Shown one piece after another: positions 1 through 64,000 of a stretch of 64,000 bases of DNA. A program made the translations under genes and the position numbers. The DNA comes from Nanobdellota archaeon (GTDB lineage Archaea > Nanobdellota > Nanobdellia > Tiddalikarchaeales > Tiddalikarchaeaceae). The DNA lies in contig JAFGFH010000008.1 of NCBI GenBank assembly GCA_016931175.1, positions 18,477 through 82,476 on the forward strand, read 5' to 3'. The first letter of the stretch is position 1, and the number at the start of each line of letters is the position of its first letter. The notes under the pieces were generated by a model, which saw only the letters and a list, made by a program, of their open reading frames with translations, ran no database searches and had not been told where the DNA came from.

Positions 1-263
1 AGAAGGCAGTGATTGAAGACGTGCTTAGGGAGGTAGAGCCTTTATTAAAGAAGCGTGAAAAGCTTGAAGCTGCAAAGAAGAAGGAATTAAAGGATAATTA
101 TGAAGCCATGGGCCAGAGGATTAACAGAGAAGTCTCTGATGCTATTGCTGAACAGGTTCGCGATTACATAGATGATTTTAACAAGATGGAATTATTCCCT
201 AAGTGTGAGGAAGTATTGAGCGGATTCGTTCCTAAACTGCAGGAAAAGATTCAATTATTCTAA
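1..263 (+). CDS. Hypothetical protein, 3' fragment (ORF runs off the window start)
   Basis: Open frame from base 3 to the stop at 261-263. Charged, coiled-coil-like sequence with no recognisable motif. Confidence 0.3.
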   Translation, partial: KAVIEDVLREVEPLLKKREKLEAAKKKELKDNYEAMGQRINREVSDAIAEQVRDYIDDFNKMELFPKCEEVLSGFVPKLQEKIQLF

Positions 264-1171
264 ACCTGCTTGAATTCTATACTAGCATAATCAACGAAGT
301 TTTCATACTCGTCAGTTACTTCACCGCTAGTGTAATGTTTTAACAACTCTCCTTTGACGCGTTTGCCTTTCATGTTTCTAAGAACATTTATTAAAACAAT
401 TATGCTGTTTAACCCGCAGACAGTTAAAAGATTATCTTTAGCGTACTCAATAACTTTGTTAGTATCTAATTCAGTGATGTATTTTATTAACTCCCTGTCA
501 AGAACCTTAACCTTATCGCTTAACTCTTTTCCCCTCTCATTAAAAGGAATGAAACCGTAACCTACACCCACGTGTGAGAAGTCGCTTGAAGCAATGAATA
601 ATACTCTCTTACTGCTCTTCATCCAAGCCTTGAACAAGGCAGTTCCTAACTCCTTCAAACCCTCACTGTCAGTAAACCTTTTGCTGATAAGAATAGGCAC
701 AATGGTTGGCATCTTGTCTCCGTAAACGTATTTGAAGAAAGGCAGTTGAACCTCTAAACTATGCTCTTGAGAATGGCTTAAATCATCAGGCGTGAACACG
801 CCAGTCTTGAGTAACAATTCATTAAACTCTTTATCAACCTTAACCTCGCCTAATGGTGTCATCCATACACCTTCAGGGTATAATGAAGCAGTATCCCCGT
901 ATCCTGAATGGTTGGGTCCTAATAATACTATAATTTCAGGGTCACTGTTCTCTCCTATCCTGCGGAACGCGTGAGCTGCGCAGTAACCGCTGTAATCATA
1001 ACCAGCGTGGGGGATAATGAATGCTTTAAACTCGTCACTCTTCTTCACAAGGGGAGGGTTTGAAGGCCCGAACTTCTTGTCCAAGAAACACTTCTTAATC
1101 TGGCTCTTTAACTCTTTCTCAGAGCTTTTATAGAATATTCCGCTTACCGCTTCCTGCCTATAAGTTATCAT
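260..1171 (-). CDS. MEMO1-family protein (AmmeMemoRadiSam system protein B-like)
   Basis: 303-aa ORF. The IIPHAGYDYSG and LLGPNHSG motifs are typical of the Memo/dioxygenase-like family. Confidence 0.6.
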   Translation of the reverse strand: MITYRQEAVSGIFYKSSEKELKSQIKKCFLDKKFGPSNPPLVKKSDEFKAFIIPHAGYDYSGYCAAHAFRRIGENSDPEIIVLLGPNHSGYGDTASLYPEGVWMTPLGEVKVDKEFNELLLKTGVFTPDDLSHSQEHSLEVQLPFFKYVYGDKMPTIVPILISKRFTDSEGLKELGTALFKAWMKSSKRVLFIASSDFSHVGVGYGFIPFNERGKELSDKVKVLDRELIKYITELDTNKVIEYAKDNLLTVCGLNSIIVLINVLRNMKGKRVKGELLKHYTSGEVTDEYENFVDYASIEFKQV

Positions 1172-1805
1172 CTGTGAAGTCTTTTAATTCCGCATTATAC
1201 TCTTCATTGTTCTTAATCAAGCCTTTGTTCTTCAAATACTCCCTTCCTAGTATGTAATAAACTAAGGGGAGGCTCTTCTTGCTCTTATTATTGCATGGTA
1301 TTGCGAAATCTATATTCTCAACTGAATTGTTTGAACCAACAAGTCCAAGTATTGGTATGTTGCATAAGACAGCATCCTTAATAGCCTGCTTGTCATGCCA
1401 GGGGTCGCTGACAACTAATAGTTTAGGCTCTATGAACGCGCCGAACTCGGCATTAGTAATAGTTCCAGGCAAGTACCTGCCTATAACGCATCTCATTCCA
1501 GTAATCTCTGCAAGCTTCTTAACCGCTTTATGCCCAGTCTCTCTCCTGCAGACTAAAAGAATATCTTCAGGATTATAATCAGACAATAGTTTAGCTCCTA
1601 GTTTGAGCCTGTTGTCAACGCTTTCTATGTCAAGTATTTTAAGACCGCTCTGTTTAGTCTTGTAAATAAAATCACTGACACTCTTGTTCTTGTACTTGGT
1701 TCCAATATGAATTCCTGCCTTTAAGTACCAGTCTAGTGGAACTAGTAAGTTCTCAGACTCTGTCTGTTTAACATCCTGTTCTTCTTTATCCTTTTTAGCT
1801 GCCAT
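1158..1805 (-). CDS. rps2: 30S ribosomal protein S2 (uS2)
   Basis: 215-aa ORF with uS2-type conserved blocks (GIHIGT..., LLVVSDPWHDKQAIKDA). Sits at the position of the superoperon where S2 normally follows rpoK. Confidence 0.85.
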   Translation of the reverse strand: MAAKKDKEEQDVKQTESENLLVPLDWYLKAGIHIGTKYKNKSVSDFIYKTKQSGLKILDIESVDNRLKLGAKLLSDYNPEDILLVCRRETGHKAVKKLAEITGMRCVIGRYLPGTITNAEFGAFIEPKLLVVSDPWHDKQAIKDAVLCNIPILGLVGSNNSVENIDFAIPCNNKSKKSLPLVYYILGREYLKNKGLIKNNEEYNAELKDFTDDNL

Positions 1806-1809
1806 TTAA

Positions 1810-1983
1810 TCAGTCTCTTTTTATAGTTATAGGAATAACGTCTTCTTTCATCTCAAGTCTGGCAATGTTTATTGGGTTAAACTCATTCTTTGGTGTCTTA
1901 ATGAGTATTGGAGCGTCCATGCTTATCTGCAAAGCTCTGGCGCTTAATATCCTTGCTCTTTCAAACTTGTTATAATCCGACAT
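1810..1983 (-). CDS. rpoK: DNA-directed RNA polymerase subunit Rpo6/K (omega-like), 57 aa
   Basis: Not in the ORF track because it is under 60 aa. Hand translation gives MSDYNKFERARILSARALQISMDAPILIKTPKNEFNPINIARLEMKEDVIPITIKRD, which has the Rpo6/RpoK signature FERARILSARALQIS. Tightly packed between rrp42 and rps2. Confidence 0.7.
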   Translation of the reverse strand: MSDYNKFERARILSARALQISMDAPILIKTPKNEFNPINIARLEMKEDVIPITIKRD

Positions 1984-1989
1984 TTTTAC

Positions 1990-2775
1990 TCACTTTATTC
2001 CTTTAATTACTTCAACTATCTTTTCTCTTATTTTAAAACTTTTCGTTAAGCAGTTCCCAACTTCTTCAAGAGTGAAGCCTCCTTCTCCTCCTTTCTGCAA
2101 AGCGTTGATTTCCTTATCACTGCAGGTAACGGTTAGTCTCGCAGAAGCGCACTTCTCCTCTTCATTGTCAGGATCAACCATTATCTTATCCTCTATTTTA
2201 ACAAAAGTTATTGGTATTGGAACCCTTTTGAAAGGAACCTTTTCATCTGTCCATTCCCCGAGAACCACGTTCCCTTCCTCGTCAAGCTTAGGCATCCTCG
2301 CTGTTTTAAGAGCAGCTATTGAAGCCAAACCGCACGCGTCGATTAAGTTGCCCGCATTATTCAGTATGTAAAAGTCTACGAAGATGTTCCACACCTTCTC
2401 TCCTTCAACAATGCAAAGTTTTTCAAAATCAACAGCTTCACTTTCCCTGATTCCCCTGTCAACAACTCTTGACAACTCTATAGCATCCTCTCTAGGAGGT
2501 CCTGGTTCGAAGTCAGGGTCTGATATTGGACTTAACTCTCCAGAGCATATCAGGTTTCCCTTGTTTGGAGTGTCAGGGTAAGGAGTTCCTATGCTCATCT
2601 TAACCCCTGCCATTACAATAGTATCTCCTATGCTAACCTTAGCGCTTCCTTCAGCGTTCTTGCTCACGCCTGATTCTATTATAACATTCCTGAACTCTTC
2701 AAGCCCCCTGTTATCCGTGTTTCTCTTGTTCTTCTTTGCAAGTTCTATTATGTAATTCTTCACATCTTGACTCAT
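1990..2775 (-). CDS. rrp42: Exosome complex component Rrp42 (RNase PH-like, inactive subunit)
   Basis: 261 aa with an RNase PH fold pattern. Position is downstream of rrp41 in the superoperon. Confidence 0.8.
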   Translation of the reverse strand: MSQDVKNYIIELAKKNKRNTDNRGLEEFRNVIIESGVSKNAEGSAKVSIGDTIVMAGVKMSIGTPYPDTPNKGNLICSGELSPISDPDFEPGPPREDAIELSRVVDRGIRESEAVDFEKLCIVEGEKVWNIFVDFYILNNAGNLIDACGLASIAALKTARMPKLDEEGNVVLGEWTDEKVPFKRVPIPITFVKIEDKIMVDPDNEEEKCASARLTVTCSDKEINALQKGGEGGFTLEEVGNCLTKSFKIREKIVEVIKGIK

Positions 2776-4148
2776 TTTTTATCACTCTTTAATAATTGTT
2801 TTGCAATCTTGTCAGCTTCCTTAACCAATTCCTTGCTGACTACTCCTTCCTTTTCGTAATCTTCAAGCAAGTCTTTGCCAATAACTTCCTTGTTATCATC
2901 AGCAGTGTTAACCACTAATTCAAGGGATATTGCTACTGCCCTGTTAGACTGCAGTTCTATTGGAGTGTTTATTGAATAAAAGACTGCTTTTAATTCGTCA
3001 TCTTTAGAGTAAAACTCGTGCTTAACAAACCATTCATCATCTTTAATCAATGAATGCACGTAGTCTCCTCTTTCAACACTCATATTTATAGGTCTGAGAA
3101 CTGAACCGCTCTTAACAAACCTCTTAATTTTTATTACATTATTCTCTTTCTCAATGATTCTTCCCTTCAAAAAATTCGTAGAACCATTCATTTTATTCTC
3201 TGCTATTAAGTAAATGTCTCCTAATTTAGCACCTTTCTCGCTCGTGAATTCAGCAATCTTCTCATTTATCTTCTTCTCGTTTAGCTTTTCTTTTATTAAG
3301 TTCTCGCTGAAGTCAACAATGTTGGCGAAGATGTCAGTCTTTAAACTGTGATGGTTCTCAATTGTTGGCTTTATCTCCCTTCTTAATTTGTCAAGCTCCT
3401 GCTTTGTCTCCTTGTCAAACCTTATATAACAAGTCATTACTCCTTTGCTTAAGACTTTAATATTGTCCTCTTTCTCAAATGCTCTCTTTATATTAGCATA
3501 ACCTTCGTACAAGTCTTTAATCTCTTTCACAAGCTCTTCTTTTTTCTTGCTCGCAGCGCTCGTCTTCCATAAAGCACCCCATCCTTCCTCACAGTTCTCT
3601 TCAGCAACGTTGTTTAACAAGTTAATCACTTCCTTGTCTTTTATGTTATTTGATATCTTAGTGAATCCTTTCTGGATTAGTACAACATTGTTGCCGAACA
3701 AGTGTATCTTGGTTGATAACACGTAACAGTCCTTCTCTTCATTCTTTAACTGGACTAGTATCTTCTCGCCCTCTTTCACATAACCCCAGTAATCCTTCAA
3801 AGGCAATAGTCCAATCTTTTTCAAACCTAAGTCAACGTGTATGTTCTTAGTGTTAGGGTCTAATTTGATTATTTTTCCCAAATACAAGTGTCCGCTGGTT
3901 TCAGTCTGGATTACTGCATTCTTAAACTTTCTGAATATCTCGCAGACCTTATCCGCTTCTTCTCCTTTAACTATGATGCCTCCCTTGTCTGAGAAATCGT
4001 GAATCATAGTTGTGTAGTCTTCAGCAAACTTTGCCTTGCTGAAGCTTGCCCTGACATTATCACTTGGTTGTGCAACACTCATCTTATTCTTTAATAACAA
4101 GTTAGTTATTGCACTGCTGTAGATTCCTCTTATTTTAACTCCGCTCAT
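2772..4148 (-). CDS. FAU-1-like RNA-binding protein / RNase E/G-like ribonuclease
   Basis: 458 aa. The N-terminus MSGVKIRGIYSSAITNLLL...VAQPS resembles the conserved start of archaeal FAU-1 (RGIYSTAL...QPS). The size is typical of that family. Assigned from memory of the family, not a search. Confidence 0.45.
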   Translation of the reverse strand: MSGVKIRGIYSSAITNLLLKNKMSVAQPSDNVRASFSKAKFAEDYTTMIHDFSDKGGIIVKGEEADKVCEIFRKFKNAVIQTETSGHLYLGKIIKLDPNTKNIHVDLGLKKIGLLPLKDYWGYVKEGEKILVQLKNEEKDCYVLSTKIHLFGNNVVLIQKGFTKISNNIKDKEVINLLNNVAEENCEEGWGALWKTSAASKKKEELVKEIKDLYEGYANIKRAFEKEDNIKVLSKGVMTCYIRFDKETKQELDKLRREIKPTIENHHSLKTDIFANIVDFSENLIKEKLNEKKINEKIAEFTSEKGAKLGDIYLIAENKMNGSTNFLKGRIIEKENNVIKIKRFVKSGSVLRPINMSVERGDYVHSLIKDDEWFVKHEFYSKDDELKAVFYSINTPIELQSNRAVAISLELVVNTADDNKEVIGKDLLEDYEKEGVVSKELVKEADKIAKQLLKSDKK

Positions 4149-4855
4149 TTTGTCTCATACCTCTTTTTGAAAACGTCTTTCATCATTTTGTGAATCTCTT
4201 CACAACCCTTGATTCCAAGCTTTATTGCTTCCATTAAATCCTTCTCACTTATCTTACCATCTAATTGAAGCAGTGTTATCTCCTTCTCGCTTGGTATGTA
4301 AGCTATTGGGATGTCAGTCGCGCCTTCACCGTCGTGAACATCCTCTTCCTGCTTTGTTAAATCCAAACAGATTAAATCATCTATTTTCCCGCACGCAACT
4401 GCTGGCACGAAATCTCTCATCTCAATGCCTGCATCAGCAACTGCTAAACTAGCAGCTATTATCGCCGCGCACCTGCTTCCCGCGTCAGCCTGAACTATTT
4501 CAACAAAGACTTCAATCATACTCATAGGGTATTTCTCTACGAATATTGATCTCTCAATAGCATTCTTTATAACAAGACCTAATTCAATGCTTCTCCTGCT
4601 TGGACCAGGTCTTGCTCTGTCAGTAACGCTGAAACTCACAAGGTCGTAATAGCACCTTATTAATAATTTGTCTTTAAGCTCTGCATGCTTAGGCCTTACT
4701 TTTCTTGGCCCGTAAACTCCTGCAATAGCTACAGTCTTTCCAACCTGGACTCTAGCGCTTCCAGTACAGTTTGGCAGTATGCCAACACTCATCTCTACTG
4801 GTCTTAACTCGTCAGCTTTTCTGCCGTCAAATCTTCCTGTTTTTTTGTAACTCAT
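4145..4855 (-). CDS. rrp41: Exosome complex exonuclease Rrp41 (RNase PH catalytic subunit)
   Basis: 236 aa RNase PH domain with phosphate-binding region (RADGR-like RPVEM..., GSA...G). Start overlaps rrp4 by 4 nt. Confidence 0.85.
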   Translation of the reverse strand: MSYKKTGRFDGRKADELRPVEMSVGILPNCTGSARVQVGKTVAIAGVYGPRKVRPKHAELKDKLLIRCYYDLVSFSVTDRARPGPSRRSIELGLVIKNAIERSIFVEKYPMSMIEVFVEIVQADAGSRCAAIIAASLAVADAGIEMRDFVPAVACGKIDDLICLDLTKQEEDVHDGEGATDIPIAYIPSEKEITLLQLDGKISEKDLMEAIKLGIKGCEEIHKMMKDVFKKRYETK

Positions 4856-5544
4856 CTATTACCACCTTTGTTTAATAAGTCTTCAATCTTCTTGGTTAAA
4901 CCACTTATGTGACTCTCATTATTTATTATGCTGATAACTTCCTTAACTTTTTTAACATCATCAGCGTTTCCTTTAATCCAGACGTACCCGTTGTCGCCAA
5001 CGTATATTGTAGTCTTGGTCTTCTTCTCTATCATATCAACCATGCTTCCTTTAGTCCCCATAAGTCTTGGAACCTTAGGAGGATCGATTCTTGCAAGAAC
5101 TCCTCCTTCTAATTTTTTCAAATCAGGTTCTTTAAGTGTTAATCCAATCTTTTTGCTCTCAGTTAATTCAATAATCTTGGCAAATATTACGTCGCCGTAA
5201 TTGAAGTAGTGAGTCATGTCATACCTGTCCGTGTCTATGTAATCCCTGCTTGCCTCGCTTATTCTAAGCCCGGCATCGTAAGGGCAGCCTATGTCAACGA
5301 ACCAGTTAGAAAAATTCATGTCAGTAACTATTCCAACAACGTAATCATCTTTTTGAGGATTATACTCTCCTCCTAGTTTTACTACTCTAATATTATTGTC
5401 TTTAATATTAACTATTCCAACAACACTAGAGTATACTTTGCTGCCTTTATTGTAAGAACCGTCTCTTGCAGCAAAACCTTCACCATCAGCTATTAATTCC
5501 CCAGGGGTTACGATGGTTTTATTCTCTAATAATATTTTTTCCAT
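4852..5544 (-). CDS. rrp4: Exosome RNA-binding subunit Rrp4 (S1 + KH domains)
   Basis: 230 aa. N-terminal VTPGELIA, S1-like middle and C-terminal KH (GTKGSMVDMI). Confidence 0.8.
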   Translation of the reverse strand: MEKILLENKTIVTPGELIADGEGFAARDGSYNKGSKVYSSVVGIVNIKDNNIRVVKLGGEYNPQKDDYVVGIVTDMNFSNWFVDIGCPYDAGLRISEASRDYIDTDRYDMTHYFNYGDVIFAKIIELTESKKIGLTLKEPDLKKLEGGVLARIDPPKVPRLMGTKGSMVDMIEKKTKTTIYVGDNGYVWIKGNADDVKKVKEVISIINNESHISGLTKKIEDLLNKGGNR

Positions 5545-5554
5545 TTTGAAAACT

Positions 5555-6256
5555 TCACCTCAATTTTATACTAACTTCTCCATGAGTAATATTATTCAAT
5601 TTGTTAATAAACTCGTCCTGCAGGCCTCCAGGTATTCTTATGACAAAACTCCAGGAACCGTTGCCTCCCCACTCACTCTTTAATATCTTGCCATACTTGC
5701 TTACTATACCATTAGCTTTTCCCGCGAACTGCGCAGGTATTATTCCTTCAATCTCTTTCTCTTCAAACCTTATTGGGAGAATAGGGCGAAGCGTTTCAAG
5801 CACTGCTTCAACCTGTTCTTCCGCGTTTTTGAAAGGGTCAAAGTTGAAGCTTGCCTGCTCTAATGCAAGTTCTATCCTGGATACTGGTATTGGGAGATTA
5901 TTCCTTGGGTCAATACCATTCCTGCTTATTATGTTTATTACTTCTCTCTGCTTCTGCTCTTTAAGCTTGTTCTTGTATTCAGTAGTTAACTGAATGTGTC
6001 CTTTTGTTATTATCTCATCAGCTATTGTTTCAATATTATCTGTCCCGAAATGCTTTTCAAGCTCGGGTGCGATATCTCCTTTTCTAGCGTCTGAGAATAT
6101 TTTTTCAACCTCAAGAGCTTCACGAACGTCAGTGATTAATCCCTTCCTGTAATCCATTGCTTTTTCAGGTATTAATAATACTTCGAATGTTAAACTGTCT
6201 TTTTTCAGTGTAGCAATGTGATGAGTTTGCTTTTTCTGCTCAAATACTTTCCTCAT
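5555..6256 (-). CDS. SBDS-family ribosome maturation protein (Sdo1)
   Basis: 233 aa. Conserved superoperon position between psmA and rrp4, with SBDS-like N-terminal FYSH-type region. Confidence 0.75.
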   Translation of the reverse strand: MRKVFEQKKQTHHIATLKKDSLTFEVLLIPEKAMDYRKGLITDVREALEVEKIFSDARKGDIAPELEKHFGTDNIETIADEIITKGHIQLTTEYKNKLKEQKQREVINIISRNGIDPRNNLPIPVSRIELALEQASFNFDPFKNAEEQVEAVLETLRPILPIRFEEKEIEGIIPAQFAGKANGIVSKYGKILKSEWGGNGSWSFVIRIPGGLQDEFINKLNNITHGEVSIKLR

Positions 6257-6963
6257 AATTTAGTTTTTAACTTTTTCAAATCTATCTTGGTGAACATTTT
6301 AGTGGTAGTATCAACGTATGCGCCTTCAACCCTGTCAAGATCAAACTTGCCATTCAATCCATTCTTCAATGCGTTTATTGCAAGTTTAAGCGCTTCTTCG
6401 TAAGAGAGGTTTTCTTTATAATTCTTGTTTAAGTAATCTATTATCTCTCTGCTATTTGCTCCAATAGCTCCTGCCTTAAGTTCAAAAAAGACCCCGCTAA
6501 CCTCTGTCATGAACAGGTGAGGTTCTTCATCAACCCCTGCTATTAACAGGCTTACTCCAAAAGGCCTCATTCCTCCATACTGGGTGAATGCCTGCTTCTG
6601 GTTGCAAACGTCTTTAACTAAACCCTTAACATCCATTGCTTCATCATAAGTTGTCTTATGATTCTGAGCTACTTGCTGAGCCCTGTCAATCAATACTCTG
6701 CCGTCGCTAGGCAATCCGCTTATTGCGGCACCGACGTGGTCGTCGATTTTAATTATCTTTTCTACGCTTGAAGGTATGACTAGTTTTTCTAGTATTCTCT
6801 TATCAACTAGTAATAAAACTCCTCCTTTGTACAAGATACCTATAGCAGGCGTTCCTTGATTAACAGTCTCTTTAGCGTATTCTACCTGTAAAAGTCTGCC
6901 GTCCGGGGAGAAGACTGTAATTGCTCTATCGTACCCCATAACGTCACCAGGAAAATTTGCCAT
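6253..6963 (-). CDS. psmA: Proteasome subunit alpha
   Basis: 236 aa. N-terminal YDRAITVFSPDGRLLQVEYA is the canonical proteasome alpha signature. Confidence 0.9.
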   Translation of the reverse strand: MANFPGDVMGYDRAITVFSPDGRLLQVEYAKETVNQGTPAIGILYKGGVLLLVDKRILEKLVIPSSVEKIIKIDDHVGAAISGLPSDGRVLIDRAQQVAQNHKTTYDEAMDVKGLVKDVCNQKQAFTQYGGMRPFGVSLLIAGVDEEPHLFMTEVSGVFFELKAGAIGANSREIIDYLNKNYKENLSYEEALKLAINALKNGLNGKFDLDRVEGAYVDTTTKMFTKIDLKKLKTKL

Positions 6964-7273
6964 GTTTTAACTTTTCACCTTTAATTTTTTTTATTATACC
7001 GCTGGTCTTCAGCGTGTTTATTACAACTCTTTTACCATTAATAACTCTTATCAAAGAGAGAATGTTTATCATCTCATCCTTGAATTTAGGATTCACGCGC
7101 ACAATATTAGTGCCTACGAGCATAACACCCGCCCTGCTGAACCCTTCCTCCCCAAGGAGTTCAAGAGTCTTCTGGTATATACTATTCTTTACTTCGTCTT
7201 TAAAAACCTTTTCCTCACCGATTACCTCGAACAGAATATACCTCTTCTTCTCCCTAGAACTTGGTAAAATCAT
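6944..7273 (-). CDS. rnp2: RNase P protein component 2 (Pop5/Rpp14)
   Basis: The KKRYILFEV motif is typical of Pop5. Start chosen at the internal Met (MILPSSREKKRY). A TATA-like TTTAAAATA lies about 25 nt upstream on the minus strand. Confidence 0.65.
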   Translation of the reverse strand: MILPSSREKKRYILFEVIGEEKVFKDEVKNSIYQKTLELLGEEGFSRAGVMLVGTNIVRVNPKFKDEMINILSLIRVINGKRVVINTLKTSGIIKKIKGEKLKHGKFSW

Positions 7274-7305
7274 ATTATAATTAAAGATTATAGAGTATTT
7301 TAAAC

Positions 7306-7722
7306 TTACCAATCACTTGTTAATGAATAAGATTCAGGCCTCCAAACTGCACTTTTTAAGAATCTGCTGTCAATATCGTAATGGTTTATGTAAATTCTAG
7401 TGAAAGGCATGTAATCCCTTAAGAAATTAAGAGCTATTGGCAGTATTAAAGACTCATCTTCTTTTAAAGACTGGGATTTAACCAGGAGCGAGGGGGTGTG
7501 AATCAAAATGTGTTCATCCTCAGCGGGCAAGTACTCTAACCCTTTCTCATTATTTTTATGAACAATGCTAGAGAAATAAATCTCTAACGCTTCTTCATTA
7601 CTTACATGGTTCACCATTAAGCATTCAAAACCTTTCGGAGGGCTAATCTTTGAAATACTAACTTGTTCATCGAATAAGTCACACAAGCACCTTCTTATAT
7701 TATCAAGAACATTAGCGTTCAT
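7306..7722 (-). CDS. Hypothetical protein (138 aa), second gene of a two-gene insert between rnp3 and rnp2
   Basis: ORF with protein-like composition and no recognisable motif. Lies 5 nt downstream of the preceding ORF, in a different frame. Confidence 0.4.
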   Translation of the reverse strand: MNANVLDNIRRCLCDLFDEQVSISKISPPKGFECLMVNHVSNEEALEIYFSSIVHKNNEKGLEYLPAEDEHILIHTPSLLVKSQSLKEDESLILPIALNFLRDYMPFTRIYINHYDIDSRFLKSAVWRPESYSLTSDW

Positions 7723-7727
7723 TATAA

Positions 7728-8057
7728 TTAAACCTCGATTATGCGTGCACCAGGCATTACTTGTTTAATCTCTCCTATAATAAAATCTTTGCAGCTGCCT
7801 TCATATTCCAGCTTGAAATAACCTTCACTAGTATAAGTAACGTAACTAACCTCGTAATCCCTTGTTCTTTCAGTTATTAATAGAACATAACATTGATTAT
7901 TTAAATAAGAGTTGACACTCATTAAATCATCATCAGTGAATAATCTATCAAGGTTGTCTTTTAAATGCCTTAAAGGGTTATCAATAGGTATAACAACTTC
8001 ATCCCTTTTTACCTTGCTACTCAAACAACTCATTCCAATAGCAGGATGCATAAACAA
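7728..8057 (-). CDS. Hypothetical protein (109 aa), first gene of a two-gene insert between rnp3 and rnp2
   Basis: ORF preceded on the minus strand by GGTTTATAATAAG, a TATA-like box about 30 nt upstream of the ATG. Confidence 0.4.
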   Translation of the reverse strand: MFMHPAIGMSCLSSKVKRDEVVIPIDNPLRHLKDNLDRLFTDDDLMSVNSYLNNQCYVLLITERTRDYEVSYVTYTSEGYFKLEYEGSCKDFIIGEIKQVMPGARIIEV

Positions 8058-8083
8058 AATTACTAAAAAGTTCTTATTATAAA

Positions 8084-8105
8084 CCTTGCCTTTTTTTTAT
8101 CAAGG
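8084..8105 (-). terminator. Hairpin with oligo-U loop overlapping the rnp3 stop codon (CCTTG-AUAAAAAAAAGG-CAAGG)
   Basis: 5-bp inverted repeat CCTTG/CAAGG flanking an A/T run. On the minus strand it reads through the TGA stop of the upstream gene and precedes the promoter of the next ORF. Confidence 0.3.
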
Positions 8106-8621
8106 AAATATCTTGTTAAAACTTTTTTTTACCCTGCTGAAATTATCAATACCTAAACTCTTTGCCCAAGTCTTAATCTCTAAACCGTTAAATAATTCAT
8201 ACCTGTTCTTGGCGCAGCTGGCGAATAATACAGGCATGTCATACTTAATTGCGCGCCTCATGTTCTCCTTCATCCTTCTAATAATAACTGCCCGCTTATC
8301 GCCTGAAGTATTTAATAACAATCCTAAATTGAAAACTGCTGCTATCTTCTTCTCAGCCATTATCTTGGCAATCGTGTCATCAATGCCAGCCCTCGGGTAA
8401 TGAAGACTGTCCTTTTCATGAATTAGTTCACTGTTTATTACGCCGAAAGGAAGCATCTGCTCAACTGCTTTGCGCAATAATTTAGAATCCTTTGTGTCCA
8501 GGAATACAATATTTTTCCTGTCAAATTTTAAATCACTCTTAATCACAGCACTGCCTACTGTAATATTAAAGACTTTCTTATCATCCTCACTAATATTATA
8601 CAATACGCAGGCATCAAACAT
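8100..8621 (-). CDS. rnp3: RNase P protein component 3 (Rpp30-like), short form
   Basis: 173 aa. The block GIDDTIAKIMAEKKIAAVFNLGLLL...S.A matches the conserved Rpp30 pattern GID..AKLM...A.GF.L..LL. It is the first gene of the superoperon. Confidence 0.5.
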   Translation of the reverse strand: MFDACVLYNISEDDKKVFNITVGSAVIKSDLKFDRKNIVFLDTKDSKLLRKAVEQMLPFGVINSELIHEKDSLHYPRAGIDDTIAKIMAEKKIAAVFNLGLLLNTSGDKRAVIIRRMKENMRRAIKYDMPVLFASCAKNRYELFNGLEIKTWAKSLGIDNFSRVKKSFNKIFP

Positions 8622-8647
8622 GAATAATAATTAATCTTTGAATGCTC

Positions 8648-9334
8648 TTAATACTTTCTCATCAAGGAAAGGTTAAACGCAAGCTTCCTGTTTTCTTCCT
8701 TAATTAACCTGCTCTTTACAATTTTAAACTTCTTGCTGAAGATTTTACTAATCTCTTCCTTGCTGTAGTAGTGGTTGTAAACTCCTGCCCTGCTGCTCCA
8801 ATTCCTTTTACTGAAAGGTTTGTAATTGCCGGTTTTTTTGCTCTTGTCGCTGAAGGTGTATAGTATTAAATAACCTTTTTTATTCAACATTCTTGAAACC
8901 CTCTTCAAGTAATTGCTTACGTCTCTCTTTCTTAAATGGTGGAAGAGTCCGAAGTCAGTAACGACATCGAAGAAATCATTTTCGAATCTTAAATCAAAAA
9001 CGGACTGAACTGAAAACTTAGCGCTTGAATTGTTTTCCCTGCCAAGCATCTTGGCAAGCCTTACCGCACTCTTTGAAAAATCAACACCATAAGCTTCGAA
9101 ACCATTACTTGCAAAGAGAATAGTATTCCTGCCTCCCCCGCACCCAACATCCAATAATCTGCCGCTATTAATCCTGCTCTTAATCAATTCAAGCGCTAAT
9201 AATCCTTCAATACCAGGCTTTTTCTTAAAATAAGGAGCTTTTTGTTTCTCCCATTCTCCAATAAATCTCCACTTACTTTCATAATATTCCTTGTCAGTTT
9301 CTTCATAATTCATATAAAATAATTTAAAAAACAA
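8648..9334 (-). CDS. Class I SAM-dependent methyltransferase
   Basis: Motif I LDVGCGGGRN and a downstream acidic-loop motif. Confidence 0.7.
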   Translation of the reverse strand: MFFKLFYMNYEETDKEYYESKWRFIGEWEKQKAPYFKKKPGIEGLLALELIKSRINSGRLLDVGCGGGRNTILFASNGFEAYGVDFSKSAVRLAKMLGRENNSSAKFSVQSVFDLRFENDFFDVVTDFGLFHHLRKRDVSNYLKRVSRMLNKKGYLILYTFSDKSKKTGNYKPFSKRNWSSRAGVYNHYYSKEEISKIFSKKFKIVKSRLIKEENRKLAFNLSLMRKY

Positions 9335-9353
9335 GGGTTTATAGTTTTATCTT

Positions 9354-11366
9354 ATGAAGAGGCTGTTATTGTTGCTGCTTTTTATCCCTTCAGCCTTTGC
9401 TTTAGACTGTGCAGGACTTGACCCGACAGATGTTTCATCAGCAGTTATAGATTATCACGCGTTTGGGGACATAAGTATTACTTACAGCAGCCAGCAAGCA
9501 GTTGTTGAAAACCTTACAGCAACCATAAGAGTTGTTCCGCAGAAAGACACGTCTAACGAGGTTTATACAGGAGTTTTAACAAAGGGTTACTTTAATAACA
9601 CTGTATTATTATTCAAGCAGGACAGAGTCACGGAAAGCATAGTATCCTGGGATTTTAAAAGCACAGTGAGTTCAAGCACTGTTTTTCCAAGAATCACTGA
9701 AAATCCCGTCTTCCCTTACCCTGTAGAAGACTTACCTTTAGATGTCAGGGGTTATATTGAATTCACAGAGGTAGCAGATAATAGTCCTTTAATACAAGCA
9801 CGAGTTAATGAACTTTTAAGCGGCGTCACTGATTACTTCACAGCAATAGCTTTAATATCAGAATTCGTCGCTTACTACCTGGAATACAATTTAAACTATG
9901 CTCCAGTATCCACACCCGCCAGCGAGGTTTACACTCAGAAGAACGGGGTATGCGATGAGTTCTCAACACTTATGGCAAGCATGCTTAGAAACGTTGGCAT
10001 ACCTACTCGTTTCGTAAGCGGTTTTGCCTTCACCAACTCCGGAGCTCAAAGATGTTCAAACTTCGGACCGCACAGTTGGATTGAAATATACGTTCCAGGA
10101 CACGGCTGGCTACCAACAGACCCGACTTATAAAGAGTTTTTCTGGGTTGATGCAGGCCACGTCCCATTATACACGAGTAATGATGCCAGCACTAAAATAA
10201 TAAACGCGTCAATACTATACGTTGATGCTTCATTCTCAATAAGTTCTCCAGAATTTGATATTGAATTCTTAAACTACCAGTCTCCTCAGCAAATATTAAC
10301 ATTTACTTCAACCCGTTCTTTTGAAGAGGTTGGAACTGGAGACTACGTTTTACTAACAGTGACTGTAACTAATCCATACAATCAATGGTTTCTTGACACA
10401 GCTTACTTGTCCACTACTAGTGATATGAGTGTTGTTTACAATAATAAGGCGTCAGCGTTAATACTTCCTCCTAAGACTGATACTAATATTTATTACATAT
10501 TAAAAACTCCTGACGTAATCTCCGAGACATGCTTTGCACAAGGCCTCTGCAATATCGTCTTTCCAATATCAATAAGTCTTGGAAGCGGAGGATTCCAATT
10601 AACAAATATAACCGTAAACCCTAACGTTGAAATGCAGGACTATTACAACACTTACTTGAGTGAGATAAGCAGTTATGAAAGAGTTTATTCAACAAACCTG
10701 GGAGTGTCAAGAATTAATATAAACCCTAACGTTGTTACTGAAGAACAGCCAGTATTAAGCTTTGACGTTCAAAACCTTGGCAACACTCAATTAGATAATG
10801 TTGTTATTGACATCAGTTACGGTGACGTTCAATACTCTGAAAATATTGGTTCATTATTCATAAGCGAGTCAAAGACTTACACTAAGATTCTTCAACTACC
10901 TTCAACAACAGGAGTTATACCTGTAAGCTGCAGTGTTTCATCAGCTAACGTGACAGTTAATTTCAACACGACTTTTTCAATAGTAAGCTCGCCTCCTTTC
11001 GATTTTTCAATCTCAGGAGACGCTAATTATACAACGAGTGAGGATTACAATCTTAACCTTCAATTTTCCAGCATACCAAGCAATTACTTGAACGCTAATC
11101 TTAAGATATTAATAAACAATGAAGAAGTAATCAACAAGCCGTTCTACTTCAGCAGTTCAGTAATTAAAATACCTAAGAAAGAATTCGTGTTCGGAGAGAA
11201 TACTATTTCTGCAATACTCACGTATGACAACGTTGAAGGCGAACAGTTCAAGACGCAAGCATCTTCCCGGGTTTATAACTCGTTACAGCGTTCCTTCATC
11301 GAATTAGTGATGGAATACATTAATGCCGTAATAGATGTTTTCAAGATACTTCTCGGCCTGCAATAG
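9354..11366 (+). CDS. Secreted/surface transglutaminase-like cysteine protease domain protein
   Basis: N-terminal signal peptide MKRLLLLLLFIPSAFA. Transglutaminase core with catalytic Cys (GVCDEFSTLMASMLR), His (HSWIEIYV) and Asp (LPTDPT). Long Asn/Ser/Thr-rich C-terminal region. Confidence 0.65.
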   Translation: MKRLLLLLLFIPSAFALDCAGLDPTDVSSAVIDYHAFGDISITYSSQQAVVENLTATIRVVPQKDTSNEVYTGVLTKGYFNNTVLLFKQDRVTESIVSWDFKSTVSSSTVFPRITENPVFPYPVEDLPLDVRGYIEFTEVADNSPLIQARVNELLSGVTDYFTAIALISEFVAYYLEYNLNYAPVSTPASEVYTQKNGVCDEFSTLMASMLRNVGIPTRFVSGFAFTNSGAQRCSNFGPHSWIEIYVPGHGWLPTDPTYKEFFWVDAGHVPLYTSNDASTKIINASILYVDASFSISSPEFDIEFLNYQSPQQILTFTSTRSFEEVGTGDYVLLTVTVTNPYNQWFLDTAYLSTTSDMSVVYNNKASALILPPKTDTNIYYILKTPDVISETCFAQGLCNIVFPISISLGSGGFQLTNITVNPNVEMQDYYNTYLSEISSYERVYSTNLGVSRININPNVVTEEQPVLSFDVQNLGNTQLDNVVIDISYGDVQYSENIGSLFISESKTYTKILQLPSTTGVIPVSCSVSSANVTVNFNTTFSIVSSPPFDFSISGDANYTTSEDYNLNLQFSSIPSNYLNANLKILINNEEVINKPFYFSSSVIKIPKKEFVFGENTISAILTYDNVEGEQFKTQASSRVYNSLQRSFIELVMEYINAVIDVFKILLGLQ

Positions 11367-11403
11367 AAACGTTTAAAAAAAGCTCTTTTTTCTAATTATT
11401 CTT

Positions 11404-11568
11404 ATGGTTAGAATCCCTGAAGCTAACAAGAGACTTTTCAGCAACATATTTGTCTGCAAAAAGTGTAAAACAAAGGTTAGGAGCGACAGCAATAGGATAA
11501 GAAACAAGGAAGTAAAGTGCAGAAAATGCAACTCTAAAGAGTTCAGGGCAAAGAATGTTAAGAAGTAA
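11404..11568 (+). CDS. rpl40e: 50S ribosomal protein L40e
   Basis: Not in the ORF track because it is 54 aa. Hand translation gives MVRIPEANKRLFSNIFVCKKCKTKVRSDSNRIRNKEVKCRKCNSKEFRAKNVKK, the L40e pattern (FPEA..RL, C..C...C..C zinc ribbon). Confidence 0.7.
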   Translation: MVRIPEANKRLFSNIFVCKKCKTKVRSDSNRIRNKEVKCRKCNSKEFRAKNVKK

Positions 11569-11605
11569 TTCTTTTAAAACCTTGACTGTTTAAGGTATAA
11601 TAATA

Positions 11606-13093
11606 ATGAGTGATGATTACGTCGCGGACCGCTTGAAAAAAGTTGAGAAACTAAGAGAGCAGGGTGTTAATCCCTACCCTCAAATAGTGCTAAAGACCAG
11701 GAGATTCTCCTCAGATATTTTAAGTGATTATAAGAAGCTTAAAGCTGAAGAATCCTCCAAGAAAACTGAGACAATAGCAGGAAGAATCATGAGCTTAAGA
11801 AACATGGGAAACATAGCATTCGCCCACTTGCAGGATGAGATGGGAAGAGTGCAGGCAGTATTCCAGAAGAATAATTTAGATAATTATAACCGGCTTAAAC
11901 TCTTAGACTTAGGAGACTTCTTAATAGTGAAAGGAAACCCTTTCCGAACCAAGAAAGGAGAATTATCAATTAATACCAAAAGCTTCCAATTAGCATCTAA
12001 GAGCATAAGACCTTTGCCAGAAAAGTATCACGGATTAAAAGATGAAGAGATTATACTAAGAAAGAGGGAATTAGATGCTATAATGAATCCTGAATTATTG
12101 GATAAGTTCAGGAAGAAGTCTTTAATAATCAAGACTATCAGAGAATTCTTCGACAAGAACGGGTTCTTAGAAGTTCAAACACCAGTGCTTCAAACAGTTT
12201 ATGGAGGAGCAAGCGCTGAACCCTTCAAGACACATCATAACTCTTTAGACATTGATTTATATCTAAGAATCGCTCCGGAAATATACTTGAAGAGGTTAAT
12301 AGTTGCAGGTTTTGAAAAGATTTACGAATTAGGCAACAAGTACAGGAATGAAGGCATGGACAAGAGCCATCTTCAGGAAATACTTGACTTGGAATTTTAC
12401 TGGGCTTACCAGGACTATGAAGGTTTAATGAATTTCACAGAGAAACTATTGTCGCACGTTATCAAGAAGATTAACGGTTCACTTAAAGTTTTATACCAGG
12501 GGCAGGCGTTTGATTTCACCCCTCCTTACAAGAGGATAACTTTCAGAGAACTAATCAAGAAGCATACAGGAATAGACATTAACGAGTTCAACACTTTTGA
12601 ATCTTTGAAGAATGAAATAATAAAAAGAAAAATACCTGATGTTGACGTGAAAAAATGCAGGCATTACGGTGCACTGCTTGACGAGTTTTACAAGAGAACC
12701 TGCAGGCCAAAGATTATCCAGCCCTTATTCTTAACAGATTATCCTGCAGAGATGATTCCTTTAGCGAAGAGAAAAGCAGATGATAAGACCAAGATAGCTT
12801 CTTTCCAATTACTAGTCAACGGGTGGGAATTAATCAAAGCATATAATGAATTGAACGATTCTGTTGAACAGCGCACGAGATTGTTAGAACAGCAGAAATT
12901 TCTTGAATTAGGAGACAAGGAAGCGCACCCCTTGGATAAGGATTTCATTGAATCATTAGAGTACGGCATGCCCCCAGTAGCAGGATGGGGTTTAGGGCTT
13001 GCAAGATTCTGCATGCTATTAATGAACGAGTCAAGTATTAGAAGCAGCGTCTTCTTCCCTTTAATGAAGCCTGAGAAAGAGGAGACGGAGTAA
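11606..13093 (+). CDS. lysS: Lysine--tRNA ligase, class II
   Basis: 495 aa. N-terminal OB anticodon-binding region (GRIMSLRNMGNIAFAHLQD), class II motif 2 with YRNEGMD..H..EF and a motif-3 region. Confidence 0.8.
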   Translation: MSDDYVADRLKKVEKLREQGVNPYPQIVLKTRRFSSDILSDYKKLKAEESSKKTETIAGRIMSLRNMGNIAFAHLQDEMGRVQAVFQKNNLDNYNRLKLLDLGDFLIVKGNPFRTKKGELSINTKSFQLASKSIRPLPEKYHGLKDEEIILRKRELDAIMNPELLDKFRKKSLIIKTIREFFDKNGFLEVQTPVLQTVYGGASAEPFKTHHNSLDIDLYLRIAPEIYLKRLIVAGFEKIYELGNKYRNEGMDKSHLQEILDLEFYWAYQDYEGLMNFTEKLLSHVIKKINGSLKVLYQGQAFDFTPPYKRITFRELIKKHTGIDINEFNTFESLKNEIIKRKIPDVDVKKCRHYGALLDEFYKRTCRPKIIQPLFLTDYPAEMIPLAKRKADDKTKIASFQLLVNGWELIKAYNELNDSVEQRTRLLEQQKFLELGDKEAHPLDKDFIESLEYGMPPVAGWGLGLARFCMLLMNESSIRSSVFFPLMKPEKEETE

Positions 13094-14268
13094 TGGATGC
13101 TGAAATAATTAGTGTAATCTTATTCTATTCATTCTTAGCCTTCGTAATATACAAGAACAGGAAAAAGATTGAAGTAATGGATAAAATCTTTTTCGTATAC
13201 AAGTGGAAGAAAGGAGTTGATTATATAAAGAAGGTTGCAAGACCGGATTGGTTTTGGAAAATATTAAGCACTTTAAGCATACCAGTATGCTTGTTTTTCA
13301 TGATTTTCTCAATAAGCCTGCTTGTTGACGGGGCTTTATCAATAATACAAAGCCCGGACCCTTCACCAACAGTCAGCTTGTTAATACCTGGAGTTAAACT
13401 ACCAGGAAGTGATTTATATGTTCCCTTCTGGTATGGTATAATCTCCATAATAGTATTAGCAGTTGTTCACGAAGGAGCTCACGGCATAATATGCTTAATA
13501 GAAAAGATTAAACTTAAAACAACAGGTGTTGGATTATTATTATTCCTTCCTTTAGCATTTGTAGAACCTGATGAGAAGAGCTTCCTTAAATCAGAGAGGT
13601 TATCAAGGATTAGGATGTTGTGCGCTGGAAGTTTTGCAAACTTAACAACAGCTCTTCTAACCTTTTTAATAGTAGTAAACATTCTTAACCCTTTCATTGA
13701 TAACATGGTAAATTATACTAATCTTGTTATAACAGAAACCGTTGAAGGAGAACCAGCAGGGATTGCAGGAATACCAAATAATTCAGTTATACTAAGCATA
13801 AACAATGATACTGTAAGCAACATAACCGATTTTTATTACAAATTATTAGAGCTTGAACCCAACCAGAACATTAGCATTGAAACAAGCAATGGAACATTTT
13901 ACTTAACAACTGCTTCAAACCCTGACAATGAAAGCATGGCTTACTTAGGAGTGTTAACTCAGCAGGAATGGGATTACAGACCTGAATTAAAAAAATACCC
14001 TGAATGGATTTTATTAATACCTTTTGTTATAATACAGCTCTTAATGTGGGTTTCAAACCTTAATTTTGCAGTAGGAATCTTTAACCTTTTCCCTTTATGG
14101 ATAACTGACGGAGGAAAGATAGTTATAGACTTAATATCAGTAGTAGTAAGGGATAAAAACCTGTTATTACTGGTTATAAACGCTTTATTCCTGTCAGCAC
14201 TAGGCTTATTACTGTTTAACATGTTTGGGCCTTTCTTATTGAATTATTTGAAATTATTTATAGTATAA
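13093..14268 (+). CDS. Site-2 protease family (M50) membrane metalloprotease with PDZ domain
   Basis: HEGAHGI HExxH motif within a TM segment, a central PDZ-like region, and multiple TM helices. Confidence 0.7.
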   Translation: MDAEIISVILFYSFLAFVIYKNRKKIEVMDKIFFVYKWKKGVDYIKKVARPDWFWKILSTLSIPVCLFFMIFSISLLVDGALSIIQSPDPSPTVSLLIPGVKLPGSDLYVPFWYGIISIIVLAVVHEGAHGIICLIEKIKLKTTGVGLLLFLPLAFVEPDEKSFLKSERLSRIRMLCAGSFANLTTALLTFLIVVNILNPFIDNMVNYTNLVITETVEGEPAGIAGIPNNSVILSINNDTVSNITDFYYKLLELEPNQNISIETSNGTFYLTTASNPDNESMAYLGVLTQQEWDYRPELKKYPEWILLIPFVIIQLLMWVSNLNFAVGIFNLFPLWITDGGKIVIDLISVVVRDKNLLLLVINALFLSALGLLLFNMFGPFLLNYLKLFIV

Positions 14269-14327
14269 AGGCAATCTTTTTAAAGAAAATATTTTTATAA
14301 TAGCACTACTATTAGAAGGTTTACGTC

Positions 14328-14885
14328 ATGAAGAAAAAGTCTCCAAAAATCAACATTCTAGAACAGGACGAGGAGATTCATAAGCTTGTTAAAACAGTAG
14401 TTGGTGATGAAGGATTCCACATAATCAACCACTTATTCGCTGTTGAGAAAGCTGATGAGTTTGAAATAGCGGATAGTTTAGAAGAGGATGTTAACTTTGT
14501 CAGAAGCGTTATGTATAAGATGTACACTAATAATCTTGTTAGTTATACCAGAAGAAGAGACCCTGAGAGGGGATGGTATATTTACACTTGGGAGCTAATA
14601 CCTCAAAAGCTTTACCATGCTTTAATCAATTCTAAACAGAAAAAATTGGACAAATTATTCAAACAAGTTGAGGAGGAAAAAAATAAAGAGCAAGTATTCC
14701 ACTGCCCAACTTGCATGATTAACTTGGAATTTCCCAAGGCTTTGGAGTTAAGCTTCAGCTGTTTCGCTTGCGGAGGAATGCTTCAGCCTTTAAACAACGT
14801 TGATCTGATTAAAAACTTAGACCATGAAATTAAAGGATTAAGCGAGAAGATTTGCATTCTTAAAACCAAACTAAACGAGTTATAA
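14328..14885 (+). CDS. tfe: Transcription factor E (TFE alpha, TFIIE-alpha homolog)
   Basis: N-terminal winged helix plus C-terminal zinc ribbon CPTC...CFAC. Size 185 aa. Confidence 0.7.
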   Translation: MKKKSPKINILEQDEEIHKLVKTVVGDEGFHIINHLFAVEKADEFEIADSLEEDVNFVRSVMYKMYTNNLVSYTRRRDPERGWYIYTWELIPQKLYHALINSKQKKLDKLFKQVEEEKNKEQVFHCPTCMINLEFPKALELSFSCFACGGMLQPLNNVDLIKNLDHEIKGLSEKICILKTKLNEL

Positions 14886-15992
14886 TAATCTAATCAAATA
14901 CTTAGAATACTTCAACAACTCAGGTTTTTTCTTAATGAGTGTGTAAACTAATTCAATAATATTGTCCCTGTTTAATGTCTTCAAAATATTGCTAACAATC
15001 TCATCACTGAATTCATTAATAACCTGATTCAAATCATTATCATTTAAAGATGATAAAATCTTGTGCAGAGCCAGGTGCGCTAACAGTTCAAAACGAGTCT
15101 TTGGAAACCTTAAACTCTCCCCTTCAAGAACGTATTTGTAAGACTCGTTTATCATTTGAAAGGATGGAACAACTCCTCCCCCGCTTGTAGCTTTAACAAT
15201 GCCTGCAGCATCCCCCATTAAGTAAACATTGCTGCTGTTAAACCTCTTGAACAAAACCCTGTCAGGATCATGCAAAGGTATAAGTCCGGCATTAACGTCC
15301 AAGATTTTTGCCTTAATCCTTAACTTTTTAATAAAATAATCAAGCAGTTTATTCACAATTAAGTGATTACTGTTGCCAGTGCCTATTCTTAAACAATTTT
15401 TTCCGCATGGAACAATCCAGGAAAAGAAGTCATTATACTCTTCACCAAAGTAAGCGTGGAAAGTGTCATTATTAAACTCCTCAGATTTTACAACGAATTG
15501 TTTTGCAAAGAAGCACTTATTATCCTCGTTAAGTTTGAATAATTTGTTAACAGTTGATAATGGGCCGTCGCACCCGATAATATTTTTTGAATCCACCTTT
15601 AAGCCGTTATCAAAAAATAATTCAACCCTGTTATTCTTCATCTTATAACCAGTAAGGCAGTGATTCAAGTAATAATCCACCCCGCTCTTCTCAGCCTCTT
15701 CCTTCAAGTAATTGTCAAACCTTGTTCTGTTAACAACGATTTCATTGCTCTTAATCAAAGCCTTGCTTTTAACACTATGGAGTTCAATCTTATTAGTTGT
15801 GTTAACTACGAAGTTCTTATTAGTATTAACGAATTGCTTAATCTTTTCTGTGAATAGTCCAGTACACTGGACTGGAATCCCGACTTTTTTCTCCTTCTCA
15901 AAGACGCTTACACTGGCGCCGCGCATAGCTAGTTTCTTTGCAAGGTACGAACCTGCGGGACCAGCACCAATAATAACATAATCAGCTTCCAT
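14880..15992 (-). CDS. Geranylgeranyl reductase family FAD-dependent oxidoreductase
   Basis: N-terminal dinucleotide-binding YVIIGAGPAGS and a GGR-like middle region. Confidence 0.75.
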   Translation of the reverse strand: MEADYVIIGAGPAGSYLAKKLAMRGASVSVFEKEKKVGIPVQCTGLFTEKIKQFVNTNKNFVVNTTNKIELHSVKSKALIKSNEIVVNRTRFDNYLKEEAEKSGVDYYLNHCLTGYKMKNNRVELFFDNGLKVDSKNIIGCDGPLSTVNKLFKLNEDNKCFFAKQFVVKSEEFNNDTFHAYFGEEYNDFFSWIVPCGKNCLRIGTGNSNHLIVNKLLDYFIKKLRIKAKILDVNAGLIPLHDPDRVLFKRFNSSNVYLMGDAAGIVKATSGGGVVPSFQMINESYKYVLEGESLRFPKTRFELLAHLALHKILSSLNDNDLNQVINEFSDEIVSNILKTLNRDNIIELVYTLIKKKPELLKYSKYLIRLL

Positions 15993-16026
15993 TCATGATT
16001 AATCCTTTTGATGAAATATAAAACTT

Positions 16027-16099
16027 TAGCCCTGCCAGGATTCGAACCTGGGTTGGCTGGTTCAAAGCCAGCTGTCCTTGACCACTAGACTACAGGGCT
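16027..16099 (-). tRNA. tRNA-Gln (anticodon UUG)
   Basis: Minus-strand sequence AGCCCTG TA GTCT ... GCTGG CUUUGAA CCAGC ... CCAGG TTCGAAT CCTGG CAGGGCT folds as a cloverleaf with a perfect 7-bp acceptor stem. CCA is not encoded. Confidence 0.85.
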
Positions 16100-16142
16100 G
16101 TACGTTCTAAATTATTATAGAAGACTATTATTTTTTAAAACT

Positions 16143-17240
16143 TTACTTCCCTGCTGACTGCTTCATTAAGGACTTTGCAGTGTCTAAACAATCAACTAGT
16201 GTGAGCAGCAGGTCAAAACCTGTCTTTTTAATATTAATATTCTTTCCGTCGCGGATTATGTTCATATTCATCTCAACCTTTCCCTCACTGCGGCTGTCAT
16301 GAATTCTTTTTATAAATATTTTAATCTCTTTAATCTTGTCAGCATCTCTTGGCAGCAGCCTTAACTGGTTTGAAACTATGGTTCTTAACTCGTAAGCAGC
16401 ACTGTTAGGAACCTCACCGCTTATCTCTAAATCAATCCCTTTCTTTGAAATAACTGATTGAATAGTCTTTAAGACGCTGCACCTGTCAAGAACACCAATA
16501 GGTTCGTTGCTTGAGTTAACGACTATTAATCCTTTCAAGTTATTGTCAATCATTGTCTTCATCGCATCCCTTAATTTAGAATCAATAGTTGTTTTAATTC
16601 CAGGAATAATTAATCCCTCAATACTCACATCCATTAACTTGCTAATCTCACTCTTCATCAATTTTCTTCCTATCTTATTAGGCGCGTCTGAATAGAAAGT
16701 TCTTAATAAATCAATCAAGAGTATTGTTCCGACGAACTTGCCTTTCTTGTCAACCACTGGGAGCCTGTCCCTCTTGTTAAAGTTCATAATATTCTTAACC
16801 TCTCCAAGATTAGCATCCTCAGTCACGGGCTTAACTGATTTTACATTAGAATCACTGACTAATAATTTAGACAATGCAGGCTCTTTCATGTAATTCTTAA
16901 TAATATCATAGTCTGAAACGAATCCTTTAATCACTCCTTTCTTGTCAACCACTGGGAGCCCTGTTAATCCGCTGTTTAACATCTTATCAAGAACGAAATC
17001 TTCACTGCTGTCCTCATGTATTGTATGGGTTGGGTTCATGAAATTGCTGACCTTACTGTCCCCCCTGAATCTTATAATGTTTAATATATCAAAGTATGAA
17101 ATGCTTCCAATAACCTTGTTGTAACCGTCAACTACAGGTATCTCTTTATAGTTATTCTTATCCATTAGGGCAATAACATCCCTTAACAAATTTTCAGTTG
17201 TTGCAGTAGCAACTTTTTTGCTCATTATAGACTTGATCAT
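16143..17240 (-). CDS. CBS domain-containing protein (four CBS motifs plus C-terminal domain)
   Basis: Repeated CBS-like blocks (IPVVD..G.VIG.IS..DIL). Confidence 0.6.
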   Translation of the reverse strand: MIKSIMSKKVATATTENLLRDVIALMDKNNYKEIPVVDGYNKVIGSISYFDILNIIRFRGDSKVSNFMNPTHTIHEDSSEDFVLDKMLNSGLTGLPVVDKKGVIKGFVSDYDIIKNYMKEPALSKLLVSDSNVKSVKPVTEDANLGEVKNIMNFNKRDRLPVVDKKGKFVGTILLIDLLRTFYSDAPNKIGRKLMKSEISKLMDVSIEGLIIPGIKTTIDSKLRDAMKTMIDNNLKGLIVVNSSNEPIGVLDRCSVLKTIQSVISKKGIDLEISGEVPNSAAYELRTIVSNQLRLLPRDADKIKEIKIFIKRIHDSRSEGKVEMNMNIIRDGKNINIKKTGFDLLLTLVDCLDTAKSLMKQSAGK

Positions 17241-17262
17241 GTTTTAATAGAAAGTCTTAATA

Positions 17263-18783
17263 TTATATAAACTTTGACATGTAAGTATTGTCACTCACAT
17301 ATCCTAACCTGCGGTAGTAACCTCTCACACCTACACCGCTGATAACCTTAACTTTTTTCAAACCATTTTTACCAGCTAGTTTCTCAGCCTCTATTAAAAG
17401 CATCTTCCCTATTTCCTTATGCTGGACGATTCCTGCCTCTCCGAAACCTGCCTGTTCCCCGTAGACGTGCAGTTCCCTCACTAACAGTTCCCTGCTTTTT
17501 GCAGGTATTCTAACTCTTATGAAACCATATAATACATCTTTTTTGTCGCAATATTCTATGAAGTATTCTTCACCTTTGCTTGCAAAGTATTTAGAAATTT
17601 TTAAACCAGCTGTTTCGAAACTGCCCTTATTCCTGCCTGCCTCCCTGCACCTTATGCATTTACACCTCCATCCTTTGCTGTTTAACTCTGCCTGCACTAA
17701 TTGTCTTAAGTTGCTGCTCTTCAAGTCCTGCTCTATCTTAAAGCTTGGAATATCCCTCTGCAAGCGCATAATTCTTACAAAATTGGGAACAATCCTCTTA
17801 ATCCTTGCTAAAAGTTTTATAGTCTGCTTCTGAGAGTAAGGCTTCCACTTCTTTGCAAAAAACCATTCATACAATCTAGTGCCTTTAACAAGCAGTGTAG
17901 GGTAAATCTTTATCATGTCAGGTTTGAAACGCGAATCAGTGAATACTCTCTTAAAACATTCAAAATCCTTCTTAACATCACTTCCAGGCATATTAGTCAT
18001 TATGTGATAATTTATCTTAAAACCCGCATCTTTCAGCATCCTTGTTGCTTCAACAACACTCTTAACATCATGCCCCCTACCGCTTTTTTTCAAAACACTG
18101 TCATAAACTGACTGCACTCCTAACTCTACCCTGGTAGCTCCGAGTTCAAGCATTCTCTTAATTGTTTTCTTATTAATCTCATCAGGCCTTGTTTCAATAG
18201 TTAAACCAACACATCTGTGCTTCCCAGTCTCGTTCAAAACCTGCATCTCTTTTAACGTTCCTCTCTTCTTATTATTCAAAGCCCTGAAGCAGTCTGTTAC
18301 GAATTCTCTCTGGTACTTCCAGCTTCTGCTGGTAAAAGTACCTCCCATTATAATAAGTTCAACCTTGTTAGGAATCTGCCCAATAATATAATACTGTTCT
18401 AACCTGTTTTTGACCTGCTTGTAAGCGTTATAATTATTCATCTTAGCTCTTAAAGCAGCAGGTTCTTCGCCAGTATAACTCTGCGGAGTCATGAATTCAA
18501 CACCTCCAGGGCAGAAAACGCACTTGCCATGCGGGCACTTGGCAGGACTAGTCATTACAGCAACAACACTAACACCGCTTAAAGCCCTGCTAGGCTTTCT
18601 AGAAAACACCTTCAAATTACTCTTTTTGTACAAATCAGCATCGCTTATAACTCCTGCTATGCCGTACTTCTTGCTCACTAATCTCTTAACCTTATGCACT
18701 TCATTCTTTGAAGAAATCTTTCCTCTCCTAACACAGCTAATAATTTCATCAACTGCTTTATCGTAAGTTTTATTAGTTTTCAT
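17263..18783 (-). CDS. elp3: Elongator complex protein 3 homolog (radical SAM + GNAT, tRNA U34 modification)
   Basis: Radical SAM cluster region CPHGKCVFCPGG and a C-terminal GNAT acetyltransferase domain. 506 aa. Confidence 0.85.
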   Translation of the reverse strand: MKTNKTYDKAVDEIISCVRRGKISSKNEVHKVKRLVSKKYGIAGVISDADLYKKSNLKVFSRKPSRALSGVSVVAVMTSPAKCPHGKCVFCPGGVEFMTPQSYTGEEPAALRAKMNNYNAYKQVKNRLEQYYIIGQIPNKVELIIMGGTFTSRSWKYQREFVTDCFRALNNKKRGTLKEMQVLNETGKHRCVGLTIETRPDEINKKTIKRMLELGATRVELGVQSVYDSVLKKSGRGHDVKSVVEATRMLKDAGFKINYHIMTNMPGSDVKKDFECFKRVFTDSRFKPDMIKIYPTLLVKGTRLYEWFFAKKWKPYSQKQTIKLLARIKRIVPNFVRIMRLQRDIPSFKIEQDLKSSNLRQLVQAELNSKGWRCKCIRCREAGRNKGSFETAGLKISKYFASKGEEYFIEYCDKKDVLYGFIRVRIPAKSRELLVRELHVYGEQAGFGEAGIVQHKEIGKMLLIEAEKLAGKNGLKKVKVISGVGVRGYYRRLGYVSDNTYMSKFI

Positions 18784-18786
18784 TAT

Positions 18787-19323
18787 TTGAACTATAACAT
18801 GACTGAATATAAAATTATTCTGCCAAGAAAGGATTTCACAATTATTGCAAGCGTGCAGAAGCGAATTCTAGCTTTTATTATAGACCTATTAATCTTCTTC
18901 TTTTTAATACTAACTCCTTTCTTGTCAAATTATTACAGCATTTCAGGCATTCCAATAGATAAGGTTGGTGTTGATGAATTATTGAATAATACACAATTGT
19001 ATGCAATAGTATCAGCAGGAGATTTCACATCTTATTCAATCTTCTTATTCTACCTAGCAGGTTCAGAACTCTTGCTTAAAGCAACTATTGGCAAGAGAAT
19101 GCTTAACTTGTCTGTAATCAGCAAGAAAGGCAAAGATTTAAGCTTGATGCAATTAATAACTAGGAACATTTCTAAGAGCATTGCTTTTTTCCTGCTGCCT
19201 TTCGATGCAGTTTTGATGTTTTTTGACCCAGAGCATAGAAGGGTTTCTGACTTCATATCAAGCACTTTAGTAGTTGAGAATAGGAAACTTATAAAAAAGT
19301 TCCCGGTGGTTAATGAGTTATGA
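18787..19323 (+). CDS. RDD family membrane protein
   Basis: R..AFIIDLLIFF ... D ... GKRMLNL pattern with TM helices. Confidence 0.55.
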   Translation: MNYNMTEYKIILPRKDFTIIASVQKRILAFIIDLLIFFFLILTPFLSNYYSISGIPIDKVGVDELLNNTQLYAIVSAGDFTSYSIFLFYLAGSELLLKATIGKRMLNLSVISKKGKDLSLMQLITRNISKSIAFFLLPFDAVLMFFDPEHRRVSDFISSTLVVENRKLIKKFPVVNEL

Positions 19324-20162
19324 ACGAGATATTAAAACTTGTAATCTTATTCTTACTAGTCTCTTTGTTAATAATCTCTTCATCAGCGGTGCTTGGAGTT
19401 TTTTACAGCATTCCTTCAGGAAACGTTGCTTTAGTTAAACTAGATGGGGAGCTAGTTTCTTTCGGTTCTGTTCTGGGAAGCCAGTCAAGTGATGATATTA
19501 TATCACTACTTGAAGCAGCAGAGGATAATCCCAACATTGAAGCAATAGTTTTGTCAATTAACAGTGTTGGGGGCATGAGTGTAGCCAGCAAAGAGGTTTC
19601 AAACAAGGTTTTGAACCTGAGCAAGCCGGTAATAGCTTGGATTAGGGAGGTTGGAACAAGCGGGGCTTACTTAATAGCAAGTTCATCAGATTACATAATA
19701 TCTGACGAGTTGTCAATGGTTGGCAGTATAGGTTCCACAATGAGTTACTTAGAGTTCAGCGAGACATTAACAAAGTATGGTGTAGAGTATGAGAGCTTAA
19801 GCAGCGGTGATTTGAAAGAGATGGGTTCTTTATTCAAGAACTTAACGAGCGAAGAAAGAGAATTATACATGGATTTAATTAACGCTTCTTTTGAATACTT
19901 CTTGAATCACGTAATTGAACAGAGGAACTTAACTAGTGAAGCGTTAAGCATTGTCAGCGACGGCAGAGTACTCAGCGGTTCACAAGCGTTTAATCTCGGA
20001 CTAGTTGATGAGTTAGGAAGCTGGAACGAGGTTGTGAAAGAATTAGAGTTGTTAAACATTAAAGATGTAAAAGTTGAGGAATACTCTGTTTCAGGATTTT
20101 TTCCGGACTTTTCAAGTTTTTTAGACTTTAAGCCTAGTTCAGTCTTTCCCACATATGATTAA
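19320..20162 (+). CDS. sppA: Signal peptide peptidase SppA (S49 family)
   Basis: SINSVGGMSVAS and VGTSGAYLIASSSDYII...MVGSIG motifs of the S49 fold. N-terminal TM anchor. Confidence 0.7.
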   Translation: MNEILKLVILFLLVSLLIISSSAVLGVFYSIPSGNVALVKLDGELVSFGSVLGSQSSDDIISLLEAAEDNPNIEAIVLSINSVGGMSVASKEVSNKVLNLSKPVIAWIREVGTSGAYLIASSSDYIISDELSMVGSIGSTMSYLEFSETLTKYGVEYESLSSGDLKEMGSLFKNLTSEERELYMDLINASFEYFLNHVIEQRNLTSEALSIVSDGRVLSGSQAFNLGLVDELGSWNEVVKELELLNIKDVKVEEYSVSGFFPDFSSFLDFKPSSVFPTYD

Positions 20163-20937
20163 ACATATTGTTCAAGCTTCTGCCGAAAACCTCGCTTTTA
20201 ACCCATAAAGCAACATCGTATTTCGGGTGAACGTCTTCATCATTTACTAGTAAGAATAGAACATCTTCTTGGTCAACTATTAAGAACCTTGACATGTCTT
20301 CCTGCCCGTTCTTTAACACGCCAATATCTTCTTTAACCTCGTTAAGGAATCTTTTGCCTTCATCATTAACTGAAGCTATAATCTTAACATTTACTTTTCT
20401 CTTTCTTGCACTAGCCAACTCGTCCTTGAACGCTTTAATCTTTCTTATGAATCCGTTAACGCTCGTGCTTATAATTATCTCCTTATCAGCCTTTTTAATT
20501 AAACTGTTCATGTAATTGTAAATATTATTCCTGCCTTTTATTATCCCGCTTAACTCAGTAGGTTCAATAAACTTTACGCCTTTATTATGCAATTGGTTTA
20601 ATTCTTTGATTATGCCGCTGTTTTTGAAGGTGTCAATCTTTTCAACCTGCGAGGCTGCGTCTTCAAGAAGCATTTTTTTATGATTTTCAATAACGTCTAA
20701 CGGGTTTACTGCCAAGTACTTTATTGGTTTTGACAACTTCATTATAACAAAACCCTTCTTTTCCAATCCTTCCAAAACGTCATAAGTTCTGCTTCTAGGA
20801 ACACTGCCTGAATCGCTTAATTCACCAGCTGTGCTTACGCCTTTTGAAAGAAGAGCCAACCAAATCTTGACCTCATACAAGTTAAGATTAAATCTGTTTC
20901 TTAACTCGTCGATTGTTTCTTGGTCCGTGTTTATCAC
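20134..20937 (-). CDS. TrmB-family transcriptional regulator
   Basis: N-terminal TrmB wHTH (LYEVKIWLALLSKGVSTAGELSD...PRSRTYDVLEGLEKKGFV) plus a C-terminal effector domain. Confidence 0.65.
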   Translation of the reverse strand: MINTDQETIDELRNRFNLNLYEVKIWLALLSKGVSTAGELSDSGSVPRSRTYDVLEGLEKKGFVIMKLSKPIKYLAVNPLDVIENHKKMLLEDAASQVEKIDTFKNSGIIKELNQLHNKGVKFIEPTELSGIIKGRNNIYNYMNSLIKKADKEIIISTSVNGFIRKIKAFKDELASARKRKVNVKIIASVNDEGKRFLNEVKEDIGVLKNGQEDMSRFLIVDQEDVLFLLVNDEDVHPKYDVALWVKSEVFGRSLNNMFNHMWERLN

Positions 20938-21029
20938 TATTTATACACCTAATGTTATATTTACTACTATTTTAGGACAAAAACTTGTTTAAAAAGTTTT
21001 CTATAAAAGAGTTAGGTATATCGGGAGGA

Positions 21030-21308
21030 TTATTCGTCTATGAAACTGCCTGTTAGTATTGGAAAGTAAGTTATCTTGTTTTTTTCAGGTCTTATTAATT
21101 GAAAATCCTCATTTAATTCTACAATCCTAGTGCAGTACTTTCTTGCCAATGGCGCGTTGAACTCGTTCATTACCAAATCCATTAATTGTCTTGCCTCTGT
21201 TATTGATAACTTCTTTATCTCTCCTATTGCGTAATCTGTGAAGAAGGGTTCAACCAAGCTGTTATTATGCTCTAAGAGGTCTTCTTTCAATGATTCAACC
21301 AGTGTCAT
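21030..21308 (-). CDS. Hypothetical protein (92 aa)
   Basis: ORF only. Confidence 0.3.
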   Translation of the reverse strand: MTLVESLKEDLLEHNNSLVEPFFTDYAIGEIKKLSITEARQLMDLVMNEFNAPLARKYCTRIVELNEDFQLIRPEKNKITYFPILTGSFIDE

Positions 21309-21372
21309 TAAGCATAATTAACTGAATGGTTGTTAAAAAACTTTTTATACTAGAATATTTAATCGATTAATC

Positions 21373-21630
21373 ATGAGTTTAAGAGATTTAGAAGCAAAGC
21401 TTGAAGAATCCCTTGTTGAAATCTCAGCAAAGAGAGGAAAGTTCGAGCTCAAATACAAGATTGTAAGCGATGAGTACTTCAACTTGTGGCTGGACGTTTA
21501 TAATACATTAAAAGATGACGAGAGTTTCAGGAGCTTTACAATGCTTAACTCTTCAGTAATCTTCGGATTCAACCCTGAAAGATTCAAGTACCAGAATGAG
21601 ATGTTCGGGGATCCCTTAAAAATTATTTAA
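21373..21630 (+). CDS. Hypothetical protein (85 aa)
   Basis: ORF with an upstream TATA-like CTTTTTATAC. Confidence 0.3.
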   Translation: MSLRDLEAKLEESLVEISAKRGKFELKYKIVSDEYFNLWLDVYNTLKDDESFRSFTMLNSSVIFGFNPERFKYQNEMFGDPLKII

Positions 21631-23273
21631 AGCAGGTCTTCCACCATTTTAATAGTATTAGCCTCGTCAGGTGTCTTGTCAGGCCTGAACCTTACAAGTC
21701 TCGGGAATCTTAACGCGTAACCGCTGGAATATGTTGGGCTTTTCTGTATCTCTTCATACTCAACCTCTACGACTATTGCCGGTTTCAAGACCACTTTAGT
21801 ATTAGTCTCTTCCTCTATATTCTTCTTCACCAACTCATTCATCTTTGCCAAGTCCTCGTCACTGAAACCTGTTCCAAGCTTGCCGACTGTCAAGAACTCT
21901 CCTGTTGTATCATCATAGCATGATAGTGTGAAACTGCCGAACCACTTGCTCCTCCTGCCTTTGCCGTAATACGCTTCAGTAACAACTAAATCTAATTCTT
22001 TCATGTGAGTCTTTAACTTAACACCGTAACCTACCCTGCTTCCAGCCTTATAATTAGCTTTCAAGTTCTTGAACATGACGCCTTCCTGCTCCTTAATGCC
22101 TTCCTCGAATAACTTATTCGCCTCTTCCTCGCTGCTTGTCTTAATACCTTTAACCATCATAATATGCTCGTCCTGTTTAATTATTGAAACGAGTTTGTTA
22201 TGCCTGTACTCGAAACTATTATCCAATAAACTCTTGCCATCGCACATTAACAAGTCAAAACAGAAGAGTTTCACAGGAATCTCTTTAATAATCTCATCAA
22301 TGTCATACTTCCTCTTAACTCTCCTGCTTAACTGCTGGAAAGGCATTGGCTTATTAGTCTTGGGGTTAAAAGCGACCATCTCGCACTCAAAGATTACATT
22401 ATCAGCATTAACTCCTTTCTTAACGTATTTGACCGCGTCAGGGAACTGCTTCGTAACCTCATCCAAGTTCCTTGTAAAAATGCGAATCGTATCAGCTTTC
22501 TTGTGAATCTGCGCCCTAACACCGTCATACTTAACCTCTATAATTGCCGGTTTGCCAACCTTTTCAAAGCCTTCACTAACACTAGTAACTTTCTGGTAAA
22601 GCATTAAGTTAATAGGGTTGAACAGTTTCAAACCTAATCTCTTTATTGAATTAGGATTATTGCACAAAGTTTCAGCAACGAGTGAGTAATCAGTGCATAA
22701 GTTGTAAGCCTTCTCTATCTCTTCAGCACTGGTGTTAAATGCCTTTGATAACGCGTCCCTTACAACTCCTGTGCCAACTCCTGTGCGCATGCTTCCAAGA
22801 ATAATCCTTGTAAGGAATAAAGCTTCATCACTTCCTGCAGAATTCAACAACCTGCTTATTGTTTTAAGTTTCCTGTCAACACTGCCCTTTCCTTCAATAA
22901 CTGGTATCTTGTAAAGAGTGTCCTTAACTGATTCGAGAGTAAGCTCTTCATTTAACAGACTAACCTGTTTCTTGTTCTTCATCAAGTACTTAGCTGTCTC
23001 TCCCAAGTCACCGTACGCTTTCCAAGTCTTCATAACCTCTCTCTTTTCAGTACCGCTGGCAAGAGCTAAAGCATCAATCATCATATTATTAGCCACGCCT
23101 AATTCTTGCTCATTATTTGTTGGAAAAATCCTTCCCATGCATAATAATACGACAAATCCTATGTCTTTGCATTTCGTTTTTTTCAAAAAACTGCTTAAGA
23201 TTTCCGTCATCTTTAAGCGTTTAGTTGTTGATGATAACTGGTTGAATAATTGAACTAACTCTTTGAATATCAT
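21627..23273 (-). CDS. lig: ATP-dependent DNA ligase
   Basis: Motif I EVKYDGVRAQIH (KxDGxR adenylation lysine). 548 aa, typical of archaeal Lig. Confidence 0.85.
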   Translation of the reverse strand: MIFKELVQLFNQLSSTTKRLKMTEILSSFLKKTKCKDIGFVVLLCMGRIFPTNNEQELGVANNMMIDALALASGTEKREVMKTWKAYGDLGETAKYLMKNKKQVSLLNEELTLESVKDTLYKIPVIEGKGSVDRKLKTISRLLNSAGSDEALFLTRIILGSMRTGVGTGVVRDALSKAFNTSAEEIEKAYNLCTDYSLVAETLCNNPNSIKRLGLKLFNPINLMLYQKVTSVSEGFEKVGKPAIIEVKYDGVRAQIHKKADTIRIFTRNLDEVTKQFPDAVKYVKKGVNADNVIFECEMVAFNPKTNKPMPFQQLSRRVKRKYDIDEIIKEIPVKLFCFDLLMCDGKSLLDNSFEYRHNKLVSIIKQDEHIMMVKGIKTSSEEEANKLFEEGIKEQEGVMFKNLKANYKAGSRVGYGVKLKTHMKELDLVVTEAYYGKGRRSKWFGSFTLSCYDDTTGEFLTVGKLGTGFSDEDLAKMNELVKKNIEEETNTKVVLKPAIVVEVEYEEIQKSPTYSSGYALRFPRLVRFRPDKTPDEANTIKMVEDLL

Positions 23274-23307
23274 AAAGATTTAAAACAGTGGGAGTAATTA
23301 AAACATT

Positions 23308-23850
23308 ATGGATTTGCTTGACGTTATAAAGCAGAGGCGAAGCGTTAGAGAGTACACAGATAAGCTTGTTGAGAAAGAGAAGCTTTTCAAGGTTCTTGAA
23401 GCAGGCAGGTGGAGCCCTTCAAGCGGCAACGTTCAAAACTGGCGGTTTGTTGTAGTAACTGAACAAGGAATTAAGATGCAGATTGCTGAAGCCTGCCTTG
23501 GACAATTCTGGCTCACAGGCGCGCCAGTAATCATAGTTGTTGCCAGTGATGAAAGCAAGCTTAGGATGCTTTTCGGGCAGAGAGGTGAGAGGTTTTATTC
23601 TATACAGAACTGCAGTGTTGCCATAATGAACATGATGCTTGAAGCCCAGAGCATTGGCTTATCAACCAGTTGGGTTGGAGCTTATGATGCGGAAAAGATA
23701 AGAAGAGTCTTGAAGATAGAAGACCCTAATATTACAATAAGAGGGATTTTAAGCCTGGGATATGCTAAGACGACGCCTCCCCCTCCAAGAAGATTAGACC
23801 TTGACAAACTAGTATACTTTAACGAATTCGGCAACAGCATCTTCAAATAA
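23308..23850 (+). CDS. Nitroreductase family protein
   Basis: RRSVREY...W.PS..N.Q.W.F.VV pattern. Confidence 0.75.
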   Translation: MDLLDVIKQRRSVREYTDKLVEKEKLFKVLEAGRWSPSSGNVQNWRFVVVTEQGIKMQIAEACLGQFWLTGAPVIIVVASDESKLRMLFGQRGERFYSIQNCSVAIMNMMLEAQSIGLSTSWVGAYDAEKIRRVLKIEDPNITIRGILSLGYAKTTPPPPRRLDLDKLVYFNEFGNSIFK

Positions 23851-24376
23851 GCCAGTAATGCATTAACTCTTCATCAAAGTATTTATTACCAGATTTTAAA
23901 ACCCTTGGCAGGACACCTACTGTCTTAAAACCCATCTTCTTATACAGGTTCTTGGCAGCCTTGTTCCTCTTGAACACTCCTAAACTAATCATCTCTAACC
24001 CTTTAAGACTCTTCCTGGATTCTTCAATCACTGCCTTCATCAACGCTTCACCTAATCCTTTGCCTCTGTGAGGTTTAAGTATTGAAATTCCCAACCCCGC
24101 AGTATGGCTCTGCTTGCCATGGTTTTTAATAACACAAACGCTTCCAACAAACTCTTTACCCTTTAACGCTGCCAAGTAGACGCCTTCTTTCTTCTTCATG
24201 TTCTTAACACCTTCTTTAAGAGTTTCCTTAGCCTCTTTTAATGTAATCTTCTTATTCCTGTTAATATCAGCGTTTTCATCAACTAATGCATTAAATAATC
24301 TCACCATGCCCTTAGCGTCTGATAATCTCTCAGCTCGTATAATGTATTCCTTAAACTTTAATGGCTTCATTTTCAC
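23843..24376 (-). CDS. GNAT family N-acetyltransferase
   Basis: Acetyl-CoA-binding motif HRGKGLGEALM. Confidence 0.7.
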   Translation of the reverse strand: MKMKPLKFKEYIIRAERLSDAKGMVRLFNALVDENADINRNKKITLKEAKETLKEGVKNMKKKEGVYLAALKGKEFVGSVCVIKNHGKQSHTAGLGISILKPHRGKGLGEALMKAVIEESRKSLKGLEMISLGVFKRNKAAKNLYKKMGFKTVGVLPRVLKSGNKYFDEELMHYWLI

Positions 24377-25221
24377 TCATTAAAGATGTTCACAGTGCCG
24401 AACGTGCTGCTTATGATTAAGTGAACCTTGTCTGTTAAAATCTCATAATCACTGTTCTTGATTCCAATATTATTATTCACGGTTCCTAACGCACTGTCTG
24501 TTTCAACCCAGTGGCCGGCGTTTTCATCAACGTAAACGTTCACTGAGCCGAATGCTGAATCAATAATTATTGTATGCTCTCCAGTAACGCTGCCTGTGTG
24601 CACTACTAAGTTGCCGAAACTGTTATCAACAGATATTTCATCAAAAGCGTTTACTGCATTAAACTCAGCTTCAGCAAAACTGTTATCAAAGTATAAATTA
24701 TTATTCTCCCCTATTAAATTATCAAGATTAATATCCGCATTTCCAAAATTGAAATAAATACTGTAATCCTCGTCTTTCAAGAATTCTAAAGAACTTGTTA
24801 AAACAACATCCTCGTCATTAACGTATTCAACAATGAAGCTGTTAGCCGTTGATGTTATAGTAAAATCAGTGAAGCCGGCGCTGATACTATTATTTGATAT
24901 GTTAAGGTAAGAACTGTTTTCATTGTTTAAATTATAAGTGTTGAAAGGTAGGGTAATAGTGGGTATGAACAGTCTTGTTATAATGTTCCCGAAATTGAAT
25001 ATTATTATGATGAAGAATATTATTCCCACAACTGCTTTAATTACTCCCTTGGCTTCTCCGAAATCAAACCAGTGCAGTAGTAATTCCAATACGCCGTAAG
25101 CTATGAGTATGTAAGGCAGCATTGAAGGCTGAATCATTCTTGAAAGATTAACGAAACCAGTATTCAACGCTAATAAGATTAAACCGAATATTATCAAGAA
25201 GTAAGCTATCTTATTATCCAT
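24373..25221 (-). CDS. Membrane-anchored beta-strand repeat protein (DUF4097/LiaF-like putative adhesin domain)
   Basis: N-terminal TM helices, then repeated units (FGNLVVHTGSVTG..., AFGSVNVYVDENAG..., ALGTVNNNIG...). Confidence 0.45.
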   Translation of the reverse strand: MDNKIAYFLIIFGLILLALNTGFVNLSRMIQPSMLPYILIAYGVLELLLHWFDFGEAKGVIKAVVGIIFFIIIIFNFGNIITRLFIPTITLPFNTYNLNNENSSYLNISNNSISAGFTDFTITSTANSFIVEYVNDEDVVLTSSLEFLKDEDYSIYFNFGNADINLDNLIGENNNLYFDNSFAEAEFNAVNAFDEISVDNSFGNLVVHTGSVTGEHTIIIDSAFGSVNVYVDENAGHWVETDSALGTVNNNIGIKNSDYEILTDKVHLIISSTFGTVNIFNE

Positions 25222-25287
25222 TAATAAAAAAAAAGATTCACTATTATTTAATAAAGTTTATTAATTAACACTATTTTTTATTAAGTT

Positions 25288-25653
25288 ATGGAGAAGAGGT
25301 TGTACCGAAGCAAAACTGATAAGGTATTGTTCGGAGTCTGCGGGGGAATTGCTGAATACTTCGGGATTGATTCTACAATAGTCAGGTTAATCACAGTTGC
25401 TTTGCTATTATCCGGTGCAGGAGTCTTATTATTATACATAATCTTGGCAATCATTATTCCAGAGAATCCTTCAAAGACTACTGTTAAGAAGATAGATAAC
25501 AAGAACAGCAATTACTTGCTTGGAGCTGGATTGTTAATTATTGGAAGCGCGATGCTATTAGTCCAGTATAATATTATTGACTGGGACGTATTATGGCCTT
25601 CAATAATCATAATATTAGGAGTGTTCTTTTTATGGCGAAATCAAAAAAAGTAA
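25288..25653 (+). CDS. PspC domain-containing membrane protein
   Basis: LYRS..D..LFGVCGGIAEYFGID...VRL PspC motif followed by TM helices. Confidence 0.7.
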   Translation: MEKRLYRSKTDKVLFGVCGGIAEYFGIDSTIVRLITVALLLSGAGVLLLYIILAIIIPENPSKTTVKKIDNKNSNYLLGAGLLIIGSAMLLVQYNIIDWDVLWPSIIIILGVFFLWRNQKK

Positions 25654-26183
25654 AGAAATTAGAGAATAGGATAGAAGCAACTGCTGAAAAGTTCGGCAAG
25701 AAAATTGAAGACTTTGCTAAGATGCATGCTAAAAAAGCAGAGAAGGCAAAAGGGAACGGTGCACTAATAGGGGGAACTATACTAATAACACTGGGTTTAA
25801 TCTTCTTAATGTCAGAGTTGAACATACTAAACTTTGACCCTTTCTATATTACACTATTATTAGGAATAGTTTTCATAGCAGTATACTTCTTGTACAATAA
25901 TTGGGCATTTCTAATACCAGGTATTATAATAACCGGAATCAGCTTATTATTCATACTAAGAATTGCAGGACTCGGGTACGCTTACCCTTTAATAGTTGGA
26001 TTATCCTTCCTAGCAGTTTATGCTACAAAACAAGACAATACTAAGTGGGCTTTAATTCCTGCAATTATCCTCTTAGCAATAAGTTTAATGACAGGATTTG
26101 ACTACTACACTAATGTAAGCTTCTTCCCAATACTATTAATGGGTTTAGGAATATTCGTATTGTACAAGAACTATCAAAAGTGA
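25632..26183 (+). CDS. Polytopic membrane protein (start at the internal Met MAKSKK)
   Basis: Charged N-terminus followed by 5-6 hydrophobic helices. The track ORF begins earlier at 25593 but overlaps the PspC gene. ATG at 25632 chosen. Confidence 0.4.
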   Translation: MAKSKKVKKLENRIEATAEKFGKKIEDFAKMHAKKAEKAKGNGALIGGTILITLGLIFLMSELNILNFDPFYITLLLGIVFIAVYFLYNNWAFLIPGIIITGISLLFILRIAGLGYAYPLIVGLSFLAVYATKQDNTKWALIPAIILLAISLMTGFDYYTNVSFFPILLMGLGIFVLYKNYQK

Positions 26184-26875
26184 ATCTCTGCCTCTTTTGC
26201 ATCAAGAATCTTGTAATAATATTCTCCTCTGCAAATCTTCTGAAGTAAGTCCTTTAACTCATTAACTGCTTTAGTAACCTCTTGTTTAGTGGCAGGAGGC
26301 ATGCCTTCTATTACTAATATGCAGTTCTTAGTCTCTTCAGTTAATTTAGTTCTTTCAGCCTCTCGCCAATTAAACCTTCTGCAGATTGCGGAGACATCGT
26401 CCTTGTATATAACTTCTCCTTCATGGGGAGGTCTGGGTTCCTTATCACCTAATAATAAAACCGGCGCCTCGTTTGCTTCCGAAATGGTTAAGAAAATATC
26501 TCCTTTAATCTTATTCAGGTCCTCGCCGCCAACAGGCAGCATATACTTTAACGAAATCAAGTTGTAAGCATCAACTAGTTTATTGATATGCCGGATACTG
26601 GAGCCTTGAAGCACTAGTTTGTAAATATTCTCAACAGAAGACCTGTTATCTTTGGGTTTAGCCCCGAAGAAGGAGTAAGCCCTTCTCCAAACATCTATTT
26701 TCTGCTCCTGTGAGAGTGTTTGACTGTCATATTCTTTTCGTATCCTGTCCTCCTGCTTTTTAATCTCTTTAATAACATCTTCGGAACTGCTGGAGTTATC
26801 AAGGTTTTTGCAGACCAATACTCCAACAATTAATTCAGGAAACTTTTCAAAAACTCTCTTATCGATGCGAAACAT
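26174..26875 (-). CDS. B3/B4 tRNA-binding domain protein (PheT-like solo B3/4, COG3382-like)
   Basis: The N-terminal pattern F.ID..VFEKFPEL.VGV.V resembles solo B3/4 domain proteins. Assigned from memory. Confidence 0.4.
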   Translation of the reverse strand: MFRIDKRVFEKFPELIVGVLVCKNLDNSSSSEDVIKEIKKQEDRIRKEYDSQTLSQEQKIDVWRRAYSFFGAKPKDNRSSVENIYKLVLQGSSIRHINKLVDAYNLISLKYMLPVGGEDLNKIKGDIFLTISEANEAPVLLLGDKEPRPPHEGEVIYKDDVSAICRRFNWREAERTKLTEETKNCILVIEGMPPATKQEVTKAVNELKDLLQKICRGEYYYKILDAKEAEIHF

Positions 26876-26942
26876 GGTATTAGTTTCATTAAATATTTCA
26901 AGTTATAAAACTTTTTAGAAAAAAAATAGAAAGGAAGTGTTA

Positions 26943-27054
26943 AGCCCCTACCGTGATAGGGGCTAGGATCTTCCGTTTCTAAATCAAGAATTGTGTAATG
27001 CTACTCGATTTTTTTCGGGGGGAGTGAAAAACTATTGTCGTAGCTTTTACACAA
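26943..27054 (-). terminator. GC-rich compound hairpin element immediately 3' of ftsZ (possible terminator / 3'UTR structured RNA)
   Basis: Hairpin B at 26991-27054: 13-bp interrupted outer stem TTGTGTAA-T-GCTAC / GTAGC-TT-TTACACAA, inner stem TTTTTC/GAAAAA, apical loop ACUCCCCCC on the minus strand. Hairpin A at 26943-26964: AGCCCCTA-CCGTGA-TAGGGGCT. On the minus strand an oligo-T tract (CTATTTTTTTTCT) follows hairpin A. Confidence 0.35.
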
Positions 27055-27060
27055 TGAGCG

Positions 27061-28137
27061 TTAAAGCATTTTTATGCCGAGCGCTTGAGTTTCTGCTCCC
27101 TGTCCTTCTGCAGCAGCCCCTAACTTCTGAGGACCAACTATGTACGGGCTCTTAACCCCTGTTATTATGCTCATTATTCTTATCTTTCCGTTCATCTTCT
27201 CGTCAATACGAGCTCCCCAGATTACGTTAGCGTCGTCATTCAATGACTGCGTTATTAACTCTGCTGCCCTGCTGGCCTCTTCAAGAGTCATGTCCATCCC
27301 GCCTGTTATGTGGATTAATGCTCCTTCAGCACCAGTGTAGGTTACGTCAAGCAAAGGATTATTCAATGCCCTGTTAACAGCTTCGTCAACCTTTTTGTCG
27401 CTTGAGCTTTCTCCTATTCCCATAGCGCACAAGCCTCCCATTTTCATAATCGCTTTTACGTCAGCGAAGTCCAAGTTTATCAAGCTAGGTAATGCTATGG
27501 TTTCAACAATTCCTTTAATCATTGTTGATATCAGCTCGTTAGCTACAGCGAATGACTGTTGTATTGGCAGGTTTCCTGCAATCTCAACCAGTTTATTATT
27601 GTCTATAACAATTACTGAATCGCACTGTTCTCTTAACAATTGAAGTCCGAACTCAGCCTTGTCAATCCTTACCCTTTCAACGTTGAAAGGCATTGTTACA
27701 ACACCGATTACTATTGCTCCCATCTCTTTACCCATCTTAGCAACTACTGGAGCAGTTCCTGTACCTGTTCCTCCTCCTAGTCCTGCACAGACGAATAATA
27801 AATCAGTGTTCTTAAGCAAGTTTTTTACATCGTGCTGGCTTTCTTCAACTGCTTGCGCCCCAATCTTTGGGTGTCCTCCAGCACCAAGTCCGCGAGTTAA
27901 TTCCTTGCCAACTAGTATTTTCTGGTCAGCATTCCTCGCATTCAAGTGTTGAGCGTCAGTGTTTAATAGTATAGTCTCAGCTCCTTCTAATCCCTTATTA
28001 TACAACCAAGATACGGCGTTGTTTCCTCCGCCACCGCAGCCAATAACCTTAATATTAGCCTGTCCCTCTATTCCGTTTGTTAAACCTTCCATGAAGTCAT
28101 TCTGACTCTTCAAGGCATTTTCAACCAAAAAGTCCAT
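27061..28137 (-). CDS. ftsZ: Cell division GTPase FtsZ
   Basis: Tubulin/FtsZ signature GGGTGTGTAPVVA and GTP-binding N-terminal GGGGNNAV. Confidence 0.9.
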   Translation of the reverse strand: MDFLVENALKSQNDFMEGLTNGIEGQANIKVIGCGGGGNNAVSWLYNKGLEGAETILLNTDAQHLNARNADQKILVGKELTRGLGAGGHPKIGAQAVEESQHDVKNLLKNTDLLFVCAGLGGGTGTGTAPVVAKMGKEMGAIVIGVVTMPFNVERVRIDKAEFGLQLLREQCDSVIVIDNNKLVEIAGNLPIQQSFAVANELISTMIKGIVETIALPSLINLDFADVKAIMKMGGLCAMGIGESSSDKKVDEAVNRALNNPLLDVTYTGAEGALIHITGGMDMTLEEASRAAELITQSLNDDANVIWGARIDEKMNGKIRIMSIITGVKSPYIVGPQKLGAAAEGQGAETQALGIKML

Positions 28138-28236
28138 GTTTCATCACACCCCCAATGTTCATGTAATTTTTTTGTTGGTACCGATATACATCTCCGCAAA
28201 GTATTTAAATCCGCGACAGTATAACTACCATTAGAA

Positions 28237-28303
28237 GTAATTCGCCAAAATTACACTCGCCAAAGTGTGATTTCCAATTTGAGCTTCACTCGCCAAAATG
28301 AAG
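28237..28303. promoter_or_regulatory. Array of three tandem hairpins with conserved loop TCGCCAAA and covarying stems (candidate sRNA or operator array)
   Basis: GTAATT-CGCCAAA-AATTAC (28237-28254), ACAC-TCGCCAAA-GTGT (28253-28268), CTTCAC-TCGCCAAAA-TGAAG (28284-28303). Flanked by CGCGA (28212-28216) and TCGCG (28304-28308), which could close a multi-stem junction. Confidence 0.5.
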
Positions 28304-28427
28304 TTCGCGATTTCTAATTTTATTAATGATTCCGCGTATTTATATACTTGTATGTCTCTCTAAACTATATATCGTAAAATATCTTTTTGGAAAATCTTTT
28401 TATAAACCCTAAAAATAATTTAATTCT

Positions 28428-30110
28428 ATGAAATCTGAAACAATCAGGAAGCATGTTTTAAAAAATGCTGTACTGCACGATGGAAAGTCTCAGGCAGACG
28501 CTATTATACCTAAACTATTAGGAGAAGACCCGAAGCTTAAATCAAAGATTAAGAGTTTAATGCCTGAGATTGAAAAGATAGTTAAAGATGTTAACAAGAT
28601 GAAATTGGAAGCGCAGAAGAAGGAGCTGCTTAAACTAGACAAGCACGCTTTGGACAAGAAAGAGGAGAGAAATGATTTGCCTCCAATAAAAGACATAAAA
28701 GAAGGGGAGTGCAGTTTCAGACTGCCTCCAGGACCTGAGAAGCAATTGCACGTAGGCCACGCCTTAACATACTTATTGAATAATTACTACGCGAAGAGGT
28801 ATAAAGGCAAACTAATACTTCGCTTTGAAGACACTAATCCTGAGACTTGCAGGCAGGAGTTCGTTGACGGCAACAAGGAAGACTTGAAAGCCTTAGGAAT
28901 CACGTGGGACAAGGAATACTTCCTCAGCGACAACATGAGTGAGTATTACAAGTTATGCGATAAGATGATGAAGAACGGAGACGTTTACTCCTGCAACTGC
29001 AATAGTGAGAAGATGCAGGAGGACAGGAAGAAGAGAAAGAGGTGCAAGTGCGCTGACAAGACAGTAACTGAGAATCTTAGGGATTGGAACAAGATGAAAT
29101 ACGGCACTTACAAAGAAGGGGAATGCGTTATAAGATTAAAAGGGGACATGAAGAATAAGAACAGCGTAATGTGGGACCCTGTCATGTTCAGAGTTAACAA
29201 GACCAAGCATTACAGGCAGGGCAGTAAGTATAGTGCTTGGCCCATGTATGATTTTACAGTAGCATTTGAGGATGCTAAGATTACACACGTGTTAAGGGAT
29301 GCTAACTGGACTCAAAGAGTTGAACTTCAGGATTATATAAGAGAAAAATTAAGCATTAAAAAGCACCCGGTTAATGTGTTATACTCCAGGTACCAGATAG
29401 AGGGAGGAGTAACGCAGGGAAGAGTAATACGCGAACTCGTTAATACAGGCGTTGTAACTGGTTACGATGATTTAAGGCTTGCAACGGTTAAGGCATTGCT
29501 CAGGAGAGGAATACTGCCTGAGGCAATGATGGAGTTATTGAAAGAGGTGGGCATTACAAAATCGAAGACTACAATAGCTTTAGAGAAACTCTATACTATA
29601 AACAGGAGATTACTGGACAAGAGAGTGAACCATTACTTCTTCGTTGAGGAGCCTGTATTATTAGTGGTGAATAATCCTCCAGTGGAATTAAGCTTTAATG
29701 TTCCAATGAATCCTTACACTGATAAGACTAGGACGATAAAAACGAACGGCTTGTTCTACATCAACAAATCAGATGCTAAGAAAGGGCTTATAAGGTTAAA
29801 ACACGCTTATAATGTTGAGATAAAAAAGGTAGAAGATAAGACAATAACAGGAGAATATGTTAAAGAAGCGTCTATCAAGAATGTTCCAATAATACAATGG
29901 GTTCCTGAGAAAGAATTCTTAGAGATTAAAATAATAGAAGCCCTGCCATTGTTTAACAAGAAGGAAGAGGTTCAGAAGGACTCATTAATAACTCATAAAG
30001 GTTATGCTGAGAAAACCGTTGATTTTCTTCCAATAGGCACTCAAGTGCAGTTTGAGAGGTTCGCTTTCTGCAGGAAAGAAGCAGACCAGTGGGTGTTAAC
30101 GCATAAGTGA
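28428..30110 (+). CDS. gltX: Glutamate--tRNA ligase, archaeal type (likely non-discriminating)
   Basis: HIGH motif PGPEKQLHVGHA, archaeal-type N-terminal helical extension, Cys-rich insertion (CNCNS...CKC). Immediately upstream of gatD-gatE. Confidence 0.85.
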   Translation: MKSETIRKHVLKNAVLHDGKSQADAIIPKLLGEDPKLKSKIKSLMPEIEKIVKDVNKMKLEAQKKELLKLDKHALDKKEERNDLPPIKDIKEGECSFRLPPGPEKQLHVGHALTYLLNNYYAKRYKGKLILRFEDTNPETCRQEFVDGNKEDLKALGITWDKEYFLSDNMSEYYKLCDKMMKNGDVYSCNCNSEKMQEDRKKRKRCKCADKTVTENLRDWNKMKYGTYKEGECVIRLKGDMKNKNSVMWDPVMFRVNKTKHYRQGSKYSAWPMYDFTVAFEDAKITHVLRDANWTQRVELQDYIREKLSIKKHPVNVLYSRYQIEGGVTQGRVIRELVNTGVVTGYDDLRLATVKALLRRGILPEAMMELLKEVGITKSKTTIALEKLYTINRRLLDKRVNHYFFVEEPVLLVVNNPPVELSFNVPMNPYTDKTRTIKTNGLFYINKSDAKKGLIRLKHAYNVEIKKVEDKTITGEYVKEASIKNVPIIQWVPEKEFLEIKIIEALPLFNKKEEVQKDSLITHKGYAEKTVDFLPIGTQVQFERFAFCRKEADQWVLTHK

Positions 30111-30151
30111 GAAAAACAATTAAAAACCCTTAACATATTGATTTCTTTATC

Positions 30152-31477
30152 ATGTATTCCAGTAAAGTTCTTTCAAAATTAAAGAAGAATAAGATAAGTA
30201 TAGGGAGCTTGATAGAAGTAAGCACTCATGACGAAAGCTTTACAGGATTATTAATCAACAGGCCGGATTATTTACTGGATGATAATTTAATCATAAAATT
30301 AGACAACGGTTACAATATTGGAGTAAGCTTTTCAAAGATTAAATCCTTAAAATTGTTAAAAAAACCAGAGAAGGAGTTGAAAAAGAAGGACAAGAAGCAG
30401 ACAGTTAAGAAGGATTTTATAAGCATACTTCACACTGGTGGAACGATTGCAAGCAAAGTTGATTACAGGACAGGAGGAGTAGTGTCCCGTTTCGACCCTG
30501 AAGAGTTAATAAAGATGTTTCCAGGGCTTGAAGATTACGGGCCAATCCACAGCGTTTTCATGGGAAACATGTTCAGTGATGACATGCGTTTTGCCCACTA
30601 TGCTAAGATGGCAGATTATGTCAAGAAAGAAGTAAGTCTTGGAAGCAAAGGCGTTATAATCACTCACGGCACTGACACTATGGGTTACAGCGCTGCAGCT
30701 TTAAGCTTCATCTTTGACAACCTTCCAATACCAGTAATACTAGTAGGTGCTCAGAGAAGCAGTGACAGGGGCAGCAGTGATGCTGAGATGAACATATTAT
30801 GCGCTGCCAAGTTTATAAGAAAATCAGATTTCAGGGGAGTAGCTGTCTGCATGCATGAGACGAGCAGTGATGATACCTGCGTAATATTAAGAGGTGTTAA
30901 TGTTAGAAAAATGCACTCCAGCAGGAGGGATGCTTTCAAGACAATTAATGACGAAGTTATTGCAAGGGTTGAATACCAGGACGATGATATTACTTTTTTA
31001 TCCGAGCATGAGAAGAGAACAGATAGTTTAAAAGATTTCATTGTCAAGCCGTTGATGGAGAACAAGGTTGCGTTGTTAAAAGTGCACACTAATATGATGA
31101 GCGAGCAGATAGCATTTTACCGCGAGAAGAATTATAAGGGATTAGTGATAGAAGGAACAGGGCTCGGCCACTTGCCTATAAGCGAGATTGACGCTCCAAC
31201 CAAAGAGCATACTAGGATAAGGAATGAGGTTAAGAAACTAGTTGATTCAGGATGCGCTGTTGTAATGTGCTCCCAGACTATTAACGGCAGGGTTAACATG
31301 AACGTTTACAGTCCGGGCAGGGACTTGTTAAACATGGGAGTATTACCAGGAGAAGACATGCTTTCAGAGACTGCATTTGTTAAACTGGCATGGTTACTGG
31401 CTAATGAGAAGAAAAATGTTCGCGAATTAATTAAAACAAATCTCAGGGGAGAGATAAAGAAGAGGTTAATAAGATGA
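30152..31477 (+). CDS. gatD: Glutamyl-tRNA(Gln) amidotransferase subunit D
   Basis: Asparaginase-like domain with ILHTGGTIAS and HGTDTM motifs. 441 aa. 4-nt overlap with gatE. Confidence 0.85.
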   Translation: MYSSKVLSKLKKNKISIGSLIEVSTHDESFTGLLINRPDYLLDDNLIIKLDNGYNIGVSFSKIKSLKLLKKPEKELKKKDKKQTVKKDFISILHTGGTIASKVDYRTGGVVSRFDPEELIKMFPGLEDYGPIHSVFMGNMFSDDMRFAHYAKMADYVKKEVSLGSKGVIITHGTDTMGYSAAALSFIFDNLPIPVILVGAQRSSDRGSSDAEMNILCAAKFIRKSDFRGVAVCMHETSSDDTCVILRGVNVRKMHSSRRDAFKTINDEVIARVEYQDDDITFLSEHEKRTDSLKDFIVKPLMENKVALLKVHTNMMSEQIAFYREKNYKGLVIEGTGLGHLPISEIDAPTKEHTRIRNEVKKLVDSGCAVVMCSQTINGRVNMNVYSPGRDLLNMGVLPGEDMLSETAFVKLAWLLANEKKNVRELIKTNLRGEIKKRLIR

Positions 31478-33267
31478 AGGCAGGACTCGAACTGCACATG
31501 CAGGTTAATACTGGAAAACTCTTCTGCAGGTGCCCGAATATTATAGTAAAGGATGAAACCCCTGATTACGTTATTAAGAGAAAACTCCACGCTGTAGCTG
31601 GAGAGACAGGAGATTATGACATAGCAGCAGTTAAAGAACAGGAGAAGAACAAAATAATCAAGTATAATTGTTTTAATGACAACGTCTGCCTGGTTGATAT
31701 TGACGAGGAGCCTCCCAGGGAGATTGACATGAATGCCTTCAAAGCAGCTCTTGAAATCGCACTGCTTTTGAACATGAAACCAGTTGAAGAGTTTCACGTT
31801 ATGAGGAAATTAATAATTGACGGAAGCGCTGTAAGCGGTTTTCAAAGAACAGGATTATTAGCAACAAATGGTTATATTGAAACTAGCGAGGGCAGGGTTA
31901 GAATCGCAACATTGTGCCTGGAAGAGGACAGCGCCAAGAGAATAGATGATAACACATTCTCCCTTGACAGGCTTGGCATACCTCTTATAGAGATAGCTAC
32001 AGAGCCTGACATTATCAGCCCTTTGCATGCGAGGGAGGTTGCTGAAAAGATAGGTTCTATCTGCAAATTCACAGGAAGATTAATGAGAGGAATTGGAACA
32101 ATCAGGCAGGACGTTAACGTTTCAATACCTGGAGGGGACAGGGTTGAGATTAAAGGAGTTCAGGACTTGAGACTCATGCCTAAGTTTGTTGAATTAGAGG
32201 TTCAGAGGCAGGAAAACCTGTTAAGGCTCAAGGACGAGTTAAAGAAGAGGAAGTTCTTAATTAATTCACCCACGGATTTGTCTAATATTTTCAAGGATTC
32301 CAAGTGCGGTTTCTTGAAAGGCTCAGAGGTTCACGGCTTTAAACTAAGTGATGCTAAAGGATTAATGGGTTTAAGATTGCAGGAAGGAAAGAGTTTCGGG
32401 AAAGACGTTGCAGAACACGTTAAGGAATCTACAGGCATTAAAGGATTATTGCACATTGATGAACTGCCTAATTATGGTGTAAGCGTTGAAGAGGTTCAAA
32501 AGGTAATATCCTCTCTTAAATGCGGATTGAATGATAATTTCATCTTAGTATCGTGTTCTAAGAATATTATCAAGAAGGTTCATGAGGTCGTCAGCGAGAG
32601 GTTCAAACAGGCATTGAAAGGAGTTGCGCGTGAAGTAAGGGCTCCAAACCACGTTGACGGAACCACTAGTTATATGAGGCCTCTTCCTGGAGGCAAGAGA
32701 ATGTACCCTGAAACAGACGTTAATGTAATAAAGGTTAAGATTGAAATGATTAGTGAAATTATTGATAACTTAAGCAAGACTCCAGAGCAAATGTATACTT
32801 GGCTTAAGAGCACTGGATTGAATGACGAGTTAGCGAACCAGTTGCTTCACAGCACAAAGTACGAATTGTATGAGAAGATAACTGATGCAACAAATTATGA
32901 CAACAGGATTACTGCATCATTAATACTTTCCAATCCTGTTGAGAGATTAAGTGATAAGTTATTAATTAAACTGTTTAAAATGTTAGAGCTTAACCAGTTA
33001 TGCAAGGAGTCCTTGCCTGAAATAATTGAAGATTTATTGAGAAAACATAGTTTTGAAAAAACTGTCAAGAAGTTCAAGCAATTATCAACCAAGGAAATTA
33101 CAGCGAAGGTTAAAAAGGCAGTAGTTAAGAATAAGAAGATATTAAAGCATCCCAGCGCCTTTGGTGTAATAATGAAGGATTTATTGAAAAGTTTAAAAGG
33201 CAAGGCTGACGCGGGAGTAATAAGCAAAGTATTAAGACAAGAGTTGAGCAAGTATGATAAGCTTTAA
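31474..33267 (+). CDS. gatE: Glutamyl-tRNA(Gln) amidotransferase subunit E
   Basis: N-terminal MKAGLELH.Q....KLFC.C GatB/E-type start. 597 aa, typical of GatE. Confidence 0.85.
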   Translation: MKAGLELHMQVNTGKLFCRCPNIIVKDETPDYVIKRKLHAVAGETGDYDIAAVKEQEKNKIIKYNCFNDNVCLVDIDEEPPREIDMNAFKAALEIALLLNMKPVEEFHVMRKLIIDGSAVSGFQRTGLLATNGYIETSEGRVRIATLCLEEDSAKRIDDNTFSLDRLGIPLIEIATEPDIISPLHAREVAEKIGSICKFTGRLMRGIGTIRQDVNVSIPGGDRVEIKGVQDLRLMPKFVELEVQRQENLLRLKDELKKRKFLINSPTDLSNIFKDSKCGFLKGSEVHGFKLSDAKGLMGLRLQEGKSFGKDVAEHVKESTGIKGLLHIDELPNYGVSVEEVQKVISSLKCGLNDNFILVSCSKNIIKKVHEVVSERFKQALKGVAREVRAPNHVDGTTSYMRPLPGGKRMYPETDVNVIKVKIEMISEIIDNLSKTPEQMYTWLKSTGLNDELANQLLHSTKYELYEKITDATNYDNRITASLILSNPVERLSDKLLIKLFKMLELNQLCKESLPEIIEDLLRKHSFEKTVKKFKQLSTKEITAKVKKAVVKNKKILKHPSAFGVIMKDLLKSLKGKADAGVISKVLRQELSKYDKL

Positions 33268-33730
33268 CAGTGAAGGAATAAAACTTGAAGGAGACATTGG
33301 GTTAAAGGGAATTAAAATATTATGGGATTTATTATCAGTTGTTGGAAGCAGGTTCGTTATTGTTTCAGAGTTTAACGATGATGAATCTGAGATTAATTAC
33401 AAAGGCAAGTATGAAGTTATTAAAAATAAGAAGTCTGAAGTATTAATATTATTAATCTCGTCCCAGGATGAACTAACCTATGCTTTAGAAGTATTGAGCG
33501 ATTTGTGCATAACTGATTTTTACATAACAGTAAACTCCTCATTTGATAATATTAAAGACAAGATTAACTCGAATACTATGTTCTCAGATGATGGTTTTTT
33601 AATAGAAGAGTACTTGATTGAGTTCCCTAGAAGCATACACGTGGAAGAGGACAATATCTTCATTGGTTTTAAAATGTTCAAGGAGTACATTTACCAATTG
33701 CAAAGGGTTGCTCAAAGGTACATGAAATGA
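33254..33730 (+). CDS. Hypothetical protein (158 aa), translationally coupled to gatE
   Basis: ORF overlapping the gatE stop by 14 nt. No motif. Confidence 0.35.
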   Translation: MISFNSEGIKLEGDIGLKGIKILWDLLSVVGSRFVIVSEFNDDESEINYKGKYEVIKNKKSEVLILLISSQDELTYALEVLSDLCITDFYITVNSSFDNIKDKINSNTMFSDDGFLIEEYLIEFPRSIHVEEDNIFIGFKMFKEYIYQLQRVAQRYMK

Positions 33731-34320
33731 ACAAGAAACAATTAGCCATAATTCTTTCCAAACTAACAGATTATAAGATTAAAAAACCAAGCCTTGAACA
33801 ATACACTACGCCTTCAAATATTGCATCCAGCCTTTTATGGAACGCTTTCATGAACAAGGACGTAGAAGGAAGAATCGTTGCTGATGCCGGCTGCGGTAAC
33901 GGTGTATTAGGCATAGCTGCATTAATTCTCGGCGCTGAGAAGGTTTTCTTCATAGACGTTGATGAGAAAGCATTAGACGTGACTGAGGAGAACTGCAAGA
34001 CTCTTGGATTGAAGAATTACGAACTAGTGCAGTCAAACATTGTAGATGTGAGTATTAAATCAGATACTTTAGTAATGAACCCTCCTTTCGGAGTTCAAAC
34101 CAAAGGATTGGACTTATTATTCTTGAAACAGGGTGTTAAATTAGCAGACAATGTTTACTTAATTTACAAAGGCGACGGTTTGAAGATTATAAGGAAAGAA
34201 ATTCCTGATTATACAGTAAGTGTTATTGAAAAAACAGAATTAACTCTTAATCACCAATTCTCTTATCATAAGAAATTAAAGGAAAAGACTAATGTAATCC
34301 TCGCAAGAATTTTTAAATAA
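33727..34320 (+). CDS. METTL5-like N6-adenine RNA methyltransferase (NPPFG motif)
   Basis: SAM motif I VADAGCGNGVLG and catalytic NPPFG. About 200 aa, like archaeal METTL5 homologs. Confidence 0.6.
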   Translation: MNKKQLAIILSKLTDYKIKKPSLEQYTTPSNIASSLLWNAFMNKDVEGRIVADAGCGNGVLGIAALILGAEKVFFIDVDEKALDVTEENCKTLGLKNYELVQSNIVDVSIKSDTLVMNPPFGVQTKGLDLLFLKQGVKLADNVYLIYKGDGLKIIRKEIPDYTVSVIEKTELTLNHQFSYHKKLKEKTNVILARIFK

Positions 34321-34338
34321 AAGCTGTGAGATTATAAT

Positions 34339-35145
34339 ATGAAGAAGCTTGCTATTGTTCTGAGCAGCGGAGGCGCGCGCTCATTCTTTCACTTAGGCTT
34401 CCTTAAAGTATTGCAAGATGAAGGAGTTAATATTGATTTAATAGTTGGGTGCAGCGGAGGCGCGTTAATCGGCAGCTTGTTCGCGAATAATGTTAGCATT
34501 GAAGATATAAAGAAAGAGTTTTACAAGATAAGCAGCAGAGTCAGCTGGTTCAAGCCGAGGATTGGCAAAGGCTTCTTCTCACAGGAGCCTATAATTAACA
34601 TCTTCAAGATGTTAAAGTCAGACGTTAGTTTTAAGGATTTAAAGATTCCATTAATCATTGTAGCATCTAATATAAGCAAGGGTTTTGCAGAATCATTCAG
34701 CAAGGGAAGGATTATTCCCGCTGTTTGTGCCAGCACTGCAATACCCGGACTTTACTCGCCTGTTAAGATAAAAAATTCTTACTACTTTGACGGGGGATTA
34801 TTTAATTACACCCCCTCAGATATTGCCAGGAAGAATATTGGCAGAAACAATGTTGTAGTCTCAGTTGACTTGTCTTACAAGTCTGCCAAGAATAATATTG
34901 AACACATGAACGTTGTTGACGTCTTAAGAATCTGCGCCTTAACGGTTTACAAAAAATGCACTTTCAAGATTAAGGATTATTCTAATCTTTTAATAACTCC
35001 TTTCAACGGTTCAGATTATAATTTTAAGGATATTAAAACTACTGTTGGTTTCTATTCCAAGAAGAGTCTTGAAAAATATTATAAAATGGGGGAAAAAGCT
35101 GCAAGAAAGAATCTTAATAAGATAATGAAACTGCTTAAAGAATAG
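34339..35145 (+). CDS. Patatin-like phospholipase
   Basis: Oxyanion GGARS, nucleophile elbow GCSGG (GxSxG) and a DGG catalytic Asp motif. Confidence 0.75.
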   Translation: MKKLAIVLSSGGARSFFHLGFLKVLQDEGVNIDLIVGCSGGALIGSLFANNVSIEDIKKEFYKISSRVSWFKPRIGKGFFSQEPIINIFKMLKSDVSFKDLKIPLIIVASNISKGFAESFSKGRIIPAVCASTAIPGLYSPVKIKNSYYFDGGLFNYTPSDIARKNIGRNNVVVSVDLSYKSAKNNIEHMNVVDVLRICALTVYKKCTFKIKDYSNLLITPFNGSDYNFKDIKTTVGFYSKKSLEKYYKMGEKAARKNLNKIMKLLKE

Positions 35146-35183
35146 ATAATTTTATAAAATAGATATTTTTTCCCTTATAAGTA

Positions 35184-35930
35184 ATGGACGAATCATTCGC
35201 AACCTATTTTATGAAGAATAATAAGACCTTGCTTGAAGGAGTTACTGAGTTCAATTATAATTCAACCAAGGAGGGAACATATAATTTGTCAATAACTTCA
35301 AATTTTAATCCAAAAACTGCAACAAGTTCTTTCGAATTGATTTACACAGCTAATCTTAACGGTGTTGGAGGAGTTTATAGAAAAATAATACTATACCTTG
35401 ATGAAGGCAGGTCTGTAATTACTTACTCCAGCAGTGTTGAGCAGGAAGATGTTAAGGAAGAAGACGGCATGGTTATGGGTTTTAAGAAGCTTTCAACTCT
35501 TGACCGCTCTTTTCTTGATTTTCTTATTTATAATTCGCTTGAAGCTTTTGGCTGCAAAGGCAAGAGTAACGTGAACGTTTCAGATAAAGAATTGCTTAAG
35601 AAATCACTGAAACCGTCTCTTGTGAACAAGTCTTATCTTGAAGCATACTTCACCCTCTTTAAGAGATTTAATGAATATGATATGGATAAGGGATTAAAAG
35701 TTTTAGAATCTGATAATAATAAACCCTTTCTTGACGCGTTAGAAAGAGTTTTGAAGGTTTACGAACCTAAAGATGATGTTTTTCAAGGCATTAAATTATG
35801 GGAATACGCTGAATGCGTTGTAAGCAACTTGTTTCACGCGCAATCAAAGAACGAATACCATGACATGATAATGACACTTATAAGGGATTTTAAGATCAGA
35901 AAATCAATCAATTCACTGCCCGTTAAGTAA
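35184..35930 (+). CDS. Hypothetical protein (248 aa)
   Basis: ORF only. Confidence 0.35.
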   Translation: MDESFATYFMKNNKTLLEGVTEFNYNSTKEGTYNLSITSNFNPKTATSSFELIYTANLNGVGGVYRKIILYLDEGRSVITYSSSVEQEDVKEEDGMVMGFKKLSTLDRSFLDFLIYNSLEAFGCKGKSNVNVSDKELLKKSLKPSLVNKSYLEAYFTLFKRFNEYDMDKGLKVLESDNNKPFLDALERVLKVYEPKDDVFQGIKLWEYAECVVSNLFHAQSKNEYHDMIMTLIRDFKIRKSINSLPVK

Positions 35931-35955
35931 TTTATTTAACCTAAAAGATTATTAC

Positions 35956-36861
35956 TTGTTATTAATGAATAAGTGCTATTTCCTACTCTTGATTATATTA
36001 TTATCCGGATGTTCTAGTTTGTCCGTGCCTCACGAGGAAGAGTGGGGTGTTTACAGCCTTAATCTTGACAATAAAAAGACTGATTTGTTATACTCAAGCA
36101 GTGAAGGTTTAAGTATTTTAAATGTTAAAGATTGCATGCTCGCTTTTGAGAAGGGCGAAGAGATTTACACTTATAATCTCAGTTCTAAGAGATTAAGTAA
36201 ATTAACAAGTAATAATTACTTGGATACTTATCCCTTATTTTCTCCTGAAGGTTCAAGGATTCTTTACTTATCCTTCAATGAAACATTAGATGTTCGCGTT
36301 ATGAACCTTAACGGTTCAGATGATAGACTTTTTTACGATTCTGGTTTCCACGACGCTGACATATCATGGGTTGGTGACAAGATAGTTTTCACGCGCAACA
36401 GTCAGGTTTGGATTATGAATAGTGATGCCAGCAATCCTCACCAGTTAAGTAATTATTCTTACGCAGGATTATGGGGTAATGCTAATCTTCCATTTGGTGA
36501 TTACGATCCCAGGCTTAATAGTAACGCTTCACTCGTAGTTTTCGAGCGCTTATACAATGATTCCTCGCCTAATGGCAATTATGATATATTCTTAATCAAC
36601 ACTTTTACTGGTGAAGAGGTTCGTTTAACAAGTACGGGTTACAGTCAAGGGCTTGCTTCATGGTCTCCTGACAATAATAGATTAGTTTACTTGCTGGCAG
36701 CTATTAATGATACCGGCGTGTTTGATATCTACTTAATGAACAGTGACGGTTCAAACAATCATAATATTACTCCGGATTATTATCCTGACAACTTCTTATG
36801 TTTCAGCCCAGTCTTTGCAGAGGATAATTTAATATACTTCATAGGGCAGTGGTGGGAGTAA
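35956..36861 (+). CDS. Lipoprotein-type signal peptide, PD40/TolB-like beta-propeller repeat protein
   Basis: LLSGCSS lipobox-like N-terminus. Repeated PD40-like units (SP.G..I.Y... , SWSPD..RLVY). Confidence 0.5.
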   Translation: MLLMNKCYFLLLIILLSGCSSLSVPHEEEWGVYSLNLDNKKTDLLYSSSEGLSILNVKDCMLAFEKGEEIYTYNLSSKRLSKLTSNNYLDTYPLFSPEGSRILYLSFNETLDVRVMNLNGSDDRLFYDSGFHDADISWVGDKIVFTRNSQVWIMNSDASNPHQLSNYSYAGLWGNANLPFGDYDPRLNSNASLVVFERLYNDSSPNGNYDIFLINTFTGEEVRLTSTGYSQGLASWSPDNNRLVYLLAAINDTGVFDIYLMNSDGSNNHNITPDYYPDNFLCFSPVFAEDNLIYFIGQWWE

Positions 36862-37018
36862 TTAAACACTCTCACTCTTGTCGAATAATACTGAGCCAGG
36901 TGTTAAGAAAGCGAATTCAAATATTGCTAATATTATATTGTTGGGATAAAAAGTTTTTCCTGTTATTGTTACTTGTCAGGGTTGCACAAGGCTTATATTT
37001 TTAGAATGATACTATTGC

Positions 37019-37981
37019 ATGATTAAGTTTATGAGTTTGGAAGATATTCTTAAAAAAAATTCTTACTTCACTACGCAGGAATTAACTGATTTAAGTAATG
37101 TAATGGATTCTATTGATGATAATATTAAATCTAATTCTTATGTTAAGAATTATAATGAGTTGAATAAACTGGTTTCATTATTATTCGCTGCTTATTACAA
37201 GTCTTGCATGCGCGTTTGCAGCGTTCATAACGACCCTTACTATGAGAATGGGGATGTTGTGCTTCAGGAAAAGCTTAGGATTAGTTTTGACAAGTTAATG
37301 AAATCTTATGATTTTGAGGTTAAGGAGTTAAGCCAGAAAGCTTACATGAAAGCTCTTCAGTCTGTTAATCCTTGGAAACTTGCATTCTTTAAACAATTGG
37401 CTCGTGTTGACATCTTGCCTGTTAAGGGTGTTGATGAATTGGTTCAGAAGGGTTGGCAGAAGCTTATTCTTAATGGTTTATATACTGATTGGGATTATGA
37501 TATGAGGAGTGCTTACGCTTCTGCTACGCATTCAAGTCCTAGTGATGACGTTTTAAGTTTTGTTTGGAAGGATGCGATTAGGAGCGGGAGTGGGGGAGAG
37601 TTAAAGGCTTTGAAGTATTTCTTTTACTCATATAATCCTGTTATTCTTGAAGAGGACGTGCAATATGGTTTAGTGAACGCTGTTTCTAAAGGTGCAATGA
37701 AGGATGTTCGTGACCTTTTAGCTTTTACTAATTTTAGTCCTAAAATTACTAGTGAACTCAAGCAAGCAGTAGAGACGGGTTACAGTGTCTTGTTTAATAA
37801 GGGTTTATGCCCAGGCGACCCTGAGGATTACTTGTACATGATGAGAAAGTTTACTGGCCTAATGCCTAGTCAGGAATTGGTTAAGAAGGCAAAAAAGACT
37901 TACTTGTCAAGGCAGTGGAGCAAGAAGGGCGGAAAAGCTTACGCAAAAATCTTGGACAAATTCTTACTACTTAGTGGATGA
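37019..37981 (+). CDS. Hypothetical protein (320 aa)
   Basis: ORF only. TATA-like GCTTATATTTTTAG about 25 nt upstream. Confidence 0.35.
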   Translation: MIKFMSLEDILKKNSYFTTQELTDLSNVMDSIDDNIKSNSYVKNYNELNKLVSLLFAAYYKSCMRVCSVHNDPYYENGDVVLQEKLRISFDKLMKSYDFEVKELSQKAYMKALQSVNPWKLAFFKQLARVDILPVKGVDELVQKGWQKLILNGLYTDWDYDMRSAYASATHSSPSDDVLSFVWKDAIRSGSGGELKALKYFFYSYNPVILEEDVQYGLVNAVSKGAMKDVRDLLAFTNFSPKITSELKQAVETGYSVLFNKGLCPGDPEDYLYMMRKFTGLMPSQELVKKAKKTYLSRQWSKKGGKAYAKILDKFLLLSG

Positions 37982-37996
37982 AGAAAATAAAAAAAT

Positions 37997-38071
37997 TGCC
38001 CTCGCCGGGATTTGAACCCGGGCTTTCGGCTTGAGAGGCCGAAGTCCTTGACCGAGCTAGACTACAAGGGC
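37997..38071 (-). tRNA. tRNA-Glu (anticodon CUC)
   Basis: Minus-strand sequence GCCCTTG TA GTCT ... TCGGC CUCUCAA GCCGA AAGC CCGGG TTCAAAT CCCGG CGAGGGC A. Cloverleaf with a 7-bp acceptor stem (one G-U). No encoded CCA. Confidence 0.8.
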
Positions 38072-38140
38072 GCTACTATTTATTTGGGAGTTTTTGTTTT
38101 TTAAAACTTTTTAAAATCTTAGATACTATTCTTTAGAATA

Positions 38141-39247
38141 ATGAATGCTAAGACTCGCATGTTGTTAAGTGCAGTAGCCACGCTTGTAGGAACCGTTGTA
38201 GGAGCAGGTTTTCTGGGAATACCAAAGGCTTTAACTATGAGCGGTTTCCTGCCAGGACTCTTAATGATGATGGCTGTAGCTGTTGTTATGATAATCATGA
38301 GCTTGTTCGCAACCGAGCTCAGCCTGAACACGAAGAAGGTGCACCAGATGCCAGGAATGGTAAGCAAATACTTAGGCAAAAAGATAGGAGTAATAGCAAG
38401 CATAGTCTTTGCGCTAATCAGTGTGGGAGCAATGATGGCATACCTGATAGGTTGCTCGGACATAATAAGCCATTATACTGGGATAAACCAGTTATACTGC
38501 ATGATAGCTTACTTTTTGATACTCTCATTCTTCGTATTCAAAGGTTTAAGGCTGATAGAAAAAGCAGAACTATACCTTGGCATTGGTATGATAATCTTCT
38601 TATTAATACTTGTTGCTTCATTGTCTGGCAACTTTAATATTAACAAATTATTAATCTTTGAAATAACCAACCTCATAATACCTTTTGGAGTTATAATATT
38701 CAGCTTCGGAGGCTACAATGTCATGACAGAGGTGGAAGAGATAACTAACGGCAGCAAAGATTTAATGATAAAGACGAGCTTCATAGGCACGCTAATACCT
38801 TTCGTATTCTTTTTAAGCTTTGCAGTAATAATGCTGGGCAGCTTCGGGGGCAGCGTAGCAGACATAGCTACAGAGAGCCTTACAGGTTGGGTGGGAGTAA
38901 TAGGCAACACCATAGCCTTCCTTGCAATGACGAGCTCTTACATAATAAGCGGACTGCTCATGAGGGACATGTTCATCGACGACCATGGTATGAAGCCAAC
39001 AATGAGTTCGTTAATAACAATGATAACTCCTTTACTTATAGTCCTCCTCGCATCTCCAACATTCATAGACACGCTCGCATTCACAGGAGCAGTCCTTGCA
39101 GGCTTATTCGCGGTAATACTCTCAGCAACGGTAATAGTGCACAGGAGAAAGATAAGAAAAGCTTACTTCACAACACCGGGAGGAATAATTACACCAATCC
39201 TCACAAGCTTGTTCTTTTTAGCAGGAGTAATAATAATATTAACATAA
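38141..39247 (+). CDS. Amino acid permease (APC/AAAP-type transporter)
   Basis: 11 predicted TM helices. N-terminal GAGFLGIP motif typical of amino-acid transporters. Confidence 0.6.
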   Translation: MNAKTRMLLSAVATLVGTVVGAGFLGIPKALTMSGFLPGLLMMMAVAVVMIIMSLFATELSLNTKKVHQMPGMVSKYLGKKIGVIASIVFALISVGAMMAYLIGCSDIISHYTGINQLYCMIAYFLILSFFVFKGLRLIEKAELYLGIGMIIFLLILVASLSGNFNINKLLIFEITNLIIPFGVIIFSFGGYNVMTEVEEITNGSKDLMIKTSFIGTLIPFVFFLSFAVIMLGSFGGSVADIATESLTGWVGVIGNTIAFLAMTSSYIISGLLMRDMFIDDHGMKPTMSSLITMITPLLIVLLASPTFIDTLAFTGAVLAGLFAVILSATVIVHRRKIRKAYFTTPGGIITPILTSLFFLAGVIIILT

Positions 39248-39290
39248 TTAACATATATCGATAGAAAGATATATAAATAATCGATATATA

Positions 39291-40115
39291 TTGAAGAGTA
39301 TGGTTGCAGAAAAAATCAAATCCTTCAGGGAGTTGAACAATGTTCTTCAAAAAAACCTTCTTGATGTTAATAAGAGGGATGATTTATTCAAAAGTTTGGC
39401 ATTATATTTAAGGAAAGAATCTGAAAAAGATTACTTAAATGATATGATAAAATATGCTAAAAAAGAGCCTGGCAAATCTGACAGGTGCAGAGAGGCATGC
39501 ATAAACGCTTCACAGTATTATTTAAACAAGGGAAATATTGCTTCATATCTTGTTAATTATGTTTTACCTGGACTAAGGACAGCTCCTTCTCAAAACAGGA
39601 AACATGAAGAGCTTGAGAAAGTTGTTGAAATAGTTCAAGAGGTTTCGAACAATTTCACATTCGAGAAGGTATCCCTCGGCAATGCAGTAGCAATCTTTGA
39701 CATATTAGAAAACTTGTGCGCAGTTTATTACAATGATTTCAAAGAAGAAGAGGTTTATGATAGGATAGAGACTGCCCTCATTGCCTTAGATGGTATTGAC
39801 AAGGTTGTAAAAGAATACGAAAAAGAGGTAAGGAAAGGCAACTCTGTTACAATAGAAGAGATAATGAAGAACTTAACAAACGCAGGGGCAACGAATGAAT
39901 TGCTCTCAACAGAGGTTTTGGACTGCATAAACCAGGGAAAGATTGACTTCCTTAAGATGTTTACAGCCAAGGTTAATGATTTGTTCCAGATGATAACTCA
40001 GAAATATCTTCCAAATATTGCTTTAGTGGACAGTATTGTTACTGAAGTGCCTGAATCAATCATATTAGAATGCCGGCAGGTAATATCAGAGTGTTCAAGA
40101 AAAAAGAAAAGGTGA
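39291..40115 (+). CDS. Hypothetical protein (274 aa)
   Basis: ORF only. Confidence 0.35.
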   Translation: MKSMVAEKIKSFRELNNVLQKNLLDVNKRDDLFKSLALYLRKESEKDYLNDMIKYAKKEPGKSDRCREACINASQYYLNKGNIASYLVNYVLPGLRTAPSQNRKHEELEKVVEIVQEVSNNFTFEKVSLGNAVAIFDILENLCAVYYNDFKEEEVYDRIETALIALDGIDKVVKEYEKEVRKGNSVTIEEIMKNLTNAGATNELLSTEVLDCINQGKIDFLKMFTAKVNDLFQMITQKYLPNIALVDSIVTEVPESIILECRQVISECSRKKKR

Positions 40116-40125
40116 GGATTAACAA

Positions 40126-40419
40126 ATGGCAATAATATCTTCATTACCTTCAGGATTTGAACAGGTCAATAATAACTTATTTTTCAGAGACGATTTATTA
40201 TACGACTTAGAGAATCAGAAAAAGGGATTAAGTTCTGCCATCTTATCCTTGGATGCTAGAATTAAAAGTTTAGATAATGGTTCGCGGAGGAATATGCTAA
40301 TCGATGCACGAGAGACATCGGTTAATGCAATAAAATACATTAACAGAATCTTGAATTACATAAAATCATTTGATAATAGAACTGCTTATTCCAGGGAAGA
40401 GCTTGAAATTTTAATTTGA
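40126..40419 (+). CDS. Hypothetical protein (97 aa)
   Basis: ORF only. Confidence 0.3.
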   Translation: MAIISSLPSGFEQVNNNLFFRDDLLYDLENQKKGLSSAILSLDARIKSLDNGSRRNMLIDARETSVNAIKYINRILNYIKSFDNRTAYSREELEILI

Positions 40420-41703
40420 AACAATATTTCTTAATACCTTGCTTCCAGGAGCAACCAATACATTAGTTCCTATTAAAAGCCCTGGCTGGCCTATTGAGAC
40501 GTTGATTCCGAACTTGACATTATTGCCTGTGAAGACGCCAAGCTTCCTCATACCAGTATCAACTAATTTGCCTTTCTTTTCAATAAACATCTTAATGCTC
40601 TTATTGTCGTGCCTTAAGTTTGCAACCTTTGTCCCAGCACCGAAGTTGCAGTTGTTTCCAATATAAGAGTCTCCAATGTAATTAAAGTGAGGAGCATTGG
40701 TTCCAAAGCCTAAAGTGCTGTTCTTAACCTCACTAGTGCTTACCTTGTTGCTTCCAAGCAACACGCTTGTCTCTCTAATAATGCTGTTGTAAATATCGCA
40801 GTTCTCTCCTATGAAATTGTTGCCGAATATTAGTGTTGAACCGTGAATCCTGCTTCCCTCTTCAATAATTATCATACCATCCTCGGGAATGAACTCAACA
40901 TTAGGTCCAATGTCAACGTTTTCAGCAATGAATACTCCCGGCTTGAATGTCTTATACTTGCCTATATCATTATACCTCTTGTAATTGCTGAAGAAGAATT
41001 TTGTTAATGGAAGAATCTGGTAAGGCATGCCGAGATCAAACCAGTTCTCAATAGTTTCAACAATCAAATCATCCTTCTTAATTAGTTCATTAATAGCATC
41101 GGTTATGAAGTATTCGCCGTTATCATGAGGTTTCAGTTTATCAATCAATTTAAAGATGTTAGGCTTGAAGACGTAAATAGCAGTATTTATCAGGTTACTC
41201 ATAGGCTTTTCAGGCTTCTCAACTATTTCAGTAACCTTCTTAGCTTCATGGTTAATAACTCCGTAAGCTGAAGGGTTTAAGACTTCAAATCCTCCAATTA
41301 CTGACTTTCCAGTATTATTGAAAGCGTTTATTAGTTTCTGAATATCATTGCCCTGGTAGTGGTTGTCTCCCATTAATCCTATAAAAGGTTCATTAATGAG
41401 ATTCTTAACAAGGCCGAAGGCTTTCCCTGTGCCCAGAGCTTCTTCTTGAACAATGTAGGATACTATTACTCCGTACTTCTCGCTCATCTCTTTCTGGAAC
41501 TCTTCAAAGATTTCATTAAAATTCTGCCCTTTTATTATAATAACGTCTTTAATGCCTAACCTGCTCAGTTCAATAATCTGGTATTCGAGAAAGAACTTGC
41601 CAAGAATTCTTACCAAAGGCTTAGGACTATTTTCACTAATAGGCCATAACCTGCTGCCTTCTCCTGCAGCAAGAATTACTGCTTTCATATCATAAAACAG
41701 CAC
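40411..41703 (-). CDS. Bifunctional sugar-1-phosphate nucleotidyltransferase / hexapeptide-repeat acetyltransferase (GlmU-like)
   Basis: N-terminal MKAVILAAGEGSRLWP nucleotidyltransferase motif (true start probably at MKAV, 41688). C-terminal left-handed beta-helix repeats. Confidence 0.7.
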   Translation of the reverse strand: MLFYDMKAVILAAGEGSRLWPISENSPKPLVRILGKFFLEYQIIELSRLGIKDVIIIKGQNFNEIFEEFQKEMSEKYGVIVSYIVQEEALGTGKAFGLVKNLINEPFIGLMGDNHYQGNDIQKLINAFNNTGKSVIGGFEVLNPSAYGVINHEAKKVTEIVEKPEKPMSNLINTAIYVFKPNIFKLIDKLKPHDNGEYFITDAINELIKKDDLIVETIENWFDLGMPYQILPLTKFFFSNYKRYNDIGKYKTFKPGVFIAENVDIGPNVEFIPEDGMIIIEEGSRIHGSTLIFGNNFIGENCDIYNSIIRETSVLLGSNKVSTSEVKNSTLGFGTNAPHFNYIGDSYIGNNCNFGAGTKVANLRHDNKSIKMFIEKKGKLVDTGMRKLGVFTGNNVKFGINVSIGQPGLLIGTNVLVAPGSKVLRNIVSN

Positions 41704-41841
41704 TGTTCTTCTTTATAAAACCTTTTCAAGAAGAGATTATAACCAGCTTAAACTGTTTTAAAACCGGTTTTTTAAGGGTTTTTATGCTTTTTGTAAAAGG
41801 CAAATATTTAAAAAACAAAGACTATTATAAATTATTTTATA

Positions 41842-42804
41842 ATGGTTTTTAGGAGGATAATATTAGAGGAAGAGGACGGCGCTTACTTACAGGAAGCTGA
41901 AGTTTTTGAAAAACCTTCAAGCATTAAACCCTTAGTTTCAGAACTGGCTTGGAATATCCTATTAAGCATTAAGGACGAGCCTTTATACCCTTTGCAGATA
42001 GCTAAAAAATTGAATGTTCATGAGCAAAAGGTTTACTATCATATAAATAATTTGGTTAAGGCAGGGCTTGTTAAAGTCGTTAAAGAAGAGGATATTAAAG
42101 GAGCAAGTGCAAAGTTTTACTCCCCAGTCTCTCCAGTGTTTGCAGTGGACTTAGGATTCGGTAAATCCCCTGCTAAGAATAACGGGGTTGCCAGTTCAAA
42201 AACCATAGATTTCTTCAAAGAGTTCAACAAGGACAATTTTAACGGTTACATAATTGTTGGAAGCCCGGAAGCTCACGGTCCTTTAAAGACTTGGGCGAAT
42301 GACGGGCACTACTCTAATTATTTAGCATTCTTCTTAGGCAATTTCATAAAATTCTCGCACGACTCCTTTATTGAATTAGATATTGATGTAAAGGCAAGAA
42401 ACAAATTCGATGACAACTTTATACTAATCGGCGGACCAGGAGTTAATGTTATAACTTACGAGTTCAACAATTACCTGCCTGTAAAGTTTGACACTCAATT
42501 CATAGGGGAAGCGCCTAGCGCTAATTTCGGCAAGGGTTTTATCAGCAGTAAAACCAAGAAGGTTTACACCAATCCTGCAATAGGAGTTATTGAAAAGATT
42601 GAAAACCCTAATGATAAGAATAAGACTGTGATACTGCTGGCAGGAGTCAGCAAGAGAGGCACGCTCAGTGCATTACTGGCACTCACTAGAGAGCCGGATA
42701 AAATCTTAAAGGATTACACGCCAGGCAAACCATTTGCTAGAGTAGTGGAAGGGTTCGACTTAAGCGGGGACGGAAAGATAGACAACTTTGAGGTAAAAGA
42801 ATGA
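41842..42804 (+). CDS. Winged-helix domain protein (320 aa)
   Basis: N-terminal region (YPLQIAKKLNVHEQKVYYHINNLVKAGLV) resembles an ArsR/MarR-like wHTH. C-terminal domain unassigned. Confidence 0.4.
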   Translation: MVFRRIILEEEDGAYLQEAEVFEKPSSIKPLVSELAWNILLSIKDEPLYPLQIAKKLNVHEQKVYYHINNLVKAGLVKVVKEEDIKGASAKFYSPVSPVFAVDLGFGKSPAKNNGVASSKTIDFFKEFNKDNFNGYIIVGSPEAHGPLKTWANDGHYSNYLAFFLGNFIKFSHDSFIELDIDVKARNKFDDNFILIGGPGVNVITYEFNNYLPVKFDTQFIGEAPSANFGKGFISSKTKKVYTNPAIGVIEKIENPNDKNKTVILLAGVSKRGTLSALLALTREPDKILKDYTPGKPFARVVEGFDLSGDGKIDNFEVKE

Positions 42805-43859
42805 GGGTATTAAAAAAAGACTACAAAAAAGGTTATGTGAAACTAGTTGTGCAGTCCTTGGATGACTTATGGTATCTGAGCAAGATAGTGGGAGAAGGGG
42901 ATATCGTCTCCGGCTTGACTTACAGGAAATTAAGTGTTAATGAGAAGGAGGGCGAGCGAAAGAGAGTCTATTTGAAGATAAGAGTTGAAAAGGTTGAATT
43001 CACAGAGTTCAGCAATAATTTGAAGATACTTGGCGTCATTACTGAGGCTAGGGATGAACGCGTAGCAGTAGGCGACCACCACTCATTCATTTTAGGAACA
43101 AGTTCAGAGATTGAGATAGAAAAAGAGTGGAACAGTGTTGACAAGAATTATCTAATCAGGAGCGAGCAGAGGAAAGACATTGACTTGTTAATAGTTGCGT
43201 GCGATTACGGCGACGCCAGTTTTGCTTACTACCACGAGTACGGTTTAGAACATGCAGGCACCTTGAGCGAGGAGTTAGGAGGCAAAAAAGAGTTAAAAGC
43301 GTTTGAAAAGAACAAGGAAGAATACTTGAAAAAATTATTGGAAACAATTAATGAGACTGCCAGGAACAGGGGTATAAAAAAGATTCTTATCGGAGGAGCC
43401 AGCATGATAACAGACTCCTTGAATAAGCTTTACAAGAATTACGATTACTTGAAGGACAAGACATTTCTTGCAAAGATTAATTACAGCGGCAGGAACGGGA
43501 TTAATGAATTAATACAAAAAGGAGAGGTTGACAAGATAATAAAAGATAATGTATACTCTGAGAATGTTAAGATTGTTAATAAATTATTAGAACTAATCAG
43601 CAAGAATGGAAAAGCAACTTACGGGTTTAAACAGGTTAAGAAAGCAGCAGAGGCCTCAGCAGTAAGTGATTTATTAATAACAGACAATACTATTGCCAAG
43701 TACAGGCAGGAGAATAAGTATGAAGAATTAGATAGGTTAATATTAACTGCTGAGGGAAACAAAGCCAAGATACACATCATACCTTCCAACACTGAACACG
43801 GAGAAGCAGTTGATAACTTAACAGGCATAGCTGCAATACTAAGATACAATATTGAATAG
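42801..43859 (+). CDS. pelA: Pelota/Dom34 (mRNA surveillance, no-go decay)
   Basis: N-terminal VKL....DDLW.L..I...D.V pattern. eRF1-like domains. 352 aa. Confidence 0.8.
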   Translation: MRVLKKDYKKGYVKLVVQSLDDLWYLSKIVGEGDIVSGLTYRKLSVNEKEGERKRVYLKIRVEKVEFTEFSNNLKILGVITEARDERVAVGDHHSFILGTSSEIEIEKEWNSVDKNYLIRSEQRKDIDLLIVACDYGDASFAYYHEYGLEHAGTLSEELGGKKELKAFEKNKEEYLKKLLETINETARNRGIKKILIGGASMITDSLNKLYKNYDYLKDKTFLAKINYSGRNGINELIQKGEVDKIIKDNVYSENVKIVNKLLELISKNGKATYGFKQVKKAAEASAVSDLLITDNTIAKYRQENKYEELDRLILTAEGNKAKIHIIPSNTEHGEAVDNLTGIAAILRYNIE

Positions 43860-43897
43860 CAACGTTTAAAAAAAGAATAAATTACTAATATTAAATT

Positions 43898-44620
43898 ATG
43901 CAGGAGATTAATTCATACGAGGATGCTAAGAAGGTAATTGAATCATACAAGCCGGGCTCTTCAGTTGAAGCTCTTTTGAAAGTTATGGAATACTTTGAAG
44001 AGAAATTAATCATAACTCCTCCTTATCTTCAGAGCTACGTTTTAGGCTTTGAGACATACTTCCTGATAGGTTCATGTAAAGGTGATGAAGGCAAAAAAGT
44101 CAACGATTTCCTTGCTGATTATAACAATGAATACGGTTTATGCAACGTAATTAATGATTATTTCAGAGAAGCAGCTGATTTAGCAGAACACGTCCTTGAA
44201 TTAATCAGGGATGAAGAGGGTTTCAAAATTAAAGCCCTTGAAAAACTCGCAGCAATTTACAATTTTAACTCTGAAAGCATACAGTCTTTTTTGAAACAAT
44301 CAGATGAAACAGAGTCTAGTGAGAGGATAAACTTAATCGCTTATAATATGATTCAATCTCTTAAAAAATCCAAACATTACGTTGATGAATTAATAAAGCT
44401 TGACCCGTCTAATGCAAAAAATTACTACAACAAGTTCTTAGTCGTTGACAAGTTGAATCTGTTGGATGAGATTGAAGAATCACTCTTGAAACTAATAGAA
44501 TTAGAACCTGAATGCAAGGAATACTATTCAGAACTGAGTGTTTTATATCTTAGAAAAGGTGACGAGAAGAAATCAAGAGAGGTAATGAAGAAGATGCCTG
44601 CTCCAAATATTTCAATATGA
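43898..44620 (+). CDS. TPR-like repeat protein
   Basis: C-terminal helical repeats with TPR-like spacing (A..YYN......L...E.L..LIELEP). Confidence 0.4.
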   Translation: MQEINSYEDAKKVIESYKPGSSVEALLKVMEYFEEKLIITPPYLQSYVLGFETYFLIGSCKGDEGKKVNDFLADYNNEYGLCNVINDYFREAADLAEHVLELIRDEEGFKIKALEKLAAIYNFNSESIQSFLKQSDETESSERINLIAYNMIQSLKKSKHYVDELIKLDPSNAKNYYNKFLVVDKLNLLDEIEESLLKLIELEPECKEYYSELSVLYLRKGDEKKSREVMKKMPAPNISI

Positions 44621-44634
44621 GGAGTTGATTAATA

Positions 44635-45177
44635 ATGGTACTAGATTGGCAGATTAATTATGATGCAGCAATTCAATGCATCACGGCTCAAACGCATTAT
44701 TATGAGATTAAGTATTACATTGACAAGGCAGTGTTTGAACTTGGTGAAGAAGCAGTTAATCACCCCGAGGTTTTAATAACAGCTGCAGAGTTTTACATGG
44801 AACTGCCGAAGTATGAGGATATTCCTTACAACAGTTTTGATGACGTTCTTAACGGTGTTTTAAAAAAAGCGCTTGAGTATTCAAACACTGCACTAAAATC
44901 AAGATTGTCTTCTAATGAATTAAAGCAACTGTTTTTAGTTAGGGGCCAAATATTGAACACTCAAGCAACCAAGCTTGAAGAATTATTAAAAGAAGAAGGA
45001 GTCTTTGACACTGAAAGAGTTAATTTAATAACTAGTATTTACTTAGAAGCTAAGGAGTGTTTTAACAGGTTAGAGGAAGAGGATAATGACTACAAGCACG
45101 CGAGTATAGCAAGTCTTAATCTTGAAGAGATTGAAAAATCAATAGCTAAATTATTAAGTGAATATGTTAGAAAATGA
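44635..45177 (+). CDS. Hypothetical helical protein (180 aa)
   Basis: ORF only. Confidence 0.35.
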   Translation: MVLDWQINYDAAIQCITAQTHYYEIKYYIDKAVFELGEEAVNHPEVLITAAEFYMELPKYEDIPYNSFDDVLNGVLKKALEYSNTALKSRLSSNELKQLFLVRGQILNTQATKLEELLKEEGVFDTERVNLITSIYLEAKECFNRLEEEDNDYKHASIASLNLEEIEKSIAKLLSEYVRK

Positions 45178-45242
45178 ATTTTTTTTTAAGCATTCACTAA
45201 GTTGATAATCTTTTTAAACACTATTTCATTAAGATAAGATTA

Positions 45243-45524
45243 ATGATTGACGAGGCTAAAGTTAAACACGTGGCAGAGCTAGCTAGGCTTAGATTAAGCA
45301 GTGAAGAGGTTACCAAGTTTGCCAGGCAATTGAATGATGTTATTGAAAGCTTCAAAATACTTGACGAGGTAAACGTTGAAGGGGTAGAGCCCAGTTTTCA
45401 CCCAATAAAGACTGAGAACGTCTTAAGAGAGGATAATGTGGAGAAGTGCTTGGACAAGAAGACAGTGTTTAAACTGGCCTGCCACAAGGAAGATGACTAC
45501 TTTAAAACTCCGAAGATAGTGTGA
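45243..45524 (+). CDS. gatC: Aspartyl/glutamyl-tRNA amidotransferase subunit C
   Basis: V.HVA.LARL.L..EE...F..QL..V...F..L..V...V.P GatC pattern. 93 aa. Confidence 0.75.
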   Translation: MIDEAKVKHVAELARLRLSSEEVTKFARQLNDVIESFKILDEVNVEGVEPSFHPIKTENVLREDNVEKCLDKKTVFKLACHKEDDYFKTPKIV

Positions 45525-45529
45525 AGATA

Positions 45530-45688
45530 ATGATGCAAGATTTTGATTTTTTTGAAAACGATTGGATAGGTTTCGAAGACGAAACCGACTGCGACGAGTT
45601 CTGCATAGGAACACAGGAAGAGATAGAGGTAGAGCAGGTAATGGAATTGTACAGGAAGAAGTACGGGAACACGAGGATTGCAAGATAA
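45530..45688 (+). CDS. Small acidic ORF (52 aa) between gatC and gatA
   Basis: MMQDFDFFENDWIGFEDETDCDEFCIGTQEEIEVEQVMELYRKKYGNTRIAR. Its stop overlaps the gatA ATG (TAATG), suggesting translational coupling. May be spurious. Confidence 0.25.
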   Translation: MMQDFDFFENDWIGFEDETDCDEFCIGTQEEIEVEQVMELYRKKYGNTRIAR

Positions 45689-47100
45689 TGGACATAGAAG
45701 AATATGTAAATAAGATTAAGAGTAAAAAATTAAACGCAGTGAACACTATCAAGAAAGTCATATCCAAAGTTAAGGAATTAAACAAAGAGTATAATTGTTT
45801 TATTACAATATGCGAGGATGAAGCCTTAGAACAGGCAAGACTAGTTGATAAGAACAGGAAAGGCAGATTAGCTGGTGTGCCGGTAAGTGTTAAGGATGCA
45901 ATCTGTGTTAAGAATGTTCAAGCCACTGCAGGCAGCAAGATGCTGGAAGGGTATGTTCCACCCTTTGATGCTACTGTTATTCAAAGACTAAAGGATGAGG
46001 GAGCTATTATTATCGGAAAGACGAGCCAGGACGCGTTCGGTTTCGGAAGCTTCAGCGTTAACACGAATATGAGCGTGCCTAAAAACCCTTTTGATAAGAA
46101 TAGGAGTGCGGGCGGCAGCAGCGGAGGAACTGCGTGTGTAACCCAACTCGCTGACTTCCCTCATATAGGAATCGGCGAGAGCACTGGTGGAAGCATAAGC
46201 GCTCCAAGCAGCTTCTGCGGAGTGTATGGTTTGACGCCCACTTATGGATTGAACAGCAGGTACGGCTTGATCGATTACGGAAACAGCCTTGACAAGATTG
46301 GACCCATCTGCAAGTCTACACATGATACAGCATTAGTATTAAATATCATATCAGGGAATGACCCTCGCGACCAGACAAGCCTGAACAGTAAAAAGATTGA
46401 TTACACTAAATTCGAAGACATTAAAAATTATACGATTGGGTTGCCTAAGCAGTATTTCCAAAACATTTCACCAAGTGTTAAAAAGAGTGTTGAGGAGGTA
46501 ATAAGCGTCTTGAAAAAGTTAGGCATAAGATTCGTAGAGGTGGACTTGAAAACAACAAAGTATCACATACCCGCGTATTACTTAATAGCAATGTGCGAGG
46601 CTAGCACGAACCTGGCAAAACTTGATGGTGTAAGGTACGGCAGCCGCACATCATTCACGGACAGTGACAATTACAATGATTACTACACTAGTGTTAGGAG
46701 CAAGAACTTCTGCGCTGAAACTAAGAGGAGGATTATAATAGGAACTTTCGCGAGGATGAGCGGTTACCGAAGCCAGTACTACTTGAAGGCGATGAAGGTT
46801 AGGACTTTAATCATTAATGATTACAAGAAAGCGTTCGAGAAGGTTGACTGCCTGCTAAGCCCGACCATGATGTTCACAGCTCCAAGGTTTGACGAGATTG
46901 AGAAACTAGACCCTTTGCAGGAGTACCAGAGTGATTTATTAACATGCGGGCCTAACCTTGCAGGAATACCCATGATTAATGTTCCATGCGGCAAGGATGA
47001 GAATGGTTTGCCGATAGGGTTTCATATAATAGCCGACCACTTGAATGAGCTTAAGATTTTAAGCGTGGCTAATGCTTACGAGGAGGCGATGAAGAAGTGA
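45688..47100 (+). CDS. gatA: Aspartyl/glutamyl-tRNA amidotransferase subunit A (amidase)
   Basis: Amidase signature GGSSGG...S, Ser-cisSer-Lys region. Start chosen at MDIEEY, because the track ORF has an Arg-rich 42-aa upstream extension judged non-coding. Confidence 0.85.
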   Translation: MDIEEYVNKIKSKKLNAVNTIKKVISKVKELNKEYNCFITICEDEALEQARLVDKNRKGRLAGVPVSVKDAICVKNVQATAGSKMLEGYVPPFDATVIQRLKDEGAIIIGKTSQDAFGFGSFSVNTNMSVPKNPFDKNRSAGGSSGGTACVTQLADFPHIGIGESTGGSISAPSSFCGVYGLTPTYGLNSRYGLIDYGNSLDKIGPICKSTHDTALVLNIISGNDPRDQTSLNSKKIDYTKFEDIKNYTIGLPKQYFQNISPSVKKSVEEVISVLKKLGIRFVEVDLKTTKYHIPAYYLIAMCEASTNLAKLDGVRYGSRTSFTDSDNYNDYYTSVRSKNFCAETKRRIIIGTFARMSGYRSQYYLKAMKVRTLIINDYKKAFEKVDCLLSPTMMFTAPRFDEIEKLDPLQEYQSDLLTCGPNLAGIPMINVPCGKDENGLPIGFHIIADHLNELKILSVANAYEEAMKK

Positions 47101-48518
47101 GCGACGACGTAAAGTGCATTATAGGGTTAGAGATTCACGCTCAGATGAAGACGAATTCCAAGATATTCTGCGGCTGCCCTGTTGATAATAACGCTGCACC
47201 TAACACTAACGTTTGCGAGACTTGCCTAGGCTACCCTGGCAGCAAACCCAGACTTAACAGGAAGGTCTTCGAGAACGGCGTTAAGATAGCAAAAGCTTTG
47301 AACTGTGAAGTGCCTAAGAACGTCTTCTTCAGCAGGAAATCATACTTTTACCCTGACATGACTAAGAACTTCCAAATAACCCAGTACGAGATACCAGTCG
47401 GGCTTAACGGTTTCTTAAAGATTAAATGGAGAGGAGAAGAGTTAAAGATTAGAATAAGAAGAGCCCACTTGGAAGAAGACCCAGGCAAGCTCGTTCACGT
47501 AGGAGGAGATATTACAACAAGCAAGTATACTTTAGTAGATTATAACCGTGCTGGAACTCCATTGATAGAGATAGTTACAGACCCTGACTTCACGCACCCC
47601 GAACAGGTAAGAGATTTTCTAAACAAGCTTAGGGCAATACTTGAGCACTTAAACATTTACGACTCTGACATGATAATGAAAGCGGACGCTAACATCAGCG
47701 TTAAAGGAGGGGAAAGGGTTGAGGTCAAGAACATTACCGGTTTCGCGAGCATCATTAAAGCATTAGAGTACGAGTATAACAGGCAGCGTATTATGGCTAA
47801 GCAGGGATTATTCATTAAACAGCAGGAGACGAGAGCTTACAGCGAACAGACTAAGACCACTAAGCCGTTGCGCGTTAAAGAGAGTGAAGCGGATTACGGA
47901 TACATATTCGAGCCTGACCTTAGCTGGCAGAGAATGGATGATGCGAGGCTTAAGAGTATTTATTCAAGAATGAATGAATTACCTGATGAGAGGGTTGAAA
48001 GATTCACAAAGGAATATAAATTATCAGAAGATTCAGCAACAGTACTCGTATACACGGACAAAGCACTAGCTGACTTTTACGAAGCGTGCGCTAAAACTTT
48101 CAAAGATTATGAATTATTATACAACTGGCTGAGCACTCACCTTCTGAAATGCTTGAATTATAATAATGTGAGTATCAGCAAGAGCAAAGTAAGTCCTGAA
48201 CTATTCCTTGAATTCATGAAGGAGATAAAATCAGGATGTTTAAGCGAGCGATTAGCCAAGGAATTAGTCAAGGAATTAGCCAGCACGGGAAAACCAATAA
48301 AGCAGATTATGAAATCAAAGAATATTAAAGAATTCAGTGATAAGGATTTGATGCCTATAATTAAAAAAATAATTGAAAAAAATGAAAAAGCAGTAGCAGA
48401 TTATAGGATGGGCAATAATAATTCAATAAACTTTTTAATAGGACAAGTGCTTAGAGAGACTAATTTTCAAGCAGGTGTTGAAAATATAAGAGAATTAATT
48501 GAGAAGGTGATAAAATAA
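47097..48518 (+). CDS. gatB: Aspartyl/glutamyl-tRNA amidotransferase subunit B
   Basis: IGLEIHAQ....K.FC.C N-terminal GatB signature. C-terminal YqeY-like tail. 4-nt overlap with gatA. Confidence 0.85.
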   Translation: MSDDVKCIIGLEIHAQMKTNSKIFCGCPVDNNAAPNTNVCETCLGYPGSKPRLNRKVFENGVKIAKALNCEVPKNVFFSRKSYFYPDMTKNFQITQYEIPVGLNGFLKIKWRGEELKIRIRRAHLEEDPGKLVHVGGDITTSKYTLVDYNRAGTPLIEIVTDPDFTHPEQVRDFLNKLRAILEHLNIYDSDMIMKADANISVKGGERVEVKNITGFASIIKALEYEYNRQRIMAKQGLFIKQQETRAYSEQTKTTKPLRVKESEADYGYIFEPDLSWQRMDDARLKSIYSRMNELPDERVERFTKEYKLSEDSATVLVYTDKALADFYEACAKTFKDYELLYNWLSTHLLKCLNYNNVSISKSKVSPELFLEFMKEIKSGCLSERLAKELVKELASTGKPIKQIMKSKNIKEFSDKDLMPIIKKIIEKNEKAVADYRMGNNNSINFLIGQVLRETNFQAGVENIRELIEKVIK

Positions 48519-48892
48519 TGGATCCAAAACCGAGTGATATAAGCGAATTAGATTTTTTCACGCGCCAAGTATTAGAACCTAAAGGTTTTGCTTTCATGTG
48601 GGTTTACAAACCCTTATGCCCTGATTGCAAGAATTCACGTTTGAAGAAGTTAAAGAAGAGAGATAAGGTTTACACGTGCGAGTCTTGCAAGAAGACTTTT
48701 GAAAAAGGAGATTACGGGGAACTGCTCGTTTACAACATCGAGTATACTTGCCCTAAGTGTGGAAAGCAAGGCACTGATTCAGGCAAGTGGAAGAAACCAA
48801 CCAGTAAGACTTCAACGGTTATGCAGAAGTTCGAGTGCAAGAACTGCGGGGAGAAACTTAAAGTGTCTCGTATGAGCAAGAAAAAGAAATAA
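48518..48892 (+). CDS. Double zinc-ribbon protein (four CxxC pairs), coupled to gatB
   Basis: CPDC...CESC and CPKC...CKNC. ATG overlaps the gatB stop (TAATG). Confidence 0.5.
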   Translation: MDPKPSDISELDFFTRQVLEPKGFAFMWVYKPLCPDCKNSRLKKLKKRDKVYTCESCKKTFEKGDYGELLVYNIEYTCPKCGKQGTDSGKWKKPTSKTSTVMQKFECKNCGEKLKVSRMSKKKK

Positions 48893-48931
48893 AGATAAGG
48901 TATTTAAACGCTCAACTCTTTTTCTATTACC

Positions 48932-49228
48932 ATGGTTACTGTATTTGGTATGATGCCTCAGGAATTGTTCTATATCAGCTTCAGCTTCTTAGTTTTCATA
49001 ATAACCATACTATCAATTGTTATAACCGTAGCTGTTATTATGGGAACAGTAATGGGAGTTAAGATTGGCAAGAGCATTAGTGAGAGCATAGAAGATGTTA
49101 AGAGAAAGGCTAGAAAGACTTTCAGAGTCTTTGACGTATTCCTTGACTTATTCGCCGGCAACGACGAGGAAGAGGAAGAAGAGTCAGATGACGAGGAAGT
49201 ATACGTCTTGAAAAAGAAGAAGAAATAA
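48932..49228 (+). CDS. Small membrane protein with poly-acidic C-terminal tail (98 aa)
   Basis: One or two TM helices, then a DEEEEEESDDEE tail. A T-rich tract follows (CCCTTTTTTTTTTC). Confidence 0.4.
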   Translation: MVTVFGMMPQELFYISFSFLVFIITILSIVITVAVIMGTVMGVKIGKSISESIEDVKRKARKTFRVFDVFLDLFAGNDEEEEEESDDEEVYVLKKKKK

Positions 49229-49295
49229 TACGCCCTTTTTTTTTCTATAACTTTTTTTTAAAATCTTAAATAAAAAACTTTTTAAAAGAAAAATA

Positions 49296-49898
49296 ATGAA
49301 TACTCTATCTAAAATGGAGTCTAACGTTGAAATTCCTACATTGGAAGAGATAATTGAACAAGTCGTTCAAGCATCTCTGCGAATTAATGTAAGTCCTGAA
49401 AGCAAAAACTTCGAATCCTATGTTGACTTAAACGGTTATTATAGTTTCTGCAAGAAAAAGATAAGAGCTTTTGCTGAAAACGTTTCAAATATTTTAGATA
49501 AAGGAGTTAATAATGTCATTAAATACCTTGATTTGACAAAGTATTTCTTAAGCTATTTTAATGACAAGGAAGGAATAAGATTGGTTAACAAGTACAGCAG
49601 ATTATTATACGATTTAACCAAGAACGAGTCCCAGATTAATGAATTAAATGTATTGGCTGTTTCAGCCACTGCAGGATTCTTTGAATTCTTGTCAGACTTG
49701 GCAGTAGTTAACATTACGGGATTGAAATCATTGAAGAGAAGCAGCGAGGTTGACATGGTTAACCATTACATAGTCCTTGACAACTTCATGCACTTAAACA
49801 TTAAAGGATTTAACGAGCAGGTGCCTAAAGATTTTGAAGAATTTATTCATGAAAAGATTGCTTACTTTGTTGTTAAAGCCTACACTTCACTTAAATAA
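49296..49898 (+). CDS. Hypothetical protein, paralog family A (200 aa)
   Basis: Shares the N-terminal motif LEEIIEQVVQASLRIN with the next ORF (LSEIITDTITSSLRIPN). Confidence 0.35.
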   Translation: MNTLSKMESNVEIPTLEEIIEQVVQASLRINVSPESKNFESYVDLNGYYSFCKKKIRAFAENVSNILDKGVNNVIKYLDLTKYFLSYFNDKEGIRLVNKYSRLLYDLTKNESQINELNVLAVSATAGFFEFLSDLAVVNITGLKSLKRSSEVDMVNHYIVLDNFMHLNIKGFNEQVPKDFEEFIHEKIAYFVVKAYTSLK

Positions 49899-49937
49899 TC
49901 AAAAGCTTTAAAACCAGAATTGTTTAGTATTTAAATT

Positions 49938-50627
49938 ATGAGTTTTGAACCTTTAGAGCACCCGGAACCAAGGTCTTTATCAGAGATAATTACAGACACT
50001 ATCACTTCAAGCCTTAGGATTCCAAACCCTTTGGAACCATTATATTACAAAGACATGCTTAAATTAGGAAATATTGAAAACATTTACTACATCTACTCGA
50101 GCATTAAAAGCTTGAATAATAGTATACAATACTTGTTTAGGTCTTACGATAAGGATTTTCCAATAGAGTCTAAGAAAATAATATTTAATGAGTATAAATA
50201 TTTCCTTTCAAGCAAGTTTAAAGACCTTAATCTTAAAGAGAATCTTTTGTCACTAATAGATGATTCCTGGAAAAATTATACAAATATGCAAGAGATTGGT
50301 ATTGGAGAATCAGAACTATTTGAAATATTAGTAACCACTCCTCTTCTGAATTATTTAACTGTATTATCAGAGGACCAGAAGGAAAAGTTTGAGAAAGCAG
50401 TAATGTCAGAGCCTAAGAGGTGCAAATTAAGAGATAAAAGCATATTCCTGCTTACACTATACGAGTTCTGCTATATAGAGAATAATTACACATCTAATGA
50501 TGTTTTCAAGCAGTTCATAATAGACCAAACTTATGATTTAATAACAGAACTTCTCGAATCAGGAGTTATGAAAGTAAACGATGACCCCTTGCCAGAACAT
50601 GTATCAAAACCTTTAAAACAAGAATAA
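49938..50627 (+). CDS. Hypothetical protein, paralog family A (229 aa)
   Basis: See the previous entry. Tandem paralog. Confidence 0.35.
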   Translation: MSFEPLEHPEPRSLSEIITDTITSSLRIPNPLEPLYYKDMLKLGNIENIYYIYSSIKSLNNSIQYLFRSYDKDFPIESKKIIFNEYKYFLSSKFKDLNLKENLLSLIDDSWKNYTNMQEIGIGESELFEILVTTPLLNYLTVLSEDQKEKFEKAVMSEPKRCKLRDKSIFLLTLYEFCYIENNYTSNDVFKQFIIDQTYDLITELLESGVMKVNDDPLPEHVSKPLKQE

Positions 50628-50645
50628 TTTAGCTTTTTCTTCATA

Positions 50646-51206
50646 ATGAGTGAACAGGAAGCTCTTGAATTAAAGAAATACGTTCGTGCCAACTTAGAGG
50701 TTTTTCTATTACTCAAACAGTCTAACAGCGCTAATGATGTATTCATTGACACTAAAAAGTTTTCTAAACAAATCAGTTACAAACTTGAAGTTTTAACTCA
50801 TGAGATAATTGAAGATTCTAATGATTATGACTCATTAATGAATTATTATTTAGACAAGTGCAGCAAGAATATTGAGGACAAGATAAGAAGTGGTTTTGAA
50901 AAGCAGAGGGAAGGAGTTATGATGGTTGAGGATATTGATTTAGGTAAAGAAGCAATTTTTAGCATGGTTACTGGGAATTACTTAAACCTCTTGGGCAGCA
51001 ATTCAATTAGTAAGCTAGGATTCTCTGATAATTATGTAATCGGCTACTTTAATCTTTGGAACTTCTGCAATATAAAGAATAACAGGTTCAAATCCTTTCT
51101 GGTTACGAAGATTTATAAAAGAATTAAAGAGCTGAAAAAAGAAAATCCAGACAATCAAGTCTTTAACAATCTTAACAAGAAAAAATTAGCTCTACTTTTT
51201 AATTAA
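50646..51206 (+). CDS. Hypothetical protein (186 aa)
   Basis: ORF only. Same strand and tight spacing with the two paralogs. Confidence 0.35.
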   Translation: MSEQEALELKKYVRANLEVFLLLKQSNSANDVFIDTKKFSKQISYKLEVLTHEIIEDSNDYDSLMNYYLDKCSKNIEDKIRSGFEKQREGVMMVEDIDLGKEAIFSMVTGNYLNLLGSNSISKLGFSDNYVIGYFNLWNFCNIKNNRFKSFLVTKIYKRIKELKKENPDNQVFNNLNKKKLALLFN

Positions 51207-52021
51207 AATATTAAATCTCCGCGGAGTTTTTTAAGCTCTTTCTTCATAGACTCGCTTAATTCTGAAAATATTGTTTTAACACCCTTTCCTTTTACAACAT
51301 CATCAAGTCCTTTAATTAATTCCTGCTTCTGTTTATCTGCAATCAATTTCTCATAATCTCTTTTAATCTCTAATGCTTTCTTTCTAATCTTGGTGTAGAA
51401 CTCCTTGCTCTCTTCAGGGTAAGACTTCCTGGGAATAAAGTATTCTTTATAGAAACACATCATTGCTTTAACTAGAACTTCATCAAACTGGTTATAAAAA
51501 TTCTGGTTCTCTTCCTCAACCAAATCAATATACTTTAATTCTTCAAAAGATAATGCTTTTCTTGATAAGAAATCTGAATCATCCGCGCTTGACTCGTTTG
51601 TAAAAAACTGCAGAGCCCGGTCAGATGCGAAGAATCTTAAAAAACTTGAATACATCCGCTTGTAATCATCCAAGAAGCCATTATTTAATGCATACCCTCC
51701 AAAGAACTTTGTTAATCTATGTTTTTGATTAAATTCAGTTATTTCTGATGCGAATCCCTTCTTGCTATTATCAATCTCTCTAAGCAGACTATTTAATGAA
51801 TAATTCTTTACTTTGTCAAAGTATTCCCTTGAATTAGCAACCCATACTTCTTTTAGGAATAAATCATCAAATTCTAAGATCTCTTTCTCAAGAACGTAAA
51901 TATCCTCCAGTTTAGTTTGTTTTGGAAGAAAACCCGCGCGCGGCATTTGACCATTAATTCTTGGCGAATTGCCCAATAAACTAGCAGTAAAGATACCAGA
52001 ACGTAAACTGTTGCCTAACAT
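51203..52021 (-). CDS. Hypothetical protein (272 aa)
   Basis: ORF only. Convergent with the preceding block. Confidence 0.35.
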   Translation of the reverse strand: MLGNSLRSGIFTASLLGNSPRINGQMPRAGFLPKQTKLEDIYVLEKEILEFDDLFLKEVWVANSREYFDKVKNYSLNSLLREIDNSKKGFASEITEFNQKHRLTKFFGGYALNNGFLDDYKRMYSSFLRFFASDRALQFFTNESSADDSDFLSRKALSFEELKYIDLVEEENQNFYNQFDEVLVKAMMCFYKEYFIPRKSYPEESKEFYTKIRKKALEIKRDYEKLIADKQKQELIKGLDDVVKGKGVKTIFSELSESMKKELKKLRGDLIF

Positions 52022-52056
52022 TAAAGTATTAGAAAAAAACCGTTTTTAATAAAGTT

Positions 52057-52140
52057 TGCGGGGGACGAGATTCGAACTCGCGTAGGCACTAAGCCAACGG
52101 GGCCTAAACCCGTTCCGTTTGACCGCTCCGGCACCCCCGC
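52057..52140 (-). tRNA. tRNA-Leu (anticodon UAG)
   Basis: Minus-strand sequence GCGGGGG...ACGGG UUUAGGC CCCGU + long variable arm (UGGCUUAGUGCCUAC) + GCGAG TTCGAAT CTCGT CCCCCGC A. 84 nt, type II tRNA. Confidence 0.8.
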
Positions 52141-52218
52141 AAGGAAAATAAGGACTTTATTCATTTTTAATTGTTTTCATAAGGCTTTTAAACAGGATAC
52201 TTTTCAGAAAATACTATT

Positions 52219-53172
52219 ATGAGTTTTGAAGCATTATACGCGAAACTTGGCAAAAAAGACAGAGAATACTATTTTACTAAAGGAGTCTTAAGAGTTAATC
52301 CTAAAAACATTGAAGTGCCTCCAGTATTAGCACTGCACTTAAACAGGGTTTGCTACAACAAGTGTGAGCGCTGCAGCCTTCCAAGCAATGGTGAAGAGCT
52401 TAACTACTTGCCTGCAATAAAATACTTGGATTACTGCAATGATTACTTCATGCTCAGCGGGGGGGAACCGCTTCTAAGCAAGGACTTCAAAGATGTTCTT
52501 AATGCTTACAAGATAAGTAAAAAAAGAGGCACTTTCCAGGTCTTAACAGGAGGATTGAATCCGAATGTTAATGAAACAGTTAAAGAATTATACGCCAATA
52601 ATCTTGAAGCCTTGTTTAGTTTCCAGAACAGTGGCAATTATTTAGCGCTCATTATTTACTCCTTCTTTGAAGGAGTAGAGCCGGAAAAGAGACTTACAGA
52701 CTTTCTTGAATTATACAAGTCAATAAATAAGAATTACAAGCAAAGGATTGGTTTAGAGTTCTGCGTCGTCTCTGACAATGATGAGGAAGCTGTTAATAAA
52801 GCTAATTTCGTAAGCAAGAATTTCCATAAAATATTAGGAATTAAACTTACTAAGGATTTATTATTCTTTGACAATGTATACTCTAATGGTAGAACGGGAG
52901 AAGTAATTTTTGACTCTGAATGCGACTTATTCAATGCAATCATTGTATCAAGCAATGGATTAGTAAGGCCTTGCTGCAGCAATGTTGAGAGAGGAGAATA
53001 CTTGCCTCCAGCAGGCAGGACAGGGGAAGAGTTTATTCCATTAAGGGATAAGTTATACGCTTATTACGGTTTAATACAAGAGTTTCAGGAAGAATCAGGC
53101 AGTAATAAGTGCGTTAACTGCATTAATAAACTGCCTGCTTATTTGATTAATAAATTGGAGGGTTTAAAGTGA
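52219..53172 (+). CDS. Radical SAM domain protein with C-terminal Cys-rich (SPASM/twitch-like) region, paralog 1
   Basis: CX3CX2C (CYNKCERC) about 45 aa from the N-terminus. SGGEPLL glycine-rich SAM motif. C-terminal Cys at C..CC...C..C. Confidence 0.6.
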   Translation: MSFEALYAKLGKKDREYYFTKGVLRVNPKNIEVPPVLALHLNRVCYNKCERCSLPSNGEELNYLPAIKYLDYCNDYFMLSGGEPLLSKDFKDVLNAYKISKKRGTFQVLTGGLNPNVNETVKELYANNLEALFSFQNSGNYLALIIYSFFEGVEPEKRLTDFLELYKSINKNYKQRIGLEFCVVSDNDEEAVNKANFVSKNFHKILGIKLTKDLLFFDNVYSNGRTGEVIFDSECDLFNAIIVSSNGLVRPCCSNVERGEYLPPAGRTGEEFIPLRDKLYAYYGLIQEFQEESGSNKCVNCINKLPAYLINKLEGLK

Positions 53173-54206
53173 TAGATTTTAATCTATTATATGAGAGAGT
53201 TAAAGCTAACAAGGAAGCTCACGCTTACTTAACTGCTTTGAGTGGTGAATTAATTGAGTATATTATAAGGAATGAAGAGCTTAAGAGGCTTAAAACGAAC
53301 GATTTCGATAAATCTCCCGGACTCGGACTTCAGCTTACAAGGACTTGTTTTAATAACTGCAGAAACTGCTGTTCACCAACAACAGGGGAATACATGGATT
53401 TGAACCAAGTATATCCTCTTCTGGATAAAGTCAGTGTCTTAACGCTTTACGGCGGAGAAGCATTACTGCATCCTGAATTTAAAACATTACTGGACAATTA
53501 CGTTTCTTCAAACAATTCACCTAAGAGCATAGTCTTATTCACGGGCGGGCTTAATCCTAAAGCAGACAGGGACGTTAAAGAGGTTTATTATAATAATTTG
53601 GAGGATTTAGTTAGAACATCTAATCTTGCAGATTCTACTGTGTTGAAAATATCATACAACAGCGGCAGCAATCTGAATTCGAGAATCTTAGGTTTCTTAA
53701 TGAAGTACGCAGAGTACAGCAAGAAGTATACTGCTAGAAATATTGGTGCCATGCTTAGAATAATCTACGAGGATGAGAAAGACTTTGAATCTAAAAAGAA
53801 ATCCTTCCGTGAAGCTTTTGAGAAACACGGTTTGCCTGTTAGTGTAGCAGAACACTTCTTGAAAACAGTGCAGAAAGGAAAATTGTTAAAGCTTAACAGT
53901 GAAAACAATTTCAATTACACTACTAAGTGCCATATCAGCAATGACTTGTTCTTCAACGTTAACGGCTGCTTAAGTCCTTGCTTCTCAGTTCATAATGATT
54001 TGAAGCCTTTGCCTGCAATAGCGCACGCGTCCGAACCTTTTGAGACGATAATGGACAAGAGGAATATTTTCTGGGGTTTTATCCGCATTCTAAACAGGAG
54101 ATTTGACAGCTGCGTTGCGTGCGTAGAAGATGTTCCGAAAGCTTTGCAGACACTAATGGACAAGCCTTCTCTTATTGATGATATTACCTGGAAGGATGAA
54201 GAGTAA
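53169..54206 (+). CDS. Radical SAM domain protein with C-terminal Cys-rich (SPASM/twitch-like) region, paralog 2
   Basis: CX3CX2C (CFNNCRNC), YGGEALL, shared TGGLNP and VKE.Y.NNLE blocks with paralog 1. C-terminal C...C..C......C..C. 4-nt overlap with paralog 1. Confidence 0.6.
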   Translation: MIDFNLLYERVKANKEAHAYLTALSGELIEYIIRNEELKRLKTNDFDKSPGLGLQLTRTCFNNCRNCCSPTTGEYMDLNQVYPLLDKVSVLTLYGGEALLHPEFKTLLDNYVSSNNSPKSIVLFTGGLNPKADRDVKEVYYNNLEDLVRTSNLADSTVLKISYNSGSNLNSRILGFLMKYAEYSKKYTARNIGAMLRIIYEDEKDFESKKKSFREAFEKHGLPVSVAEHFLKTVQKGKLLKLNSENNFNYTTKCHISNDLFFNVNGCLSPCFSVHNDLKPLPAIAHASEPFETIMDKRNIFWGFIRILNRRFDSCVACVEDVPKALQTLMDKPSLIDDITWKDEE

Positions 54207-54227
54207 TTTTTAAAAAACCATAAATCA

Positions 54228-54626
54228 CTATGATTTTTTTCTTTTAAGACCAATAATTCGGCTTAGAAGAATTAAAAAAACAATGCTCGTTAAAAGTGTT
54301 GTTAAATTATTTAAAAATTGTAAGAAAAAGAGTAGAAAAAATAAAAACATAATCATGCATAGAAACAAAACCAGTAAAAAGATGAATTTATTACTCTCTT
54401 TTTTAATAATCATACTTCTTCCACTTTTAGGTTTAACTCTCAACTCTCCGTATAAGATTGCATTGATTAGAAACTTTAAAATCCCGAACGAGATAAAACC
54501 CAAGAACAAACCAGACACTAAATTAAAAAACACACTGTCATTTCCTTCGATTAAAAAAATCATTGCGCTAATACTTAGTACTAAGATAAGTATCTTAATT
54601 ACTGCAGAGTTATACCACTTCTTCAT
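54228..54626 (-). CDS. Small polytopic membrane protein (132 aa)
   Basis: About 4 hydrophobic helices. Very AT-rich region with an overlapping plus-strand ORF, so the strand is uncertain. Confidence 0.3.
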   Translation of the reverse strand: MKKWYNSAVIKILILVLSISAMIFLIEGNDSVFFNLVSGLFLGFISFGILKFLINAILYGELRVKPKSGRSMIIKKESNKFIFLLVLFLCMIMFLFFLLFFLQFLNNLTTLLTSIVFLILLSRIIGLKRKKS

Positions 54627-54767
54627 ATAATAAAAAAATATTATTTTATTATTCTTTAATCTTTAGTTTTATCAAGTAGTGAATAGAACTATTTGCATTG
54701 CTTAAGAAATCAAACCTGTTAAGACGAGTTAATTTTAAAAAAGAAAGACATTCTAATATATCTTATT

Positions 54768-54839
54768 GCTTCAGTAGCTCAGCGGTAGAGCGCATGCCTA
54801 GTAAGCATGAGGTCGGGAGTTCAAATCTCCCCTGAAGCT
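54768..54839 (+). tRNA. tRNA-Thr with apparent anticodon AGU (A34)
   Basis: GCTTCAG TA GCTC AGCGGTA GAGC G CATGC CUAGUAA GCATG AGGTC GGGAG TTCAAAT CTCCC CTGAAGC T. Clean cloverleaf with G1-C72, C2-G71, G35 and U36 consistent with Thr identity. Position 34 reads A. Confidence 0.65.
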
Positions 54840-55755
54840 AACTTACTTGTTTTAAGAGCATTAGTATTACTTCCTTATTAGTCTGCCCGCCGTAATTAGT
54901 TCTTAACTTGTTGCCAAACTTGAAATGGTTCTCAACAATTCTTAATATAAACTCTATACTTAACAGTCTTAGTTTCAGCCACTCATTCTTGTCTAGTTTT
55001 AATAACTTCTTAACCAGTTTCTCATACCTGCTTTTGTAAGTTACAAAGTATAATATGACGTAAGCTCTTAAAGGGTCTCCTGAGAAGCAGCCGTCAAAAT
55101 CTATTAATCCTGCAAACTTTTTGTCCTTAACAATTATGTTGCCGAAGTTCAAGTCCTGAAAGACTAGTTTCGGATTCTTGTAATCAAAGACTTCGCTGTT
55201 CTTATAAAATACTTCATTAATCTTGTTAATAATCTTAAGAGGCAAGAATTTTTTCTTCTTAATCATTAAAAGAGAATTTGACAGGTTTGAGAAGACTTCC
55301 CTGGCTTCAGAATCTGCCCAGCCTTTAGGGTAATCTTTCATCCAGCCGTAACCTTGAGTTTTAATCTTTGAAATCTTCATTGCAGTCTTTATTGCTTTTT
55401 TAAGAATATTCTCTGCTTCTTTCAGTGTAAGCTTATTACTTTCCAATTCTTTCATCAAACTATTGCCTTGAACCTTTTCAAGTATCATGTAATTCTTCTT
55501 AATTAATCTCTTGGAAGTGTCGCAGATTAGCACTTTGTTTGATATTATTTTTCTATCATATAATTCACTCATTACTTCGCTTGCTCTCTTAACAGTGTCA
55601 AACCAGGGAGGCTCGATTCTTAAAATATAATCTGCTTTACTCGTTTGAACCTCAAAGACTTCATTAACCATGCCTTCCGTGAGCTTAACTATTTTAACAG
55701 GAGTAATCATTAACCTCTTGTAGAATAATTGCTTAACTTTGCTTAAACTAGTCAT
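54838..55755 (-). CDS. Protein kinase-like phosphotransferase (APH/choline kinase family)
   Basis: Catalytic loop VFQDLNFGNIIV (H/QxDxxxxN) and a metal-binding LIDFDG (DFG-like) motif. Confidence 0.55.
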   Translation of the reverse strand: MTSLSKVKQLFYKRLMITPVKIVKLTEGMVNEVFEVQTSKADYILRIEPPWFDTVKRASEVMSELYDRKIISNKVLICDTSKRLIKKNYMILEKVQGNSLMKELESNKLTLKEAENILKKAIKTAMKISKIKTQGYGWMKDYPKGWADSEAREVFSNLSNSLLMIKKKKFLPLKIINKINEVFYKNSEVFDYKNPKLVFQDLNFGNIIVKDKKFAGLIDFDGCFSGDPLRAYVILYFVTYKSRYEKLVKKLLKLDKNEWLKLRLLSIEFILRIVENHFKFGNKLRTNYGGQTNKEVILMLLKQVS

Positions 55756-55770
55756 GTAATAAGATAACCA

Positions 55771-56352
55771 CTAGCTGGTTATAAGCTTTAGCAGAGCTTC
55801 GTAATCCATTTTATGCTTTACTAAGTAGTTGAATAGTTTCTTCTTCCTTTCCTCTGCTGCTTTGAGCATGCCATACTTCTTGAAGAGGCTTGCACTGTCT
55901 TTGCTCTGAACCTTGGTGCAGTCTTTCTTCTTTATGAACTCTTTTCTGAAACCGTCAGCGAAAGCCAATATTCTTGCCTCATCACTGTCAGGAACTAGAC
56001 TGACTCCTTTCTTGTAGCCCCACTTTTTGCTCTCAGCTACTGTGAGTCCAAAAGAGTTATGCTTGCTTGCAACATCAGCAATCTTAGAGTATCCTTCCTT
56101 GATTAAGAAATCCCTTGTCTTCAAGTGGTGGCCCCAGTAACTGTCAAAGTCGTCCTTGTAATCCCCTCCCCTGTAATAAGCAGTTCCTAAGTCATGCAAA
56201 AGCGCTGCAGCAGCCAATAATTGCTTGTCAACCTTTAAATTAACCATTTCAGCAATTATTAAACTAAGCTTGGCTACCTGCCTCATGTGAAGTATTTTAT
56301 CCTTTGTAACGTTATACTTCTTATACAATTTATCAACGGTTTCCTGGTCCAT
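55771..56352 (-). CDS. HD domain phosphohydrolase
   Basis: H...AALLHDLG HD motif. 193 aa. Confidence 0.6.
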   Translation of the reverse strand: MDQETVDKLYKKYNVTKDKILHMRQVAKLSLIIAEMVNLKVDKQLLAAAALLHDLGTAYYRGGDYKDDFDSYWGHHLKTRDFLIKEGYSKIADVASKHNSFGLTVAESKKWGYKKGVSLVPDSDEARILAFADGFRKEFIKKKDCTKVQSKDSASLFKKYGMLKAAEERKKKLFNYLVKHKMDYEALLKLITS

Positions 56353-56404
56353 AATAATGACTAATAATTAAGTTTAATAAGTTTAAAAGATTTATTATAC
56401 TATT

Positions 56405-56770
56405 ATGAATATTGCAATTCTTGGTGCCAGCAATGACAAGAAGCGCATGAGCAACAAGGCAGTAAGAGCTTACAAGAAAAACAAGCATAAAGTCTACCCT
56501 GTTAACCCCAAGTATAACACTATTGAAAAACTCAGGTGTTACAGGAAACTGTCAGATATTCCCGAAACAGTTGACACTATTAGCGTGTACGTTAACCCCG
56601 AGCTAGGCTTACAGTTAGCTAATGAGATAATACTCAAGAAGCCGGAAAAAGTAATACTTAACCCTGGAAGCGAGAATGACGAATTAATTAAGAAGCTTAA
56701 GAGTGCAGGCTTAACCGTTCAATTGATTTGCAGCATACAAGCCTTGGGAGAAGACCCGAAGAATTACTGA
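56405..56770 (+). CDS. CoA-binding domain protein
   Basis: IAILGAS.D..R.S.....Y.......V.PVNP pattern (COG1832-like). Confidence 0.6.
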   Translation: MNIAILGASNDKKRMSNKAVRAYKKNKHKVYPVNPKYNTIEKLRCYRKLSDIPETVDTISVYVNPELGLQLANEIILKKPEKVILNPGSENDELIKKLKSAGLTVQLICSIQALGEDPKNY

Positions 56771-57597
56771 ACCATATTTCTTAATCTCTTAATATTCCTG
56801 GCATAGATTGGGTCATTCTCACTCTTGGGTCTGAGTTCCATGTAACCCGGCGTCTTAGCAAAACGCTTGTCATTCACTAATTTTTTGAAGAAACCGCTGC
56901 CTATCTTACCCTCTCCTATCTCCTCGTGACGGTCGTGCTTGGAGTTAAATCCGTACTGGCTGTCATTAAGGTGGAAGCAAACCAATTTTTTTAATCCGAT
57001 TATTTTGTCAAAACTCTTCCAAACACCCTCGTAATCATTAACAATATCATAACCTGCGCTGAAGGAGTGGCAGGTGTCAAAACAAACCCCTATTCTCTTC
57101 TTATTACTTACTAATTTAATTATGTCACGCAGTTCTTCAAACGTGCTTCCTACACTATTACCCTGGCCAGCCATGCTCTCCAATAATAACATTACTTTGA
57201 AGCCTTTAGTCTTGTCAAATGCTTTGTTAATGCTGTCAGCAACAAGACTTATCCTGTTCTTGTCAGCGCTGAAACCAGGGTGCAATACGACTCCCATTAA
57301 TCCTAATTGCTCGGCGCGTTCTAACTCAACTGTTAAGTAATCAACAGCTTTCGCGAGCTTCTTAGCGTCAGAGTTAGCAATGTTTAACAAATACATAGCG
57401 TGGGAGACGTTAGGTTCGAGTTTAGTATCAGATTGTGCGTCCTTGAATTTTTTAATCTCTTTCTCCTTCAAAGGTTTCGCATTCCACATCCTCGGACTCT
57501 TGGTAAAGACTTGAATGCAGTCGCAGTCATCCTCTTTTCCTCTAAGAAAAGCCTTATAATAACCCCCGCTTGTTGACTCGTGAGCGCCTAATAACAT
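56764..57597 (-). CDS. nfo: Endonuclease IV (AP endonuclease family 2)
   Basis: N-terminal LGAHES..GG, conserved His/Glu/Asp metal ligands (HAMYLLN, LESMAG, GVCFDTCH, HLNDS) of the Nfo TIM barrel. Confidence 0.8.
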   Translation of the reverse strand: MLLGAHESTSGGYYKAFLRGKEDDCDCIQVFTKSPRMWNAKPLKEKEIKKFKDAQSDTKLEPNVSHAMYLLNIANSDAKKLAKAVDYLTVELERAEQLGLMGVVLHPGFSADKNRISLVADSINKAFDKTKGFKVMLLLESMAGQGNSVGSTFEELRDIIKLVSNKKRIGVCFDTCHSFSAGYDIVNDYEGVWKSFDKIIGLKKLVCFHLNDSQYGFNSKHDRHEEIGEGKIGSGFFKKLVNDKRFAKTPGYMELRPKSENDPIYARNIKRLRNMVQ

Positions 57598-57784
57598 GAT
57601 AAGATAAGATTCTGATAAGATTTATATACTTATTTTTTTTTCTTTTTATTATGCTATGAGTTTATTTGAACTGCTTGACACTGAAAAGTATGACATGAGC
57701 GGGGATGTGAAGAGGAAGATGGAGTTAACTTCATTGCAAGCACGTCACCATTTGCCATAGCTCCTGGAGTGCAGGCAGCAAATA

Positions 57785-57967
57785 ATGTTAATCTGGGAAG
57801 AGTTTGAAACTGCAGGAATAGTCCTTGGTTCAGTATTGCATTATGAGGAGCACATACTTCCTGCAGCAAAACTTTCAAGTGAGGTGCTGGCAGTGCTTAA
57901 GGAATGGAAGTTCGACCACACTGGCTGGGGAGAGAAGCACGGATTCCCAAGGATAAAGAAGGATTAA
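57785..57967 (+). CDS. Small hypothetical protein (60 aa)
   Basis: ORF with protein-like composition. A 34-codon ORF from 57656 ends at a TAG 27 nt upstream in the same frame. Confidence 0.25.
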   Translation: MLIWEEFETAGIVLGSVLHYEEHILPAAKLSSEVLAVLKEWKFDHTGWGEKHGFPRIKKD

Positions 57968-58004
57968 AAAAGTTTATAAATAGAATAATGTAGATATTGG
58001 ATTT

Positions 58005-58823
58005 ATGCTTAGAGAAGAGTTTGTTCAAAGATTTTTGGAATACTCAGCTAAGACTGCAAAATTAAGTAAGGAAAACTCTGATTTTCCAGACCCGCAGATT
58101 ATACCTTACTCTCTGGCTTTCAAGAAAGAGATTAAGGATTACTTTAAAGACAAGATTACTGATGTGCGTCCAGTAATTGAAAGAGTTATCAAGGAAATAA
58201 GCAAGGTTGATTTTAGCAAAGAGATTAGTGACTATGATTATTTAAGGGTTGAAACTTTAGTTAATCTATCATTAAAGAATTTATTATTCAAAACTTACAA
58301 TTCTTTAGATTGTAACATATTAGTTGATGAAGAAAAGGTTAAGAACGCATTATTTTTAGAGGAAGTTATAGCAAATAATAAGGAAGTTGATGATGAAGTA
58401 TTAAACAATTTAGGTTTCAAAAACTTACCTAGTTTGGTGAAAACATTGAGCTCGTACGCTATTACTGCAGATATACCTGAGACAGCAAAGGATCACGTAG
58501 TTAATATTGCCGGATTAACATTATTCTCTAGTTTTATAGGTATGTTTGCATCCATACCTTTTTTCGTATACGCTTATATTAAAAACGCTTTAACATATGA
58601 GTGTTCAAGAGATTCTTTAGGTGTTTTCGGGTGCCACCCTACTCCTGAAACAATTCCATTAAATAATTTTCTGGCTGCGACGGAGCCAGGTCCTACAATA
58701 TTGCTTACTTCTGCAGTAGCACTTTTTGCTTCAGGCTTAATCATGGCTGCACTTGCAAAAAATATGAAGAAAGATAAATTCTTAGTCTCTGCAGCAAAGG
58801 TTTATGCTAATAAAAATAATTAA
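58005..58823 (+). CDS. Hypothetical protein with C-terminal transmembrane segments (272 aa)
   Basis: Soluble N-terminal half and two hydrophobic helices near the C-terminus. Confidence 0.35.
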   Translation: MLREEFVQRFLEYSAKTAKLSKENSDFPDPQIIPYSLAFKKEIKDYFKDKITDVRPVIERVIKEISKVDFSKEISDYDYLRVETLVNLSLKNLLFKTYNSLDCNILVDEEKVKNALFLEEVIANNKEVDDEVLNNLGFKNLPSLVKTLSSYAITADIPETAKDHVVNIAGLTLFSSFIGMFASIPFFVYAYIKNALTYECSRDSLGVFGCHPTPETIPLNNFLAATEPGPTILLTSAVALFASGLIMAALAKNMKKDKFLVSAAKVYANKNN

Positions 58824-59749
58824 ATCTTTTCTTTTACTTTATCTATTATCTCCTTCTCACTCTTGCATTTGCCAATCTCATCTCTTAACTTTCTCGCACC
58901 TTTAATTCCTTTAACGAGCCAGGCAGAATGGTTTCGCAGCTCGCTTAAATTATAATTCTCCTCATACTCTTTGTATAATTTAATAAATTGAAGAATTAGT
59001 TTTAACCTCTCCTCTTCACCGTGCTTTACTGGTTCATTATTCATTAACAATACGCTGTCTTTGAAGATGAAAGGGTCACTCATTGCAGCCCTTCCAATCA
59101 TCACAGCATCACACCTAGTTTTTTCAAAACAATTCTTTACATCATTTGCTGTTAATAAGTCCCCGCTGGCAATTATGGGAGTCTTCGATGCTGATTTCAT
59201 CTTAGCAATAACCTTCCAATCAGCGGGTGTGCCGTAGCCCTGCACTGCAGTCCTCGCGTGCAAAGTAATGAAGTCTAACCCTAAATTATCCACCTCTTTT
59301 AATACCTTCAAACTCTCATCCTTGTTCCAACCCATTCTAAGTTTAACACTGACAGGAACAGGCGAGTATTTTATCATTGTCTTAACTATCTTCTTCAATA
59401 AAGGCAAGTCTTTCAAGAGTGCTGCACCATTACCGTCTTTTATCTGGTCAATGCTGGGGCAGCCAGCGTTCAAGTCAACAACGTCGCAATTACTAATATT
59501 CTCAACGCATTCTTTGAAATCATTCGGTTCGTGGCCGATGAATTGCACTAGTAACTGTTTTTCTTCTTTATACCACTTGAAATCTCCTCTGTTATTAATG
59601 TAAGAATGAGTGTTTATCATGGGAGTGCTTACTAATCCTGCACCATACTCTTTGCATAAGATTCTATAACTCGGGCAGTTAACGTTATCCAACGGTGCGA
59701 GCCAGACATTATTCTTTGTCTTAATCATAGAATTTAAAAGGCAATACAT
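58820..59749 (-). CDS. tRNA-dihydrouridine synthase (Dus family)
   Basis: Dus motifs: LAPL...N, DLNAGCP, VSVKLR.G, TLHARTA, GRAAM. FMN TIM barrel. Confidence 0.8.
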   Translation of the reverse strand: MYCLLNSMIKTKNNVWLAPLDNVNCPSYRILCKEYGAGLVSTPMINTHSYINNRGDFKWYKEEKQLLVQFIGHEPNDFKECVENISNCDVVDLNAGCPSIDQIKDGNGAALLKDLPLLKKIVKTMIKYSPVPVSVKLRMGWNKDESLKVLKEVDNLGLDFITLHARTAVQGYGTPADWKVIAKMKSASKTPIIASGDLLTANDVKNCFEKTRCDAVMIGRAAMSDPFIFKDSVLLMNNEPVKHGEEERLKLILQFIKLYKEYEENYNLSELRNHSAWLVKGIKGARKLRDEIGKCKSEKEIIDKVKEKI

Positions 59750-59763
59750 TGTTTTAATAATTT

Positions 59764-60675
59764 ATGAAGCGGACTGAAATAATAGTGCTTGGAACAAGCA
59801 GCCAGTTCCCAACCAAGGAGAGGAATCACTCAAGCATATTCTTGAGGTTTGACAAGTTCCAGGCATTGTTTGACTGCGGGGAGGGAACGCAGCGCCAGAT
59901 GCGCATACTCAAGCTTAGTCCGCACCACGTTGACGCAATATTCATCAGCCATTGGCATGGGGACCACACTCTCGGCATAGGAGGCATCTTGCAGAGCTTG
60001 AGTGCTAGCAAGAGGGAGAAAGGTTTGGAAGTCTTCGGTCCAGAGGGTACTAAGGAGAGGATTGATCACATAATGCAGACTTATTACTTCAAGAGAACCT
60101 TCCCTGTTCACGTTCACGAGTTTAAACCAAGAAAAGAGCAGACAGTGTTGGAGAATAACTTGTTCAAGATAAATTGCTTCCCTTTAAGGCACGGCATACC
60201 CACGATTGGTTACAGTTTCATAATTAAACCTGTTCGTAAGATTAACCTGGAATATACCAGGAAGTTTGGCCTGGAAAAAGACAGGATTCTTGGCAAGCTT
60301 CAGAAAGGAGAAGATATTGTTTACAAAGGCAGAAAGATAACAGCAGGCAAAGGAACTTACTTGGAAGAGGGTAAAAAGATTACTTACATAATAGACACTA
60401 GATTCCATGAAGAATTAATAAGTTACGCTAAAGACAGCGACTTACTAATATGCGAGGCTACATTCTGCGAGGAAGACGCTGAGAAGTGCAAAGAGTTCAA
60501 CCACATGAGCACAACGCAAGCTGCCACTATTGCCAAGAAGAGCAAGAGCAAAAGATTACTATTAACTCATATAAGCCAGAGGTATTACAGCCACGAGAAG
60601 TTAGAAGACGAGGCAAAAAAAGTATTCCCAAACACCAAGTACGCGAAAGACTTTGACCACTTGGAGATTAAGTAA
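59764..60675 (+). CDS. rnz: Ribonuclease Z (tRNA 3' endonuclease, metallo-beta-lactamase fold)
   Basis: ILGTSS..P...R..S......LFDCGEGTQ and the HxHxDH zinc motif (SHWHGDH). Confidence 0.8.
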   Translation: MKRTEIIVLGTSSQFPTKERNHSSIFLRFDKFQALFDCGEGTQRQMRILKLSPHHVDAIFISHWHGDHTLGIGGILQSLSASKREKGLEVFGPEGTKERIDHIMQTYYFKRTFPVHVHEFKPRKEQTVLENNLFKINCFPLRHGIPTIGYSFIIKPVRKINLEYTRKFGLEKDRILGKLQKGEDIVYKGRKITAGKGTYLEEGKKITYIIDTRFHEELISYAKDSDLLICEATFCEEDAEKCKEFNHMSTTQAATIAKKSKSKRLLLTHISQRYYSHEKLEDEAKKVFPNTKYAKDFDHLEIK

Positions 60676-63072
60676 TTATAATACGGTTATGTCATTATCT
60701 GTTTTCTTTGTTACCATGCTGTCAAGTAATAGTTTGTGTTCTACTTGTGCTACTAATTCTCTGGTTCTCTCGATTACGTCAGGATTAACGCTTATCTTGT
60801 CAATACCGCACTTCACTAGGAACCTTGTAATCTCAGGGTAAACACTTGGCGCCTGGCCGCAGATACTTGTCTTAACATTAAAGCTTCTGGCAATCCTGAT
60901 TGTCCTCTCCAAACACCTGAGCACTGCCTCGTTGCGTTCATCAAACCATTCTCCGAGTTTCCCGTTGTCACGATCAACACCTAAAACGAGTTGGGTTAAG
61001 TCATTGCTGCCTATTGAGATGAAGTCAATACCCATCTCGCAGAACTTGTCAATTAAAATAACACTGCTCGGCACTTCAATCATTATTCCAATCTTCATCC
61101 CAATATTCTTCATTCCTTCCTCTTCAATAATCTTGAATATCTTTTCTAATTCCCAAGTGTTCCTGACAAAAGGAATCATAAGTTCAACATTAGTCATGCC
61201 GTAAGTGTCCCTAATCTTCTTCAAAGCCCTTAATTCCAACCTGAATGTTTCAACATACTCAGGGCTCACGTACCTGCTCGCACCCCTCCAACCAATCATT
61301 GGATTCCTCTCCTCAGGTTCGAACTCAGCACCGCCAGGCAAGTCCCTGTACTCATTAGTCTTGAAATCAAGCGTCCTGTAAGTTACAGGCCGTGGATTCA
61401 TAGCTCTTGCTACCTTAGCAATATCCTTGGCGAATTTGTCAACGAACTCTTCACCCCTGCCTTCCTTGATTAACGCGCTAGGGTGAATATTCAACTCTGC
61501 AGCAATGAACTCCGCACGCAAGAGTCCTACTCCGTCAACGTCCCTGTGAGCAACCTTGTCTATAAGTTCAGGACTGCTTAAGTTAACATGAATCTCTGTG
61601 CCAGTAGAAATCTTCCTGTAAAAGCTTGAAGTTGAACTAACACTAGCAGATGTAATTACTGGTTCCGCACTGCTTAATACTTCTTCACTCTTGCCTTTAT
61701 ACACGACGCCGTTAGTAGCGTCAAGAGTAATCTCATCACCGTCATTTAACTTCTTTGTTGCCTCATTAGTTCCAACAATGCAGGGAGTGCCTAATTCTCT
61801 GGAAACAATAGCAGCGTGGCAAGTCATGCCCCCCTCGTCAGTGATTATACCCGCAGCGCGTTTCATAGCAGGCACCATGTTAGGGTCAGTCATTTTAGTA
61901 ACTAATATGTCTCCTTCTTTTACTTTATCCAATTCGCTCACGCTTTCTATCTTAACAACTTTGCCTGATGCTACACCAGGACTAGCTCCGAGACCGTGAA
62001 GAATCACTTCACCAGACTCTTTCATAGCAGAACTAACTGTTTCAGTCTTAATATTTTTCAAAGTAGTTACAGGCCTTGACTGCACGATGTAAATCTTGTT
62101 CCTCTCAACAGCCCATTCAATATCCTGAGGGAAATCATAATGGTCCTCAATATTCTGGATAATCTTTGCCAATTTAATAATATTAGAATCGAACAATACC
62201 TGGCTGTCCTGTATCTTGTCAGGAACCTTAACCCAGTCAGTGGTTCCAGTCTCTGTTCTCACAAGCTTCCTAGTCTGCTTCTTAATCTGCTTGTCCTTGA
62301 TTGAAAAATCCTTCTTGTTAACAAAGTACAAGTCAGGATTAATCTCACCCTTAACAATAGCTTCACCCAAGCCGTAACCTGCCTCTATAATAATCTCTTC
62401 CTTGTTGCCAGTGCTTGGATTAACACTGAAGGCAACACCGCTGACTTCGCTCTCAATCATCTTTTGAACAACGACTGCAATCTTAACCTTCATGTGAGGG
62501 AAGTTATTCTTCTCCCTGTAATAAATAGCCCTTGCAGTGAACAAGCTCGCCCAGCACATCTGAACGTGTTTTATAACATCAGGTCCTCCCCTGATGTTAA
62601 GAAAAGTTTCCTGCTGTCCGGCAAAGCTCGCGTCAGGCAAGTCCTCAGCAGTAGCACTGCTCCTGACAGCAACTAATGGAGAATCCCTGCCACTCTTAAT
62701 AATCTCACTAGTAGCAGTATTAATCTTGCTTGAATAATTACCCAACTTCATCTGCTCGTAAGCGTCATTAATAGCTTTAGCAATATCCTCAGGCATCTTC
62801 TCCCTAACTATTGCTTCCTGAACCTTCCTCGCAGCGTTCTGCAACTGGTTATTATCCTCAATATTCAAATCCTTCATAATCTCAGTAATCTCTTCCTTCA
62901 AACCAGTATCAGTAACGAACTCCCAGTAAGAATCTGCAGTGACAACAAATCCTGGAGGCACTGGGAAACCAGCCTGAAACATCTCACCAAGATTAGCACC
63001 CTTGCCTCCTGCAATAGGCAAACTCTTCTTGCTTAACTCGTTAAACCATTTAACAAAATCAACCATTAACAA
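60676..63072 (-). CDS. ppsA: Phosphoenolpyruvate synthase (pyruvate, water dikinase)
   Basis: 798 aa. N-terminal ATP-grasp (GGKGANLGEM), phospho-His domain (GGMTCHAAIVSRELG), C-terminal PEP-utilising TIM barrel. Confidence 0.9.
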   Translation of the reverse strand: MLMVDFVKWFNELSKKSLPIAGGKGANLGEMFQAGFPVPPGFVVTADSYWEFVTDTGLKEEITEIMKDLNIEDNNQLQNAARKVQEAIVREKMPEDIAKAINDAYEQMKLGNYSSKINTATSEIIKSGRDSPLVAVRSSATAEDLPDASFAGQQETFLNIRGGPDVIKHVQMCWASLFTARAIYYREKNNFPHMKVKIAVVVQKMIESEVSGVAFSVNPSTGNKEEIIIEAGYGLGEAIVKGEINPDLYFVNKKDFSIKDKQIKKQTRKLVRTETGTTDWVKVPDKIQDSQVLFDSNIIKLAKIIQNIEDHYDFPQDIEWAVERNKIYIVQSRPVTTLKNIKTETVSSAMKESGEVILHGLGASPGVASGKVVKIESVSELDKVKEGDILVTKMTDPNMVPAMKRAAGIITDEGGMTCHAAIVSRELGTPCIVGTNEATKKLNDGDEITLDATNGVVYKGKSEEVLSSAEPVITSASVSSTSSFYRKISTGTEIHVNLSSPELIDKVAHRDVDGVGLLRAEFIAAELNIHPSALIKEGRGEEFVDKFAKDIAKVARAMNPRPVTYRTLDFKTNEYRDLPGGAEFEPEERNPMIGWRGASRYVSPEYVETFRLELRALKKIRDTYGMTNVELMIPFVRNTWELEKIFKIIEEEGMKNIGMKIGIMIEVPSSVILIDKFCEMGIDFISIGSNDLTQLVLGVDRDNGKLGEWFDERNEAVLRCLERTIRIARSFNVKTSICGQAPSVYPEITRFLVKCGIDKISVNPDVIERTRELVAQVEHKLLLDSMVTKKTDNDITVL

Positions 63073-63147
63073 AAAAATAGTTACTCATTATTTAAAACTC
63101 TTACCAAAAGAAAAGTTTATAAGCAGAATTTTGTGATAAGTTAGTTC

Positions 63148-63402
63148 ATGGGAGAGAACATATTGTACATGTGCAATCATTGCAAGAAGATGCATAAGTT
63201 TCCTAAGAGTGTTTTAGAAAATGTTCCTGAAACGCTTGACGGAGACTACGTAATCAAGGTTGACTGTTCCAGAGGTTCCTGCGGTTTGTATTTTAAGAAC
63301 ACTGCTGACTTAAAATCTGGTTTTCCAACAATTGTAAGGTCTTTAGACAGGTTGGAAGCAATGATTGCTGATGAGAAAGTTTCACCTGAGAGTGTAAACT
63401 AA
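63148..63402 (+). CDS. Small Cys-containing protein, tandem paralog 1 (84 aa)
   Basis: Y.C..CKK.HK...... Y.I.VDC..G.C..YF pattern, shared with the next ORF. Confidence 0.35.
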   Translation: MGENILYMCNHCKKMHKFPKSVLENVPETLDGDYVIKVDCSRGSCGLYFKNTADLKSGFPTIVRSLDRLEAMIADEKVSPESVN

Positions 63403-63436
63403 AACTTTTTTAATTAATTGTTAATTTTATAATCTC

Positions 63437-63649
63437 ATGAGCGACGTAGTCTTTTTTTACAACTGCACTTACTGCAAGTTAGAACACAAGAAAAGAATCC
63501 TTTTATCTGATTTTAATGAAATTCTTAGTCTTGGCAGGAACAGTTACGAGATTAGTATTGTTCCTGACTGTGATAAAGAGAAACAGGTTAATTTATACTT
63601 TAATTCAAAAGAATGCCTGCGTCAGGGATTAGCAACCATATTAGAATAG
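63437..63649 (+). CDS. Small Cys-containing protein, tandem paralog 2 (70 aa)
   Basis: YNCTYCKLEHK...YEISIVPDC...YF aligns with paralog 1. Confidence 0.35.
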   Translation: MSDVVFFYNCTYCKLEHKKRILLSDFNEILSLGRNSYEISIVPDCDKEKQVNLYFNSKECLRQGLATILE

Positions 63650-63650
63650 A

Positions 63651-64000
63651 TTATTTTGCTTTCTCTGCAGTCTTCTCAGGAGCTTCCTTCTTGCTGACTT
63701 CAACGTAAGTCTTAACAGCTAGTTTGCAGCTCGCCTTTCTTAATGCTTCGCGTGCAACCTTTTCCTTAATTATTGGAAGCTCTATGTACATAAGCTCCTG
63801 TCCTGCTTTTATTCTTGCTGCAGTATTTGTTGGTTTTCCGTAAGACTTTGCCATACCTGTACTGTAACGGTCAGCTCCTGCTCCCATCGCGATAGGATTT
63901 ATTCTTACAACGTGGTGAGGGAAGATTTTAATCTTGAAATGAAAACCAGTTGGTTTGCTGAAAATCTTCATCAAGTACTTATTAGCAGTCTGCCTAGCAG
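63651..64000 (-). CDS. rpl10e: 50S ribosomal protein L10e (uL16), C-terminal part; gene continues past the window end
   Basis: KIFPHHV.R.N.....GADR...GM...GKP...AAR...GQ..M L10e/L16 core. The minus-strand frame stays open to position 64000. Confidence 0.75.
   Translation of the reverse strand, partial: ARQTANKYLMKIFSKPTGFHFKIKIFPHHVVRINPIAMGAGADRYSTGMAKSYGKPTNTAARIKAGQELMYIELPIIKEKVAREALRKASCKLAVKTYVEVSKKEAPEKTAEKAK

Follow-up and report, generated by a model that had tools for sequence, protein, structure and literature searches.

A gene of the FAU-1 family lies between the genes for two ring subunits of the exosome in the window, i.e., the complete stretch of 64 kb of DNA analyzed here. 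The ORF listing places it at positions 2772..4148 on the minus strand, a detail that the original prediction did not give, where it encodes a protein of 458 amino acids (aa), and the N-terminus quoted in the original prediction, MSGVKIRGIYSSAITNLLLKNKMSVAQPS, is that of this very ORF. It is flanked by minus-strand ORFs of 236 aa (4145..4855) and 261 aa (1990..2775). The former encodes Rrp41, the ring subunit with the phosphorolytic site, as judged by Pfam matches to RNase_PH and RNase_PH_C, a TIGR02065 score of 276 bits and similarity to P. abyssi Rrp41 (2pnz, E = 4.9e-69). The motifs PGPxRRSIE, QADAG(S/T)R and D(I/V)P align with the P. abyssi protein and are conserved, so that the active-site motifs of Rrp41 are kept. 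The latter ORF encodes the ring subunit Rrp42 (NF003282, 292.4 bits at a cutoff of 280). Both junctions were read directly from the DNA and proved to be ATGA overlaps of 4 nt. At 4145..4148, the stop codon of rrp41 overlaps the start codon of the FAU-1 gene (...ACA AAA TGA / ATG AGC GGA), and at 2772..2775 the stop codon of the latter overlaps the start codon of rrp42 (...AAA AAA TGA / ATG AGT CAA), just as had been predicted. Since start and stop codons are shared with the neighbors in this way, rrp41, the FAU-1 gene and rrp42 are probably translated together.

On the far side of rrp41, the block continues on the same strand with rrp4 for the exosome cap protein with its S1 and KH domains (4852..5544; Pfam ECR1_N_2, RRP4_S1 and KH_6), the gene for an SBDS homologue related to ribosome biogenesis (5555..6256; SBDS_N, SBDS_domain_II, SBDS_C), that for the proteasome alpha subunit (6253..6963; Proteasome, Proteasome_A_N) and that for the RNase P subunit Pop5/Rpp14 (6944..7312; RNase_P_Rpp14, 48.7 bits). 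A short minus-strand ORF at 8100..8621 resembles the RNase P subunit Rpp30, with a weak match to RNase_P_p30 (30.6 bits) that stays below the cutoff of 35. The gene at the matching position in locus L031 likewise matches p30 weakly. On the other side, rrp42 is followed by rpoK for RNA polymerase subunit Rpb6/K (1810..1983; 57 aa, identified from its translation and by RNA_pol_Rpb6 with 36.6 bits), the gene for ribosomal protein uS2 (1158..1805; Ribosomal_S2) and a gene for a Memo-like protein (260..1171; Memo, 222 bits), all on the minus strand, the last of which closes the co-directional block. The FAU-1 gene thus resides in the classical exosome/RNase P/SBDS/proteasome superoperon. None of the ORFs scanned within the 64-kb window gave a Csl4-type Pfam match. 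The archaea of DPANN Cluster 2 have been reported to lack this exosome cap protein (PMC7414124), and the exosome encoded in the operon probably does without it.

The 458-aa ORF is a real and intact gene and not a chance reading frame, because an identical protein exists at NCBI under the name 'ribonuclease E/G [Nanoarchaeota archaeon]', homologues are found down to 25% identity, the predicted fold is of high confidence and dN/dS is well below 1. In a phmmer comparison with the FAU-1/RNase W protein of Pyrococcus furiosus (PDB 8rza, 8wo8), it was aligned end to end (residues 3-452 on residues 8-465 of 8rza) with an E value of 1.8e-52 and about 30% identity. The AF2 model (pLDDT 93.2, pTM 0.86) had 8rza (E = 1e-41, TM 0.72), 8wo8 (TM 0.74) and the Sulfolobus acidocaldarius structure 8rzf (E = 4e-30) as its top Foldseek matches, and all five parts of the RNase W fold, i.e., the N-terminal/central domain, the S1 domain, the 5'-sensor, the helical bundle and the DUF402 barrel, are present in it. 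By alignment and predicted structure, the protein is a full-length RNase W (FAU-1) homologue, which bears out the original family assignment. The family as a whole comprised 447 clusters in the 1.84 billion representatives searched.

Agreement with RNase W extends to individual residues. R12, R261, H271, H272 and K275 in the central domain of the P. furiosus enzyme correspond to R7, R256, H266, H267 and K270; the latter four do not vary among the 72 family members aligned, and R7 is conserved in at least 90%. P. furiosus R10 is replaced by lysine. The S1 domain (approximately residues 84-150, 3699..3899, minus strand, with approximate boundaries from the alignment to the P. furiosus protein) is the most conserved part, with a mean pairwise identity of 0.83 within the clade of close relatives of the 458-aa protein (the window clade). 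It carries the W121-G122 loop, which is clade-specific and invariant. G86, W121, G122 and K129 occur in at least 91% of 33 proteins encoded within exosome operons and in less than 25% of 70 other RNase W proteins, and the S1 signature formed by W121-G122 and G161-F162-T163 is shared specifically by every exosome-embedded protein, even where the catalytic site is lost. In the adjoining 5'-sensor-like domain (approximately residues 151-215, 3504..3698, minus strand, from the Pfam RNase_E_G match and the alignment), the 5'-phosphate pocket is kept in part, with K164, S166, K195 and T196 in place of P. furiosus K170, S172, R201 (arginine to lysine) and T202. The 3'-phosphate patch is gone, and with it part of the 5'-sensor basic patch (P. 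furiosus R173, K174 and R181 are N167, N168 and I175).

The description as 'RNase E/G-like' proved correct for the non-catalytic S1 and 5'-sensor module, which is all that the family has in common with RNase E, and failed for the catalytic domain of RNase E, which is absent. The Pfam RNase_E_G profile is passed (34.5 bits, cutoff 25.5), with residues 150-301 matching profile positions 2-156 of 270. Foldseek recovers S1/5'-sensor structures of RNase E from Escherichia coli and Caulobacter at E values between 1e-8 and 1e-10, over no more than 222 aligned columns and with a TM of about 0.3. The DNase-I-like catalytic domain, the Zn-link and the small domain of the bacterial enzymes are missing, just as the RNase W family was described as being without the RNase E catalytic domain (PMC11602121). 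TIGR00757 scores 49.3 bits at a cutoff of 325.95 and the RNase G equivalog 23 at a cutoff of 594. Membership in the RNase E/G family is therefore rejected on the grounds of a partial profile match, scores far below the cutoffs and the missing catalytic domain, and the name in the NCBI entry is misleading.

RNase W cuts RNA via its C-terminal DUF402 domain, while the central domain of the P. furiosus enzyme has been shown to be non-catalytic (PMC11602121). In the 458-aa protein, the domain with the DUF402 fold (approximately residues 306-440, 2829..3233, minus strand) is devoid of the catalytic and metal-binding residues. P. furiosus H326, D364, N404, D420, D424 and D437 correspond to E317, R352, S392, S408, V412 and G424, where D424 aligns to V412 in one alignment and to a gap in another. 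None of the four metal-binding aspartates is present in any of the 15 distinct proteins of the window clade; the residues found in their place and in that of N404 vary and are non-acidic. The sister protein P0017 has all four aspartates. Of the family positions conserved in at least 90%, the 458-aa protein retains 29 of 37 within its N-terminal 300 residues but only 8 of 19 in DUF402. In line with this, the Pfam DUF402 profile (PF04167) scores 12.8 bits at a cutoff of 23.9, compared with 45-60 bits for homologues with an intact site, so that of the two profiles named in the original prediction only RNase_E_G was matched above its cutoff. The fold itself is kept: Foldseek matches the DUF402 nucleoside di/triphosphatases FomD, S. 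aureus Ntdp/Sa1684 and SC4828 at E values of 6e-6 to 2e-5 (5zdn, 7d8g and 3cbt at 6e-6 to 1e-5) through the C-terminal beta-barrel with its helices, whereas the acidic metal ligands that these phosphatases have in common with RNase W are not found. The phosphate-contacting residues K319, R343 and S366 (P. furiosus K328, R355 and T378) are also largely kept. Because the catalytic and metal-binding residues are replaced and the DUF402 score is below the cutoff, we regard the 458-aa protein as an RNase W homologue by descent that is predicted to lack RNase W competence as far as the known mechanism is concerned.

These findings bear directly on the proposal that an endonuclease is embedded in the exosome operon and provides entry sites for the 3'-5' exosome in a coordinated endo- and exonucleolytic decay of RNA. 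The confirmed membership in the RNase W family speaks for this proposal, as does the finding that P. furiosus RNase W tolerates damage to its DUF402 site: D424K abolishes and H326A lowers the activity of the isolated C-terminal domain, but the respective full-length mutants showed near-wild-type activity in vitro (PMC11602121). Another site may hence exist, and loss of the residues is no strict proof that all RNase activity has been lost. Furthermore, the position of H326 is occupied by a glutamate, E317, that is invariant in the window clade and could be part of a remodelled site, a point that also weighs against a purely non-catalytic role. On the other hand, the clade-wide replacement of the four aspartates and N404, the lost DUF402 match, the non-catalytic nature of the central domain in P. 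furiosus and an RNase E-like portion that comes without the RNase E catalytic domain all argue against an active endoribonuclease, and we consider it improbable for the 458-aa protein. The observation underlying the original prediction stands, as the FAU-1 and RNase E/G match and the RNase W fold, with a model that superposes on RNase W structures at a TM of 0.72-0.74, were both found; the mechanism needs to be revised.

A degenerate active site might also be taken to indicate a decaying relic, with the RNase W gene of a reduced genome becoming a pseudogene. DUF402 is indeed the least conserved domain in the clade (identity of 0.51 as opposed to 0.64-0.83 elsewhere), its dN/dS is about two to three times that of the other parts, and some relatives have shorter DUF402 regions, with 413-438 aa overall. 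However, among relatives dN/dS amounts to 0.10-0.26 for DUF402, which is far below 1, and to 0.03-0.12 for the remaining protein. Fifteen distinct proteins, whose identity has dropped to about 55%, have an intact reading frame and a conserved length; prediction of the DUF402 fold is highly confident, and the phosphate-contacting residues largely persist. Purifying selection thus maintains the DUF402 fold, the module of S1 domain and 5'-sensor and the residues that are invariant in the central domain. The idea of a relic is rejected on the basis of dN/dS and length conservation and appears highly improbable.

The original prediction had also raised the question of whether related genomes carry the same insertion. 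Each of the 39 other distinct Nanoarchaeota-type loci examined showed the gene order rrp41-FAU1-rrp42, and at least two named taxonomic orders are among them. Among loci from genomes, rrp41 was found in 24 of 24 and rrp42 in all 20 that reach past the FAU-1 gene. The complete arrangement was also seen in L001, L002, L031 and L032 and in every one of 12 metagenome loci whose FAU-1 identity is at least 33%, and it holds down to an identity of about 31%. In 26 related loci, the three genes either overlap or are separated by no more than 15 nt. Exosome genes were absent from the neighborhood of all 72 other RNase W loci; elsewhere in archaea, the RNase W gene adjoins RtcA, is near Trm5 or lies among unrelated genes. 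At an early stage of the Nanoarchaeota (Nanobdellota) radiation, the FAU-1 gene was fixed at its place between rrp41 and rrp42.

Loss of the catalytic site follows a narrower distribution. All 72 non-exosome loci encode D420, D424 and D437. When 141 representatives at 50% identity were scored at the four aspartate positions, 124 retained all of them, and most others differed at a single position (D364N, or D437E or N), two of them with an additional change of E422. Near-complete loss was seen in P0002 from the window clade, in P0150 and in the distant protein P0290. In addition, the DUF402 region is truncated or degenerate in four shorter Nanoarchaeota-type representatives. Site degeneration was seen in the window clade, a clade of 438-aa proteins, L017 and L019, all of them exosome-embedded. 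Judged from the alignments, near-complete loss has happened several times; where the gene context is known, it is confined to the exosome-embedded lineage. Note that the full catalytic signature is kept in the exosome-embedded L009-L015, L018, L020, L021 and P0017, for which a model with an active endoribonuclease is plausible.

In principle, the fixed position of the gene can be explained in two ways. Either the protein acts together with the exosome, or it is an autonomous ribosome-biogenesis or RNA-processing factor that is not physically tied to the exosome and resides in the superoperon for reasons of co-regulation. Co-regulation could by itself account for the position, because the operon also contains genes for RNase P, SBDS, the proteasome, RpoK and S2; Pop5, the Rpp30-like protein, SBDS, proteasome alpha, RpoK and uS2 are all encoded in the block and none is an exosome subunit. 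The role of RNase W in rRNA maturation is documented in Haloferax volcanii, which, like other haloarchaea, is not known to have an exosome, and in other archaea the gene occurs in unrelated genomic contexts. An autonomous factor does not, however, account well for the exact slot between the subunits of an obligate heterodimer, with overlapping or closely spaced junctions in 39 of 39 loci and at FAU-1 identities as low as about 31-35%. Gene order that is conserved at such depth is typical of physically interacting proteins. Nor does an autonomous nuclease role predict that site loss is concentrated in the embedded lineage. We therefore consider the autonomous factor rather unlikely, though a serious competitor. 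A mirror-tree analysis of seven operon proteins from 23 loci gave the highest partial correlations of FAU-1 with Rrp41 (0.46) and Rrp4 (0.44), values that carry no evidential weight because the method did not discriminate between the true partners Rrp41-Rrp42 (0.20) and the unrelated pair Rrp42-S2 (0.50). Gene order is the sole link between the predicted protein and the exosome.

We tentatively favor, at slightly less than even confidence, the reading of the 458-aa protein as a non-catalytic RNA-binding partner that would be made together with the exosome ring, since the two-metal center is destroyed while the fold and the RNA-binding modules remain under selection. A helper that binds RNA and assists the exosome is more likely than a second nuclease. 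The protein would bind single-stranded or 5'-phosphorylated RNA, probably rRNA precursors, and would either present the bound RNA to the exosome encoded in the same operon or regulate that exosome, without contributing endonucleolytic cuts. The partial loss of the 5'-sensor basic patch (R173, K174 and R181 to N, N and I) weakens this reading. RNase W acts in the late maturation of pre-16S rRNA, its N-terminal part regulates RNA binding, and RNase activity or a role in rRNA processing is known for P. furiosus and H. volcanii only (PMC11602121). In-operon relatives with intact catalytic aspartates probably still combine RNase W cleavage with such a partnership with the exosome. In our literature search, we found no paper on an insertion between rrp41 and rrp42, on site loss in RNase W or on an operon link between RNase W and the exosome; one apparent match (bioRxiv 2026.03.16.711897) proved to be a text artefact ('RNase was'). 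As RNase W was defined only in 2024, the fixed position and the repeated site loss bear on its substrates, regulation and partners, and likewise on how the exosome of Cluster 2 DPANN works without Csl4. They make RNase W a testable candidate for a partner of the exosome whose essential function in this setting is other than cleavage, natural 'catalytic-dead' variants could help to separate the RNA-binding from the nuclease roles of the family, and a misleading database name is corrected.

The putative helper may be compared with the cap proteins Csl4 and Rrp4, with which it shares an S1 RNA-binding domain and its being encoded with ring subunits. The similarity is weak and confined to a generic S1 fold (Foldseek E values of 0.009-0.05 with Rrp4 chains), and the protein differs in having no Csl4/Rrp4 N-terminal domain, KH domain or Zn-ribbon; Pfam searches of the protein up to an E value of 10 gave no ECR1_N, KH or Csl4-type match. 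The DPANN group that is reported to be without Csl4 (PMC7414124) is exactly the one with the FAU-1 insertion. A more far-reaching possibility, which we consider doubtful, is that the Nanoarchaeota exosome has in the RNase W homologue a stoichiometric subunit or fixed cofactor, recruited when Csl4 was lost and docking via its clade-specific S1 surface, where the W121-G122 loop distinguishes it from other RNase W proteins. Trimerization of FAU-1 via DUF402, a claim by Kawai et al. as cited in the RNase W paper (PMC11602121), might match the three-fold symmetry of the ring. If this applied, a new exosome architecture would emerge in which the ring was joined by an extra RNase-family protein that started out as an active nuclease and in several lineages later turned into a dead RNA-binding adaptor. 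This would be an independent parallel to the eukaryotic exosome, where the Exo9 core is combined with the peripheral nuclease Rrp44/Dis3 as an additional RNase-family protein and with inactivated, RNase PH-derived subunits that serve as RNA-binding parts. The analogy is one between unrelated families, and the situation differs in that the ring protein Rrp41 keeps its motifs here and the added protein has lost its site.

The 458-aa RNase W-family gene occupies positions 2772..4148 on the minus strand, where the ORF listing returns the N-terminus quoted in the original prediction. Its upstream neighbour on the same strand is rrp41 (4145..4855), identified by the RNase_PH domains of its product, a TIGR02065 match of 276 bits and similarity to P. 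abyssi Rrp41 (E 4.9e-69), and in this alignment the phosphate-binding and catalytic motifs are conserved. Downstream, likewise on the minus strand, lies rrp42 (1990..2775; NF003282, 292 bits, above the cutoff). ATGA stop/start overlaps are present at both junctions, confirming that the reading frame sits between rrp41 and rrp42 with an overlap on either side. The surrounding genes are tightly packed and co-directional, and encode, in this order, an Rpp30-like protein, two proteins without Pfam match, Pop5, proteasome alpha, SBDS, Rrp4, Rrp41, the RNase W-family protein, Rrp42, RpoK, uS2 and Memo. Apart from one additional gene, the block is the classical archaeal exosome superoperon. The Rpp30-like reading frame at the operon head (8100-8621, minus strand) is short and scores weakly (30.6 bits, cutoff 35); the two unmatched frames that follow lie at 7728-8057 and 7306-7722 on the same strand. 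The gene for RpoK (Rpb6, 57 aa) at 1810-1983 (minus strand), between rrp42 and rpS2, is shorter than the default ORF length cutoff and easily overlooked; it is conserved at the same site in the related loci L001, L002, L031 and L032.

In a search of solved structures, the window protein aligned end to end with P. furiosus FAU-1/RNase W (8rza, 8wo8; E 1.8e-52). A confident AlphaFold2 model built with 72 homologues (pLDDT 93.2, pTM 0.86) gave 8rza, 8wo8 and 8rzf as best Foldseek matches (TM 0.69-0.74), followed by the S1/5'-sensor parts of RNase E (TM about 0.3) and then by the DUF402 phosphatases FomD, Sa1684 and SC4828. The predicted membership in the FAU-1 family is thus borne out by full-length alignment and fold. 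The accompanying description as RNase E/G-like holds in part: Pfam RNase_E_G passes its cutoff of 25.5 with 34.5 bits, but the match spans no more than positions 2-156 of the 270-position profile, and the NCBIfam Rne/Rng models stay far under their cutoffs (49 vs 326). E. coli RNase E aligns over residues 85-226 only. Identity as an RNase E/G was rejected. The gene itself is already in databases, NCBI holding an identical protein under the misleading name 'ribonuclease E/G [Nanoarchaeota archaeon]'. A Csl4/Rrp4-type cap protein was rejected on architecture. Domain boundaries given here are approximate. The RNase W family is small; in 1.84 billion representatives it forms 447 clusters at 50% identity.

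RNase W lacks the RNase E catalytic domain; its nuclease activity resides in DUF402, a potent RNase in isolation, and is restrained by the N-terminal part, which binds RNA carrying a 5'-phosphate (PMC11602121). The metal ligands are N404, D420, D424, D437 and D364; in the isolated domain, D424K abolishes and H326A lowers activity (PMC11602121). FAU-1 has been reported by others, as cited in that paper, to trimerise via DUF402. We mapped the published residues onto the window protein via HMMER and MAFFT alignments. The central domain is kept (R7, K40, R256, H266, H267 and K270 all present) and the 5'-phosphate pocket partly so: K164, S166, K195 and T196 are present, and the P. furiosus R173/K174/R181 patch reads N/N/I. 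The DUF402 site is lost (H326E, D364R, N404S, D420S, D424V, D437G in P. furiosus numbering; the D424 counterpart is V in the MAFFT alignment and a gap in the pairwise one). The four aspartates are absent from all 15 distinct proteins of the window clade, and the substitutes differ from protein to protein. In a simple neighbour-joining tree, with database names for only some branches, the signature HKDYNDEDD is intact in the sister protein P0017 and in all Thermococcales, Bathyarchaeia and other unnamed relatives. Against a PF04167 cutoff of 23.9 bits, site-retaining proteins score 45.1 (P0018), 49.9 (P0017) and 60.5 (P. furiosus RNase W, P0035); those without the site reach 12.8 (window protein) and 14.8 (P0014) or give no match (P0005, P0021). 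Where at least 90% of the remaining family share a residue, the clade retains it at 29 of 37 positions up to residue 300 but at only 8 of 19 in DUF402. The known catalytic centre is therefore lost: the window protein is an RNase W/FAU-1 homologue by descent, but fails the family's defining catalytic feature.

With its metal ligands replaced, the window protein does not bear out the original prediction of an endonuclease embedded in the exosome operon. That it still cleaves RNA is improbable, with the caveat that full-length D424K and H326A proteins have near-wild-type activity in vitro (PMC11602121); for site-retaining relatives the endonuclease model may well hold. Nor is DUF402 decaying in the window clade. 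Its fold is predicted with confidence, the RNA phosphate-contacting residues K319, R343 and S366 are largely kept, and dN/dS in unsaturated pairs is 0.10-0.26 for DUF402 vs 0.03-0.12 for the rest of the protein, in which S1 is the most conserved domain of the clade (83% identity). Purifying selection continues, and a decaying relic is a most improbable reading of the gene.

The same insertion, which was to be sought in related genomes, is present in 39 other distinct loci. When each species was represented by one genome, the scan yielded 24 loci, all from Nanoarchaeota-type MAGs carrying the depositors' own labels Nanoarchaeia, Woesearchaeota, Parvarchaeota, Haiyanarchaeum and Tiddalikarchaeum; the last two are named genera representing two orders of Nanobdellota. 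Rrp4-Rrp41 lies directly upstream in all 24 loci and Rrp42 directly downstream in the 20 that extend far enough; the junctions either overlap or are spaced by no more than 15 nt. L001, L002, L031 (encoding P0017) and the deep-branching L032 (P0106) share this order, as does every one of the 12 metagenome loci whose identity is 33% or more. No exosome gene stands beside RNase W in Thermococcus L027, Bathyarchaeia L028, L029, L030 or 68 further metagenome loci. Altogether, 72 loci lack the insertion, and loci with and without it separate in line with the protein phylogeny. Among the loci examined, the insertion is an ancient one, carried throughout one lineage and by none of the others.

The 72 non-exosome loci all keep D420, D424 and D437, and 71 keep D364. 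Within the embedded lineage the site has degenerated in at least four places, namely the window clade, L017, L019 and a clade of 438-aa proteins (L024, L025, L044, P0020, P0021). L024, L025, L044, L017 and L019, with the FAU-1 gene at about 5001-6311, apparently represent further independent degenerations, one of them the shortened 438-aa form without Pfam DUF402 match. Scored at the four aspartate positions, 124 of 141 representatives at 50% identity keep all four; most of the remainder have one position changed (D364N; D437E or N), two with an added E422 change. In this set, loss is near-complete in P0150, in the distant P0290 and in P0002, which represents the window clade; the DUF402 region is truncated or degenerate in the shorter Nanoarchaeota-type representatives P0157, P0159, P0160 and P0162. 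Insertion and most site losses are thus restricted to one lineage. Embedded proteins, dead or alive, have in common G86, W121-G122, K129, F151 and G161-F162-T163 in S1 and the junction, residues rare in the other 70 proteins that form a candidate lineage-specific interaction surface.

What selection preserves in the window protein would be a function other than cleavage; the S1/5'-sensor/central module, perhaps with the DUF402 groove, more probably binds or presents RNA. That the gene has stayed between those for the two halves of an obligate heterodimer through very deep divergence suggests that its product assembles with the exosome or is made in fixed proportion to it. Cluster 2 DPANN, to which this lineage belongs, keep Rrp4, Rrp41 and Rrp42 and lack Csl4 (PMC7414124), a loss for which such a partnership might compensate. 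We tentatively favour a non-catalytic exosome partner. A rather less probable alternative is a ribosome-biogenesis factor that acts on its own and shares only its regulation with the exosome genes; H. volcanii RNase W aids a late step in pre-16S rRNA maturation (PMC11602121). A mirror-tree test for co-evolution failed its own controls. We found no paper on the exosome-operon insertion of RNase W or its catalytic degeneration, and the RNase W study mentions neither gene neighbourhood nor exosome nor RtcA (PMC11602121). Two questions can now be put to direct experiment, namely by which partners RNase W is regulated and how the DPANN exosome functions without Csl4.

Of the 72 non-exosome loci, 27 (L028:3961-6401; L029:4010-6476; 25 metagenome loci, e.g. 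L077, L082-L084, L086, L094-L103, L105-L112) encode RtcA (RNA 3'-phosphate cyclase) directly upstream of RNase W/FAU-1 on the same strand, and a further one, L085, has it on the opposite strand. Such a neighbour fits the RNase W active site, in which a 3'-phosphate has been observed. Neighbour-joining places a 498-aa form with a long S1-region insertion (L030:2122-3618; relatives P0022, P0105, P0112, P0135) beside the Nanoarchaeota clade; its catalytic signature is intact and exosome neighbours are absent.

Elsewhere in the window, both tRNA-dependent amidotransferases are encoded on the plus strand, GatD/GatE at 30152-33267 and GatC/GatA/GatB at 45243-48518, the GatA frame matching the generic Amidase family only. 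Also encoded are a class II D/K/N-type aminoacyl-tRNA synthetase (11606-13093) and GluRS (28428-30110). Eight consecutive reading frames without Pfam match (98-345 aa) fill 48932-54626, possibly an island of variable or foreign DNA, with tRNA-Leu (52056-52141, minus strand) inside it and tRNA-Thr (54768-54839, plus strand) at its edge.

Follow-up and report, generated by a model that had tools for sequence, protein, structure and literature searches.

A probable hypervariable accessory-gene slot between rnp3 and rnp2 in a Nanoarchaeota clade

Why do two small genes stand between rnp3 (Rpp30) and rnp2 (Pop5), two members of the archaeal exosome/RNase P/proteasome superoperon (a term that occurs in PMC2695463), and what might their products do? 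The question arises from a 64-kb stretch of DNA, called the window at its full length, in which a sequence-only reading had noted a cassette of two ORFs with its own promoter wedged between the two genes and had likened it to a toxin-antitoxin (TA) pair or a small accessory cassette. Our analysis supports this reading as far as the accessory nature of the cassette, its promoter and its place are concerned. We further propose that the ORF pair is probably one allele of a slot for accessory genes, hypervariable in content, that reaches from the rnp3 stop to the rnp2 promoter in a clade of Nanoarchaeota. The cassette is accessory, not housekeeping.

The two ORFs, which had been given as 109 and 138 aa long and 5 nt apart in different frames, were indeed found at these positions on the minus strand, and each is far longer than expected by chance (Table 1). 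Together they cover ~90% of the 826-nt spacer between rnp3 and rnp2, and an ORF of at least 138 codons accompanied by a second of at least 107 codons appeared in none of 5000 Markov-1 simulations of that spacer. For the first gene (W107), alternative starts to ATG 8051 are TTG 8057, which yields 109 aa (7728-8057), and ATG 8033, which yields the 101 aa of the NCBI call. Both products, W107 and W138, are acidic orphans (pI 4.9 and 5.0, respectively) with 3 Cys each. The codon log-likelihood was positive in the called frames only (0.24 and 0.20 per codon), which is 1.7-2.2 sd lower than the reference score of 0.36 +/- 0.075 from 47 long genes of the window, and the AT skew of the cassette is ~0 versus -0.15 to -0.3 in the adjacent genes. 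In composition and codon usage, the cassette departs from the neighbouring core genes. Nothing pointed to a split gene or a frameshift as the origin of the pair, the second gene having its own ATG and a Shine-Dalgarno (SD)-like motif.

The TATA-like element that had been claimed ~30 nt upstream of the first ORF is real and fits the genome's own consensus. Among the 30 genes with an upstream gap, 19 are preceded by a TTTTAWA-type box whose first base lies between -36 and -28 relative to the start codon, and the cassette's TATA-like GGTTTATAATAAG begins at -32 relative to ATG 8051, thus sharing the type and distance of the genome-wide pattern and likewise of the boxes before other slot genes in relatives. 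This position favours the start at ATG 8051 as well as a leaderless or near-leaderless mRNA, and the W107-W138 pair would be transcribed as a leaderless bicistronic message independent of rnp3. At the opposite end of the spacer, the TATA-like TTTAAAAT serves as promoter of the Pop5-PsmA-SBDS-exosome unit and, at the same time, marks the right edge of the slot; an equivalent box sits within the 41-nt conserved right edge of two relatives, L003 and L012. The hairpin with an oligo-U loop that had been placed at the rnp3 stop fared less well: the loop reads oligo-A on the transcribed strand, the fold is no better than that of shuffled sequences (z = -0.47, with 65 of 200 shuffles equalling it), and the minimum-energy structure lacks the stem. 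It is probably not a functional element, and no Rfam family was matched at the locus at E<0.25.

Table 1. Features of the rnp3-rnp2 junction in the window.
Feature	Position	Strand	Description
rnp3 (Rpp30), left slot flank	8100-8621	minus	173 aa; PF01876 E=2.9e-7; NCBIfam RNase P component 3 E=3e-12
Claimed hairpin	8084-8105	minus	CCTTG/CAAGG 5-bp stem, 12-nt A-rich loop
Candidate cassette promoter	8076-8098	minus	A-rich 8098-8091, then TATA-like TTTATAAT 8083-8076
First cassette gene (ORF107/W107)	7728-8051 from ATG 8051	minus	107 aa; NCBI locus JW791_01245
GAGGT, Shine-Dalgarno-like (putative role)	7732-7736	minus	ends 9 nt before gene 2 ATG (10-14 nt upstream)
Second cassette gene (ORF138/W138)	7306-7722	minus	138 aa; NCBI locus JW791_01240
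Pop5 promoter, TATA-like TTTAAAAT	7297-7304	minus	31 nt upstream of Pop5 ATG; directly after ORF138 stop
rnp2 (Pop5), right slot flank	ATG 7273 to 6944	minus	109 aa; PF01900 E=8.7e-13

The surroundings of the slot are strongly conserved. The order AspRS - transglutaminase - MTase - Rpp30 / slot / Pop5 - PsmA - SBDS - Rrp4 - Rrp41 - RNase E/G - Rrp42 was found in the window, where PsmA, SBDS and Rrp4 lie downstream of Pop5, and in L002-L009. The slots of relatives were located through PsmA, and a further locus through an alignment of Rpp30, with which a metagenome search gave at least two loci among the matches listed, one of them new (L012); a PsmA search of genome contigs returned a distant Thermoproteota locus and nothing else. 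In the alignment, conservation of Rpp30 among relatives stops just past the ...FNKIF motif, the final 0-6 residues being variable, and on the other side the Pop5 N-terminus MILPSSREKKRY is common to the window, L003 and L009. The genomes are compact here, with neighbouring genes touching or overlapping throughout the slot and the regions beside it.

Between the flanks, the content of the slot differs from relative to relative. In L002 and L025 the junction is empty, with rnp3 and rnp2 overlapping. Elsewhere it holds genes for proteins of 137 and 155 aa (L003/L004/L013-16), of 124 aa (L012/L019), or of 303 and 58 aa (L009); a reverse-strand gene for 143 aa that is joined by one for 150 aa (L005) or by two for 141 and 122 aa (L007); a single reverse-strand gene for 206 aa (L006); a PemK/MazF toxin (PemK 30.6 bits, cut-off 23.1) with an RHH/VapB-like antitoxin (L008/L024); or a receiver domain (L023). 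The reverse-strand 143-aa protein, which carries the JGI name 'ERCC4-type nuclease', gave weak FR47/GNAT matches (E=0.016 and 0.17). Overall, the 11 distinct lineages show eight or more kinds of content besides the two empty junctions, and no relative sampled has an orthologue of W107 or W138. Within the window's clade, ~10 kb of flanking synteny is constant while the spacer measures ~0.6-1.3 kb with 1-3 genes. It is this variety of contents between conserved flanks that marks the window's pair as a probable allele of the slot. The sequence-only reading had named conservation of both ORFs at this position, with housekeeping-type homologues, as what would tell against a cassette; neither ORF is conserved there and neither has such a homologue.

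The history of the slot can be outlined from the same comparison. In a neighbour-joining tree of five flank proteins, computed without support values, the lineages with empty junctions are basal, and L003 + L009 form the sister group of the window. The statement that rnp3 and rnp2 are usually adjacent agrees with the two most basal relatives sampled (L002 and L025), in which the genes not only adjoin but overlap. Such an overlap represents the ancestral state, and in the window's clade the junction has opened to a spacer of ~0.6-1.3 kb with the Pop5 promoter at its right edge. The description of the cassette as inserted holds for the history of the clade and not for a recent event in the window's genome; of the eight distinct clade members sampled, every one has a filled slot.

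Replacement of alleles was found within one species, that of L003 and L012, the window's own species being represented by one contig. The flanks of L012 and L003 are 99.3% (left) and 99.94% (right) identical, and between them lie 458 versus 936 nt with sharp edges and no DNA similarity. Both allele types occur in MAGs named with the same 'CG' sample prefix, and in three assemblies the contig ends precisely where the slot meets its right flank. An integrase-mediated element or the target of a diversity-generating system (DGR) was considered and rejected, as we found no integrase, tRNA, att-like repeat or DGR template, and the slot consists of two ORFs only. More specifically, no tRNA lies within 7 kb of the slot, the repeats at the locus are chance-level 12-nt matches only, and no copy of the island DNA was found elsewhere in the 64-kb window. 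The pattern of alleles and flanks suggests that slot content is most likely swapped by homologous recombination, with the conserved housekeeping genes on either side as its substrate.

What the two proteins are was approached by homology and fold searches. Among 5.8 billion proteins (word-seeded search), W107 and W138 matched only themselves; they matched nothing in Pfam (up to E=10), NCBIfam, PADLOC or PHROGs, showed no similarity to PDB sequences, and had no match in viral contigs. A full HMMER search of 1.84 billion representatives gave a lone match for W138 (P0123, E=4e-13), which proved to be a 743-aa tandem-repeat, low-complexity protein aligned in 9 weak stretches and was discarded as spurious. 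The AlphaFold model of W107 (pLDDT 41) was unusable, while that of W138 (pLDDT 58) suggests a weak topology of helix, four strands, helix and three strands. With this low-confidence model, Foldseek returned nothing at E<0.005 from PDB and BFVD (best E=0.012, TM<=0.39), and no PIN, MazF or RelE fold was among the matches. A PIN/VapC-like fold, an alpha/beta/alpha arrangement with some four conserved acidic residues in the active site that had been suggested earlier for the 138-aa ORF, is thus not borne out by family matches or by the predicted topology, which at low model confidence is not PIN-like, nor did the 107/101-aa protein match any antitoxin family, such as RHH, HTH, AbrB/MazE or Phd/YefM, at E<=10. 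No DNA-binding motif was detected in W107; its N-terminal KVKRDEVVIPID stretch may resemble AbrB/MazE-type antitoxins, a likeness that no profile backs. The earlier remark that neither protein shows a recognisable motif is consistent with our searches, which detected no homologue, family or fold for either of them.

The relatives' slots, by contrast with the window's orphans, yielded small acidic proteins that fall into two families not described before. Family A comprises L003_137, L003_155, L012_124 and the L009 N and C domains, and Family B comprises L005_150, L007_141 and L007_122. Family A is marked by the motifs [LI][IL]YS[NS][VI]YA, G-x-G-[LIM]-L and P-x3-[IL][YF][AL]Q, of which G-x-G is absent from W138, and its alleles are only ~20% identical inside a single species. 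The slot proteins of L005 and L007 share 53% and 74% identity. The same-strand slot genes of relatives are tandem paralogues (A+A, B+B), and all these slot proteins, including those of the window, have 107-155 aa per domain, a pI of 4.4-6.1, 2-4 Cys and the same strand. No relation between Families A and B was detectable, neither profile matched a PDB sequence, and the Family B profile had no match in viral contigs. A kinship of Family A, as a degenerate GNAT fold, to the reverse-strand 143-aa protein was rejected (hhalign P=0.14, profile without a PDB match).

An alternative to exchange alone is that the two genes are no foreign cassettes, W138 being an extremely diverged member of Family A and W107 of Family B, and the slot being one ancient, fast-evolving, tandemly duplicating locus; in that case, part of the variability would reflect fast evolution of resident genes and not cassette exchange. 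We consider this a real possibility, albeit one at less than even odds. It draws on the agreement in slot, strand, size, acidity and Cys count, on the position of the window as sister to the Family A carriers L003 and L009, and on the low identity of Family A alleles within a species. Moreover, hhalign placed Family A and W138 in 80 collinear columns at 25% identity, and a gapless IY-x9-F-x2-S-x-V is common to W138 and L003_155, but the P value is only 0.09; between Family B and W107, the 15-residue motif DDLMSVNSYLNNQ alone aligns, at only P=0.026. The family HMM scores were equalled by 14 of 5000 shuffles for W138 and by 93 of 5000 for W107; however, among natural non-members W138 ranks 6th (406 ORFs) and W107 9th (407), and the lack of any detectable link between the two families likewise speaks against this reading. 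A type II TA module, with the 107-aa protein as antitoxin and the 138-aa protein as toxin, autoregulated from their own promoter, appears unlikely. Two co-oriented small genes 5 nt apart, an own promoter, an orphan and patchy distribution and the canonical PemK/MazF + RHH/VapB-like pair in the same slot of L008 and L024 would fit it. Against it, the searches of Pfam (E<=10), NCBIfam, PADLOC, PHROGs and PDB sequences gave no antitoxin and no toxin of a recognised type such as PIN/VapC, MazF/PemK, RelE/ParE, HicA, Doc, GNAT or HipA, Foldseek with the pLDDT 58 model gave no PIN, MazF or RelE fold, both proteins are acidic with no DNA-binding motif detected in the first, and the tandem paralogy of the relatives' same-strand genes is not a TA architecture. 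Of the initial likening to a TA-like or small accessory cassette, the accessory nature and the two-gene architecture under one promoter stand, whereas the TA part is unsupported, no toxin or antitoxin having been matched.

It is quite improbable that the ORFs are non-functional, merely reading frames left open in a spacer that evolves neutrally or decays since the rnp3-rnp2 overlap was broken, even though they have no homologue anywhere, score 1.7-2.2 sd low in codon usage and are modelled at pLDDT 58 and 41. The simulations (0/5000), the positive codon score in the called frames only, a consensus promoter at consensus distance, the SD-like motif before gene 2, the compactness of the genomes and the clear conservation of slot genes between L005 and L007 (53% and 74%) all argue for coding function. 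W107 and W138 are plausible genes, to which the TA label should not be applied. That they serve RNase P, the exosome or the proteasome as regulators or as accessory subunits peculiar to the lineage, for instance as acidic partners of Rpp30 and Pop5, seems highly improbable. Such a role would accord with the same-strand location inside a conserved superoperon and with the pI of ~5 as opposed to 9.6-10 for the basic Rpp30 and Pop5, but L002 and L025 have nothing at the junction, other relatives have genes on the opposite strand, a TA pair or else a receiver domain there, alleles are replaced within a species, and with a promoter of its own the cassette is not obligatorily co-transcribed.

For the preferred reading, an allele of a hypervariable accessory slot, we propose that the products would be acidic, soluble and non-essential proteins of the cytoplasm, on which selection would be diversifying or strain-specific. 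They may be of a conflict or immunity type, in the ecological class of the slot's mazEF pair, and not subunits of RNase P or exosome, an assignment drawn from location, acidity and variability and not from homology. A bolder proposal, which we hold to be distinctly unlikely, is that the slot is an ancient balanced polymorphism rather than a passive dumping site: small acidic proteins of one resident superfamily that duplicates in tandem (A, B and, as ultra-divergent members, the window's orphans) would be kept at this place for their action on the adjacent machinery, by RNA mimicry or by shielding the basic Rpp30/Pop5 or the apparatus of tRNA processing against viruses, toxins or factors of the host, and negative frequency-dependent selection would have led to the ~20% identity within one species.

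DPANN archaea have tiny genomes rich in orphan genes, and their sites of flexible-gene turnover are little known. The locus adds a compact swap-slot without mobility genes, replaced at the strain level, within an operon that ranks among the best conserved in archaea. As the Rpp30 and Pop5 flanks are conserved, the slot could be recovered by PCR or read recruitment, and in Nanoarchaeota that are not in culture it may serve as an anchored marker with which to follow microdiversity, conflict genes and recombination.

Replacement-type flexible genomic islands and hotspots of horizontal gene transfer flanked by core genes are known from bacterial and archaeal pangenomes. The slot shares with them identical core flanks around differing content, sharp edges, within-species replacement, atypical composition, many orphans and assembly breaks at the edges. 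Unlike them, it is very small (0.6-1.3 kb, 1-3 genes) and without mobility genes, lies inside a universally conserved information-processing superoperon of a reduced DPANN genome, and holds mostly two small acidic families instead of surface-polysaccharide or defence islands. With type II TA systems (mazEF/pemIK; vapBC), the window's pair has in common small, tightly spaced, co-oriented genes, an own promoter and a patchy distribution, but differs in that both proteins are acidic and no toxin, antitoxin or DNA-binding domain was detected in them. Small, divergent arrays of immunity-type genes occur beside polymorphic toxin loci and offer an analogy: the slot proteins are likewise small, acidic, cytoplasmic and fast-diverging, with tandem paralogues and strain-level replacement, whereas no toxin gene adjoins the slot and no homology to any immunity family was found. 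Compared with the archaeal superoperon, which reportedly goes back to Koonin, Wolf and Aravind in 2001, the order Rpp30 - Pop5 - PsmA - SBDS - Rrp4 - Rrp41 - Rrp42 is kept here, but a variable spacer parts rnp3 from rnp2, Pop5 has a promoter of its own, and an RNase E/G-like gene lies between Rrp41 and Rrp42. The phenomenon is of a known kind; the locus is new and very compact.

The two open reading frames between rnp3 (Rpp30) and rnp2 (Pop5), here ORF107 and ORF138, are annotated by NCBI as JW791_01245 and JW791_01240, respectively, on a 95,453-bp contig of a Nanoarchaeota MAG, and their coordinates, 5-nt spacing and change of frame were read correctly from the sequence. We compared this junction with the contigs of relatives, which were picked through PsmA homologues at 60-80% identity. 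Over some 10 kb of surrounding sequence all of these contigs are collinear, but the junction itself differs, being either empty or occupied by other genes (see table). Half of the sequence-only interpretation is borne out: the pair is an accessory cassette under a promoter of its own, between two genes that are ancestrally adjacent. It is best described as one allele of a hypervariable gene slot, compact and free of mobility genes, in the archaeal RNase P/proteasome/exosome superoperon, a locus for which we found no description in the literature.

Features of the window and contents of the rnp3-rnp2 slot in contigs of relatives (L002-L025)
Contig	Feature	Position (nt)	Strand	Remark
Window	Transglutaminase-core protein, 670 aa	9354-11366	plus	
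Window	SAM methyltransferase	9334-8648	minus	
Window	Rpp30/rnp3	8621-8100	minus	PF01876 E=2.9e-7, below gathering score; NCBIfam RNase P component 3 E=3e-12
Window	First cassette ORF (ORF107), 109 aa from TTG	8057-7728	minus	
Window	Second cassette ORF (ORF138), 138 aa	7722-7306	minus	
Window	12-nt direct repeat	7721-7732, 7274-7285		TTTAATTATAAT
Window	Pop5/rnp2	ATG 7273 to 6944	minus	PF01900 E=8.7e-13
Window	Antisense ORF within Pop5, 107 aa	6957-7280	plus	
Window	PsmA, SBDS, Rrp4		minus	After Pop5, in this order
Window	Rrp41	4145-4855	minus	After Rrp4
Window	RNase E/G-like gene, ~458 aa	2772-4148	minus	PF10150, FAU-1-type
Window	Rrp42	1990-2775	minus	
L002, L025	Slot: empty			rnp3 and rnp2 overlap by a few nt
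L003 plus five other contigs	Slot: 137 + 155 aa		same strand	
L003	Antisense ORF within Pop5	4684-5007	minus	
L012, L019	Slot: 124 aa			
L009	Slot: 303 + 58 aa			
L005	Slot: 143 aa (reverse) + 150 aa	3699-4130 (143 aa)	minus (143 aa)	
L007	Slot: 143 aa (reverse) + 141 + 122 aa	3338-3769 (143 aa)	minus (143 aa)	
L006	Slot: 206 aa		reverse	
L008, L024	Slot: PemK/MazF toxin overlapping upstream RHH/VapB-like antitoxin		reverse	Toxin 30.6 bits, cut-off 23.1
L023	Slot: receiver domain		reverse	
L008	797-aa ORF	1118-3511		Between methyltransferase and Rpp30
L010	334-aa ORF	3641-4645		Upstream of Pop5

We built a neighbour-joining tree, without bootstrap, from 1004 concatenated columns of five flank proteins; in it, the empty junctions were basal, followed by (window, (L003, L009)) and (L006, (L008, (L005, L007))). 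Where the slot is absent, Pop5 lacks a promoter box of its own, and in the window such a box, GTTTAAAATA, is located at -31, right after the stop codon of ORF138. The simplest history would be a single opening of the junction in the clade's ancestor, a later gain of the promoter by Pop5, and turnover of the slot contents since then. The 143-aa reverse-strand slot proteins of L005 and L007 are 74% identical, gave weak FR47/GNAT matches (E=0.016 and 0.17) and carry the JGI label 'ERCC4-type nuclease'. The 797-aa ORF, which has no Pfam match and is found in L008 only, shows that the junction one gene upstream of the slot is variable as well. In L010 (Candidatus Tiddalikarchaeum), rnp3 does not recognisably adjoin rnp2, and the 334-aa ORF there matches neither Pfam nor the clade Rpp30 HMM.

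Among the 30 window genes with an upstream gap, from which the promoter pattern was derived, 19 possess a TTTTAWA-type box that begins 36-28 nt ahead of the ATG, in most cases after an A-rich stretch. This position implies mostly leaderless or short-leader mRNAs, and the genome-wide pattern helps to correct start codons in this MAG. The TATA-like GGTTTATAATAAG previously noted upstream of the cassette conforms to this pattern: an A8 run immediately precedes it, and it starts at -32 from ATG 8051; the 107-aa start is therefore preferred over TTG 8057 (109 aa) and NCBI's ATG 8033 (101 aa). GAGGT is located 10-14 nt before the ATG of ORF138. The hairpin suggested at the rnp3 stop did not withstand folding: it has a 5-bp stem and a 12-nt loop that is oligo-A on the transcript, the region is no more stable than its shuffled versions (z = -0.47), and the stem is missing from the best fold. 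The direct repeat brackets ORF138, ending at its ATG and again just before the Pop5 ATG, and is not above chance in AT-rich DNA (blastn E=7).

We simulated the 826-nt spacer (32% G+C) 5000 times with a first-order Markov model: an ORF of at least 138 codons arose 15 times, and such an ORF together with a second one of at least 107 codons did not arise at all. With 47 long window ORFs as the training set, the codon log-likelihood was positive in the called frames only (0.24 and 0.20 per codon, against -0.5 to -1.5 in the five other frames), lying 1.7-2.2 sd under the window's typical genes (0.36 +/- 0.075). The AT skew of the cassette segment is almost nil, while the genes next to it strongly favour purines on their coding strand. 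Thus, ORF107 and ORF138 are plausible genes of atypical composition. The antisense ORF within Pop5, open in the window and in L003, was dismissed as a gene, its open frame reflecting the purine richness of the coding strand opposite.

Around the slot, the clade's Rpp30 is short (172-178 aa; alignment A1) and its Pfam match, which stays under the gathering score, spans just positions 90-209 of 214 in the model; the N-terminal portion of the barrel may thus be truncated. The RNase E/G-like gene, between the RNase PH subunit genes Rrp41 and Rrp42 of the exosome operon, is found at the same place in L002-L010 and L025, that is, throughout the clade and outgroups. The transglutaminase-core protein, divergent from the methyltransferase-rnp3 unit and kept in all relatives, has a hydrophobic, signal-like N-terminus as judged by eye from the sequence.

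Searches among 5.8 billion proteins returned only self-hits for either cassette protein. Filter-free HMMER over 1.84 billion representatives gave one extra match for ORF138, a 743-aa tandem-repeat protein that we regard as spurious, nine weak stretches having matched. Neither protein matched Pfam (to E=10), NCBIfam, PADLOC, PHROGs, PDB sequences or viral contigs. Both are acidic, at pI 4.9 and 5.0, and each contains three cysteines. AlphaFold2 without alignment modeled ORF138 at pLDDT 58 (helix, four strands, helix, three strands) and ORF107 at pLDDT 41; with these weak input models, Foldseek against PDB and BFVD yielded nothing better than E=0.005, with TM <=0.39. As to the likeness to a toxin-antitoxin system raised earlier, a genuine TA module uses the same slot in L008 and L024, but nothing marks the window's own pair as such: a PIN/VapC toxin or DNA-binding antitoxin drew no support from family, structure or fold searches, in which the models were weak. 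Tandem paralogues are also common in neighbouring alleles, which argues for a protein kind other than TA. For both proteins, a strain-specific conflict or immunity-type role may be put forward with low confidence.

The same-strand slot proteins of relatives form two novel families. Family A, made up of L003_137, L003_155, L012_124 and both halves of L009_303, displays the motifs [LI][IL]YS[NS][VI]YA, G-x-G-[LIM]-L and P-x3-[IL][YF][AL]Q; L005_150, L007_141 and L007_122 make up Family B. Their domains are acidic, of 120-155 aa, frequently occur as tandem paralogues and have a consensus promoter of their own before nearly every member; neither family has a relative in Pfam, PADLOC, PHROG or PDB. 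ORF138 aligned with Family A over 80 collinear columns (25% identity; hhalign P=0.09), its HMM score being equalled by 14 of 5000 shuffles and ranking 6 among 406 natural non-member ORFs. ORF107 shares only a 15-residue motif with Family B (P=0.026), its HMM score being equalled by 93 of 5000 shuffles and ranking 9 among 407 non-member ORFs. These hints are weak. Since the carriers of Family A are the window's sister group, and alleles of that family share only ~20% identity even inside a single species, it is possible, though less likely than not, that the window proteins are diverged members of the slot families by common ancestry.

The window's own species is represented by one contig, and turnover within a species was seen between L012 and L003. 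Here, the last 447 nt of rnp3 are 99.3% identical and the 1738 nt that begin 41 nt upstream of Pop5 are 99.94% identical, whereas the intervening 458 nt (L012) and 936 nt (L003) have no DNA similarity. The left edge of the slot lies in the last codons of rnp3, where the conserved part of Rpp30 stops at ...FNKIF and 0-6 variable residues follow; the right edge coincides with the stop of the last slot gene. In three independent assemblies the contigs (L020, L021 and L022, position 1) have their first base precisely at this right edge, 41 nt upstream of Pop5, and two more contigs (L017 and L018, position 1) break inside the slot, the usual signature of co-existing alleles breaking assembly graphs; MAGs sharing the 'CG' sample prefix in their names carry both alleles. 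Given the near-identical flanks, the sharp edges, and a window with no integrase, tRNA, flanking repeat or template repeat, a swap of slot contents by homologous recombination through the conserved flanks would be the most economical mechanism. Replacement-type flexible islets between core genes are a known phenomenon, of which the rnp3-rnp2 slot is a new instance.

Follow-up and report, generated by a model that had tools for sequence, protein, structure and literature searches.

The window, by which we mean the whole stretch of 64,000 nucleotides that was analysed, comes from a DPANN archaeon of the Nanoarchaeota/Woesearchaeota group with a G+C content of about 37%. Its positions 28138-28427 form a spacer that parts ftsZ, on the minus strand (27061-28137; Pfam Tubulin and FtsZ_C), from the plus strand gene gltX, which encodes a class-I GluRS and is followed by gatD and gatE; the flanking genes are thus those given by the original prediction. 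The FtsZ of the window is 100% identical to the protein of an NCBI 'Nanoarchaeota archaeon' MAG, and its nearest relatives belong to 'Candidatus Nanoarchaeia', Woesearchaeota and 'Ca. Tiddalikarchaeum'. Most genes of the window are leaderless, with an A-rich BRE whose last base is G or C and a TATA element of the TTTWWAAA type placed approximately 20-27 nt 5' of the ATG. The ftsZ gene is atypical in this company, having no canonical promoter near its ATG and carrying a Shine-Dalgarno-like sequence, GGGGGUGUGAU (28143-28153, minus strand), 5-15 nt 5' of the AUG, where the relatives keep GGGGAGUGUG. As far as can be read from the sequence, this shows that ftsZ, unlike most genes of the window, has a leader. 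All ORFs that overlap the spacer are of 32 residues or fewer, and the ATG-started frame at 28298-28363 has no counterpart in the related locus L001, so that a small peptide was rejected as the product of this region.

The plus strand of the spacer carries three copies of the 8-nt sequence TCGCCAAA, at 28242-28249, 28257-28264 and 28290-28297, each of which sits in an inverted repeat of its own, as had been claimed. No further exact copy is present on either strand of the window, and variants with one mismatch are, if anything, rarer than expected (26 observed, 48 expected). Chance alone would supply about two copies per window, so that the count has no significance in itself, whereas the clustering of three copies within 56 nt has. 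Written as RNA, hairpin 1 (28237-28254) reads GUAAUU-CGCCAA-AAUUAC, with its arms at 28237-42 and 28249-54 and its loop at 28243-28248. Hairpin 2 (28248-28273) has the core ACACU-CGCCAA-AGUGU, with the loop at 28258-28263; its ACAC (28253-56) and GTGT (28265-68) arms extend to AAAUUACACU and AGUGUGAUUU, giving 10 bp with one U.G pair. Hairpin 3 (28281-28306) consists of the arms GAGCUUCA and UGAAGUUC, which extend a core of CUUCA (28284-88) and UGAAG (28299-303), around a loop C-UCGCCAAA-A in which CGCCAA occupies 28291-28296, and it contains one G.U pair that is legal on the plus strand only. Hairpins 1 and 3 are matched by a covariance model of the motif, built from the alignment described below, at 28228-28263 (28.5 bits) and 28276-28311 (30.2 bits), respectively.

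Because bases 28253-54 are common to hairpins 1 and 2, full formation of one excludes that of the other. In the minimum-energy fold the extended hairpin 2 and hairpin 3 are retained, while UCGC of hairpin 1 pairs with GCGA at 28307-28310. The plus strand RNA from 28233 to 28324 has a predicted folding energy of -21.2 kcal/mol and a z-score of -4.0, with none of 200 shuffled sequences folding as well; in this fold the 5' AGAAG pairs with the TTCTAA region (28312-28324). The module as a whole is roughly dyad-symmetric, with a 38-nt imperfect inverted repeat joining 28199-28236 to 28312-28349, and with CGCGA (28212-16) and TCGCG (28305-09) placed symmetrically just inside two flanking TATA boxes. 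The original prediction had proposed that these last two elements close a four-way junction, a suggestion that we abandoned, since the bases are specific to the window and the RNA is predicted to begin downstream of CGCGA. The CGCGA, TCGCG and other CCGCG islands that it had listed are present in the window, but the meaning attached to them did not survive comparison, the islands being absent from all relatives.

Regions upstream of ftsZ in related archaea were gathered by a genome scan, by look-ups of exact proteins, by a pattern scan of metagenomes and by a scan of viral contigs. Together they make up 20 distinct loci from Nanoarchaeia and Woesearchaeota, the window included, with FtsZ identities of 63-100%. 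Of these 20 loci, 19 (the window and 18 of its 19 relatives) have a set of two to four short hairpins, placed and oriented alike with respect to ftsZ, so that the motif is indeed present in the homologous regions of relatives, where the original prediction had proposed to look for it; in the remaining locus, L234, no recognisable hairpin copy was found. The loop is CGCCAA in 16 loci, mostly as UUCGCCAAAA, and is UGCCCAA, CGCCCAA or UGCCCGA (the GCCCRA type) in the three distant lineages L136, L137 and L139. An ungapped alignment of 33 distinct hairpins from 14 taxa leaves CGCCAA invariant, whereas the stems around it vary and remain complementary: ACAC/GUGU, AUUUAC/GUAAAU, UACAA/UUGUA, UCGU/ACGA, UUUCAU/AUGAAA, ACAAGU/ACUUGU and UUGAGUU/AACUCAA all occur. 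Compensation is seen between orthologues of a single hairpin, both for hairpin 2 (ACAC/GUGU, UACAA/UUGUA and UUUAC/GUAA) and for hairpin 3 (UCAU/AUGA, GCAU/AUGU, UCGU/ACGA and UUUCAU/AUGAAA), and the U-A pair that closes the loop is replaced by G-C in L016 and L138.

Over the 33 hairpins, the 8-bp stem is paired at 80.7% of positions, compared with 54.8% after shuffling, and its covariation score of 0.668 (0.211 shuffled) was reached by none of 500 shuffles and fell to 0.08-0.19 when the register was slid; double changes occur in all eight stem pairs. RNAalifold, run on four full-length arrays, recovered hairpin 2 alone, because the number of copies differs between arrays and they align poorly. 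The original reading of a conserved loop on differing but self-complementary stems, as the mark of selection on a single-stranded hairpin, is borne out by 19 of 20 loci and by this strong covariation, and on these sequence comparisons the hairpin motif is genuine and under selection, not a dispersed repeat.

The specificity of the motif was examined with the covariance model from the 33-hairpin alignment. Across 190 kb of DPANN DNA its significant matches lie solely upstream of ftsZ, and it found a hairpin in L138, outside the training set, with 22.7 bits (E = 0.013). Two extra copies of TCGCCAAA in L003 are within an ORF; the one that the model picks up, at 18 bits (E = 0.26), is probably due to chance. 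The pattern scan of metagenomes gave 120 matches, mostly chance occurrences in high-GC DNA or unrelated tandem repeats; its true positives, namely L016, L022, L068, L087, L113 and duplicates of known loci, adjoin ftsZ wherever the contig reaches it, the contigs of L022 and L087 ending at the array. The scan of viral contigs with a two-copy pattern returned 94 matches in coding sequence or tandem repeats, none of them with ftsZ or the module. A generic repeat or MITE, one of the outcomes that the original prediction had named as refuting it, was rejected, there being no dispersed copies in the 64 kb window, in the related loci or in the 190 kb of DPANN DNA.

Comparison with Rfam 15, also proposed at the outset, gave no match for the spacer 28138-28427 even at E <= 10, and at the gathering threshold the whole window yielded four tRNAs and nothing else. 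No description of the element was found in the searchable literature, and it is an RNA motif not previously described. The loop appears to be a poor fit to the anticodon loop, T-loop and acceptor end of tRNAs and to recognition loops of the RluA or Nep1 type, and mimicry of any of these was set aside. Pairing of the loop with the ftsZ ribosome-binding site or start was likewise rejected, as a by-eye comparison of the leaders showed no conserved complement, and no complement that might serve as a target of the loop occurs anywhere in the 64 kb window.

The only conserved neighbour of the array is ftsZ, which adjoins it in all 19 positive loci. Far-side neighbours are varied, and over the 20 loci the genes around this site include ftsZ, gltX, gatD, a deaminase, hydrolases, a nitroreductase and a DNA ligase. 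The far side is occupied by gltX-gatDE in the window and several relatives; in the L001-L004 group a cytidine-deaminase-family gene intervenes on the gltX side, L011, L012 and L014 have a convergent gene for a peptidase or an amidohydrolase, and HAD hydrolase and nitroreductase genes take this position in L136 and L138, respectively. Despite these changes the orientation of the array relative to ftsZ is constant. Since both the array and its orientation are unchanged beside unrelated neighbours, the element belongs with ftsZ and not with the translation genes. A coupling of ftsZ to gltX-gatDE, as first suggested, is not upheld: the array follows ftsZ beside amidohydrolase, peptidase, HAD hydrolase and nitroreductase genes, and gltX has a proximal promoter-like site of its own at 28391-28408 (plus strand), recognised by the same window-derived matrix that was applied to the array.

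This matrix was obtained by an unsupervised search for BRE and TATA elements in 27 other upstream regions of the window, and has the consensus AAAAAG-TTTTTAAAAAAA. It identifies two promoter-like sites that flank the array and point inwards. The left site (28196-28213, plus strand) combines the BRE GCAAAG with the TATA element TATTTAAAT (28203-28211), scoring 8.8 bits as GCAAAGTATTTAAATCCG at 28196, and is predicted to drive a plus strand RNA that carries the hairpins. The right site (28335-28352, minus strand) combines the BRE ACAAG with the TATA element TATATAAATA (28346 down to 28337), scores 7.7 bits as TACAAGTATATAAATACG at 28352, and is predicted to start a minus strand transcript at about 28315 that would run through the array toward ftsZ. 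The outward orientations of both boxes score below 4.0 bits, outside the ten best matches of the spacer scan. By the consensus derived from the window, then, the flanking TATA boxes face each other across the array, and the original placement of the array upstream of the promoters of both genes does not hold. Among 18 loci scanned, an equivalent of the left site was present on the plus strand 26-53 nt 5' of the first loop, with at least 6 bits in 16 of them and weak in L137 and L139, and an equivalent of the right site was present 33-40 nt past the last loop in most relatives. Adjoining the right promoter is a block, TATGTC-N10-ATATATCG (28351-28374), whose ATATATCG portion (28367-28374) is nearly invariant in 14 taxa. 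The right site is kept even where no plus strand gene follows (L011, L012, L014 and L068; the equivalent in L138 differs in sequence). The conservation of the right promoter block and ATATATCG in loci without a following plus strand gene is, in our view, an argument that this promoter serves the ftsZ side.

An initiator-like TTAGAA at 28231-28236 lies 19-20 nt past the left TATA box, placing the predicted start of the plus strand RNA at about 28233, and T(A)AGAA is kept in most relatives. TTAGAA is read as an initiator because the tRNA-Gln gene of the window also has it where its transcript is expected to begin, about 20 nt past its TATA box; it occurs near at least one other predicted gene start in the window as well. 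The array is followed by TTCTAA and then TTTTATT (28312-28324, plus strand), which can pair with the 5' AGAA and form a T-rich tract that is a likely site of termination. Read on the minus strand from 28317 down to 28312, the first of these elements is itself TTAGAA, 19 nt past the right TATA box, and would be the initiator of the right promoter. We therefore gave less weight to TTAGAA/TTCTAA as an outer helix of the RNA, the hexamers being better read as two convergent initiators; the apparent helix would be mainly the signature of two convergent starts approximately 85 nt apart, with some short pairing between the 5' and 3' regions possible in the modelled fold. The two promoters, like their starts and the terminator, are known as consensus matches only, from which transcription of either strand and the ends of the RNA are inferred. 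T4 tracts are weak archaeal terminators, and as several loci have their first T5-6 only past the ATATATCG block, the RNA could reach approximately 160 nt there.

Which strand carries the structure was judged by three independent measures, namely whole-array folding, the non-Watson-Crick pairs and T-runs. The mean folding z-score over 19 loci, whose lineages are not all independent, is -2.64 on the plus strand and -1.12 on the minus strand, with the plus strand better in 18 of the 19. Interior G.T pairs on the plus strand occupy 10 cells (about 8 events), compared with 4 cells (about 2 events) for interior A.C, and the distant loci add 5-6 further interior G.T pairs. The plus strand has a T-run of at least four within 35 nt past the last hairpin in 14 of the 19 loci, the minus strand in 4 of them. 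The summed minimum free energies of the single hairpins were discarded as a test, being alike on the two strands (-214 and -216 kcal/mol in RNAfold) and so uninformative, and whole-array z-scores were used instead. The structured strand is thus the plus strand of the window, antisense to ftsZ, a call that is good but not absolute, because the hairpin energies are equal and because a C.A beside the loop of hairpin 3, in the clade of the window and in L013, is a legal U.G on the minus strand. A small structured RNA, one of the candidates first put forward, is the best reading of the array.

The alternative is that the structure acts on the minus strand, in a long 5' leader of ftsZ that starts at the right promoter and presents loops of the form U-UUGGCG-A for a regulator of translation or stability, as in leaders of the CsrA type. 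Such a leader would account for the strict linkage and orientation with ftsZ, for a right promoter conserved whatever its right-hand neighbour, and for a gene that differs from its leaderless neighbours in its Shine-Dalgarno sequence and in lacking a canonical promoter near its ATG; the C.A of hairpin 3 also favours it, as does the minus strand loop UUGG, which fits the YUNR pattern of antisense systems. It is nevertheless improbable in our judgement, as folding is worse on the minus strand in 18 of 19 loci (mean z-score -1.1) and most interior non-Watson-Crick pairs, being G.T on the plus strand, would be A.C on the minus strand. In many relatives the leader would also contain a T5, which is complementary to the left BRE. 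This tract lies between the array and ftsZ in the L001 clade, where it could halt a minus strand transcript short of ftsZ; in the window, where ftsZ is approximately 175 nt past the array on the minus strand, the intervening stretch has no T-run of four or more.

The same comparisons bear on an element acting at the level of DNA, whether as direct-repeat operators between the promoters, as a replication origin or as a site for a protein that binds cruciforms or hairpins. The invariant 8-10-mer could be a protein site in duplex DNA, the rough dyad symmetry of the 38-nt inverted repeat also speaks for a DNA-level element, and the cumulative GC skew has its minimum at approximately 28 kb, at the switch in gene orientation. 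Compensatory stems, strand-specific G.T pairs and strand-specific z-scores are however not expected of duplex recognition, the spacing between copies varies from 15 to approximately 48 nt across copies and taxa with no helical phasing, and stems of 4-8 bp with loops of 6-10 nt make poor cruciforms. The skew follows the coding strand (0.171 +/- 0.011); once strand is corrected for, the effect that is left is weak and forms a broad plateau between 12 and 28 kb, and the residual effect of side is small, with no specific breakpoint at 28 kb. No Orc1/Cdc6 gene adjoins this site in any of the 20 loci or was found among the 17 ORFs of the window that were tested. A replication origin was rejected as the main reading, for want of an adjacent orc1/cdc6 in these loci and because gene orientation explains the skew. 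ORB or mini-ORB origin repeats were rejected because ORB dyads are conserved, whereas those of the array vary and only their centre is conserved, and a direct-repeat operator because spacing and phasing are not conserved and the flanks covary with strand-specific G.T pairs. Taken together, we consider action as DNA very unlikely.

The explanation that we favour, and to which we would give about an even chance of being right, is that the array encodes a plus strand small RNA of approximately 90 nt with factor-recognised loops, antisense to an ftsZ-bound transcript, the whole forming a module that sets ftsZ expression. The non-coding RNA would extend from about 28233 to about 28321, divergent from ftsZ, starting from the left BRE, TATA and TTAGAA elements and ending in the T-rich tract past TTCTAA. 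Its fold would comprise two or three short hairpins, compared with 2-4 in relatives, and every one of them would show the single-stranded hexamer CGCCAA closed by a U-A pair. As the loops are identical on unrelated stems, we take them to be repeated docking sites of one putative trans-acting factor, most likely an RNA-binding protein and possibly an oligomeric one. The second promoter, beyond the array, would point back through it toward ftsZ, and with convergent promoters around the array the small RNA would be perfectly complementary to the first approximately 85 nt of the opposing transcript, which is probably a long ftsZ leader. Being antisense to a transcript bound for ftsZ, the small RNA probably controls ftsZ expression. 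This might occur by sense/antisense pairing, with loop-loop contacts between the mirrored hairpins, or by collision of the convergent polymerases, and the loop-binding factor would modulate either route. A point against this arrangement is that the left TATA box, being palindromic (ATTTAAAT), might itself serve as the promoter of ftsZ; the right promoter would then make an antisense RNA only.

A purely trans-acting RNA, serving as a sponge or scaffold for a bound protein, could lie beside ftsZ through a shared regulatory region or cell-cycle co-expression and have no direct effect on it. It draws on the same hairpin, strand and promoter evidence as the favoured model, and it accounts well for a loop kept strictly the same between copies and between taxa, which a protein-binding site explains and which cis-antisense pairing alone, tolerating any loop, would not. 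We nonetheless think it rather unlikely, since it leaves unexplained a back-facing promoter that is conserved where no other gene could use it, and since over 19 loci with varied neighbours the array is never found apart from ftsZ or reoriented. The favoured cis-antisense module with factor-bound loops can be extended to a broader proposal, which we put forward only tentatively: that DPANN Woesearchaeota and Nanoarchaeia possess a dedicated RNA-based control of FtsZ division, in which the small RNA, with 2-4 hairpins of identical CGCCAA loop, titrates or recruits a sequence-specific RNA-binding protein and acts as a functional analogue of Csr/Rsm through convergent transcription into the ftsZ leader.

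By analogy, the element is closest to the multi-hairpin RNAs of the Csr/Rsm systems and to the kissing-loop cis-antisense systems, and would be a member of neither. Like CsrB/CsrC and RsmX/Y/Z, the array shows one single-stranded motif on short hairpins with freely varying stems, its hairpin number also varies among relatives (2-4), and it likewise appears, from its predicted signals, to be a separate small transcription unit. It differs from them in its loop, which is CGCCAA or GCCCRA and not GGA (ANGGA), in having 2-4 sites only, in being fixed beside one gene and overlapping a convergent promoter, and in its host, a DPANN archaeon; we know of no CsrA-type system in DPANN archaea, and a Pfam search detected no CsrA among 17 ORFs of the window and one ORF of L001. 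Convergent promoters, as predicted for the array, are found in CopA/CopT of R1, RNA I/RNA II of ColE1 and Anti-Q/Qs of pCF10. As in these systems, the predicted transcripts of the array would be fully complementary (over approximately 85 nt), mirrored stem-loops with loops of 6-8 nt can form on either strand, and the candidate target gene, ftsZ, would lie downstream of one promoter; the minus strand loops are UUGGCG or UUGGGC, with UUGG fitting YUNR. The comparators are, however, bacterial plasmid systems, whereas the target of the array would be a chromosomal archaeal cell-division gene, and the identity of its loop across copies and taxa is far stricter than kissing needs.

Among bacteria, DicF and StfZ are small or antisense RNAs that act on ftsZ expression, as proposed for the array, which has no sequence or structural similarity to them. 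DicF is moreover trans-acting and prophage-encoded and pairs with the ftsZ ribosome-binding site, whereas the loop of the array shows, by eye, no conserved complement near the ftsZ start. Clustered short imperfect intergenic palindromes are also typical of REP/BIME elements and MITEs, but the array is at a single locus, with no further copy in the rest of the 64 kb window or over approximately 125 kb of related DNA. REPs conserve the sequence of the stem, the array that of the loop, and the terminal repeats and target duplications of MITEs are lacking.

DPANN archaea are mostly uncultured and have tiny genomes, and to our knowledge almost no regulatory RNAs have been described in them. The element, being deeply conserved, supported in its structure and fixed beside ftsZ, offers a concrete and testable handle on the timing of their division, which is possibly in step with that of a host. 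Should the loop bind a protein, archaea would have in the array their first known multi-site hairpin RNA of the Csr/Rsm type; as the antisense partner of an ftsZ leader, the array would represent a conserved archaeal control of a core cell-cycle gene by convergent promoters. Defined by a short covariance model, it is a clean candidate for a new Rfam family, and its invariant loop could be used as bait for the putative binding factor. Finally, if the right promoter faces ftsZ, the adjoining ATATATCG block would lie approximately 45-55 nt upstream of the start, where a regulator might bind. An inverted copy of the ATATATCG type, CGATATA, is present at 28182-28188, on the other side of the array, in the window's own clade.

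To the right of the hairpin array in the ftsZ-gltX spacer lies a block, TATGTC-N10-ATATATCG (window 28351-28374), that is near-invariant among 14 taxa and is kept also at loci where no gene follows. An inverted copy, CGATATA, is positioned on the ftsZ side (28182-28188) and is found in the window's own clade. The block may be a binding site for a regulator, upstream of the ftsZ-facing promoter. The GC islands to which the original prediction drew attention, TCCGCGA, TTCGCGA and TCCGCGT (28210-28216, 28304-28310 and 28330-28336, respectively), are absent from the relatives and confined to this genome; two of the three are placed symmetrically, immediately inside the two TATA boxes that flank the array.

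The majority of genes in the window look leaderless, with an AAAAG-type BRE and a TATA box approximately 20-27 nt upstream of the ATG, as exemplified at 16099-16170 (minus strand), 38100-38141, 52180-52219 and 58005 (all plus strand). The hexamer ACTATT is frequently found immediately 5' of the ATG, and TTAGAA, the initiator-like hexamer that follows each array-flanking TATA box, occurs close to the start predicted for the tRNA-Gln gene, as well as that of at least one protein-coding gene (38141). ACTATT and TTAGAA appear to be proximal and initiator elements specific to this lineage. When the spacer was scored with the BRE+TATA matrix, the top score, 11.5 bits, fell at 28395-28412, where the TATA box proximal to gltX is read on the minus strand as TTAGGGTTTATAAAAAGA. 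This match probably arises because that box is palindromic and A/T-rich.

Only one of the relatives examined, the CG10-type archaeon at locus L234 (FtsZ identity 63%), has neither the CGCCAA nor the GCCCRA loop in its ftsZ-gatD spacer (2227-2500). GCUCAAAG and GCUCCAAAG stand there in place of the usual loops and may represent a diverged form of the array. The hits of the viral-contig scan include homologous contigs (L162, L180, L199 and L149; G+C 41-47%), in which CCUUCGCCAAAAGG and ACGUUCGCCAAAACGU are separated by approximately 40 nt and ftsZ is not nearby. Our guess is that these encode a repeated peptide motif within a coding region, unrelated to the archaeal element.

Nitroreductase and ATP-dependent DNA ligase genes, called in L006, L007, L013, L136, L138, L139, L234 and L235, are found no more than a few kb from ftsZ in many of the genomes, a conserved synteny; in the relatives they are downstream of ftsZ, and their putative counterparts in the window are the ORFs at 21627-23850. 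One group of relatives carries a tadA-like gene of the cytidine/deoxycytidylate deaminase family (147-153 aa) between the array and gltX (L001 2289-2732, L002 3277-3720, L003, L004 and L012 1305-1748), a position at which the window has no such gene. Elsewhere in the window, a 458-residue ORF (2772-4148, minus strand) gave a weak match to the RNase E/G family (PF10150, E = 2e-8), which in archaea includes the FAU-1 RNA-binding proteins. Its product might bind or process RNA, but nothing ties it to the hairpin array.
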